Source of the DNA: Kiritimatiellia bacterium
Lineage (GTDB): Bacteria; Verrucomicrobiota; Kiritimatiellia; RFP12; UBA3636
Length of the DNA stretch: 32,000 nucleotides
Assembly (NCBI GenBank): GCA_050942875.1
Contig: JBMNOD010000006.1
Location: 28,609-60,608 of the forward strand
Direction of reading: 5' to 3'
Part shown: piece after piece, positions 1 through 32,000 of the stretch
Numbering within the stretch: position 1 is the first letter of the stretch
How the letters are laid out: each line of letters starts with the position of its first letter
Position numbers and translations under genes: made by a program
Notes under the pieces: model-generated
What the model saw: the letters and a program-made list of their open reading frames with translations, nothing else
Database searches by the model: none
Told to the model about the DNA's origin: nothing

Positions 1-718
1 GGGCGTCGTCCTGTTCTTCCTTCGATGCGGAATCCAGCCCCCGTTGCAAATGCCCCATTGCGTACCACGCCCAGAGGGGGTTGCAAGGCCATGCCAACCG
101 GTTTTCGATTGGGACCAGCATCGATGAAACCCCCATTGAATCCAGCTCCGCCGCAATCGATTCGCAAATATCGACGTTCGCCTTGTCGGCAGGCGACCAG
201 TTGTCAAACGTCATGCAATTGCAGAGGAAGAACGCTTTTTTGCCCGACTGGAAAACCTCCTGGGCCAAACGCCGCGTCGGCTCGTCAAGCCCCTTCGCGC
301 CATGGACGATCAGAACGATGTCGGCCTCCGCCAAGGCGCGCTTCGCGGTCGCATCGTCTTCGGTGGTGGCATCAAACCCCGGCGTGTCGATCAAGCCGAC
401 CCGCTTCAGCATCGGCTTCCAGCAGGCAATCTCGATGCAGTCCTCGCCGGACACCTTAAACGAAGGGGCGAAGATGTCTTCCCGCCGCTCCAGAACCGTG
501 CCGGAAGCGTCGTCAAGGCCTCGGAACAACCGCGCTTCCTCCGCTTCGCCATAGACGAATCGCGTGCAGCAAACCGTCGTCCGGCACCCCTGGCCCATCC
601 GGGCGTAGTTGCCGTCCAGCAGACAGTTGACCAGCGTTGACTTTCCATTCTGGAAGGCGCCCGCCACCACGGCGACGGGCGTCTTTTGCGTTCCAGCCTT
701 GTTCGCCGTCCCGTGCAT
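1..718 (-). CDS. dynamin-family GTPase, N-terminal 239 codons only (gene continues past the left edge)
   Basis: Hand translation of the minus strand from ATG 718-716 gives MHGTANKAGTQKTPVAVVAGAFQNGKSTLVNCLLDG... (G1 P-loop GxxxxGKST) and ...MLKRVGLIDTPGFDATTEDD (G3 DxxG). The frame stays open to base 1, so it is absent from the ORF track. The ATG lies 2 nt after the stop (721-723) of the upstream ORF, which indicates the same operon. Confidence 0.75.
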   Translation of the reverse strand, partial: MHGTANKAGTQKTPVAVVAGAFQNGKSTLVNCLLDGNYARMGQGCRTTVCCTRFVYGEAEEARLFRGLDDASGTVLERREDIFAPSFKVSGEDCIEIACWKPMLKRVGLIDTPGFDATTEDDATAKRALAEADIVLIVHGAKGLDEPTRRLAQEVFQSGKKAFFLCNCMTFDNWSPADKANVDICESIAAELDSMGVSSMLVPIENRLAWPCNPLWAWYAMGHLQRGLDSASKEEQDDA

Positions 719-720
719 GG

Positions 721-3267
721 CTACAACTCGGCTCGCACCTTTCTCTCAAACGCCCTGATCTTCTTTCGAATGGGCTCAATCTTTTCGACACGGAGGCGAT
801 GATTGTTTTTTGCGATCGCAATTCTTTCTGATTCAGCCTTTTCAAAATCTTTCTTGGCGGGCTCATAACGGTCGAGTATAAACCGTCTTCCAAGAAAATT
901 CACGCCTTCTTGCATGTAGTCTATAATTTTATCCTGTGTTTTCATAAAATATTCAACATTCGGTTCGCTCAGTTTTTCTCTCGTTTCCACCGAATCAAAG
1001 AGTTTTTCAAATCCTTCTTTAACTTCAGGCACCAACTTCTCCGCCATGCGACCGATTCGTTCCTTCCCGCTTGTATCAAGTTCCTTATCGGTTGCTCCTT
1101 TTATTCGCTTTATTCCGTCATGGATTTTGTCAAACCAAACACCAAAAATCGTTGCGATCATTTTGAAATAGGGCATTTGATAGACTTCATTCAATTTTTT
1201 GCCAAAATCTTTGTTGTTCAAACAGGCGTCTTGAAATTCAGACAGGAAGGTCTGAATGGTCTCCGCTCCAGGAAGCGAAATTTCAAAATTCGTCAAAAAT
1301 TCAGAATGCTCATTGACAATGGCCTGCCATGATGAATCAATTTTTTTGCCGACGTCCTCGGTACGTCGTTTGAGGGTGTCAAGACTCTTCGGTTTCTGGG
1401 AGTCGTTCTTTGAAGGATGCTTCCAGGACTCCAAAACACGGATGATAGAAGTTCTAAACGCTTCCGACACCCCCGGAGAAGCAAAATCCATAATCTTCAC
1501 TTTCACAGGAGACTTTCTTAACGTCATCATAAAACGTCTTTGGACTTTCACAGTCGCCTCTGCAAATTCTTTAGACGCAGCTTCGAGAAATGCATCGTCG
1601 ACGGCTTCTTCGAAAAGATCGTTAGCCAGTCTTTCAGCAAGAAAGTCTTTGTCTTTTACCAATTCCGAGTCCGCGATATCGGCTTTTGCTCTTTCGACGA
1701 AATGTTGAATGGCAGTCTCAGCCGACTCTGCCGCCTTTTCCCATTCATTCGCATCGCGCGTTGCAGCATCTTCGACAACCTTCAGCGCAGATTCATACTC
1801 CTCCAGAGCCTTCGCCGCCTTCGCGCTGCCGTTGTCAACGAGGATGCTGCGGGCTTTCTTCTCGACGATTTCATTTCCCAGGGCCGTCATGATGTCGTCG
1901 ATGTCGCTCTCCTTTCGGACTGCGGCGACACTATCTTTCGTCAGCCCTGAAACATCCGACAGTGCGTCCAAATCTGTGGCCTGGCCCGCCTTGCGCACCA
2001 TCTCCGCCCACATCGCCGCCGGAGAATCCGGTTTGCCCTCCTTCCACCTCGAATCGACCTTCATGCACTTGCGATCAAAAGCGGTAAACTTTTCGGGGTG
2101 GTTGAGCAGCAAGTCGCCTTGCGCCGCCAGGAAGGACAACCGGGCGTTGTAGGGATGCAGCTTCATCGTGAAACCCCGGTTCTTCAAATCCGACTCGGTT
2201 GCCTCGAAAACCATTCCACGCTTGTCTTCGTGCGAGCCTTTCCAGTTGACGGACGCCGTCATTTTAGGCGCCATGCCCATCTTCTTGATTTCACCAAGGA
2301 TTTTGAGGTCCTTCTGCCCGACTTGTTTCTCGCCGCCGATCAAATACCAGACGCCATCCGAAACGAGAATGGCCCTTCTCGCCACGGCGGTGTCGTAGGC
2401 GTTGGCAAAGAGACCCGGGCAGTCCGTCACGCGGCAACCCAGACGGGCAAGCCCTTCGGAACGGATGCGAAGCAACGTTGAATGCACAAAGACAAAGGCG
2501 ACTTCCATGAAATCAAACTGCGCCTTCTCGCCGGCCATCCACCGCTTCATCCATTCCTTCGGGAATGTGATGAGCGTCTGAAAGTCGTTCACCCCCACGA
2601 CCGTTTTCCTTGTCGCCTTCTGGTACTGCGGCGTCCCGTAGAATCGCTCCTGAAGCGTCGCAATTCGGAGTTGGTCCAGCTCGTCGTCTTCAAGCGAACT
2701 TTTATCGGCACTCCAACTATCCCACCATTTATCCAAGACACGTCGAAGCGCCGCGCGATGGGCGCCATTGTCCAAGTCGAAAAAAGATGCAAAGGCATCG
2801 GCAGCCATCATGTTCTGCTCGAACGCCTCGTCGGAAAGATCGGAAAACAGCTTGCGAAACGGCTGGTCCTCAAGCAGTTCGTCCTTGACGATATCGAACA
2901 TCCCCTGCTGAATCTGGTATTTTGTCTTGAACGTGATTTCCGCCCATTCGGACAGGCCGTCGCGCGTCTCGTCCCCGGAAACGTTCTGGGCGGAGACAAT
3001 GGCGGCGCTCGTCTTGATGCCGCCGCCGCCCAAGCCGCGGGGGCTGAGATCGCGTCCATCGCAAAGCGCGTTGAACGTCGTCGACTTCCCGCCCTGAAAT
3101 TCACCCACAAGGACGATTTCAAACTGGTTCTCAAGGCACTTGGTGCGGATGGCCTTGAGCTCGTCGGCCAGGGATTCGGGGATCTTGAGCCTTGCAGTTT
3201 CTTTCAGAAGCGCAAGGAGCTCGTCGCGGCGATTTTCGTACCAGGTTGATTTGTCGGCGATTTTCAT
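721..3267 (-). CDS. dynamin-family GTPase, 848 aa, with a large insert inside the G domain and a low-GC C-terminal third
   Basis: ORF track. G1 is LVGEFQGGKSTTFNALC (aa 55-63) and G3 is VTDCPGLF (aa 282-285). The remainder is long and helical. A GAGGA lies about 10 nt upstream of ATG 3267. The gene is tightly linked to ORFs on both sides. Confidence 0.8.
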   Translation of the reverse strand: MKIADKSTWYENRRDELLALLKETARLKIPESLADELKAIRTKCLENQFEIVLVGEFQGGKSTTFNALCDGRDLSPRGLGGGGIKTSAAIVSAQNVSGDETRDGLSEWAEITFKTKYQIQQGMFDIVKDELLEDQPFRKLFSDLSDEAFEQNMMAADAFASFFDLDNGAHRAALRRVLDKWWDSWSADKSSLEDDELDQLRIATLQERFYGTPQYQKATRKTVVGVNDFQTLITFPKEWMKRWMAGEKAQFDFMEVAFVFVHSTLLRIRSEGLARLGCRVTDCPGLFANAYDTAVARRAILVSDGVWYLIGGEKQVGQKDLKILGEIKKMGMAPKMTASVNWKGSHEDKRGMVFEATESDLKNRGFTMKLHPYNARLSFLAAQGDLLLNHPEKFTAFDRKCMKVDSRWKEGKPDSPAAMWAEMVRKAGQATDLDALSDVSGLTKDSVAAVRKESDIDDIMTALGNEIVEKKARSILVDNGSAKAAKALEEYESALKVVEDAATRDANEWEKAAESAETAIQHFVERAKADIADSELVKDKDFLAERLANDLFEEAVDDAFLEAASKEFAEATVKVQRRFMMTLRKSPVKVKIMDFASPGVSEAFRTSIIRVLESWKHPSKNDSQKPKSLDTLKRRTEDVGKKIDSSWQAIVNEHSEFLTNFEISLPGAETIQTFLSEFQDACLNNKDFGKKLNEVYQMPYFKMIATIFGVWFDKIHDGIKRIKGATDKELDTSGKERIGRMAEKLVPEVKEGFEKLFDSVETREKLSEPNVEYFMKTQDKIIDYMQEGVNFLGRRFILDRYEPAKKDFEKAESERIAIAKNNHRLRVEKIEPIRKKIRAFERKVRAEL

Positions 3268-3302
3268 GAATTTGAATCCTCTTCAAGTTTGACTTTTCTG
3301 CT

Positions 3303-5627
3303 TCAAGCGACATGGGCGGCGGCGTTTTTCGCTTCAACAACAAGCGGAAGCGCCTGCCGGGCCAGACGGATGCCCGAGGTCGGCGCCTCGGTGAGATCCG
3401 CTTTGTAGTTGCGGGCGATGATGCGGAGCGCGGTGTCGGAGCTCTCCGAACGAACGAAGGCGTCCGTGGCGCTCTCGACGACCGCGGCAAAAATGCGGTT
3501 GGGGGAAAAGGACTGCGTTGTCGCCGCGTTTTTCTCAAGGGATTCCAGGAGATCCTTGAGGATCAAAGGATCGGGAACTACGCGCTCAAGCTGCCGCCTC
3601 CATTTTTCCAGCCCTCCCGTGGAGCCCGCCGCACGGCTCTTCATCGCGGCATGGTACTTGTTCGCGCTGTCGCGAAGCTGCTTGAGCAAGGCGTCGACAA
3701 ACGATTCCGCGTCCTTGTCGTCACCCGTTTTGTATTGAGGCAATTCGTTGGCGCGAATGACGTCCGACACGGCGACAAGCGTCGGTTCGAGGTGGAACCG
3801 GAAGCGGAGGTCGAACTCGCAAAGCCGCTCAAGCGGAGCCGCAAGCTGGGCGAGCACCTTGTCCTCGCCTCGCTTCTGGCCTGGCGTCCGGCGGATTTTC
3901 TCTGCGGTTTCCTTGAGTTGCGCGCGAACGGACGCGAGGTCGTTGGCGGCGTCGGGACGCGCCGGCACGAAGGCGCGCGTCGGCGCTTTCAAGCTCTCGA
4001 CGATGCCGTCCAGGATTTCCGCGATGCGTCCCTGGAGATGGTCGTCCGTCCGATCCCACTGCTCGCGGAAACGGACGCGAAGGGTGTTGATCACATCGGA
4101 TGGCTGGGCGCGCTTGCGCACCATTTCATCCCGGACCGCCTGACGCAACGCCTCGACGGAACCATAGCCGCAGCCCTCGTCAATCCACTTGAGAACCAGC
4201 TCGGCGGTTCGGCTGACTTCGGCATCCCATTCGGCATCCACCCCGGCTTTCTGGGCCGACACCTTCTGCGCGAATGCGTTCAACGACTTGGCGATGTCCC
4301 GGATCAAGCCTTCCGCGAACAGCTCGTCGCTCTGGTTGTCCTTCGCGACATCCTCGATCTTGCGTGAAACGTCGTCCAGGATTTTTTGAATGCCCTTCAA
4401 GCTTCGCCCGGCCTCCTTTTTGACCGCTTCATCTGCGGCGGCATCGATCTCCGAAAGGTTGTCCCCGAGGAACCTGAGGATTTCCGGCATCGTTTTCTCT
4501 CTCACGTTCTTGCGGTTGCTGGCGTCGCATCGGATGATCTTGAACCGCGACGCTTCGGATCGCTTCTCGTTGATGTTGCGATGGATCGAATCGATGCACC
4601 CCTCTGCACGTTCGGGATCCTGGTTGTCGACATTGGCAAGCACGAGCGTGAATTTCGATTGATCCTGCACCAGCGGGTTCGCCTCCCCCATGGCGACCAG
4701 GGCATTGTCGTCCGCGCCCGTCCACTCGATGTTGGTGTCCAAGGGACGTTTCATCAGAAGCGTCATGTCGCACTCGTCTTTCATGCCCTGCGCCTGCACA
4801 CGCGCCAAATCGCGGCCCGCTTCGCCAACGCCGGGAAGATCGACAACCCGAAGCTGCCTGACCTCGGCCGACGGGAACGGCACTCGGATGACGAGGTTCT
4901 TCACCGCGAGGAACGGCCCGGCCTTTGTCCTGCCGCCTTCAGGATAGGCGACGTACGGGCGCAATTCAGGAAGCGGGATTTTCCGCTGCCGCTCCCCGGT
5001 GAGCTCATCCCGATAGGTCGCATGCGCTTGTCGCGCATCCTCGAGTCGAGCGAGAACCGATTTCTGCTCGTCGTACTTCAAATTGTCGCTGGAAAACGTC
5101 ATCCCGACAAAATCGTCAAATGTGCGAGGAGCCGGGAACCGGACCGCATCGCACATCGGCGCAATGACTTCCGCCAGAAAACTGGCCTCGGTATGCATGT
5201 CGGCAATGGCGACGCCCTCCTGGTTCGTATTCTCAATCACGCTGCGGATCGCCGTGGTGAAATACTTGTCGGAAGTCGGAATCTGCGTTTCCCCGAGGCC
5301 GGTCACCGCCTGGAGGAAGGTGCTCTTGCCCATGCGGGCGGCGCCCCCGATGCCGATGCAGACCGTGTCGCGGCTGAACCGCTCCAGAAGAACCGCGTAT
5401 TTTCGCACCACCTCATCCGCTGAAACGACGGCATCCCGGATCTGATTCGAAAGCCCTTTCAGGGATTCGTTCCCCTCTGCGGAACCGGCGGCATGGACGG
5501 TGCCGACAGACCGATCCAAGGCGTCTCTGAGCGAAGCCCATTTGGCTTTCTCCGCCTCGATTGCGGGCAGCCGCGTTTTTCTCGCTTTGAGGATGGAATC
5601 GATTTTAGACTGGATGGATGATGTCAT
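3303..5627 (-). CDS. dynamin-family GTPase, 774 aa
   Basis: ORF track. G1 is GIGGAARMGKSTFLQAV (aa 93-102) and G3 is VVDLPGVG (aa 263-266, the DLPG form typical of dynamins). The C-terminal region is long and helical. There is a 35-nt gap to the next gene. Confidence 0.75.
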   Translation of the reverse strand: MTSSIQSKIDSILKARKTRLPAIEAEKAKWASLRDALDRSVGTVHAAGSAEGNESLKGLSNQIRDAVVSADEVVRKYAVLLERFSRDTVCIGIGGAARMGKSTFLQAVTGLGETQIPTSDKYFTTAIRSVIENTNQEGVAIADMHTEASFLAEVIAPMCDAVRFPAPRTFDDFVGMTFSSDNLKYDEQKSVLARLEDARQAHATYRDELTGERQRKIPLPELRPYVAYPEGGRTKAGPFLAVKNLVIRVPFPSAEVRQLRVVDLPGVGEAGRDLARVQAQGMKDECDMTLLMKRPLDTNIEWTGADDNALVAMGEANPLVQDQSKFTLVLANVDNQDPERAEGCIDSIHRNINEKRSEASRFKIIRCDASNRKNVREKTMPEILRFLGDNLSEIDAAADEAVKKEAGRSLKGIQKILDDVSRKIEDVAKDNQSDELFAEGLIRDIAKSLNAFAQKVSAQKAGVDAEWDAEVSRTAELVLKWIDEGCGYGSVEALRQAVRDEMVRKRAQPSDVINTLRVRFREQWDRTDDHLQGRIAEILDGIVESLKAPTRAFVPARPDAANDLASVRAQLKETAEKIRRTPGQKRGEDKVLAQLAAPLERLCEFDLRFRFHLEPTLVAVSDVIRANELPQYKTGDDKDAESFVDALLKQLRDSANKYHAAMKSRAAGSTGGLEKWRRQLERVVPDPLILKDLLESLEKNAATTQSFSPNRIFAAVVESATDAFVRSESSDTALRIIARNYKADLTEAPTSGIRLARQALPLVVEAKNAAAHVA

Positions 5628-5710
5628 GGCGTTTGTTTCCTGAGGATTCGAGTGAAAGGAAATTCAATCCGCCAGGCGGAAGCCTGGCGGCAAAAAAGAC
5701 GACCGTGCGA

Positions 5711-7429
5711 CTACAAGGCCGCGACCGCCTGTTCGAGTTCGGACTTCAGGGCGAGAAGCGCCTGTTTTTCCTCGGACGATGCTTCCGATCTCATGCCCGC
5801 CCGTATTGCCGCAATTTGTTCCTCGTACTGGGCGACCAGCCCTTGTTTCGCCTCGCCCTTGATCTTCTCGAAGTTTTCGTCAAGCTGCGACTGAATGCTC
5901 TCAGTCATTTGCCGCCGGGCTTCATCAAGCTGGGTTTTCACCTTCTTGACCAAGACGGCCTTCACAAGATTCTGGGACGTCAGTTTGTTTAAAAGCGGGA
6001 CGTTGCTGTGGAGGATTCTGCCGACCACGGCGAGGATCCAACCCATGGGAAGCAGCAGATTCATCACGGCGACGTTCACGACTTCACAGGCAAAAGCGGG
6101 GATTTTTCCGGCGACGCCCGGATCAATGCTCAGTCGCTCCCTGGCAAATTCGCTGAAGCCCATGCCAACAGAAGCCATGTCGCCTTGGTACTTGAAGACG
6201 ACCTGCTGCACGTCGTTGTTCACTTGCGCTTGCACGCCATAAAGCAGAAAGGTCATTTTCCTGTTCATCTTCTGCTCCAGCAACCCGACAAACTTCTGTA
6301 CGTCACCCAATTCCTTTCGGGCGCCGATTTCCTCCATGAGTTCATCAAAGACCTGAGCTATAGCGTCTTCAAATCTCTCAAGCGATTTCATTTTAACGGT
6401 GTCGAAATCGCCCTCGATCTGCCGGAACAAACGCTCGAAATTGTCACGAAGCTCCTTTTCCTTCCTGTCGAGCTCGACTGAAAGCGCCGCTTTCTCAGCG
6501 TCGGATTGCCCCAGCGTGCTGATCTTTGCGGAAATCTCCATCAGCAGGTTGCCGAGGAAGCGCTTCGTGCGAAGGGCCACTTTCTCGGTGCGCCCCTCCA
6601 AGGCGTTCTTCACCAGAAAATCGCGGATGACGAATCTGATTTCCGGAACCGTGTTGAGAATGTCGGGCACCGCCTCGTCGAAGCAAAACATTTCAACCGG
6701 GACGTCCTCCTTCCCGATGTTGGCCAACTGGGCCTTGACGGTCTCCATGATGTTCTTGCGGGTTTCTTCCGTGCGTTCGCTTTCGGGACGATAGGAAAGG
6801 AGCACCATCAGCCTGGAGATGCCGTCATTCACCAGATCCCGGCGGATCAGCGTCATCTCCACCTCGTCAAGCTGGGAACATCCGGCGACGACGATCGCCA
6901 AGTCCGCTTCGGGGATGACGCGATACGTTGTGTTGACGAGCAAGCTGGGATCCGGATCGTCGATCCCCGGCGTGTCCACAATCGTGTACCCCTTGAGATG
7001 CTCGTTGGGGGTCAGGACGCGAACCTTGGGCAGACGAGCCGCAAGGGCGGCACGCGACTCTCCGGTATTGGCGACCGTCACGTCGCGGATGTCGTCTTTC
7101 GTCGGATTGTCAATTGTGCGGTCAATGCCGACCTTCGTCTTTTCCCCGTCGGCCCATTTGTAGACAACCAGTTTGGAATCAAGGCCGTAGGCGACCTCGG
7201 TCGCCACGGCCGTCGTGCAGATCCCGTTCCCCTCCAGAAGCAGCGGCGCATCGCCGAGGAAGGCGCGGTTGACGAGCGTGGACTTGCCCACCTGGTACTT
7301 TCCCACGACGGCAACCCGAAACTCCGGGTTGTCCAGTGCCTCAATGTCCGCCCGCAACTTCTCCGGCAAAGCCACGGCGTTTTTGTTCAATACCGAAACC
7401 GCATTCTGGATCGCATTCCTTTTGCTCAT
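5711..7429 (-). CDS. bacterial dynamin-like protein (BDLP-type), 572 aa, with a hydrophobic paddle
   Basis: ORF track. G1 is VVGKYQVGKSTLVN (aa 43-51) and G3 is IVDTPGIDD (aa 152-155). A helical stalk follows. The hydrophobic hairpin IPAFACEVVNVAVMNLLLPMGWILAVVGRIL (aa 442-473, nt about 6011-6106) resembles a BDLP membrane paddle. This is the first gene of the operon. Confidence 0.85.
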   Translation of the reverse strand: MSKRNAIQNAVSVLNKNAVALPEKLRADIEALDNPEFRVAVVGKYQVGKSTLVNRAFLGDAPLLLEGNGICTTAVATEVAYGLDSKLVVYKWADGEKTKVGIDRTIDNPTKDDIRDVTVANTGESRAALAARLPKVRVLTPNEHLKGYTIVDTPGIDDPDPSLLVNTTYRVIPEADLAIVVAGCSQLDEVEMTLIRRDLVNDGISRLMVLLSYRPESERTEETRKNIMETVKAQLANIGKEDVPVEMFCFDEAVPDILNTVPEIRFVIRDFLVKNALEGRTEKVALRTKRFLGNLLMEISAKISTLGQSDAEKAALSVELDRKEKELRDNFERLFRQIEGDFDTVKMKSLERFEDAIAQVFDELMEEIGARKELGDVQKFVGLLEQKMNRKMTFLLYGVQAQVNNDVQQVVFKYQGDMASVGMGFSEFARERLSIDPGVAGKIPAFACEVVNVAVMNLLLPMGWILAVVGRILHSNVPLLNKLTSQNLVKAVLVKKVKTQLDEARRQMTESIQSQLDENFEKIKGEAKQGLVAQYEEQIAAIRAGMRSEASSEEKQALLALKSELEQAVAAL

Positions 7430-7566
7430 GTCGCCCTCTTTTTCTTGAGATTCGTGAGTACTCCTGGCTTTGTGGCGGAGTCAACCTAGACAAAGGCCAT
7501 GAATTGCCGCAATTGTACTATCATAGTGTGTAGATTGTCAACTGCCGTAAATGTTAATTTTTGGAC
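7430..7566. promoter_or_regulatory. divergent control region between the GTPase operon and the XRE gene
   Basis: This 137-nt intergenic region is visibly more AT-rich than its flanks. It contains the palindromes AATTG-CCG-CAATT (7502-7514) and ACTAT-C-ATAGT (7517-7527). I could not assign -35/-10 boxes confidently. Confidence 0.35.
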
Positions 7567-7806
7567 ATGGCAAAGTCCGCCTCCAAAAAAGTCCACCATC
7601 GGCACCTGCTCGGGCTCGCCCTCCGGCGGCGACGGCAGGAGTTGGGATGGTCGCAGGAACGTCTCGCGGAATTCGCCGACGTGCATCGCAATTTCGTCGG
7701 CCTTGTCGAGCGGGGCGAGCAGAATGTGTCCATCGACAGCCTCGTGCGGTTCGCCACCGCGCTGAGGACGTCGCTGGCGCACATCTTCGAAGACGCAGGG
7801 CTTTAA
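7567..7806 (+). CDS. XRE (Cro/CI-type) helix-turn-helix transcriptional regulator, 79 aa
   Basis: The sequence LGLALRRRRQELGWSQERLAEFADVHRNFVGLVERGEQNVSIDSLVRFATAL fits the classical HTH_3/XRE pattern. The ORF track starts at TTG 7561; the ATG at 7567 is more likely. Confidence 0.8.
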   Translation: MAKSASKKVHHRHLLGLALRRRRQELGWSQERLAEFADVHRNFVGLVERGEQNVSIDSLVRFATALRTSLAHIFEDAGL

Positions 7807-7901
7807 CCTCAACCGAGAAACGGACTTTTTCAAACCATTTCGTACCATTTTGCACCATCACTGTAGGCATCCGCGCCCGACGACGGCTGAAGCGAATCGT
7901 C

Positions 7902-8008
7902 GTTCGCCCATCGCGAGCCGTGTCGATCGTACACGTTCACGGTACAGTCATTTTTCGTGTACGGGTACGTGAACCGCTTCGCTGTGAACGTGAACGATGC
8001 GCCGGAAG
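7902..8008. repeat. repeat module A, copy 1
   Basis: The string gttcgcccatc...cgttcacggtacagtcatttttcgtgtacgggtacgtgaaccgcttcgctg...ccggaag recurs at 8816-8948. It also occurs as a partial inverted copy at about 29711-29800. Confidence 0.85.
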
Positions 8009-8051
8009 TGGACGCGGCGTCCCCGCCGCGTGTCGCCCCACCCTTTTCACT

Positions 8052-8079
8052 ATAATCTCGAAAAAAGTTTCGAGATTAT
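8052..8079. repeat. AT-rich perfect hairpin of the CCATAATCT family
   Basis: The sequence ataatctcgaaa-aaag-tttcgagattat forms a 12-bp stem. Related copies lie at 8191-8215, 8758-8784, 9030-9054 and 22529-22556. Confidence 0.85.
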
Positions 8080-8153
8080 GGAAATAAGTCCAATCCTGTT
8101 AATCTTGTAATCCTGTCAAAATTATTGAAGCCATGAGGTGGCGAACGGACACG

Positions 8154-8307
8154 CCGGGACGGCGTCGCCCCACCTTCCATCCATCCGCCATAATCTGGAA
8201 TTTTCTTCCAGATTAAAGCAAGTGGGGAGGAATATAACGGGGCACGGGTTTTCCAACCCGTGGACGACCACGGACAGGAATGTCCATGCCCCTGGTTTCG
8301 AGGCGCC
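8154..8307. repeat. repeat module B, copy 1 (about 150 bp, multi-hairpin)
   Basis: It is near-identical to 8993-9147. It contains the hairpin taatctggaa/ttccagatta and a nested core (8239-8295): GGGGCACGG[GTT-ttcc-AAC]CCGTG...[GGACA-ggaa-TGTCC]...GCCCC. Confidence 0.9.
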
Positions 8308-8410
8308 CTTCACGGCGTTCAGGCGAATGGCGACACGCGGCGAGGACGCCGCGTCCACTTTGCTCTGCGTACTTGATTGCCTGGAACATCGCAAGCCGGG
8401 TCGCGGGGTG

Positions 8411-8503
8411 GGACGAGCGTCGCTCGTCCGTTCGTGCGGACAAGCAGACGCTTGTCCCGCTCATGCGAAAGGCAAACTCCGGCGGACAAGCAGACGCTTG
8501 TCC
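8411..8503. repeat. cluster of GGAC...GTCC palindromic hairpins
   Basis: The cluster holds ggacgagcg-t-cgctcgtcc (8411-8429) and ggacaagc-agac-gcttgtcc, the latter twice (8438-8457 and 8484-8503). Confidence 0.85.
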
Positions 8504-8815
8504 CGAGCTTCGCGCCAAGGGACTGCCGTTCAAGGGCTTGTCGACGGCGTCGACGTCAAGCCACCCATCCCGTCCACTGCGTCCACAAAGTCCACTCCGC
8601 CCCCCATCCACCAAACCAAAGATTCCCCCCTTGGCGTCCTTGGCGAGCTTGGCGTGAGGTTTTTCACGCAAAGAACACAAAGTGCGCAAAGTTCTTTTCA
8701 ACTACGAAAAAGGAGTCGCAGTTGGTGGGCGGCGGGGTGGACGCTCTGCCACCCGCCATAATCTCGAAGTTTTTTCAAGATTATAGTGGTGTAGGTGCGG
8801 ACGCTGGGGCGCTTA

Positions 8816-8948
8816 GTTCGCCCATCATGAGCCGTGTCGGTCGTACACGTTCGCGTTCGCGTTCGCGTACCCGTTCACGGTACAGTCATTTTTCGTGTAC
8901 GGGTACGTGAACCGCTTCGCTGGGTACGGGGACGTGAACGTCCGGAAG
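8816..8948. repeat. repeat module A, copy 2 (with a (cgttcg)x3 insertion at 8848-8865)
   Basis: This is a direct repeat of 7902-8008 and differs mainly by the hexamer array. Confidence 0.85.
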
Positions 8949-8992
8949 GCGGGCATTGTGTGAACCAGTCGCCATGCAGACGAAGCGGCTAG

Positions 8993-9147
8993 CCGGGACG
9001 GCGTCGCCCCACCTTCCATCCATCCGCCATAATCTGGAATTTTCTTCCAGATTAAAGCAAGTGGGGAGGAATATAACGGGGCACGGGTTTTCCAACCCGT
9101 GAATGCACCCACGGACAGGAATGTCCGTGCCCCTGTTTCCGAGGCGC
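8993..9147. repeat. repeat module B, copy 2
   Basis: This is a direct repeat of 8154-8307. Differences are concentrated in the linker between the two inner hairpins (gtggacgaccacgg versus gtgaatgcacccacgg). Confidence 0.9.
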
Positions 9148-9156
9148 ACCGCGCTG

Positions 9157-9245
9157 GGGCGCGGGCGACAAAAACGCGGCGGGGACGCCGCGTCCACAGG
9201 AGGAGGGCGCGGGCGACAAAAACGCGGCGGGGACGCCGCGTCCAC
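9157..9245. repeat. tandem 41-bp unit x2 (gggcgcgggcgacaaaaacgcggcggggacgccgcgtccac)
   Basis: The units lie at 9157-9197 and 9205-9245. Each ends in the palindrome GGACGC-C-GCGTCC. Confidence 0.9.
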
Positions 9246-9346
9246 TTTGCTGCGCTGAAATCAATGATCCGACTGAACTAACCCCTGGCCGCTTCTCATC
9301 GACAAAGCCGCCCTTGGACCCGGGCTCGGCGTCGATGGCGTCGGTG

Positions 9347-9410
9347 ACGTCGACAAAGCTCTTTCGACAAAGCTGCCCTCCGGCACACTAGCGACTAGCC
9401 ACTAGCGACT
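9347..9410. repeat. composite repeat (CGACAAAG x2 plus a CTAGCGA heptamer array), inverted partner of 17192-17270
   Basis: The reverse complement reads agtcgctagtggctagtcgctagtgtgcc..ggcagctttgtcgaaagagctttgtcgac. This resembles 17192-17270. Confidence 0.7.
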
Positions 9411-9552
9411 GGTAATCGGTCAAGTCAATCCATAGTCGGCGAATGTCCGACCTCCCCGAACGACCATTTCCGCAGGTTGCGGATGGGCGGGTGATTTGAT
9501 AGACTAGGCCGTGAACAACATCGAAGGAACGTGACCAAGGAAAGGCTGGCCG

Positions 9553-10902
9553 ATGAGCGCATTCAAAGCATACGACATCCGGGGAATCTGGAAGAAGGAC
9601 TTCGACGCGAAGACCGTCTACCGGATCGGGCGCGAACTGCCCGGGCTGCTCGGCGCGGACAAGGTGCTCGTGGGGCGCGACGCGCGAACCAGCTCGCCGG
9701 AAATCTTCGAGGCGCTGTCGCGCGGCATCGTGGACGCCGGCGCCGACGTCCACGACCTCGGACTTTGCACCACGCCGACCACCTACTACTTCACCGGGCT
9801 GCTCGACTACCCCGCCGCCGTGATGATCACCGCCTCGCACAACGGCCCCGAATACAACGGCCTCAAAATCTCCAAGCGCGGCGCCCTGCCCGTCGGCGCC
9901 GACTCCGGCCTGAAGGAACTCGAACGCCTGATCCAGGGGCCGGAACGCGCGCCGGCCAAGAAACGCGGCACCATCTCCCTGTTCGAACGGCACGGCGACT
10001 ACCTGGACTTCCTCAAAAGCCGCCTGCCGGACCTCGCGGGGCTCAAGGCCGTCGTGGACTGCTCCTGCGGCATGGCCTCCGTCTTCGCGCCCGACCTCTT
10101 CAAGGGCGCCGACGTCGAGATGATGTACCGCACCCTCGACGGCACGTTCGCGAACCATTCGCCGAACCCGCTCCTCCCGGAATCCTCCAAGGCCATGCGG
10201 CGGCGCGTCGTGGAAAGCGGCGCGAACCTGGGCGTGATCTTCGACGGCGACGCCGACCGCGTGATCTTCTCAGACGAACAGGGGCGCTTCGTGCGGCCCG
10301 ACCTGATCACGGCGCTGCTGGCGAACCACTACCTCGAACAGGAGCCCGGCGCCTCGGTGCTCTGCGACATCCGCACCTCGCGCGGCGTCACGGAGGAGAT
10401 CGCGCGCCTCGGCGGCGTCCCGCACCTCTGGAAGGTCGGCCATGCGTTCGCCAAGATCAAGCTGCGCGAAATCAACGCCATCGTCGGCGGCGAGCTGGCG
10501 GGGCACTACTACTTCCGCGAATTCTTCTCCTGCGACGCGGCGATCCTCTGCGCCGAGATCGTCATGGGCGTCGTGGCGCGCGCCGCGCGCCAGGGGCGGA
10601 CGTTCTCGGATCTGCTGGCCGGCATCGACATCTACGCGAACACCGGCGAATGCAACTACGCGATCGCCCGCAAGGCCGAGGCCATGCAGGCGCTGGCCGA
10701 CTGGGCGGAATCGATCGGAACGCCCTCCCGGAAATACGATTTCGACGGGCTTCGCTTCGAGTGGCCCGACTGGTGGTTCAACGTGCGCCCCTCCAACACC
10801 GAGCCCTACCTGCGGCTCATCGCCGAAGCCGACTCCCCCGAGCGGCTGGCGCGCAAAAAGGCGCAGATCGACGCCATCCTGGAAACATTCATAGATAAAT
10901 AA
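9553..10902 (+). CDS. phosphomannomutase/phosphoglucomutase (alpha-D-phosphohexomutase family)
   Basis: It carries the active-site loop TASHNGPEYNG, the Mg-binding motif FDGDADR and the sugar-binding loop GGELAGHYYF. Length is 449 aa. Confidence 0.9.
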   Translation: MSAFKAYDIRGIWKKDFDAKTVYRIGRELPGLLGADKVLVGRDARTSSPEIFEALSRGIVDAGADVHDLGLCTTPTTYYFTGLLDYPAAVMITASHNGPEYNGLKISKRGALPVGADSGLKELERLIQGPERAPAKKRGTISLFERHGDYLDFLKSRLPDLAGLKAVVDCSCGMASVFAPDLFKGADVEMMYRTLDGTFANHSPNPLLPESSKAMRRRVVESGANLGVIFDGDADRVIFSDEQGRFVRPDLITALLANHYLEQEPGASVLCDIRTSRGVTEEIARLGGVPHLWKVGHAFAKIKLREINAIVGGELAGHYYFREFFSCDAAILCAEIVMGVVARAARQGRTFSDLLAGIDIYANTGECNYAIARKAEAMQALADWAESIGTPSRKYDFDGLRFEWPDWWFNVRPSNTEPYLRLIAEADSPERLARKKAQIDAILETFIDK

Positions 10903-10923
10903 GGATAAACAAGGAAATCGACC

Positions 10924-11421
10924 ATGAACGAAAATGAAGTCATTGTCCGACAAGCGCTGTTCACGGACGTGCGCGCGATCTACAAGCTGATCAAAGGCAA
11001 CACCGACATGCTGGTGCCTCGCTCGATGAGCGACGTCGTGCAGAACATCGACCGCTTTCTCGTGGCGGAAAGCGGCGGCGAGCTTGTCGGGGCGATCGCC
11101 TACGAGTTCCTGCCGGAGATCGGTTCGCCGGAGCGTACCTCCGTCGAATTGCAGTCGGTCTGTGTCAAGGATGGCTGGCGCGATCGCGGCATTGGGCAAA
11201 TGCTGGTGCGCAAGCAGATCGAACGGCTCCTCCCGCTCAAGCCCTGGCAACTTGTGGTGCTGACCTTTGCGGAGAAATTCTTCGAAAAGCTCGGCTTCCA
11301 CACCGTGCCGAAAGAGACGATGATGCACAAGATCTACATGGGCTGCATCAACTGCACCAAACACGAATCCCCCTTCACCTGCCCGGAAGTGGCCATGGTG
11401 ATGCCAATCGAAAACCGCTAA
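10924..11421 (+). CDS. GNAT family N-acetyltransferase
   Basis: It is 165 aa and has acetyl-CoA motif A (VCVKDGWRDRGIGQMLV). An AAGGAAA RBS precedes the ATG. Confidence 0.8.
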   Translation: MNENEVIVRQALFTDVRAIYKLIKGNTDMLVPRSMSDVVQNIDRFLVAESGGELVGAIAYEFLPEIGSPERTSVELQSVCVKDGWRDRGIGQMLVRKQIERLLPLKPWQLVVLTFAEKFFEKLGFHTVPKETMMHKIYMGCINCTKHESPFTCPEVAMVMPIENR

Positions 11422-11474
11422 GACGAGAGCCACAATGGCAAAACGGGTGACGGCGGCACCTGAAGTAGAATATC

Positions 11475-13373
11475 ATGAAGACGGCAACAATGAATTGCGG
11501 CGCTCCTCGGCGCCGACGCGCAAGCGCAGCCCTCGGACTGGCGATGGCGGCGATCCTCGCCGGCGTCGCCGTCGGCGGCTGCCGATCAGCCGGCGACTGG
11601 CGCGAGGCGGCGGACAGGAAGGCCGCCGGAGTGCTCGCCGCGGCGCAGCGCGACACCACGGGCCGCGAGGAGCCCGTGCAAATCGAGACGCCCGCACAGA
11701 CGCTCCGGCGCAGGCTTCTGCTCGACCAGGGGCTCGCCACGTTCAACGAGGCGTCGCTGGGCATCCGCGACTTGTCCACGAACGCGTATTGGAACGGCGC
11801 CGAGCGGCTCCGGGCCAGCGACCGCGACGACAGCCTCCCGCTCGGCACGAACCGCGTGCTCACCATCGGCCTCAAGGACGCCGTGCAGATCGCCGCCCGC
11901 GGCAGCCGCGACTACCAGGAGCGCAAGGAAGCGCTCTACACGGCGGCGCTCGGCCTCGACCTGGAGAATCAGAATTTTCGCACAACCTTCACGGGCATGA
12001 TGAACGCGGCCGTCGACAGCGCCGAGTCGGAAGGCGACCGCAAGGCGAGCCGGCGCGAATCCGCCAAGGCCGGCGCGAAGAGGACGTTCGCCGACGGCAC
12101 CCAGGTCTCGAGCGCCATCGCCGTCGATCTCGCCGGGATGCTCTCGGGGGAAGGCTCGTCGTCCTGGGGCCTGCTGGCCGACGCCAGCATCTCCATCCCG
12201 CTGATGCGCGGCTCGGGGCGGCTCGTCAACATGGAGTCGCTCACCCAGGCGCAGCGCAACCTCGTCTACGCCGTCCGCGAGTTCGAGCAGTACAAGCGCG
12301 AGTTCATGGTCGGCGTCGCCAGCTCGTACCTCAACGTGCTGCTGAGCAAGCGCACGCTCGTGAACGAGGAGGAGAACTACAAGCGCGTGATCGTCTCGAC
12401 GCGCCGCTCGCGCCGGATGGCCGACGCCAACCGCATGTCGCCCGCCGACTTCGACCAGTCGCGCCAGAGCGAGCTGAGCGCGCGCAACAGCTGGATCGGC
12501 GCGTTCGAATCCTACGAGGCGAGCCTCGAAGCGTTCAAGGGGCGGCTCGGGCTGCCGCCCGACGCCCGGATCGACCTCGACGAGCAGGACTTGCATGAGC
12601 TCCAGGCCTACGTCGAGCGCTTCGCCAAGACGGAGCTGGGCGAGTACGACGTCGGCGAGCCCAACGCGCCGCTCGTCCTGGAGCGCCCAAAATCCGTGGA
12701 CGAAGCAGGCGCGCTCAAGGACCAGGTCGATCGCGCGATCGCGATCGCCGTCGAAAACCGGCTCGACTTCCGCTCCCACATCGACCGCATCGAGGACGCG
12801 CAGCGGAAGGTGCTCGTCGCCGAGGACGCCCTGCGCGCCGAGGTCACCCTCGGCGCTCGCGCGGCGGCCGGCGAGTCGGCGAGCGTGGACTCCGGCCGGA
12901 AGGGCCGATTCCGCCTCGGCGAAGCCACGCTCGGCGGCCTGCTCTCCATCGACCTGCCGTTCGAACGCACGGCGGAGCGCAACGCCTACCGCGCGAGCCT
13001 CATCCAGCTCGAAGGCGCCGTCCGCGCCTACCAGGCGGCGGAGGACGCGCTCAAGGAATCGGTGCGCACCGCCATCCGCTCGCTGCGCGAGACGCGCGAG
13101 CAGCTCAAAATCCAGCACCTGGCCGTCTCGCTCGCCGAACGGCGCGTCCGCAACCAGGATCTGCTCCTGCAGGCGGGGCGCGCGGAAATGCGCGACGTCC
13201 TCGAAGCCCAGGCCGCGCTGCTCTCCGCGCAAAACGCCTTGTTCAGCGCGATCCGAAGCTACCGCGTCAAGGAGCTCGAGCTCCAAAGGGAACTGGGCCT
13301 TCTCGAAGTGACCATCGACGGCGTCTGGCGCGAACCGGACATGCAAGCGCTGGGCGTCGGAAACGAATTTTAG
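11475..13373 (+). CDS. TolC-family outer-membrane efflux factor (lipoprotein type)
   Basis: It is 632 aa with a signal peptide and lipobox (LAGVAVGGC). Repeated coiled-coil/OEP-like halves are present. It sits directly upstream of an adaptor and ABC genes. Confidence 0.8.
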   Translation: MKTATMNCGAPRRRRASAALGLAMAAILAGVAVGGCRSAGDWREAADRKAAGVLAAAQRDTTGREEPVQIETPAQTLRRRLLLDQGLATFNEASLGIRDLSTNAYWNGAERLRASDRDDSLPLGTNRVLTIGLKDAVQIAARGSRDYQERKEALYTAALGLDLENQNFRTTFTGMMNAAVDSAESEGDRKASRRESAKAGAKRTFADGTQVSSAIAVDLAGMLSGEGSSSWGLLADASISIPLMRGSGRLVNMESLTQAQRNLVYAVREFEQYKREFMVGVASSYLNVLLSKRTLVNEEENYKRVIVSTRRSRRMADANRMSPADFDQSRQSELSARNSWIGAFESYEASLEAFKGRLGLPPDARIDLDEQDLHELQAYVERFAKTELGEYDVGEPNAPLVLERPKSVDEAGALKDQVDRAIAIAVENRLDFRSHIDRIEDAQRKVLVAEDALRAEVTLGARAAAGESASVDSGRKGRFRLGEATLGGLLSIDLPFERTAERNAYRASLIQLEGAVRAYQAAEDALKESVRTAIRSLRETREQLKIQHLAVSLAERRVRNQDLLLQAGRAEMRDVLEAQAALLSAQNALFSAIRSYRVKELELQRELGLLEVTIDGVWREPDMQALGVGNEF

Positions 13374-13383
13374 GAAGACGACA

Positions 13384-15189
13384 ATGAAGACAAAGTCAAA
13401 ACGGAAATTAGGAAAGACCGTGGCGGCGATCGCCGTCCTCGCGGCGATCGGCATCGCCTACGCAACGCTCAACGGCAATCGGTCGGCAAAGGCCCAAACC
13501 GACGACAGCCTCTACGCGCCCGTCCGCGAAGGGCCGCTGGTGATCAACATCCTCGAGGCGGGATCCATCAAGCCGCGCGAGCAGATCATCATCAAAAGCG
13601 AGGTCGAGGGCGCCAACGCCCTCCTCTACATCGTCCCCGAAGGCACGCGCGTCCAAAAGGACCAGATCCTCGTGGAGCTGGACGTGTCGTCCCTGACCGA
13701 CCGCCGCGTCGAGCAGGACATCGAAGTCCAGAACAACGAGGCCGCCTTCATCAACGCCAAGGAAAACCTTGAAATCGTCAAGAACCAGGCCAAGTCGGAC
13801 GTCGAGCTCGCCGAGCTGAAGCACAGCTTCGCCGAAGAGGACCTCGTCAAGTACCGCGACGGCGAGTACCCCAACCAGCTCAACGACACGCTTGCGAGCG
13901 TCACGCTCGCCGAAGAGGAGCTTGAGCGGGCGAAGGACAAGTACGAGTGGTCCAAGAAGCTCTTCGACGAAAGCTACCTCTCCGAGACCGAGCTCAAGAG
14001 CGACGAACTTTCCTGGAAGCGCGCCGAGCTGAGCGTCAAGACGGCCAAGGGCAGCCTCGACCTGCTCCAGCGCTACACCAACAAGCGCCAGATCGCCCAG
14101 CTCGAAAGCGACGTCAGGCAGGCCCGCATGGCGCTCGAGCGCACCCGCAGCAGGGCGGCCTCCGACATCGTCCAGGCCGAAGCCTCCCTGCGGGCCCGCG
14201 AAATGGGGTTCATCCGCCAGCGCGAGCGGCTGGACAAGATCGACGAGCAGATCGCCAAGGCGCGCATCCTCGCGCCGATGGACGGGCTCGTCATCTACGC
14301 CACCAGCGCCAACAACCGCTGGGGCAACTTGCAGCCCCTGACGGAAGGCCAGGAGGTGCGCGAGCGCCAGGAGCTCATCTACCTGCCCACGGCCGACACG
14401 TTCAACGCCGAAATCGACATCCACGAAAGCAACTTGAAGAAGGTCTATCCCGGCCTGCCCGTGCGCCTGCGCGTCAACGCCGTGCCCGGACGCGTCTTCC
14501 TCGGCAAGGTGTCGAAAATCTCCTTGCTGCCGGACGCCCAGCGCATGTGGGCCAACCCCGACTTGAAGGTCTACAAAACCAGCATCGAGATCGAAGGCGG
14601 CGGCGACGTGCTCAAGTCCGGCATGAACTGCGAGGCGGAAATCATCGTCGAGCAGCACGCCAGCGCCCTCTACGTGCCCATCCAGTGCGTCGCCCGCGTG
14701 GACAAGACGCCCGCCGTCTGGGTCAAGACGCCCAGCGGCCCCGAAATCCGCCACGTCGAAATCGGCCTCGACAACAACCGGTTCGTGCGCATCGTTTCCG
14801 GCCTCGACGTCGGCGAGGAAGTCCTGCTCGCCCCGCCGCTGTCGGAATCGGTCGCGACGGACGCCATCGAAGTGATCCCCGACGTGGAAATCCCCTCGCT
14901 GGAAGACTACCAGCGCCGCGCCGAGGCCGAACGCCTCGCCACGCTCGAACACGAAGGCGAGAGCCGAACCGAAGGCGGCGAACGCCGTCGCCCCGACCGC
15001 CGCGAACGCCCGCCCAAGCGCGACGGCGAGGCCAAGGCCCCCGCCTCCGCAACACCAGCGGCTTCCACCCCCCCGCAGACAGGGCTCTCCGCCGTGGAGG
15101 AAGCCCGCCGCGCCGCCAGCGCCGTCGTGGAAAAACGACGCGAGCGCGAGACGACGGCCCAGGCCGATTCAACCCCGAAAGCCGAATGA
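13384..15189 (+). CDS. HlyD/MacA-type periplasmic adaptor with a charged low-complexity C-terminal tail
   Basis: It is 601 aa with an N-terminal membrane anchor, a long coiled-coil hairpin and beta-barrel motifs (ILAPMDGLV). The tail is rich in R, E, P and A. Confidence 0.85.
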   Translation: MKTKSKRKLGKTVAAIAVLAAIGIAYATLNGNRSAKAQTDDSLYAPVREGPLVINILEAGSIKPREQIIIKSEVEGANALLYIVPEGTRVQKDQILVELDVSSLTDRRVEQDIEVQNNEAAFINAKENLEIVKNQAKSDVELAELKHSFAEEDLVKYRDGEYPNQLNDTLASVTLAEEELERAKDKYEWSKKLFDESYLSETELKSDELSWKRAELSVKTAKGSLDLLQRYTNKRQIAQLESDVRQARMALERTRSRAASDIVQAEASLRAREMGFIRQRERLDKIDEQIAKARILAPMDGLVIYATSANNRWGNLQPLTEGQEVRERQELIYLPTADTFNAEIDIHESNLKKVYPGLPVRLRVNAVPGRVFLGKVSKISLLPDAQRMWANPDLKVYKTSIEIEGGGDVLKSGMNCEAEIIVEQHASALYVPIQCVARVDKTPAVWVKTPSGPEIRHVEIGLDNNRFVRIVSGLDVGEEVLLAPPLSESVATDAIEVIPDVEIPSLEDYQRRAEAERLATLEHEGESRTEGGERRRPDRRERPPKRDGEAKAPASATPAASTPPQTGLSAVEEARRAASAVVEKRRERETTAQADSTPKAE

Positions 15190-15217
15190 TCGAAACGCAA
15201 AACAGGACGAACATGCC

Positions 15218-15907
15218 ATGAGCCAGCCCAACGAAAGCGCAGTCCGCTTCGAAAACCTCTGCAAGGTCTACGAAATGGGCGACCAGAAAGTCCACGCGCT
15301 TGCCGGCGTCTCCGCCCAATTCGAGAAAGGCAGCTTCTGGGCCATCATGGGCCCCAGCGGATCGGGCAAGAGCACGATGCTCAACATCCTCGGATGCCTC
15401 GACCGCCCCACGTCCGGCGCCTACCACCTCGACGGACGCGACGTCAGCGCGCTCGACGACGACGACCTCAGCGACATCCGCCTCAAGCACATCGGCTTCA
15501 TCTTCCAGAGCTTCAACCTCATCCCGCAGCTCACCGTGGCCGAGAACATCGAGCTGCCGCTCTACTACCAGGGCGTGGACTCCGCCACCAGCGCCGCCGT
15601 CGCACGACGGTTCGCCGGCGTCGTCGGCCTCGAAGATCGCCTCGGCCACAAGCCGACGGAGCTCTCCGGCGGCCAGCAGCAGCGCGTCGCCATCGCCCGC
15701 GCCATGGCCACCGACCCCGTCCTGCTGCTCGCCGACGAACCCACCGGCAACCTCGACAGCAAGACGAGCGCCGAGATCATGGAACTGCTGGTGGCGATGA
15801 ACCAAAGCGGCAAGACGATCGTCATGGTCACCCACGAGCCCGACGTCGCCGCCTACGCGCAGAGCCGGATGATCATGAAGGACGGACGAATCGACCACGT
15901 GGAGTGA
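15218..15907 (+). CDS. ABC transporter ATP-binding protein (MacB/LolD-type)
   Basis: It has Walker [10 protein letters not shown], signature [14 protein letters not shown] and Walker [13 protein letters not shown]. Confidence 0.95.
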
Positions 15908-15911
15908 CGCG

Positions 15912-17186
15912 ATGAAATTCAACACCACCCGCCTGAAGCGCGACTTCCAGCTCGGCGTCAAGAACCTGATGCTCCACAAGCTCCGATCCCTGCTCACCAT
16001 GCTCGGCCTCGTCTTCGGCGTCGGCAGCGTGATCGCCATGCTCGCCATCGGCGAAGGCGCCAGCCAGGAGGCCATGGACCAGATCCGCAAGCTCGGCAGC
16101 CGCAACATCATCATCTCCTCCCAGAAGCCCGTCGAGGACAGCGGCTCGGCGCAGAGCAACGTGCGCGTCAGCATCTACGGCCTGCTCTACGAAGACCTCG
16201 AACGCATCGCCCAGACCATCCCCACCGTCGTCGCCACCGTGCCCGTCAAATCGCTCCAGCAGCAGGCGCGCCTCGGACGCCGCGAGCAGGAATTGCGCAT
16301 CGTGGGCACCACGGATCGCTGGTTCGAGCTTGTCGAGCGCGACGTCGTCGCCGGCCGCGTCATGAACGCGCGCGACGTGGAATCCGCCGCCTCGGTCGTC
16401 GTGCTCACCGAATTCGGCGCACGCCGCCTGCTCGCGACCGAATCGGCGATCGGACGCCAGATCCGCATCGCCGGCAAGGCCTACGAGATCATCGGCATCG
16501 TCCAGAGCGAAGACACCAGCGCCGGCGGCATGCAGACGCCCGACCGCCAGACGGACGCCTACATCCCCCTCTCCACCGCCCGCCAGCACTACGGCGACGT
16601 CTTCTTCCAGCGCAAGCAAGGCACCAACATCCGCGAAATGGTGGAGCTGCACCAGCTCATCGTCAGCGTCGGCAACGAAGCCGAAGTCGAGCCCGCGGCC
16701 GTCGCGATCGAGCACGTGCTCGAACGCTTCCACAAGAAGAAGGACTACGAGATCAGCGTCCCCCTCGCCCTGCTCCGCCAGGCCGAAGCCACGAAGCGCA
16801 CGTTCGCCATCGTGCTTGGCTCCATCGCCGGCATCAGCCTGCTCGTCGGCGGCATCGGCATCATGAACATCATGCTCGCGACCGTCACCGAACGCACCCG
16901 CGAAATCGGCATCCGCCGCGCCATTGGCGCCCGCCGCTCGCAGATCGTCTCCCAGTTCCTCATCGAAACGATCGTCCTCTCGCTCAGCGGCGGCGTCATC
17001 GGCATCGGCGTCGGCCTCTTCATCCCGTGGCTCGTCACCGCCTTTGCGAAGATGCCCACCGTCGTGACGCTCCACAGCATCGTCCTCTCGCTCGGCATCA
17101 GCGTCAGCGTCGGCATCGTCTTCGGCATCTACCCCGCCCGCCGCGCCGCCCGCCTCGACCCCATCGAAGCGCTCCGCAGGGAATAG
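15912..17186 (+). CDS. ABC transporter permease (MacB periplasmic domain plus FtsX domain)
   Basis: It is 424 aa with an N-terminal TM, a large periplasmic domain and a C-terminal FtsX-like 3-TM region (GGIGIMNIMLATVTERTREIGIRRAIGA). Confidence 0.9.
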   Translation: MKFNTTRLKRDFQLGVKNLMLHKLRSLLTMLGLVFGVGSVIAMLAIGEGASQEAMDQIRKLGSRNIIISSQKPVEDSGSAQSNVRVSIYGLLYEDLERIAQTIPTVVATVPVKSLQQQARLGRREQELRIVGTTDRWFELVERDVVAGRVMNARDVESAASVVVLTEFGARRLLATESAIGRQIRIAGKAYEIIGIVQSEDTSAGGMQTPDRQTDAYIPLSTARQHYGDVFFQRKQGTNIREMVELHQLIVSVGNEAEVEPAAVAIEHVLERFHKKKDYEISVPLALLRQAEATKRTFAIVLGSIAGISLLVGGIGIMNIMLATVTERTREIGIRRAIGARRSQIVSQFLIETIVLSLSGGVIGIGVGLFIPWLVTAFAKMPTVVTLHSIVLSLGISVSVGIVFGIYPARRAARLDPIEALRRE

Positions 17187-17191
17187 AACTC

Positions 17192-17270
17192 AGCGGCTAG
17201 CGGCCAGCGGCTAGCGGCTAGTGCCAAAGGCGAGCTTTGTCGAAAGCTTTGTCGCAAAACTTTGTCGACC
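17192..17270. repeat. composite repeat: AGCGGCT heptamer array (17192-17221) plus CTTTGTCG x3 (17235-17267)
   Basis: It begins 6 nt after the permease stop. It is the inverted partner of 9347-9410. Confidence 0.75.
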
Positions 17271-17300
17271 TGTCGTGGCGGCTTCGCCGAGTTGTTTTCT

Positions 17301-17476
17301 TCCCACGAATCTCCGCGAATGGAAGGCAGTTTTTCCCGGTCTTCGACCGTCGTTAATCACTGAAAAACTGCCTTCCTTGCTGGATGCGTGGTTTGTACCA
17401 CAGGGGGGAATGTTGAGCGATGAGCGACGGCCGCAGGCCGACAACATTCCCCTCTGCTTCGCGGAGATTCGTGGGA
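17301..17476. other. 176-nt three-way-junction inverted-repeat element (MITE-like or ncRNA candidate)
   Basis: The outer 19-bp inverted repeat is perfect (17301-17319 / 17458-17476). Inner hairpin 1 has a 15-bp perfect stem (17321-17335 / 17362-17376) and a 26-nt loop. Inner hairpin 2 has an 11-13-bp stem (17403-17415 / 17442-17454) and a 26-nt loop. Confidence 0.8.
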
Positions 17477-17520
17477 GCTAAAAGGTCATTCCCGAGGTCT
17501 GGGGCAGGCCGCTTCGCGGC

Positions 17521-17562
17521 AGCGGCTAGCGGCTAGCCCCTAGCGACTAGCGACTAGCGACT
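17521..17562. repeat. heptamer tandem array (agcggct x2, agcccct, agcgact x3)
   Basis: Six 7-nt units are present. CTAG sits at every unit junction (TAG at 17527, 17534, 17541, 17548 and 17555). Confidence 0.9.
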
Positions 17563-17703
17563 CAATCGGGCAGGCGGCGGGGCGGGTTCGAGGCTGGACG
17601 ACAAGCGTTCCGAAGCAACCCCGTCGACTGACCGATTACGATTACAATCAATGAACGGCAAGCAACGGATCTGCCGCCCATCGAGGAATCAACCGGCTCG
17701 TCC

Positions 17704-17745
17704 GCCCCTGCACCCTCGCCTCCGGCGCCGCTCGATTCACCAACA
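17704..17745. repeat. 42-bp direct repeat, copy 1
   Basis: The sequence gcccctgcaccctcgcctccggcgccgctcgattcaccaaca is identical to 18496-18537. Confidence 0.95.
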
Positions 17746-17846
17746 GACGGCGAACGACGCCTTTCACCGCTTCAGGCTATTTTTGAAGCGGCGTCAGCTT
17801 CTTTTGAAGCCTGGACAAAGCACACCGGGGCTGTCCCCAAAAATGC

Positions 17847-18137
17847 TTAACGAAGGTGTTCCCTAATCCACCGTGGATCCCGACGACAATCAAGAACCGC
17901 TCGCACACGGACAATGCCGTCATCGACTCGATAATAGACTGCAAACGGGAACCGTCTGGAGAGCAACCGATGATATCCGTGGCAGATGGCATGAATCCCG
18001 CCATAAAGACGGAGAGAATTGATGTCGGACCAAAGCGTATCCAAGAAGTAGTCTCCTAGACCCTCGGCTTGCCGTTCATAGAAACGGTAGCCCTCCGCAA
18101 GATCCGAAGTGGCTTCCTCAAGGATTTGGACTTTCAT
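17847..18137 (-). CDS. parE: ParE/RelE-family type II toxin, 96 aa
   Basis: The sequence MKVQILEEATSDLAEGYRFYERQAEGLGDYF...HRLLSRRFPFAVYYRVDDGIVRVRAVLDCRRDP fits the ParE pattern. I chose the internal ATG at 18137, which overlaps the end of the antitoxin gene by 20 nt. The ORF-track start at 18266 is unlikely. Confidence 0.85.
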   Translation of the reverse strand: MKVQILEEATSDLAEGYRFYERQAEGLGDYFLDTLWSDINSLRLYGGIHAICHGYHRLLSRRFPFAVYYRVDDGIVRVRAVLDCRRDPRWIREHLR

Positions 18138-18360
18138 TTCCGCTTGCAATCTGCTCGCGCACCGCCCGTTTGGCTTCTTCGACTTCGAGGAACCTCGCCG
18201 TGCCGTCCGCGACACGCTGCTCACGGACGCGCAAGACGTCGCCATGCCAGGCAGGCGCAGGAACATCCGCAGGATTGCGAACCAGATCGGCCCAGATTTC
18301 CTCGATCATCTGGAGCTTTTCCGTCACGGACATCTTCTGTAGTGGAATGGCTAATTGCAT
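18118..18360 (-). CDS. putative addiction-module antitoxin (TIGR02574-like), 80 aa
   Basis: The sequence MSVTEKLQMIEEIWADL...PAPAWHGDVL..R...EEAK fits this small antitoxin family. A GGGGA RBS lies before ATG 18360. The gene overlaps parE. Confidence 0.75.
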   Translation of the reverse strand: MQLAIPLQKMSVTEKLQMIEEIWADLVRNPADVPAPAWHGDVLRVREQRVADGTARFLEVEEAKRAVREQIASGNESPNP

Positions 18361-18495
18361 CTTGTCCCCTTTCTGCCCAACAAGATATCACATCAGCCCA
18401 TTGAGGGCAAGCAACCCTTCGCGCTCCCCCCAAAAAACCATGCAATCCCGCCAGCAGACAAAAAAGCCGCATTGCCAAGAAGGGTGCAAGGGACT

Positions 18496-18537
18496 GCCCC
18501 TGCACCCTCGCCTCCGGCGCCGCTCGATTCACCAACA
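18496..18537. repeat. 42-bp direct repeat, copy 2
   Basis: It is identical to 17704-17745. It is followed by aaaaaattggggacagaccccttccgcccg. Confidence 0.95.
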
Positions 18538-18618
18538 AAAAAATTGGGGACAGACCCCTTCCGCCCGGAGGTGAGGGGCGAAGGAACGACGCGCCTCAGA
18601 CTGCGGTACGGAGCGACG

Positions 18619-19065
18619 CTAGTTTGCAGGCGCTTGTTCGGACTTCCTTAGTCCATTCCAGATTTGATCAACTTCCGGCGAGTCCGCGATTCGCGGCCAA
18701 CCTTGCGTGCGCACAATGTTCTTGCGAAGCCCCAAGGCGGCCAAGTTCGCCTCCACATCGGACAGATTGCCCTGTGCAGATGATAGCGTCTTCATGTCCA
18801 CCACGAAGTAAAATGGGTGCGTGCGATTGTCGTCCCCGCCGTGTCTGCATCTGCCCGATGCCGCTCGTGCGATGTGGGTGATCTCGGTTGCGTACGAGAA
18901 GATGATCGCTTCACCGGTGTCGATTCCGCCATCGGCGATTCGTCCCTGTGTGAGCAGAAACTGTCCCGGCGGATTCCTGTTTGGCAGCTTCACCTCGAAA
19001 TAGGTGTCTACGCTAGCTCGATCGGGAAAGTCGATGTCCTTGGAACTCAGTTTGATTATCCTCAT
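18619..19065 (-). CDS. hypothetical protein, 148 aa, downstream partner of the SEFIR/TIR gene
   Basis: ATG 19065 is preceded by AGGAGAAAGAACC, a good RBS. The protein begins MRIIKLSSKDIDFPDRASVDTYFEVKL... and I recognise no motif. The ORF-track start at 19167 would overlap the upstream gene and adds a non-protein-like extension. Confidence 0.6.
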   Translation of the reverse strand: MRIIKLSSKDIDFPDRASVDTYFEVKLPNRNPPGQFLLTQGRIADGGIDTGEAIIFSYATEITHIARAASGRCRHGGDDNRTHPFYFVVDMKTLSSAQGNLSDVEANLAALGLRKNIVRTQGWPRIADSPEVDQIWNGLRKSEQAPAN

Positions 19066-19141
19066 GGTTCTTTCTCCTGTCCGAACGACTGCACTCACGG
19101 GCGGCGGTACGCCGTACCGTGGAGTGCTTTGTTGTGCCTCC

Positions 19142-20587
19142 TCATGGGAGCGAAGCCAGTTTGTCAACCCCCATCAGGCTGAATGGATTAAACGATTGAA
19201 ACTCCCACCTAGGAATTTGTAGTTTCTGTTCCTTGAAAGCTTCGGCGAGAGGCAGAAAATCGTCTTTGGATTCGATATCGAAGATCTGTTTCACATTCTC
19301 GAAATACTTAGATGATTGACTACGTGCGAAGATCTCAAAAGGGCCATACTGCCGACCAGAGTAAAGCAATGTAACCGGCAACCAGCCCTGCCGACGACCT
19401 GTGCGGAGGACATCCAGACAGTCTCTCACAAAGAGGGCTAGATCAGCTTGCATAATCTGCTGAAACAGCCCTGATGCTTTGGACCTCTGTTCAAGAAGGT
19501 CAGCGTGTAGGGAGAGCCTGCGGAGTTTAAGTCGCGTGTTTCTGTGGTCCAGCGACTGCAAAAATACGCTAAGTTTTGAGAACGGCACCATCGTGTCCCG
19601 ACCACGCTTTGAGTTCTGGTCAACGTAGTAGTGCTGGCGCACAAGATGGGCGACTCCATCAAAGCGCTCTGCACGTAGAAGTACAGCAACAAGATATAGA
19701 AACAGTTCGTGGACAATGAACTTGAGATTGTCGAAGTCCCAGTCTTGCCAACTGGTGACACCATCTGGCCGATCGAAGTAAGGGAAGAGTGACTCTATGA
19801 AATAGTGCAAGGACTCCCAAGACGCTACCGTAGGGCGGTATCTCGCAATAGCAAGGAATAGTTCAATGGCTTCGTTTCGGTATGGCAGGAACTCATCAAT
19901 GCTGCGGACAACCTTCTCGTCGAACTCCTCATTGTCCTTTTCTATACGAAACCGCTCAAGATTCTCGGCAACCACCTCCACATATTCGCGGAGTGCGCCA
20001 TCGCAGTAGGGTTTGTTTTCTCGTACAGCCTGCAACGCTCGCCGGAACTGGGCTGTCGCTTGAAGCGATATCGGCGCGTCGTCAGAAAGAAACGCCGGGG
20101 CACTACCAAGCTCGGGCTTTACATGGAGAGGCTTGTCGTATATCCAGCGGAGAAGTTGCTCGAAATTCCTTGCGTACAGGTCTGGATCACTGAGGTCGAT
20201 ATAGACACGGGATTTGTAGTAAGCGGGGAGGAATGGTTCTCCCTTAGTGTCCCGTTGCGGCAACACGGCGACGAACTTGGTTTGATCCTGCTTCGCATAG
20301 ATCTCGCCAGAAAGGATTTGCGCTTCTGTGCCAACGCCACCACTTCGGCCGTCCGCCTTTTCGGCGTAGACTTGATCACAAATCATGGCCACCTTCTTGA
20401 TCTCTGGATCTGTGACCATCTTTTCCATGAACGCGTGCGCATCATGGCCTTCCTTCAGATCCCATTTGTCTAAAATGACATCAACTCCATTCTCCCGGAG
20501 TTGGGTGGCCAACGACAGCACCCACTCCTCATGTGAGGATGAGGTCCAGCTGTATGAAATAAACAGCTTCGGTGGGTTTACTGTCAT
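19142..20587 (-). CDS. SEFIR/TIR-domain protein with an unassigned helical C-terminal domain, 481 aa
   Basis: The N-terminus reads KLFISYSWTSSSHEEWVLSLATQLRENGVDVILDKWDLKEGHDAHAFMEKMV..KVAMICDQVYAEKADGRSGGVGTEAQIL, the bacterial SEFIR/TIR_2 pattern. About 310 further residues are helical. Local GC is low. Confidence 0.8.
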   Translation of the reverse strand: MTVNPPKLFISYSWTSSSHEEWVLSLATQLRENGVDVILDKWDLKEGHDAHAFMEKMVTDPEIKKVAMICDQVYAEKADGRSGGVGTEAQILSGEIYAKQDQTKFVAVLPQRDTKGEPFLPAYYKSRVYIDLSDPDLYARNFEQLLRWIYDKPLHVKPELGSAPAFLSDDAPISLQATAQFRRALQAVRENKPYCDGALREYVEVVAENLERFRIEKDNEEFDEKVVRSIDEFLPYRNEAIELFLAIARYRPTVASWESLHYFIESLFPYFDRPDGVTSWQDWDFDNLKFIVHELFLYLVAVLLRAERFDGVAHLVRQHYYVDQNSKRGRDTMVPFSKLSVFLQSLDHRNTRLKLRRLSLHADLLEQRSKASGLFQQIMQADLALFVRDCLDVLRTGRRQGWLPVTLLYSGRQYGPFEIFARSQSSKYFENVKQIFDIESKDDFLPLAEAFKEQKLQIPRWEFQSFNPFSLMGVDKLASLP

Positions 20588-20728
20588 CTTGTCATCTCCT
20601 TTCTGTCATTCCGGGCAAAACAGTGTTATTGAGCCTACCTCGCGAAGGCGGGTAGTTCCCATTAACTACTAAATGATGTTCGTTCTGACGGCTACGGTCA
20701 AGCGCACATTACATTGCTCGGCAACCCC

Positions 20729-21052
20729 TTAATCTTTGGTCTTGCCTTTAAGGCAGGCTTTATGCAAACTGTTGAAGTAGTCTTTGTGAGGGTTTATGGT
20801 TTTAAAGACGGGCCCCTTTTTTGCATTTTCGATCGTTTGCTTGAGCATTCTCCCATACGATGCCGGGTAATGCCTTTTGTAAAACGCAAGGTTCGAGGCC
20901 CGGATGCGCTGATACCAGAAACGATCGTCGTCAACTGGACGCCCTCGGGTCACGCAAACATAGCATTCCGTTTCCGAACAAGAGAATTTTTCAAGCCACG
21001 CTCGAAATTCTTGCCGAGACGTTACGTCCAACTTGTTTTTATGTTCCATCAT
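20729..21052 (-). pseudogene. internally deleted copy of the YdeI/OmpD-associated family gene
   Basis: It shares the first 47 residues (counted from MMEHKNK) with the 21361-21939 gene. It then jumps from ...RFWY directly to QRIRASNLAFY..., which is an in-frame loss of 96 codons. The C-terminus has diverged. Confidence 0.7.
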
Positions 21053-21274
21053 GTCCTTTCCCTCGAATCCGCAGGAAGGATATCCCATGCGAAACGCCCG
21101 AGTCAACCGGAACCATAAAAAAATTGGGGGACAGACCCCTTCCGCCCGTGTCGAACTCAGCGGCTAGCGGCTAGAGCGACTTGAGAAATAATATCGCCGC
21201 ACGATTTGAACTAGGATTCGGCGTTTTGGAGCTGGAGGATAGAATATGGACACGGATTTTCTTAAACCGCTCTA
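20813..21274. repeat. tandem segmental duplication, unit A (deleted version)
   Basis: It aligns with 21412-22161 apart from the 288-bp deletion. It includes the shared upstream block caaccggaaccataaaaaaattgggggacagaccccttccgcccgtgtcgaactcagcggctagcggctagagcgac... Confidence 0.9.
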
Positions 21275-21360
21275 TGAAGGGAGTTTTAGATTTGTGATTT
21301 GTGATTTGCCGCGAGGCAGCTTTGTCGCAAACTTTGTCGGACCATGGGGGTTGAACAGAA

Positions 21361-21939
21361 TCAGGGAACTTCCAGCAATCTCCCATAATCATTCCAGTTG
21401 CCGCACGTTTTCCCCTTTTTTGCATTCTCGATCGTTTGCTTGAGCATTCTCCCATACGATGCCGGGTAATGCTTTTTGTAAAACGCAAGGTTCGATGCCC
21501 GGATTCGCTGATACAGGGGGTGGAAGGATTTGAAAGCCGACCAAACCCGGGCGTTTTTCAAGGCGGCCTCGACCTCCTTGTCGATTGTGAAAGCACCGGG
21601 CTCCATCGCAGGCAAAACGGCGCGCCCGGCATCGGTCATCAACCCCAGTTTTTCGAGTCTTCGCACGCGCACTTTATTCAATTCAGTCCAATTGCCGTTC
21701 TTGCGCCTGGGGGAAAACCGCTGCATCTTTTTCCCATCGATCATTCTGATGGTGCTGTCAATCCATCCAAAACACAGCGCTTCTTCGACGGCATCCAAAT
21801 ACCAGAAACGATCGTCGTCAACTGGACGCCCTCGGGTCACGCAAACATAGCATTCCGTTTCCGAACAAGAGAATTTTTCAAGCCACGCTCGAAATTCTTG
21901 CCGAGACGTTACGTCCAACTTGTTTTTATGTTCCATCAT
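21361..21939 (-). CDS. YdeI/OmpD-associated family protein (DUF1801-like), 192 aa
   Basis: The sequence ...FRAWLEKFSCSETECYVCV..GRP.....FWYLDAVEEALCFGWIDSTIRMIDGKKMQRFSPRRKNGNWTELNKVRVRRLEKLGLMTDAG fits the YdeI family pattern. I chose ATG 21939, which follows GAGGGAAAGGA, over the track start at 21993. Confidence 0.8.
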   Translation of the reverse strand: MMEHKNKLDVTSRQEFRAWLEKFSCSETECYVCVTRGRPVDDDRFWYLDAVEEALCFGWIDSTIRMIDGKKMQRFSPRRKNGNWTELNKVRVRRLEKLGLMTDAGRAVLPAMEPGAFTIDKEVEAALKNARVWSAFKSFHPLYQRIRASNLAFYKKHYPASYGRMLKQTIENAKKGKTCGNWNDYGRLLEVP

Positions 21940-22161
21940 GTCCTTTCCCTCGAATCCGCAGGAAGGATATCCCATGCGAAACGCCCGAGTCAACCGGAAC
22001 CATAAAAAAATTGGGGGACAGACCCCTTCCGCCCGTGTCGAACTCAGCGGCTAGCGGCTAGAGCGACTTGAGAAATAGTATAGCCGCACAATTTGAATTA
22101 GGATTCGGCGTTTTGGAGCTGGAGGATAGAATGTGGACACGTATTTTCTTAAACCGCTCTA
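21412..22161. repeat. tandem segmental duplication, unit B (full version)
   Basis: See 20813-21274. The period is about 887 bp. Confidence 0.9.
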
Positions 22162-22396
22162 GAGGTTAGATCAGCCGGATCAGACCGATCATTGATTTTG
22201 CGCAGCCCAGTGGACGCGGCGTCCTCGCCGCGTGGCAAAGTACCAACCCGGCTACGACGGGTTGCCCACTCGCCCTGGAAGGGCGCTCCGAGGCAGGGGC
22301 GACGCCGTCCTCGGCGGGCTCCAGCGTTCCGGCTCTTCGTTCGCCCATTGTGAACCGTGTCGTTGGGGACCGCGGTCTCCGCGGGCAATGGACATA

Positions 22397-22453
22397 GGGG
22401 CACGGGTTTTCCAACCCGTGAACGACCACGGACAGGAATGTCCGTGCCCCTGG
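22397..22453. repeat. third copy of the nested multi-hairpin core element
   Basis: The sequence ggggcacgggttttccaacccgtgaacgaccacggacaggaatgtccgtgcccctgg matches 8239-8295 and 9078-9135. The flanking modules are in a different order and orientation. Confidence 0.9.
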
Positions 22454-22528
22454 TTCCCAACCGCACCGCGCCGAAGCGCGGGCGAAGGGCGGCTCGCCGG
22501 GACGGCGCCACCCCACCCTGCCACCACC

Positions 22529-22556
22529 ATAATCTTGAAAAAAAATTCAAGATTAT
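22529..22556. repeat. AT-rich hairpin of the CCATAATCT family
   Basis: The sequence is ataatcttgaa-aaaaaa-ttcaagattat, preceded by ccaccat and followed by ggaaat. Confidence 0.85.
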
Positions 22557-22730
22557 GGAAATCCAGCAAAGCCCTGAAGGAGCATCCCCAATATCGTACG
22601 GGCGGGGCTTTGCCCCCGCCCCGGGGCTTCGTCCCCGCCCCCAGGGGCAAGCGAAGCGCCGCCCCGGGCTGCCGAAAGCAAGACGGCGCGGCCTGAAGGG
22701 GCGCTTCAAGCCGCCGTCAGGGAACTGCCG

Positions 22731-23117
22731 CTAAAAACGTTGCGGATCAGGCACGGCCTTTGGGCTGTCGCCTGCAGGAGCTTGTCGGGGACGCTTCCTT
22801 TCGATCGCCTCCCTGAGTTCGGCAAGCTCGTCCTTCCCGTGCCGGATGTCGTTCCGATCTCGCAGGACATCGACCTCTGCCGCGCTCTGGAGCAACAGGT
22901 CGATGACGTCGCCACGCGTGTTTTCATCTACACCCTCGATTCTCTCCGCGATGGCCACCTGCTTTTCGCGCATGCTGACTTGCTGCCGCCAGAGGTCGGC
23001 GCGGAGGTTGCGAAGCTCGGAGTTCTGAAAGCAAAACTGCCGCCACAGCCACCACAGGCAGACAAGCAACCCGACCGTGATGCACCATGAGACTGCCATT
23101 GCGATGTTCTTCTTCAT
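22731..23117 (-). CDS. hypothetical membrane-anchored coiled-coil protein, 128 aa
   Basis: ATG 23117 follows GGGGGAGTGAGAAG. The sequence MKKNIAMAVSWCITVGLLVCLWWLW is a TM helix, followed by a charged helical region. Confidence 0.6.
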   Translation of the reverse strand: MKKNIAMAVSWCITVGLLVCLWWLWRQFCFQNSELRNLRADLWRQQVSMREKQVAIAERIEGVDENTRGDVIDLLLQSAAEVDVLRDRNDIRHGKDELAELREAIERKRPRQAPAGDSPKAVPDPQRF

Positions 23118-23420
23118 CTTCTCACTCCCCCGTTTCATAATCGGCAACACCCCAAGTGCGAAAGGAGTCTACATCCATCCGGCCGAGGTTGTCAACAAAG
23201 GGATTTTGGGGATCACGGCGCCAGCGTCAGCACCCTGCCACGCGCCAAAGGCGAACGGGGCGAAACGCAGCGGGGACGCCACATCCACCGGACTTCGCGC
23301 ACAAGGTTCGTAATGGTGCCGCAAGGCGCTGTGGCGCATGAAGTTCCATGGAGTGGCGAACACCCCGCCGAGAACCTGTCTGCCAACAGGCAGGCGGCGG
23401 TCTCCAGCGGTCTCCGCGAC

Positions 23421-23469
23421 CAAGTTTCAAGTTTCAAGTTTCCAACTTCAAATTTCAAGTTCCAAGTTT
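23421..23469. repeat. heptamer tandem array (CAAGTTT-type, 7 units)
   Basis: The units are caagttt x3, ccaactt, caaattt, caagttc and caagttt. The array ends 26 nt before the ATG of the solute-binding protein gene. Confidence 0.9.
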
Positions 23470-23495
23470 CTGCGTCAACGTGTATACTCTGGCGC

Positions 23496-25247
23496 ATGTT
23501 CTGGATGAAGGCAGTTTTAGGGTTGTTTTGCGGGCTGGCGACGTCGGCGGCGGTTGCCGCGGATGCCGCCGGGGAGCGGTCGTACCCGGAAAGCGGCTGG
23601 AAGCCGGCGCCGAGCCGGCACGCCTCGCCGCGCGCGGCAAGGGGCGGGCGGATTGTCGTCGCCGCGGGGAGCGTGCCGAGGAGCCTGAATCCGCTGCTCG
23701 ACAACAACGTCTTCAGCTCACGCGTCTTCGGGTTCATGTACGAGTCGTTGCTGGGCATGGACGACGACACGGGCGAGTACGCGCCGGGGCTCGCCTCGCA
23801 GTGGACGGTCTCGGGGGACGGGCGGGTCTTCACCTTCACGATCGACCCGGAGGCGCGGTGGAGCGACGGGCGGCCCGTCACGGCGGAGGACGTCAAGTGG
23901 ACGTTCGACGCGATTCTGGATCCCGCCAATCTCACGGGGCCGTACAAGGTGGCGTTGCAGACGTTCGCGGCGACGCCGCCGGAGGTGCTGGCGCCGGACC
24001 GCATCCGGTTCACGGCGGGGGAGGAGCATTGGCGCAACCTCGGAGCCGTCGGCGGCTTCCCCGTCCTGCCTTCGCACCGTTTCGCCGGGCGGGACTTCAA
24101 CACGCTGAACTTCGAGTTCCCGGTCGTCTCGGGGCCGTACCGGCTGGGGACGATGAAGGAAAACGTGTCGTTGCAGATGGTGCGTCGCGACGACTGGTGG
24201 GCGGACGCGAAGCCGTGGAACTGGCATTTGCTCAACTTCGAGGTGATCGAGTTCCGCTTCTTTTCGGATCCCGAAAATGCGTGGGACGCGTTTCGGAAGG
24301 GGCTTTTCGACTACTACCCCGTCTATACGGCGCGGATCTGGGTGCAGGAGACGCACGGGGAGCGTTTCGACCGCAACTGGATCGTGAAGCGCGCGGTTCG
24401 CAACCAGGCGCCGGTCGGCTTCCAGGGCTTCGCGATGAATTTGCGGCGCAAGCCCTACGACGACGCGCGGGTGCGCCAGGCGCTGGCGCATCTGCTGGAT
24501 CGCGAGACGCTGAACGCCACGATGATGCATGGGCAGTACTTCCTCCATCGTTCGTACTTCGAGGATCTCTACGACGCGGAGCATCCGTGCCCGAACCCGT
24601 TCTTTGAATTCAACCCCGACAAGGCGCGGGCGTTGCTGGTCGAGGCCGGGTGGGCGCCGGACCCCGCCACCGGGCTGCTCGTCAAGGACGGCCGGCCGCT
24701 CGTCGTGAAGTTCCTTTCCAACGGCGGGACGGCGGAGAAGTTCCTGGCGCGGTACAAAACGGACCTTGCCGCCGTCGGCATCGGCCTGGAGATGGAGCGC
24801 AAGGACTGGGCGGCCTGGGCGCGCGACATGGACGCCTTCAATTTCGACATGACGTGGGCCGCGTGGTCCGCGGGCTTGCGCAAGGATCCCGAGGGCATGT
24901 GGTCTTCCGCCCAGGCCGCGGCCGAGGGCGGCAACAACATCACGGGCTTCGCGGATTCGCGGGTGGACGCGCTCGTCGAACGGCAGAAGACGATCTTCTC
25001 GCTGGCGGAGCGCAACGACATTTGCCGGAAGATCGACGGCATCGTCACCGAGGCGGTGCCGTACATCCTGCTCTGGAACACGGACGCCAAGCGGATGCTC
25101 TGGTGGAACAAGTTCGGCGTGCCGGAGGGCGTGCTCTCGAAATACGGCAGCGCGGACGACGCGCTCGTCTATTGGTGGTACGATGCCGACGCGGCGGAGG
25201 CGCTCAAGGACGCCATGGCGCGCGGGCTTTCCCTGCCCGAACCCTGA
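23496..25247 (+). CDS. ABC transporter substrate-binding protein, family 5 (peptide/opine/nickel type)
   Basis: I chose ATG 23496 because MFWMKAVLGLFCGLATSAAVAA is a signal peptide. The track start at 23313 reads through the repeats. The body is typical of SBP_bac_5 (...LNPLLDNNVFSSRVFGFMYESLLGMDDDTGEY.PGLA..W..S.DG..). Confidence 0.85.
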   Translation: MFWMKAVLGLFCGLATSAAVAADAAGERSYPESGWKPAPSRHASPRAARGGRIVVAAGSVPRSLNPLLDNNVFSSRVFGFMYESLLGMDDDTGEYAPGLASQWTVSGDGRVFTFTIDPEARWSDGRPVTAEDVKWTFDAILDPANLTGPYKVALQTFAATPPEVLAPDRIRFTAGEEHWRNLGAVGGFPVLPSHRFAGRDFNTLNFEFPVVSGPYRLGTMKENVSLQMVRRDDWWADAKPWNWHLLNFEVIEFRFFSDPENAWDAFRKGLFDYYPVYTARIWVQETHGERFDRNWIVKRAVRNQAPVGFQGFAMNLRRKPYDDARVRQALAHLLDRETLNATMMHGQYFLHRSYFEDLYDAEHPCPNPFFEFNPDKARALLVEAGWAPDPATGLLVKDGRPLVVKFLSNGGTAEKFLARYKTDLAAVGIGLEMERKDWAAWARDMDAFNFDMTWAAWSAGLRKDPEGMWSSAQAAAEGGNNITGFADSRVDALVERQKTIFSLAERNDICRKIDGIVTEAVPYILLWNTDAKRMLWWNKFGVPEGVLSKYGSADDALVYWWYDADAAEALKDAMARGLSLPEP

Positions 25248-25279
25248 ACTTCCCAACCTCGGATTGAGAGGGCGATGAA

Positions 25280-26116
25280 ATGAACGATGACAAAGTGACG
25301 TGGCCCTGCCGCGACAGGACGGTGACGCTGGCGTGCCCGGCGGTGATGGGGATTCTCAATGTCACCCCGGATTCGTTTTCGGACGGCGGCAAGCACGACG
25401 ACCTTGACGCGGCGCTGGCGCATGCGGCGCGGATGCTTGAGGAGGGCGCGGCGATTCTGGACGTGGGCGGGGAATCGACGCGGCCCGGCTTCACGCCCGT
25501 GCCGGCCGAAGAGGAGAAGCGGCGCCTGCTGCCGGTGGTGCGCGAGCTGCGGCGGGCGTTCCCTGACTGCGTGATTTCGATCGACACGATGAAGGCGAGC
25601 GTGGCCGAGGCGACGCTGGAGGCGGGGGCGGACATCATCAACGACGTCGCCGGGCTTGCCGATCCGCGGATGGCGGCCGTGGTGCGCGACACGGGCGCGG
25701 GCTACGTGCTCATGCACGGGTACGCCGAGCACGCCGGGGCGCCGCGGGCGGAGGGCCCCGGCCGGCTGGGCGCGTGGATGGCGGAGGGGACGGAGCGGCT
25801 TCTGGCGAGGGCGCTCGCCGGGGGGATCGCCCGCGAGCGGATCGTCCTCGACCCGGGCTTTGGCTTCGGCAAGAAGCGAGCCGAGAACGCGGAAGCGCTC
25901 CAGGCGGTGCCGCTGCTGATCCAGCGCTTCGGGCTCCCGATGCTCATCGGCGCTTCGCGCAAGCATTTCGTCAACGGGCTTCATCCCGAGGCGGGCGGGG
26001 ACGCCGTCAAGGCCAGCGTCGCCTTCGCCGTCGATGCGCTGCGTCTTGGGGGGCGGATTTTCCGTGTCCACGACGTGCTTGAGTCTTGCACTGCGCTCGC
26101 AAATGCATTACAATAG
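25280..26116 (+). CDS. folP: dihydropteroate synthase
   Basis: Motifs present are GILNVTPDSFSDGG, DVGGESTRPG, INDV, DPGFGFGK and GASRK. Confidence 0.95.
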   Translation: MNDDKVTWPCRDRTVTLACPAVMGILNVTPDSFSDGGKHDDLDAALAHAARMLEEGAAILDVGGESTRPGFTPVPAEEEKRRLLPVVRELRRAFPDCVISIDTMKASVAEATLEAGADIINDVAGLADPRMAAVVRDTGAGYVLMHGYAEHAGAPRAEGPGRLGAWMAEGTERLLARALAGGIARERIVLDPGFGFGKKRAENAEALQAVPLLIQRFGLPMLIGASRKHFVNGLHPEAGGDAVKASVAFAVDALRLGGRIFRVHDVLESCTALANALQ

Positions 26117-27084
26117 ACGGACATAGAGATGACGCAGCGCCGTTGGCCGGTCGGAACGGGTTGGACGATTGTCGCGTCATCATCCCCAAGGCTTTTTTCG
26201 ATTCTCTGTTCCGGTGGTACTGCGTGGACTTTTCGACATCTAGAACCTACATATTGGGCGTCGTCCAGATCATTGTTCTGGCGTTCCCGCTGTATTACCT
26301 GCTCAAATTCCTTCGTCGCACGAAAGGCTATCGAATCCTGCTGGGCATCTGCATCGTGCTGGTCGGCTTGAGCATTGCGGCCCGGGAATTGGAGCTTGAT
26401 GTGATTGGCTGGTTGCTTGATCGCATTGCGGCGTTCCTGCCGTTGGCCATGGTGATCATCTTCCAGCCCGAATTGCGCCGCGTTTTTGCGGAGATCGGCA
26501 GCCGGGCCACGCCCAAGCCCCAGAAGCCGGAGACGGATGTCATCACCGAAATCAAGAAAGCCGTCGATCTGCTCGCGAGCCAGCGCATCGGCGCGCTCAT
26601 CGCCATCGAGCGCGGCGTGAACCTCGACCACTACACGCGCGTCGGGCGGGAGCTCAACGCGCCGGTCGTCTCCGAGCTGCTGGCGACGCTGTTCTATCCG
26701 CACACGCCGATGCACGATGGCGGCGTGATCATCCGCGACGGCGTGATCCTCAGCGCCGGCTGCGTCTTCCCGATCGGCGCGCTGGGCGAGCGGCGCAAGG
26801 CGTTCGGCACGCGCCACCGCGCGGCCATCGGCCTCTCCGAGGAGACGGACGCGCTCGTGATCGTCGTGTCCGAGGAGACGGGGCTGATTTCGGTGGCCTA
26901 CGGCGGCGAGATCGTGCGCGGGCTCGACATCGAGAGCCTGGGGCGCGTCCTGGAGAGCGGGATCGGCTCGCGGGACGAAAGCACGACGGCGGAGTCGATC
27001 GATTCCGTGCGCGAGACGAAGGCCGCGCTGGACGAGGTGGATCAGGTGGCGGCGGCGATCGCCCGGATCAAGGAGGAGGCGTGA
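26086..27084 (+). CDS. cdaA: diadenylate cyclase CdaA (membrane-anchored DisA_N domain); start uncertain
   Basis: It has three N-terminal TM helices (YILGVVQIIVLAFPLYYLLKFLRRTKGYRILLGI...). The cyclase motifs are ALIAIER, HDGGVII, GTRHRAAIGLSEETDALVIVVSEETG. The track start is TTG 26086, inside folP. A later start such as GTG 26224 is plausible. Confidence 0.85.
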   Translation: MHCARKCITIDGHRDDAAPLAGRNGLDDCRVIIPKAFFDSLFRWYCVDFSTSRTYILGVVQIIVLAFPLYYLLKFLRRTKGYRILLGICIVLVGLSIAARELELDVIGWLLDRIAAFLPLAMVIIFQPELRRVFAEIGSRATPKPQKPETDVITEIKKAVDLLASQRIGALIAIERGVNLDHYTRVGRELNAPVVSELLATLFYPHTPMHDGGVIIRDGVILSAGCVFPIGALGERRKAFGTRHRAAIGLSEETDALVIVVSEETGLISVAYGGEIVRGLDIESLGRVLESGIGSRDESTTAESIDSVRETKAALDEVDQVAAAIARIKEEA

Positions 27085-27947
27085 TGCGCAAGCTGACTTC
27101 CTGGCTGATTTCACGGGCCAACGCGCTGGTCGTTCGAACCCAGCAGTTCATGCGGCGGCATCTGGGGCCGAGCGGCGACCTCAAGGCTCTGTCGCTCCTT
27201 GTGGCGGCCGTGATCTACTATTTCATCCAGAACCTCATCAGCTTCTCGGGAACCTACACGGTGCCGGTGCTCGTCTCCGTGCGAGAGGCGCATGTCGCGG
27301 TCCGCAGCCAGTCCGACGACGAGGTCAAGGTGACCTTGAAGGGATCCGAGGCCGAGGTTAGGGCCTTCGACCCCGCGAATCTGGCGGTGCGCCTCAAGCT
27401 CAGCCATGTCGAGGCCGGCACGGAGCGGCAGAAGGTGAAACTCCGCGCAAGCGACGTGGAAGGCTTCGGCAAGCTGCGCGTGGTTCGCATTGAGCCAGAA
27501 GTCATCAGCGTCGAGTTCGACAACGAGATCGAGCAGCGGCTGCCGCTGGCGTTGCCGACGTTGACAGGGCACCCCTTGCAAGGCGAGGCCAGCGTCGAGC
27601 TGATGCGGAAGCATGTCACGGTCCGCGGCCCCAAGAGCCGGCTCCAAAAGCTCGTGGACGACCGGATCATGATCCCCACCGACCCCATCGATGTCGCCGG
27701 CAAAACCCAGGGGTTCACGAAGGCCGTGAAGATCCGCCCTCCCGTGGATTCGGGCATTTCCGTCGTGCTGCCCGACGAGGTGGAGGCGAAGGTGGAGATT
27801 CTCAACATCCCCGGCCCGGAGCAGAGCCTGATCGATGTCCTGCCGGGCGGCGAAACCAACAGCCCCGCAATCTCACCCCCATCGTCTGCCCTCACGAATT
27901 TCCCGGCCTTGAACGCCACAAATGGCCTTCCCGCATTGGAGCCTTGA
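27084..27947 (+). CDS. cdaR: YbbR-domain protein (CdaA regulator CdaR)
   Basis: The ATG overlaps the cdaA stop (TGATG) and follows AAGGAGGAGG. It has an N-terminal TM and repeated YbbR-like beta-rich segments. The position after cdaA is the conserved one. Confidence 0.75.
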
Positions 27948-27948
27948 C

Positions 27949-28980
27949 ATGAAAGTCCTCGTCACCGCCGGCCCCACCCGAGAACATCTCGACCCCGTGC
28001 GCTTCCTCAGCAACCGGTCGTCGGGCCGCATGGGGTACGCGCTGGCCGAAGCGGCCCGCGACCGCGGGCACGACGTCATCCTCGTCTCCGGCCCGGTGGC
28101 GCTCCCGCCGCCCGACGGCGTTGAAATCGTCAAAGTCGTTTCCGCGCGCGACATGCTCGCCGCCGTTTCCGGGCGTCTGCCCTGGTGCGACACGTTGATC
28201 ATGTGCGCGGCCGTGGCGGACTGGCGTCCGGCATCGTGCAGCGACGAGAAGCTCAAAAAACGCACGATGGAGACGACGCTGGCGCTCGTCCCCAATCCCG
28301 ACATCCTCGCGGAAATCGCGCCGAGGAAAGGCGATCGCCTCTTCATCGGCTTCGCCGCGGAGACGCATGACCTGCTGGCGCAGGCGCAGGACAAGCTGGC
28401 GCGCAAAGGGCTCGATCTGATCGTGGCCAACGACGTGACACAGCCCGGCGCCGGCTTTGAAACAACAACAAACCTTGTCACGCTCATCGCGGCGGGCGCC
28501 CCGCCCCGTCCGCTTCCGCTGATGAGCAAGCGAAACGTCGCCGACCATGTTCTTGCCTGGGCGGAGGAGAGAAGAAAAAAAATGTCCCGTTTGATCAAAG
28601 GAATTCACCACGTCGCACTCAAGGCGGAAGGCATGGACGACTACAATCGAGCCATCGCCTTCTATCGCGATGTGCTTGGCCTCCCGGTCGTGCGGAGCTG
28701 GGAAAACGAAGTCATGCACGCCACGATGATCGACACCGGCGCCGGCCTTCTCGAAATCATGTCGAACGCGACGGATCGCCCGGGCGAAGGCGCCGTGCGC
28801 CACGTCGCCCTCGCGACGGACGATGTCGACGCCTGCGTCAAGGCGGTTCGCGACGCAGGGATGAAGATCACGGTCGAACCCGTCGACAAGGTCATTTCAT
28901 CGACGCCGCCATTGCCCATCCGCCTGGCCTTCTTCATCGGCCCGCTCGGCGAAATCGTCGAATTCTTCTGCGAACGTTAG
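27949..28980 (+). CDS. phosphopantothenate-cysteine ligase (CoaB domain) fused in frame to a VOC/glyoxalase-family domain
   Basis: [29 protein letters not shown]...AAVADWRP...GFAAET...ANDV is CoaB (DFP C-terminal domain). From ATG 28582, [15 protein letters not shown]...[10 protein letters not shown]...[10 protein letters not shown] is a VOC fold. There is no stop codon between the two. Confidence 0.75.
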
Positions 28981-28982
28981 CG

Positions 28983-29408
28983 TCAACCCCGTTGTCCTCG
29001 CCCCTCGACTTCGGCCAATGCTTCGGCTGGGGCGAGGATGCGGATGCGCCTGAATTTCAGGAGGCTCAGCAAGTGGGAGTCGCCTGACACGATCAGATCG
29101 GCCTTGGCGGCCAGCGCGCATTCGAGAATGGCGTCGTCGTCGGGATCCTCGGCAATGGCCTTTACGCGCTCTGTCGGGGTCGCGAGTTCGCACAGATCGT
29201 GCAGCTCTTCCACAAAGCGCATGGCTTGTTTTGGCGACAGGCCAAATTTCGGGCGTAAAAGCACCCCGCGGATTTCATCGAGAATCGGCAGTGACGTGAA
29301 GCATCGGATCGACCCCGCGAGCGCGTGCTCCAGAAGCCGTGCGGGCGGCCCGCCAAAGAGAAAGCCGGATATGACGACGTTCGAGTCGAGAACGAGCCGA
29401 AGCTTCAT
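28983..29408 (-). CDS. PIN-domain toxin (TIGR00305-type)
   Basis: The sequence is MKLRLVLDSNVVISG...DPDDDAILECALAAKADLIVSGDSHLL. A 4-nt ATGA overlap links it to the upstream RHH gene. Confidence 0.85.
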   Translation of the reverse strand: MKLRLVLDSNVVISGFLFGGPPARLLEHALAGSIRCFTSLPILDEIRGVLLRPKFGLSPKQAMRFVEELHDLCELATPTERVKAIAEDPDDDAILECALAAKADLIVSGDSHLLSLLKFRRIRILAPAEALAEVEGRGQRG

Positions 29409-29656
29409 TGGCGCGGTGTCTTACTTTGACGGTAGGCTGCGATTTCCCTTTCGACATCCTCGGCCACGAGCATGTTGGCTTTGGCGACGCTCTGTCCCAG
29501 CGCGAAAATGCTCGACCATCGGCGCTTGCGTTCAATGTACGCACGAGCCGCCTCGCGAAGAAATTCTGATCGGCTTCGAGACTCCTGCGCGGCCATGTCG
29601 TCGATTTCCTTCAAGAAATCCGTCGGGAATGCGATGTTTACCGTGGATGTGCCCAT
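29405..29656 (-). CDS. ribbon-helix-helix (CopG-type) antitoxin, 83 aa
   Basis: ATG 29656 follows AAGGAGGG. The sequence is MGTSTVNIAFPTDFLKEIDDMAAQESRSRSEFLREAARAYIER. Confidence 0.8.
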   Translation of the reverse strand: MGTSTVNIAFPTDFLKEIDDMAAQESRSRSEFLREAARAYIERKRRWSSIFALGQSVAKANMLVAEDVEREIAAYRQSKTPRQ

Positions 29657-29830
29657 ATGCCCTCCTTGATGGCAGGCATTATACAATCTTTGTATGATTC
29701 TCGTCAACCGAATCGTACCCGTACCCAGCGAAGCGGTAAGCGTTCACATTCACGAAAAACGGAAACGGGGGGCGTGAACGGGTACGGGTACGTGAACGAG
29801 CGGGCTTTTGGGGACAGACCCCGGTGCTCC

Positions 29831-30286
29831 TTATTTCAGCGGGGGATACCGGAGTGAAATTCCACCATGCTCCTCGACGAACTTTCCAAGGTCTCCGTCA
29901 AAACGCACTTTCACAGTAACAGGGGCTTCACCAAGAAAACGTAATGCTGTTATCCACCAGTAGGGAGTTGACGACAGCCCAATTTTGACCTCTTCAATTT
30001 GCTCCGTTTCCCATAGAACCCCATTTACATATACCGACATGACTCCGCTGGCCTTGATGGCCGTTCTATATTGGTTAGGATTGGCAGATCGATGAATGGG
30101 CCCCACGACATCGCCTTCACGATACTTTGTTTTGACTTGATACACTTTTCCAGGAATGGCTTTAAACTCGTACCATCCTTCGTTGTCGGGGCGGTAATAG
30201 GTCTTACGCGAAGAAAGAAACATTAGCATTGCGGTGCAAATGGCTCCTCTGCAAACAAGAGGCAAATTCGATTTACGGCGTTTCAT
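29831..30286 (-). CDS. hypothetical protein, 151 aa, N-terminal signal/anchor, beta-rich
   Basis: ORF track. It shares an ATGA overlap with the upstream ORF. Local GC is low and I recognise no motif. Confidence 0.6.
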   Translation of the reverse strand: MKRRKSNLPLVCRGAICTAMLMFLSSRKTYYRPDNEGWYEFKAIPGKVYQVKTKYREGDVVGPIHRSANPNQYRTAIKASGVMSVYVNGVLWETEQIEEVKIGLSSTPYWWITALRFLGEAPVTVKVRFDGDLGKFVEEHGGISLRYPPLK

Positions 30287-30819
30287 TTTCTTCTATCCTT
30301 GGAATGTTCTTCCACAAGGGCAAACTTTCTCAATGTTCGCCTGACGCCGCAAAATGTCAGGCACCCAATGAAAATTGATTTTCCGCCAAAGTCAATTTGA
30401 ATGGAATGAACCTCTGTGCGGCGGAAAAAATTCTTGAAATACTGTCCTGCTCCAAATTCAGCCGCCTTTCCTTTTGCGTATTCACAAGCATCCATGAATG
30501 AAGGAAAGGAAACCGAATCGACCATTGCTTTTAGATGCTCAAACTTTCTGGCGTAAACTCCACCCGATAAAGTGCAAAGGTAGGCAACGTGCTTTCCAGG
30601 ATCATACAGCACCTTGTAGCATTCGTTTGCAAAGCGTTTTCTTGCGAGGAAAATGACGCGTGCGGTCAGTGCCATCACAACGGCAACAACGGCCACAGCC
30701 CACCCAATCACTTTTGGAAACATGGCAACCTTCAAAAGGTACAACGGCATGGCAACCAAAATCAGAGCCAGGCATAAAGAAAGCCGGGTGTTGTCGGCTA
30801 ATGGCATGAGGCGTTTCAT
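30283..30819 (-). CDS. hypothetical membrane protein, 178 aa (two N-terminal TM helices plus a soluble domain)
   Basis: The TM helices are LSLCLALILVAMPLYLL and VIGWAVAVVAVVMALTARVIFL. GC is low (26/60 in 30421-30480 by hand count). Confidence 0.6.
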   Translation of the reverse strand: MKRLMPLADNTRLSLCLALILVAMPLYLLKVAMFPKVIGWAVAVVAVVMALTARVIFLARKRFANECYKVLYDPGKHVAYLCTLSGGVYARKFEHLKAMVDSVSFPSFMDACEYAKGKAAEFGAGQYFKNFFRRTEVHSIQIDFGGKSIFIGCLTFCGVRRTLRKFALVEEHSKDRRK

Positions 30820-30980
30820 AATGAATCATGATAGCAGTTGGCGTTTCACAACTCAAGCCTTGAGCATTTGGAAGACGTTTCACCAAGGAGCTTTTGGGGA
30901 CAGACCCCAAGATGGCGAGAAGAGAGGAGTGAGGAGTGAGGAGTTTCCGCTGGGGCTTCGCCCCAGACCCCCCTTTCTCA

Positions 30981-31170
30981 GTGAGGAGTGAGGAGTGAGA
31001 AGAGCGTAGTTCAGGCTGGGGGCACCCCAGACCCCGGCTATTACCTCTTTTTCTGTGTCTTTCTGTGTTTCTGTGGACAAAAAACATTCGGCGGAGCCGC
31101 CTCGGCAGGTCAACCGGGGTCTGGGGTGTCCCCAGCCAACACTCCTCTCTACGCTCTTCTCACTCCTCAC
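30981..31170. repeat. long composite inverted repeat (about 55-nt arms, about 76-nt loop)
   Basis: Segment 30988-31009 pairs perfectly with 31149-31170 (22 bp). Segment 31015-31037 pairs with 31114-31136 (23 bp, 1 mismatch). The arms contain GAGGAGT heptamers and the loop contains ttctgtg repeats. Confidence 0.85.
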
Positions 31171-31177
31171 TAAACAA

Positions 31178-31210
31178 GGGGGATTTTGGGGACAGACCCC
31201 AAAATCCCCC
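31178..31210 (-). terminator. candidate intrinsic terminator of the pseudouridine synthase gene
   Basis: A perfect 14-bp stem (gggggattttgggg / ccccaaaatccccc) with a 5-nt loop lies 7 nt downstream of the stop at 31217. On the minus strand it is followed by TTGTTTA. This is the longest member of the GGGGACAGACCCC motif family. Confidence 0.5.
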
Positions 31211-31216
31211 TAGCGA

Positions 31217-31990
31217 CTACAATCGTTCCAGCTCGTCCGGGCGGAGGTCGCGCCACTGGCCGGGGCGAAGGTCGCGGGGGAGGCGCAGGTCGTTGATGGC
31301 GGTGCGGACGAGCGACTGCACCCGCAGGCCGGCTTGCTCGCACATGTTGCGGATTTGGCGGTTGCGCCCTTCGCCGAGGAAGAAGCGGAGCAGGTGGCGC
31401 GGCGCGTGGCGTCCGTCTGCGAGCCGTTCGAGGTAGTCCACCTGCGCGGGGCGGATGCGGTAGCCGTCGATGACCATCGACGAGTTGAGGAACTTCAGCG
31501 TCCGCTCGTCGAAGGGGCCGGAGGCGACGACGTGGTATTCCTTGCGGTGGCCGTAGCGGGGATGGGTGAGGCGGTTGACGAGGTCGCCGTCGTTGGAGAG
31601 CAGGAGCAGGCCTTCGGAATCCCGGTCGAGCCGGCCGACGCAGACGAGCCGCTCGCGGATGCCGTGCAGGCATTCGAAGACGGTCGGGCCGTGGCGGTCG
31701 CTGGAGGAGCAGACGAGCCCGGCGGGCTTGTTGAGCATGATGGTGCGATGCGCCACCCCGCCGCGTGGCGGGGCGACCACCCGCCCGCGGACGGTGAGGA
31801 CGTCGCGGCCGGGGTTCTGGACACGGTAGCCGGGTTCGAGGACTTTCACGCCGTTGACGAGGACGTCGCCGGCCTTGATGAGCTCGGCGGAGTGGCGTCG
31901 GGACGCGATGCCCAGCCGCGCCATGTGGGTTTGCAGCCGCGGCGCGGCGGCGCCATCGGGGGCTTGACTTTCTCCGGGGTTCTGGGGCAT
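31217..31990 (-). CDS. rluB: RsuA/RluB-family 23S/16S rRNA pseudouridine synthase
   Basis: It has an S4 domain (RLQTHMARLGIASRRHSAELIKAGDVLVNGV) and the catalytic motif GRLDRDSEGLLLLSNDG. Assignment to rluB rather than rsuA, rluE or rluF is tentative. Confidence 0.85.
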   Translation of the reverse strand: MPQNPGESQAPDGAAAPRLQTHMARLGIASRRHSAELIKAGDVLVNGVKVLEPGYRVQNPGRDVLTVRGRVVAPPRGGVAHRTIMLNKPAGLVCSSSDRHGPTVFECLHGIRERLVCVGRLDRDSEGLLLLSNDGDLVNRLTHPRYGHRKEYHVVASGPFDERTLKFLNSSMVIDGYRIRPAQVDYLERLADGRHAPRHLLRFFLGEGRNRQIRNMCEQAGLRVQSLVRTAINDLRLPRDLRPGQWRDLRPDELERL

Positions 31991-32000
31991 AGTGTTGGAC

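Follow-up and report, generated by a model that had tools for sequence, protein, structure and literature searches.

A divergent four-paralog dynamin-like operon from a Kiritimatiellia bacterium as a candidate conflict system

Tandem genes are the rule for bacterial dynamin-like proteins (DLPs; PMC4159319). Described pairs, such as Cj-DLP1/2 of Campylobacter (5owv/5oxf), BDLP1/2 of Nostoc, the mycobacterial IniA/IniC and the fused DynA of B. subtilis, have a BDLP/mitofusin-type fold, in which a G domain is followed by a helical neck and trunk, and their operonic pairing suggests heterotypic oligomers (PMC4159319, PMC6104087). DynA has a part in phage resistance (PMC8844932), and Eleos, composed of LeoA and LeoBC, is a two-gene dynamin-like anti-phage system that in its defining study co-localised with known defence systems in about 60% of cases (Millman et al. 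2022; 10.1101/2022.05.11.491447). In animals, MxA evolves fast at its virus-binding interface (PMC11482965; PMC4687636). Conflict systems built around DO-GTPases, described in a study that does not mention dynamin, combine several paralogous TRAFAC GTPases with variable effector-like genes (Kaur, Burroughs, Iyer & Aravind 2020, PMC7159879).

The locus described here lies at one end of the window, the 32,000-nucleotide stretch of DNA that was analysed. The four ORFs of the original prediction, all on the minus strand and next to a divergent XRE gene, were present with the lengths, spacing and motifs that it had quoted: D1 (5711-7429, 572 aa), D2 (3303-5627, 774 aa), D3 (721-3267, 848 aa) and D4 (2-718, the N-terminal 239 aa of an ORF cut by the window edge). 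Their G1 motifs are GKYQVGKST, GGAARMGKST, GEFQGGKST and GAFQNGKST, and their G3 motifs DTPG, DLPG, DCPG and DTPG, respectively. D1 and D2 are separated by 83 nt and D2 and D3 by 35 nt, and the D4 start codon is only 2 nt past the D3 stop; in locus L003 the D3 and D4 ORFs overlap by 4 nt. Extending the locus leftward on an identical contig (L001) bore out the suspicion that more genes belonged to it, as at least three follow D4: a coiled-coil protein of 212 aa comes first, then an M48 peptidase bearing a zinc ribbon, then a DUF445 membrane protein. The window thus covers the 5' portion of an operon with seven or more genes, D1-D2-D3-D4-coiled coil-M48 protease-DUF445, transcribed away from the XRE gene. 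The same contig supplied full-length D4 (L001 7246-8196; 316 aa, NCBI MGI5868156.1), which has no long stalk, so that the long helical region expected after every G domain is missing from one of the four.

We assign all four proteins to the BDLP/mitofusin type of the dynamin superfamily, D1 and D4 from Pfam profiles and D2 and D3 from predicted AF2 structures. Profile searches placed D1 (46.6 bits, E 5.1e-12) and D4 (43.7 bits, E 4e-11) above the 27-bit gathering score of Dynamin_N (PF00350), while D2 (16.0 bits) and D3 (16.3 bits) fell below it; the best PDB sequence match was IniA for both D1 (8.7e-11) and D4 (2.4e-6, with Mfn2 at 1e-3). D2 received no Pfam or PADLOC assignment, its family profile had no PDB match, and the D3 family profile found no DLP in the PDB. 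Foldseek searches with the AF2 models of D2 (pLDDT 83.8) and D3 (pLDDT 84, pTM 0.81) returned only DLPs among at least the top 30 matches (E 1e-13 to 1e-6), led for D2 by BDLP (9e-11), then SynDLP, IniA, Cj-DLP and mitofusin, and for D3 by SynDLP (2.8e-13), then IniA, BDLP, Cj-DLP1/2 and mitofusins, at low TM-scores of 0.2-0.5 that are attributed to differences in hinge conformation and that come from predicted models, not solved structures. Membership of another TRAFAC family, raised as an alternative in the original prediction, found little in its favour: profiles for Era, EngA/Der, HydF and YeeP-like proteins scored at best 25-27 bits, far under cut-offs of 42-631, and the Pfam MMR_HSR1 matches of D1 and D4 were weaker than those to Dynamin_N. 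Both the P-loop and the G3 DxxG motif were intact in 28/28 D1, 25/25 D2, 43/51 D3 and 37/37 D4 family members. The canonical G4 motif for guanine specificity, (N/T)KxD, was not seen at the position expected from sequence, where D1 reads LSYRPE, D2 ANVDNQD, D3 NWKG and D4 NCMTFD.

The description of these genes as an old and strongly divergent paralog set held up well. Identity between D1 and D4 is 27% over the G domain, BLAST detected no similarity between D2 and the other three, and hhalign gave a probability of 2.9% for D2 against D3; judged from sequence, D1-D4 are an ancient set of paralogs held in a fixed gene order. Within families the proteins are more uniform. D2 homologues are 755-774 aa long and about 45% identical, and D4 homologues are mostly 235-320 aa and always directly follow D3 across related loci. 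In D1, aa 442-473 form a hydrophobic paddle hairpin (Kyte-Doolittle maximum 2.01 at aa 447-473) in which P444, L460, P461 and G463 are invariant, and the G domain of D3 contains a helical insert of roughly 120 aa. The D1 hairpin, and a TM-like tip present in some D3 homologues, hint at membrane binding.

Resemblance to Eleos consists of adjacent paralogous DLP genes, a P-loop in each paralog, the weak matches that D1 and D4 give with the Leo models and a candidate role in defence. It is very improbable that the locus is a true Eleos in expanded form, or a module for vesiculation or virulence of the LeoABC kind. Such a reading could draw on the PADLOC matches of D1 (LeoBC 3.6e-16, LeoA 7e-13) and D4 (LeoA 1.7e-11), on the appearance of LeoA (4aur) among the D2 fold matches at 5.5e-3 and on the usual occurrence of DLP genes in tandem (PMC4159319), but the PADLOC matches of D1 and D4 cover parts of the models, that of D3 is minimal and confined to the P-loop region, and D2 has none. 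The NCBIfam LeoA/HP0731 model (NF041922) scored 15.1 bits for D1 and 13.8 bits for D3 against a cut-off of 325, and IniA, BDLP and SynDLP are better matches in sequence or structure. The architecture differs as well, with four DLP genes and at least three others (coiled coil, M48 and DUF445 here, patatin or TIR in relatives) where Eleos is a two-gene, or split three-gene, operon. Membership of Eleos, which the original prediction had put as a question, is not supported.

With the tandem DLP pairs the locus shares the fold and the operonic pairing, and the paddle-like hydrophobic hairpin is common to them and D1. Unlike those pairs, this operon has two pairs, a D4 without a long stalk, a helical insert in the D3 G domain, conserved M48 and DUF445 partners, and hypervariable, recombining stalk cassettes. 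DO-GTPase conflict systems were also considered, as they likewise join paralogous GTPases to variable genes; D1-D4 had no DO-GTPase Pfam match, and no GAP1, GASH or FNIII components were seen. DO-GTPase2 occurs only beside distant D2-like DLPs in other organisms, not with D1-D4, and those distant genes also adjoin vWA and S8 peptidase genes, as well as a resolvase and a transposase.

The XRE-family HTH regulator (7561-7806, plus strand; 79 aa from the ATG at 7567) matched HTH_3 at 1.3e-11 and the PADLOC 'Control_protein' model at 1e-12. L074, L011/L020 and L056 likewise have a divergent XRE gene upstream of the system, but most other loci lack one. Between it and D1 lies a sigma-70-like promoter for the operon (7512-7541, minus strand; TTGACA, 18-nt spacer, TACAAT) with 11 of 12 consensus positions matched, and the palindrome ACTATCATAGT (7517-7527) overlaps its -10 region and spacer. 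Both hexamers and the palindrome are kept in the nearest relative, L074, despite a coding dS of about 0.7-1.2, and we infer that the palindrome is a candidate XRE operator. A GC-rich hairpin in the gap between D1 and D2 (5669-5690, minus strand; 9-bp stem with 8 GC pairs, weak T tail) matches the consensus of an attenuator and may function as one. The 1.5 kb of repeats said to border the operon are present on the other side of the XRE gene as dispersed direct and inverted repeats (7850-9400), but they are not specific to it, as the same families recur elsewhere in the window.

About 60 related loci, of architecture types A to E, contain the D3-D4 pair without exception and usually a D1/D2 pair also, in either order (D2-D1 or D1-D2), and tandem copies of the D3-D4 module occur in L005, L006, L036 and L041. 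Their variable accessories are the M48 peptidase (1.9e-18, HExxH motif present), DUF445 (three hydrophobic, TM-like regions), patatin (1.7e-27), TerB-DnaJ and an N-terminal TIR domain fused to some D3 homologues (TIR_2 3e-21), which aligns with a TIR-SAVED effector, including a Glu. Of all these, M48 and DUF445 persist most often and are kept even in L025, which lacks D2 and also has TerB-DnaJ. That persistence, the IniA matches of D1 and D4, the D1 paddle and the TM-like regions of DUF445 would all suit a module for repairing envelope or membrane stress in the manner of IniA/IniC or DynA (antibiotic or pore stress), in which the DLPs seal or remodel the membrane, an HtpX-like M48 clears damaged membrane proteins with DUF445 as adaptor, in keeping with membrane-protein quality control, and any effect on phage is secondary. 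We regard this as a serious, if rather unlikely, rival. The TIR fused to D3, the patatin phospholipase genes and the tandem D3-D4 duplications are hard to fit to repair only.

A second difficulty for repair is variation between close relatives, as it leaves unexplained why stalk tips should be replaced like cassettes in near-identical strains. Among strains with 97-100% identity in their flanking proteins, the figure falls to 76-95% for D2, 67-98% for D3 and 73-82% for the coiled-coil protein, whereas D4 and DUF445 stay at 94-100%, and the dS values of adjacent genes are more than 10-fold apart. The variation sits in the stalks (aa ~400-720 of D2; a hypervariable stalk/tip cassette at aa ~500-800 of D3), with G domains 90-99% identical; comparison of the window's D3 with that of L074 gives 74-92% identity for aa 1-500 but just 18-28% for aa 500-800. 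Across near-identical genomes, the coiled-coil protein and the stalk/tip segments of D1, D2 and D3 have been swapped for divergent alleles. The pattern is arms-race-like, but gene-wide dN/dS of 0.1-0.4 does not demonstrate positive selection, and helical stalks are in general under less constraint. There is an analogy to animal Mx, also of the dynamin superfamily, in which the stalk-associated surface varies and the G domain is conserved (PMC11482965, PMC4687636), but no specific sequence relationship exists, and here the variation takes the form of allele and cassette exchange with gene-wide dN/dS below 1.

The distribution and composition of the operon resemble those of an accessory cluster, as had been proposed. 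Two near-invariant D2 peptides matched about 6 of 185,579 species genomes, chromosomal flanks differ between lineages, and the GC3 of the operon, 0.61-0.77, is lower than the 0.80-0.93 of housekeeping genes and close to that of nearby bSEFIR and toxin-antitoxin genes; in L003, L006 and L012 its GC is about 10 points under that of the flanks. The patchy composition noted at first is borne out by overall GC and by GC3. This sporadic occurrence and atypical GC3 speak against a repair module, while the ordinary housekeeping genes that flank many loci, and the stable single locus with conserved synteny in a species complex of gut Lentisphaeria, speak for it. The same synteny, the concentration of assigned genomes in PVC bacteria (mostly Kiritimatiellia, Lentisphaeria and Verrucomicrobia) and the lack of copies on plasmids, phages or viral contigs might instead indicate a vertically inherited, lineage-specific machine with a housekeeping role in the dynamics of endomembranes or of cell division. 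This seems improbable given the handful of species genomes, flanks that differ in every other lineage, GC3 like that of acquired genes, mosaic alleles and variable architecture, gene order and gene content. No integrase, transposase or tRNA adjoins the window's copy. Some neighbours fit a defence context: bSEFIR (2.9e-120) lies 11.7 kb from the system inside the window, and L020 has a PIN toxin-antitoxin pair and a YhcG nuclease directly beside it. Among 139 flank ORFs from 25 loci, a few percent, a figure without a background rate, matched defence models, including DruE, PDC-S05, PDC-S02, mad3/mad6 and HipA; PADLOC 2023 gave no system-level match for the locus.

Effector-like accessories, accessory or horizontal character, arms-race-like alleles, defence neighbours and the precedents of Eleos, DynA and Mx together lead us to an anti-phage reading, to which we give a probability of roughly 0.5: a new multi-dynamin conflict system, hetero-oligomeric at the cytoplasmic membrane and Mx- or Eleos-like in its logic. 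Counting against it are the housekeeping flanks, the stable Lentisphaeria locus, the lack of copies on mobile elements and of an adjoining integrase, the low dN/dS, the non-canonical G4 motifs, the fit of M48 and DUF445 to quality control and the missing system-level PADLOC match. The proposal of a hetero-oligomeric membrane-remodelling or defence machine has gained circumstantial support from the TIR and patatin accessories and the mosaic, hypervariable stalk cassettes, and its defence role is still something that we infer. In such a system XRE would keep the operon repressed, and upon infection the hypervariable stalk tips might detect either a lesion in the membrane or some structure that derives from the phage. 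The two DLP pairs would then co-assemble in a GTP-dependent manner on the membrane, with the D1 paddle and DUF445 as anchors, and the assembly could seal or sequester the site or switch on the M48 protease; in variant loci, patatin or TIR would be the activated effector, aborting infection. More tentatively, the operon may be a prokaryotic Mx-like immune machine in which D1/D2 and D3/D4 form heterotypic pairs on the membrane, exchangeable stalk-tip cassettes, those of D3 and likewise those of the coiled-coil protein, D1 and D2, give specificity for phage structures, and GTP-driven assembly triggers the M48, patatin or TIR effector to block or abort infection. If this is true, the machine would define a defence family of several genes, new and separate from Eleos.

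The window opens on a minus-strand operon for four dynamin-like proteins (DLPs), D1 (5711-7429; 572 aa), D2 (3303-5627; 774 aa), D3 (721-3267; 848 aa) and D4 (2-718; 239 aa before truncation by the window edge), separated by gaps of 83, 35 and 2 nt and all present, with their G1 and G3 motifs, as the original prediction had read them. A gene for an XRE regulator (7561/7567-7806; HTH_3, 1.3e-11) is divergent from the operon on the plus strand, and between XRE and D1 lies a strong sigma-70-like operon promoter (7541..7512, minus strand; TTGACA, 18-nt spacer, TACAAT) that matches the consensus at 11/12 positions. The palindrome ACTATCATAGT (7517-7527) overlaps its -10 region and spacer, and the hexamers and palindrome are kept between the window and L074, the nearest related locus. 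An exact-protein look-up retrieved a Logan contig, L001, identical to the window over the entire overlap, on which the operon continues past the window edge, as had been anticipated: D4 is followed by genes for a coiled-coil protein (CC; 212 aa), an M48 peptidase (297 aa; 1.9e-18) that combines HExxH with a zinc ribbon at its C terminus, and a DUF445 protein (435 aa; 7e-27) in which three hydrophobic stretches are TM-like. Complete D4 is only 316 aa on this contig and so has no long stalk; the long helical region that had been expected after every G domain therefore does not extend to D4. Among NCBI proteins from a Kiritimatiellia MAG, D1-D4 are MGI5868159.1 to MGI5868156.1, with D2 and D3 annotated as hypothetical, and DUF445 is MGI5868153.1.

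Profile searches recovered the dynamin identity of D1 (46.6 bits) and D4 (43.7 bits), which passed Pfam Dynamin_N (cut-off 27) and whose closest solved structure is IniA (8.7e-11 and 2.4e-6), followed by the mitofusins, but they failed for D2 and D3, both at about 16 bits. PADLOC gave no match for D2 and only a P-loop-region match to LeoBC for D3 (1.9e-05), and PDB searches with D2 and D3 family profiles (33 and 36 homologues) found no DLP: the D2 profile drew a blank, and the D3 profile picked up nothing beyond noise matches to ApoA-I and Era. Because placement by sequence had failed, structures were predicted from the respective family alignments (D3, pLDDT 84.3, pTM 0.81; D2, pLDDT 83.8, pTM 0.57). 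The top Foldseek ranks held dynamin-like proteins only: SynDLP (2.8e-13), then IniA, BDLP, Cj-DLP1/2 and mitofusins for the D3 model, and BDLP (9e-11), then SynDLP, IniA, Cj-DLP, Mfn1, Fzo1 and MxB for the D2 model. The predicted fold of D2 and D3 is thus dynamin-like. Scores for Era, Der, HydF and similar GTPase families were far under the family cut-offs, which argues against placement elsewhere among the TRAFAC GTPases. The P-loop and DxPG are preserved in essentially every family member, and the G4 motifs of D1-D4 are non-canonical. D1 carries a conserved hydrophobic hairpin (aa 442-473) that, from its sequence, looks like a paddle, and this hairpin and DUF445 provide a putative means of membrane association.

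The suggestion that these are old paralogs held up well. D1 and D4 share 27% identity across the G domain, BLAST detected no similarity of D2 to D1, D3 or D4, and hhalign probabilities were 89% for D1/D3, 69% for D1/D2 and 2.9% for D2/D3; judged by this divergence the paralogs are ancient. Full-length homologues number in the hundreds each for D3 and D2; in a set of 1.84 billion proteins the D2 profile matched 1,123 cluster representatives, and close relatives (>770 bits, full length) account for only about 8 of these. Approximately 60 loci were mapped by look-ups and by scanning genomes and metagenomes, with genes called by our own ORF heuristics, and they reveal a conserved multi-subunit operon built from two DLP pairs. 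The window's own architecture, [XRE] D1-D2-D3-D4-CC-[M48]-DUF445 (type A), is joined by [DUF445] D1-D2-D3-D4-(D3-D4)-F7-CC2-M48-patatin-[Peptidase_Mx] (type B), XRE D1-D2-D3-D4 with a protein of about 232 aa (type C), D2-D1-D3-D4-[DUF445] (type D), a long D3 with D4 only (type E), and a variant lacking D2 in locus L025, D1-D3-M48-D4-DUF445-TerB/DnaJ. In almost all loci with downstream sequence available, D3 and D4 lie side by side. The accessories are variable and effector-like. Some D3 homologues have an N-terminal TIR domain (TIR_2, 3e-21) that aligns to a TIR-SAVED effector, including a Glu that we take to be the catalytic residue.

Several relatives (L043, L045, L047, L048, L052, L054/L055, L059) consist of the pair without D1 or D2, with a long D3 of 1012-1285 aa and a D4 of roughly 190-305 aa; upstream of the pair, L054 and L059 have small co-directional genes of similar size, and such loci may be a further system type. 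In the gut Lentisphaeria loci L003, L004, L021, L009, L029 and L034, genes for an ECF-type sigma-70 factor and a Ser/Thr protein kinase lie directly downstream of DUF445 on the same strand, and in L005 a kinase gene lies upstream of the system, making a regulatory link possible. The D3 of L013, from a 4168-bp contig of a 'Spirochaetaceae' MAG, shares 90-91% identity with the D3 proteins of L020, L037 and L011, the last from a reindeer MAG, reflecting either very recent inter-phylum transfer or mis-binning of a short contig; we therefore do not take it as firm evidence of spread to Spirochaetota.

Whether the operon is accessory received a mixed answer. Its flanking genes differ in every lineage, and a genome scan with two near-invariant D2 peptides found the quartet in only about 6 of 185,579 species genomes. 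Operon GC is about 10 points under the flanks in L003, L006 and L012, but Lys/Glu-rich helical proteins lower GC, and low overall GC was not accepted by itself as evidence of transfer. GC3 was checked separately for this reason and is also atypical, at 0.61-0.77 in the window operon versus 0.80-0.93 in housekeeping genes, similar to the nearby bSEFIR (0.56) and toxin-antitoxin genes. Against an accessory character, ordinary genes flank many loci, and no copy of D3 was found in plasmids, phages or IMG/VR contigs, so the system is not evidently carried on known mobile elements. The window contains no tandem repeats, tRNAs or Rfam families and therefore no integration site or RNA component of these kinds. 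Defence-model matches (DruE, PDC-S05, PDC-S02, mad3/mad6, HipA, YhcG) were limited to a few of 139 flank ORFs at 25 loci, a count without a background rate.

The repeat-rich segment at 7850-9400, 1.5 kb that had been read as a border of the operon, was rejected as the edge of a mobile element: its repeat families are present again at 22.2-22.6 kb and at 29.7 kb, and they thus look like a genome-wide intergenic type. Short palindromic intergenic repeats (e.g., GGGGCACGGGTTTTCCAACCCGTG, CCATAATCTGGAATTTTCTTCCAGATTA) occur at 7850-9400, 17177-17564, 22200-22562, 29709-29759 and 30882-31205, edging the low-GC3 segments that contain the DLP operon, bSEFIR, a toxin-antitoxin pair and a small-ORF island, and may be elements of a REP/MITE-like kind that mark insertion hot spots. 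The full-length bSEFIR defence gene (19142-20587, minus strand; PADLOC 2.9e-120, Pfam SEFIR 1.5e-17 plus TIR_2) is 11.7 kb from the operon, with six housekeeping genes between, and its start is overlapped by an unannotated 182-aa ORF without family match (18619-19167, minus strand). Two repeats adjoin this island, one a direct repeat of 300 nt whose copies are 99% identical (20912-21211 and 21799-22098), the other of 103 nt (20813-20915 and 21412-21514); they suggest that a segment was duplicated locally not long ago or that a small mobile element is present. The PIN/RHH toxin-antitoxin pair (28983-29707, minus strand) is followed by two small minus-strand ORFs of 151 and 178 aa (29831-30819; GC3 0.45-0.48), the former without a PADLOC match and the latter without a Pfam or PADLOC match, beside an 86-nt inverted repeat (30952-31037 and 31114-31199). 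An otherwise ordinary folP-cdaA-ybbR block includes an unusual fusion of a CoaB-type DFP (3.3e-71) to a C-terminal glyoxalase/VOC domain (3.4e-15; 27922-28980, plus strand).

Most telling was the comparison of alleles. Six gut Lentisphaeria loci have flanking proteins that are 97-100% identical and, between them, system genes that are mosaic, with identities to L003 of 86-99% for D1, 76-95% for D2, 67-98% for D3, 94-97% for D4, 73-82% for CC and 96-100% for DUF445. Within one locus pair, neighbouring genes are more than 10-fold apart in dS (L003 versus L029: D1 0.044, D2 0.467, D3 0.583, D4 0.085, CC 0.437, DUF445 0.035), indicating that the genes diverged through the import of alleles rather than by accelerated change in place; dN/dS over whole genes is 0.1-0.34. 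Differences are concentrated in stalks and tips (D1, aa ~440-520; D2, aa ~400-720; D3, aa ~520-800), with 90-99% identity retained in the G domains. The window's own lineage follows this pattern: L074 shares XRE-D1-D2-D3-D4-CC-M48 with the window's operon, with M48 90% and D2 80% identical, and identity in D3 drops from 74-92% across aa 1-500 to only 18-28% across aa 500-800. The stalk cassettes are hypervariable and recombining.

These variable stalk tips parallel the fast-evolving surface with which animal Mx proteins bind their targets, and we infer, with a probability of about 0.5, a conflict system operating on Mx/Eleos-like logic. Hypervariable surfaces would do the recognition, assembly would be GTP-driven, and the downstream effector would be a protease, phospholipase or TIR. 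The main rival, a membrane-stress repair module like DynA or like IniA, the nearest structure to D1 and D4, seems to us less likely, set beside the recombining stalks and effector-like accessories, but is a serious alternative. The suggested membership of Eleos did not survive: the NCBIfam LeoA family model, with a cut-off of 325, gave a score of 15 bits, and the gene arrangement is different. Nor do the conflict systems of Kaur et al. (2020; PMC7159879) constitute a prior description, as DO-GTPase, GAP1 and GASH are absent from the window system and dynamin is never mentioned there. Distant D2-like DLPs (~745-820 aa; L015-L019 from Clostridia MAGs, L022/L023 and other organisms) head a different conserved operon, which in L017 also encodes DO-GTPase2, a vWA protein, a Sel1-S8 peptidase and two uncharacterised proteins; a resolvase and a transposase flank the D2-like and DO-GTPase2 genes of L022. 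This neighbourhood links the DLP clade to the Kaur et al. (2020) systems.

The searchable literature, which leaves most subscription journals outside, yielded no description of a four-DLP or multi-dynamin operon, or of dynamin with DUF445, patatin or TIR. Bacterial DLPs have been described singly, in tandem pairs and as fusions, and their mode of action is for the most part poorly understood, in phage defence (DynA, Eleos) as elsewhere. A conserved system of four DLPs, as this family would be, would be the first to be described, with two members too divergent for profile databases, M48 and DUF445 as fixed partners, and patatin and TIR as swappable effector-like modules. The mosaicism of its stalk-tip cassettes among otherwise near-identical genomes offers a concrete, testable hypothesis for where specificity is located. 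If defensive, it would add a new defence family and give dynamin-based immunity a tractable model; if not, it would still be a new multi-subunit membrane-remodelling machine of gut and rumen PVC bacteria.

Follow-up and report, generated by a model that had tools for sequence, protein, structure and literature searches.

In published work, SEFIR is a single-protein defence system that depletes NAD+. The SEFIR gene of Bacillus sp. NIO-1130 alone gives protection against phi29 (Millman et al. 2022), and the D40A substitution in this Bacillus protein, which affects an Asp at the SEFIR-SEFIR interface, abolishes defence. In the methods of that study, proteins were selected when the SEFIR match was N-terminal and stronger than the TIR match. 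A full-text literature search with the name 'bSEFIR', under which PADLOC lists the family, found no papers. In a second NAD+-directed system, Metis, a PUA-like domain senses m6dAMP and triggers an NAD+-degrading effector (10.1101/2025.11.05.686725). Modification-dependent (type IV) restriction endonucleases, among them the EVE-HNH enzymes VcaM4I and TspA15I (PMC7897488, PMC6765204), carry sensors of the PUA superfamily on the N-terminal side of an HNH or PD-(D/E)XK-like nuclease, and Bell et al. 2020 (PMC7641849) describe standalone EVE proteins beside restriction systems such as type I HsdR.

The window analyzed here, a stretch of 32,000 nucleotides from a Kiritimatiellia bacterium, carries on its minus strand a 481-aa ORF followed by a 148-aa ORF (Table 1). 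The initial annotation had proposed that they form a dedicated two-gene defence module, made of a SEFIR/TIR-domain protein with an unassigned C-terminal add-on and a small partner. Both ORFs, the motifs of the larger protein (KLFISYSW, EEWVLSLATQLRENGVDVILDKWDL, KVAMICD and GGVGTE), the spacer and the AGGAGA ribosome binding site (RBS) were confirmed. The PADLOC bSEFIR profile (PDLC03957) matched the 481-aa protein over its full length (E=2.9e-120, 400.8 bits; residues 4-479 on profile positions 36-384 of 412), and the protein is 100% identical to the NCBI entry 'SEFIR domain-containing protein [Kiritimatiellia bacterium]'. With Pfam, SEFIR (1.5e-17) and TIR_2 (1.8e-15) were detected within residues 7-146. 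The SEFIR match (64.7 bits, residues 7-124) exceeded that of TIR_2 (57.9 bits) and both were N-terminal, the same relation that Millman et al. used for selection. The crystal structure of a B. cereus SEFIR domain (5Y8E) matched the N-terminal domain at the sequence level with E=3.7e-33, and was also recovered from the PDB by Foldseek (E=1.3e-7). These matches support the assignment of this domain to the SEFIR/STIR group. In an alignment of 32 homologues, D40 (in ILDKWD) and E88 (in GGVGTE) were invariant; D40 aligns with the ILDRW motif of 5Y8E and may correspond to the D40 that was mutated in the NIO-1130 protein.

The C-terminal domain is the family's own conserved domain and not a special add-on, contrary to what had been noted at first. 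It belongs to the bSEFIR family because the PADLOC profile spans residues 4-479, and it is kept in all of the best 120 of at least 2,580 homologues, which are ~480 aa long and share the same architecture. Many of its residues are invariant among the 32 aligned homologues. The AF2 model has helices over residues 178-472, with a pLDDT of mostly 80-95. Structural comparison with Foldseek gave no PDB match for this domain, and the N-terminal domain alone was matched.

As judged from these profile and alignment matches, the larger gene encodes a canonical bSEFIR, an ordinary member of an already described single-gene anti-phage system, and by family membership the gene would be an anti-phage defence gene, as had been suggested. 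It shares with the described bSEFIR the N-terminal SEFIR match above TIR, the full-length profile match that includes the C-terminal domain, the invariant Asp in ILD(K/R)W and the invariant GGVGTE, a defence-island context, a wide phyletic spread including archaea, and the lack of a conserved partner gene. It differs in its host, a Kiritimatiellia bacterium, in its length, which at 481 aa exceeds that of the PADLOC profile (476 residues are placed on 349 profile positions), and in the PUA-like gene located 3' of it in this one genome. With Thoeris and other multi-gene TIR systems it has in common a STIR-superfamily domain and an NAD+-directed mechanism, but the window has no ThsA-like SIR2/Macro-SLOG effector, and by the published description the SEFIR protein itself is the effector. 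We infer that the N-terminal SEFIR domain is the NADase effector and that the C-terminal domain acts as a phage sensor or regulator. From what is known of the family, the helical C-terminal domain would detect infection, the SEFIR domains would then associate via the D40 interface, and the associated domains would hydrolyse NAD+ to ADP-ribose and nicotinamide. Loss of NAD+ would starve the phage, and bSEFIR would be a self-sufficient single-protein abortive-infection system.

Table 1. Coordinates of the features described, as positions in the window.
Feature	Position	Strand	Basis or remark
bSEFIR gene, 481 aa	19142..20587	-	PADLOC bSEFIR PDLC03957 match, NCBI identity
SEFIR (STIR) domain, N-terminal, residues 6-158	20114..20572	-	Pfam, PDB 5Y8E, Foldseek, family alignment
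All-helical C-terminal domain, residues about 175-481	19145..20065	-	PADLOC profile, alignment, AF2
Weak sigma-70-like promoter match 5' of SEFIR	20673..20701	-	9/12 positions, consensus match only
76-nt spacer with the border between two separately inherited blocks, and with the small-ORF RBS	19066..19141	-	
148-aa gene, stand-alone PUA-like family member, putative modified-base reader	18619..19065	-	
Terminator-like hairpin and T-run after the small ORF	18548..18566	-	Copy of a motif recurring across the window
Toxin-antitoxin cassette	17847..18360	-	Antitoxin 18118-18360, ParE/RelE-like toxin 17847-18137

The 148-aa ORF is a real and independently mobile gene. It starts with an ATG exactly 76 nt after the TGA stop of the SEFIR gene, with the AGGAGA 7-12 nt upstream. 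A 182-aa version with a TTG start was rejected, because the MRIIKLS sequence that follows the ATG is nearly invariant in the family alignment. We found 37 close homologues, at 45-91% identity, which stop at about the same point, and a deep search extended the family to about 229 clusters at 50% identity. The dN/dS is about 0.16-0.20. Twelve residues are invariant in the family, the aromatics F56, Y58 and W123 are conserved, and 94 of the 147 listed representatives are stand-alone proteins of 160 aa or less.

No match to the small protein was found in Pfam, NCBIfam or PADLOC at E<=1, and the family profile gave nothing meaningful against PDB sequences. Its AF2 model (pLDDT 89.6) matched by Foldseek almost exclusively YTH, EVE and ASCH domains and the reader domain of VcaM4I; the top matches were YTH, EVE (2gbs, 1zce, 3eop), VcaM4I (6yex) and an uncharacterised archaeal protein (2p5d). 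The scores were moderate (probability up to 1.0, TM 0.5-0.58, E of 2e-3 or weaker). In BFVD the best structural match was an EVE-domain protein (E=7.6e-4). From the predicted structure, the small protein is probably a stand-alone modified-base reader with a PUA-like (YTH/EVE/ASCH) fold, and its ligand is most likely a modified base or a modified nucleotide.

Relatives fused to other domains point in the same direction. In nearly all of 45 such fusions the reader-like domain is N-terminal, and the partners include HNH_2 (16), HNH (15), NOV_C (6), TIR_2 (2) and AAA_5 (1). Two PADLOC models of the type IV methyl-directed REase (mREase_IV) matched 18 and 9 of these proteins. By domain content the family appears mostly to form the N-terminal part of HNH restriction enzymes of type IV, and in rare cases that of TIR or McrB-like proteins; in most multi-domain relatives it would serve as the N-terminal sensor of type IV HNH/PD-(D/E)XK enzymes. 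This resembles VcaM4I and TspA15I both in the YTH/EVE/ASCH-like fold and in the position of the domain relative to HNH or PD-(D/E)XK-like nucleases, whereas the window protein has neither a nuclease domain nor a Pfam sequence match to EVE, YTH or ASCH. Like the standalone EVE/ASCH proteins of PMC7641849, it is a stand-alone reader-type protein of a kind found in defence contexts, and one of its homologues lies beside type I HsdR; its sequence family differs from theirs, and its contexts are highly variable.

To learn whether the two genes belong together, their co-occurrence was analyzed. No relative of the small ORF was found by tblastn in 13 genome and 45 metagenome SEFIR loci, and the small-ORF profile gave 0/60 hits at E<=1 in the six-frame translations of 60 SEFIR loci. 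These 60 loci take in relatives 82% and 79% identical to the window SEFIR, and in at least 29 the 3' end is complete, with space for a further gene downstream. No conserved neighbour family was common to the SEFIR homologues (12 loci), and in 10 other loci with small-ORF homologues there was no SEFIR or TIR gene. The dedicated two-gene module proposed initially was thus not borne out; by these searches the small gene is no conserved partner of SEFIR and appears to be a coincidental neighbour.

The spacer holds the border between two homology blocks. Homology to a SEFIR relative (L078) spans window positions 20622-19084, and homology to a small-ORF relative (L025) spans 19087-18609, so that the two blocks abut at about 19084/19087. 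The source of the second block is a copy with 91% identity within a Mu-like prophage, where it is located between the portal gene and the protease gene, on the opposite strand and with no SEFIR gene. The unit in which the small ORF is transferred measures about 480 bp. We consider it very probable that the locus consists of two separate, independently acquired genes that have come to lie next to each other in a small defence patch of low GC. The second gene would be a stand-alone copy of the PUA-like domain, mobile as a cassette of one gene and with a prophage moron as its closest relative. That the two genes adjoin, and are probably co-transcribed, would result from insertion into the same hotspot, with no dedicated partnership.

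It is unlikely that the pair is instead a lineage-specific two-gene module, in which the PUA-like reader would work in trans with the bSEFIR NADase. Such a reader might respond to a modified nucleotide or to modified phage DNA, and SEFIR activation might be gated or widened by it. The arrangement in this genome is what such a module would have: the two genes may be co-transcribed, since they are on the same strand and 76 nt apart, with a terminator-like site after the pair and none found between them. The same short spacer, however, holds the border of two blocks with separate homology boundaries, neither the 82%- and 79%-identical SEFIR relatives nor any other of the 60 loci has the reader, and the closest reader does without SEFIR. 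The module could be viewed as a split version of reader-TIR fusions, which do exist as two clusters, P0182 (TIR_2 at 3.2e-28) and P0249. Their TIR domains, though, are not SEFIR-like (E=0.044 at best with the SEFIR N-domain profile), and no similarity was found between the fused TIR domains or other fusion partners and the N- or C-terminal domain of the window SEFIR, which is itself complete, canonical for its family and equipped with a conserved C-terminal domain. Locus L021 has a stand-alone reader ahead of an HNH gene whose type occurs elsewhere as a fusion with the reader; this arrangement resembles a split reader and HNH pair and makes trans-acting pairs of reader and effector conceivable. 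Conceptually the module would be like MisA of Metis, where a PUA-like sensing module also acts together with an NAD+-depleting effector; but the MisA sensor is fused to its effector, this effector is a metallophosphatase yielding NMN and AMP, and a MisB nucleotidase is the partner, whereas the window has no such fusion, metallophosphatase or nucleotidase. In such a module, a mobile reader would have been captured 3' of bSEFIR in this Kiritimatiellia lineage and, co-transcribed with it, would serve in trans as an extra input or as a buffer of the NADase, the input being for example phage DNA with modifications or modified mononucleotides that infection sets free; to this we assign a low probability.

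A phage-derived moron that acts on its own and was left after insertion of a mobile element seems improbable as a specific account of the small gene, and this account is compatible with two separate genes rather than an exclusive alternative to them. Such a moron could serve counter-defence as a decoy, hiding modified bases from type IV restriction, or it could be a superinfection-exclusion factor. That the small protein is a type IV restriction sensor domain without a nuclease speaks for this account. The position of the closest relative between Mu-like genes and the transfer as a short unit agree with a phage origin, as does another relative in a ParB/D5-primase/HNH mobile element; but no relatives were detected in a scan of IMG/VR viral contigs, several homologues are in plain chromosomal contexts (in a nuo operon, beside argS), and no experimental precedent was found in the literature consulted. 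Decay of a type IV restriction enzyme after loss of its HNH domain is hardly credible as the origin of the small ORF: reader-HNH fusions are indeed most of the multi-domain relatives, but the low dN/dS, the stand-alone state of most listed representatives, the 12 invariant residues, the shared start and end of close homologues and the gene's own RBS all argue against decay.

Among neighbouring genes in the loci compared, the only assignments confirmed were HNH (L021), UDG (L031), HEPN_LA2681 (L080) and a weak PDDEXK_5 (L015). HEPN and PD-(D/E)XK motifs seen by eye in neighbours (L026, and upstream in L021) had no Pfam or PADLOC support. A common upstream partner of small-ORF homologues was also rejected: the upstream genes (about 125-157 aa) are mutually unrelated, and show no relation to anything in the window.

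As it stands, the SEFIR gene is one more bSEFIR instance, already annotated in NCBI as a SEFIR-domain protein, and matters little. A by-product of modest value is the conserved domain family of the small gene, which has no Pfam annotation, resembles the PUA-type sensors with which type IV restriction enzymes read modified bases, has TIR and McrB-like fusions as well, and is very often a stand-alone gene that moves independently. Were such stand-alone readers to act in trans on neighbouring effectors, a wider modular sensor-plus-effector logic of defence would follow, in which the family would be a portable sensor, in cis as well as in trans, for interchangeable effectors (HNH, NOV_C, McrB-like, HEPN, TIR/SEFIR).

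The composition of the patch sets it apart from the efflux genes of the window. The GC content is 0.507 for the SEFIR gene and 0.555 for the small ORF, against 0.65-0.66 for the efflux genes, and GC3 is 0.56-0.63 against 0.89-0.93. The counts given earlier for two 60-nt segments of the patch (22/60 and 29/60) were exact, and the efflux genes gave 39-43/60. The GGGGACAGACCCC hairpin with a T-run found after the small ORF recurs after minus-strand genes across the window, including at 29.8-31.2 kb. An integron-like cassette array with these repeats as recombination sites was rejected, given their window-wide recurrence; no GTTRRRY-type attC core was seen in the spacer, and Pfam scans of the larger ORFs of the window revealed no integrase. 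The ParE toxin-antitoxin cassette reported beside the patch stood in part. The toxin (96 aa) had no PDB match, and its ParE_toxin match, although full-length, was sub-threshold (E=0.0033, 18.4 bits, cut-off 23), whereas the antitoxin, encoded upstream of it, was clearly identified (PF09720, 1.2e-12).

The initial annotation had proposed a two-gene defence module, formed by a SEFIR protein whose C-terminal domain was left unassigned and by a small partner. Both ORFs, with the SEFIR motifs quoted there, were found on the minus strand (Table). Pfam recognized SEFIR (1.5e-17, residues 7-124) and TIR_2 (1.8e-15) in the 481-aa protein, and its N-terminal domain matched the B. cereus SEFIR crystal structure 5Y8E in sequence (E=3.7e-33) and in predicted fold, which confirms the SEFIR/TIR assignment of this region. 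The PADLOC bSEFIR model (PDLC03957) covered residues 4-479 (E=2.9e-120), and therefore the helical C-terminal domain, previously left unassigned, is part of the described family. In the AF2 model (pLDDT 80) this domain, residues 178-472, is all-helical, and no match to it was found among solved structures. At least 2,580 homologues were detected at E≤1e-10; the best 120 of these were nearly all 480-490 aa long with a query coverage of 95-100%, and included archaeal Methanosarcinaceae and Methanophagaceae proteins. D40 and E88 (GGVGTE) did not vary among 32 aligned homologues, nor did many C-terminal residues. The single SEFIR gene of Bacillus sp. NIO-1130 protects against phi29, and its D40A substitution abolishes defence; 460 genomes of >20 phyla, Methanosarcina included, encode homologues (Millman et al. 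2022). NCBI lists a protein of 100% identity, encoded on a contig of 68.7 kb, under the name 'SEFIR domain-containing protein [Kiritimatiellia bacterium]'. As judged from its sequence, the gene adds a further member to a single-gene system that is known and already annotated.

The small ORF is likewise a genuine gene, with 37 homologues (45-91% identity), 12 invariant residues, a nearly invariant N-terminal MRIIKLS and a dN/dS of 0.16-0.20. By tblastn, no relative of it was found in 13 SEFIR loci from genomes, taken together with 5 kb on either side (best E=3.5), nor in 45 metagenome SEFIR loci, 19 of which extended at least 520 nt past an intact 3′ end. When all 60 SEFIR loci were translated in six frames and searched with the family HMM, nothing reached E≤1; these loci take in the nearest relatives, L078 (82% identity) and L079 (79%). 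No neighbour family at all was common to the SEFIR homologues. Conversely, none of 10 other contexts of small-ORF homologues held a SEFIR or TIR gene; among them were a nuo operon of Desulfonema, a site adjoining argS, a ParB/D5-primase/HNH element, a site downstream of a HEPN_LA2681 gene and adjoining an integrase and an IS, and a site adjoining type I HsdR and a Schlafen-like gene. With 0/60 and 0/10 co-occurrences the two-gene module is not supported, and these comparisons point to an independent gene that is not associated with SEFIR.

DNA homology to L078 extended over positions 20622-19084 of the window, and that to L025, the locus of the closest small-ORF relative, over 19087-18609 only. 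The two blocks meet at a clean junction and have separate histories. In L025 (GCA_005795945.1 SESH01081332.1) the copy (700-1146), 91% identical in protein, is inserted on the opposite strand between the genes for a Mu-like portal and a Mu-like protease (gpI), and the DNA similarity to the window stops within ~20 nt of the ORF. This copy occupies a single-gene moron position in a prophage head module.

The 148-aa protein gave no match in Pfam, NCBIfam or PADLOC. Its AF2 model, a confident one (pLDDT 89.6, pTM 0.85), retrieved PUA-superfamily readers almost exclusively when compared with the PDB by Foldseek, with moderate scores (TM 0.5-0.58, E 2e-3 or weaker): YTH m6A readers, the EVE/DUF55 proteins 2gbs, 1zce and 3eop, the uncharacterised archaeal protein 2p5d, and the EVE-HNH enzyme VcaM4I. 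The top match in a viral structure library was an EVE-domain protein. Searching 1.84 billion representatives with the profile yielded 229 clusters of the family (187 at E≤1e-10). Of 147 representatives examined, 94 were stand-alone (≤160 aa) and 45 were longer fusions, with the reader domain N-terminal in nearly all of the latter. The fused domain was HNH_2 in 16, HNH in 15, a NOV_C nuclease in six, TIR_2 in two (P0182, at 3.2e-28, and P0249) and a McrB-like AAA_5 in one (P0254, 972 aa); PADLOC models of type IV methyl-directed REases matched 18 and nine of the 45. This is the architecture of published modification-dependent restriction enzymes, in which a PUA-superfamily sensor lies N-terminal to a nuclease (PMC7897488, PMC6765204), and standalone EVE proteins close to restriction systems are among those described by Bell et al. 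(2020; PMC7641849). These data support a PUA-like fold and show the fusion logic of the family and, given both precedents, we read the small ORF as a putative stand-alone reader, presumably of a modified base or nucleotide. DUF433 is present in two of the close homologues. The reader domain family itself is absent from Pfam. At L021 (5001-6619) a 367-aa HNH protein, which matches the HNH region of type IV REases in PADLOC (9.7e-8), is encoded 93 nt downstream of a stand-alone reader homologue; this is possibly a split reader and nuclease type IV system within a ParB/D5-primase mobile element.

Could the two genes nevertheless function together in this genome? They lie on one strand, and the 76-nt gap after the SEFIR TGA stop and the AGGAGA RBS were exactly as annotated; no terminator-like site separates the two, and a hairpin of this kind lies downstream of the second gene. 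Reader-TIR fusions occur, L021 resembles a split reader and HNH pair, and in Metis an effector that degrades NAD+ can be driven by a PUA-like sensor (10.1101/2025.11.05.686725). However, conservation of the pairing is entirely absent, the blocks have separate histories, the SEFIR protein is already a complete canonical family member, and the fused TIR domains are not SEFIR-like, so that cooperation is very unlikely. The independence of the two genes is the reading that we prefer.

Both genes lie in a low-GC patch (~17.2-22.1 kb). The earlier hand counts of 22/60 and 29/60 were exact, and the efflux genes gave 39-43/60 on recount. GC is 0.507 for the SEFIR gene and 0.555 for the small ORF vs 0.65-0.66 for the MacAB-like efflux genes, and GC3 is 0.56-0.63 vs 0.89-0.93. 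Regarding the ParE toxin-antitoxin cassette reported beside the patch, the antitoxin was recovered (PF09720), but the ParE-like match of the toxin was sub-threshold. The hairpin TTTTGGGGACAGACCCC is placed 3′ of many minus-strand genes. The spacer repeats are of the hairpin and REP-like kinds and occur repeatedly in the window; their interpretation as cassette recombination sites was rejected. A YdeI/OmdA-like gene is partly duplicated, and its second copy, with ~284 nt missing, diverges at 20813, immediately upstream of the SEFIR block. This partial duplication may be a scar from the rearrangement that imported SEFIR.

Coordinates of the features in the window
Feature	Position (nt)	Strand	Description
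SEFIR ORF	19142-20587	minus	481 aa
Small ORF	18619-19065	minus	148 aa; ATG start; AGGAGA 7-12 nt upstream
Recurrent hairpin	17825-17840, 18544-18567, 21125-21148, 22012-22035, 29796-29827, 30882-30913, 31174-31205	minus	terminator-like
Exact repeat	17704-17745 = 18496-18537		42 nt
(GCGGCTA)n heptamer runs	17177-17235, 17506-17564, 21144-21174, 22031-22061
REP-like elements	8239-8306, 9080-9147, 22397-22464		68 nt
YdeI/OmdA-like gene	21361-21993		210 aa
Second YdeI/OmdA-like copy	20729-21106		125 aa
Duplicated block	20912-21211 = 21799-22098		300 nt, 99%
Duplicated block	20813-20915 ~ 21412-21514		103 nt, 96%
Three large genes	721-7429	minus	848, 774, 572 aa; lower GC3
Second low-GC patch	29831-31170	minus	GC 0.45-0.50; ORFs of 151, 178, 96 aa

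Other loci were noticed. At L079 (1000-2079) a DUF4062 protein (3.3e-29) is encoded 130 nt upstream of the 79%-identical SEFIR; DUF4062 has been renamed the NIR NADase domain (2026 preprint), and therefore this locus holds two adjoining NAD+-type defence genes. The three large genes, ~12 kb from the SEFIR gene, are possibly an Eleos/LeoABC-like dynamin defence operon: the 572-aa protein matches Dynamin_N (5e-12) and, in PADLOC, LeoBC (3.6e-16) and LeoA (7e-13), and the other two gave weak GTPase or LeoBC matches. In the second low-GC patch the first two small ORFs had no PADLOC match, and every ORF is followed by the hairpin motif.
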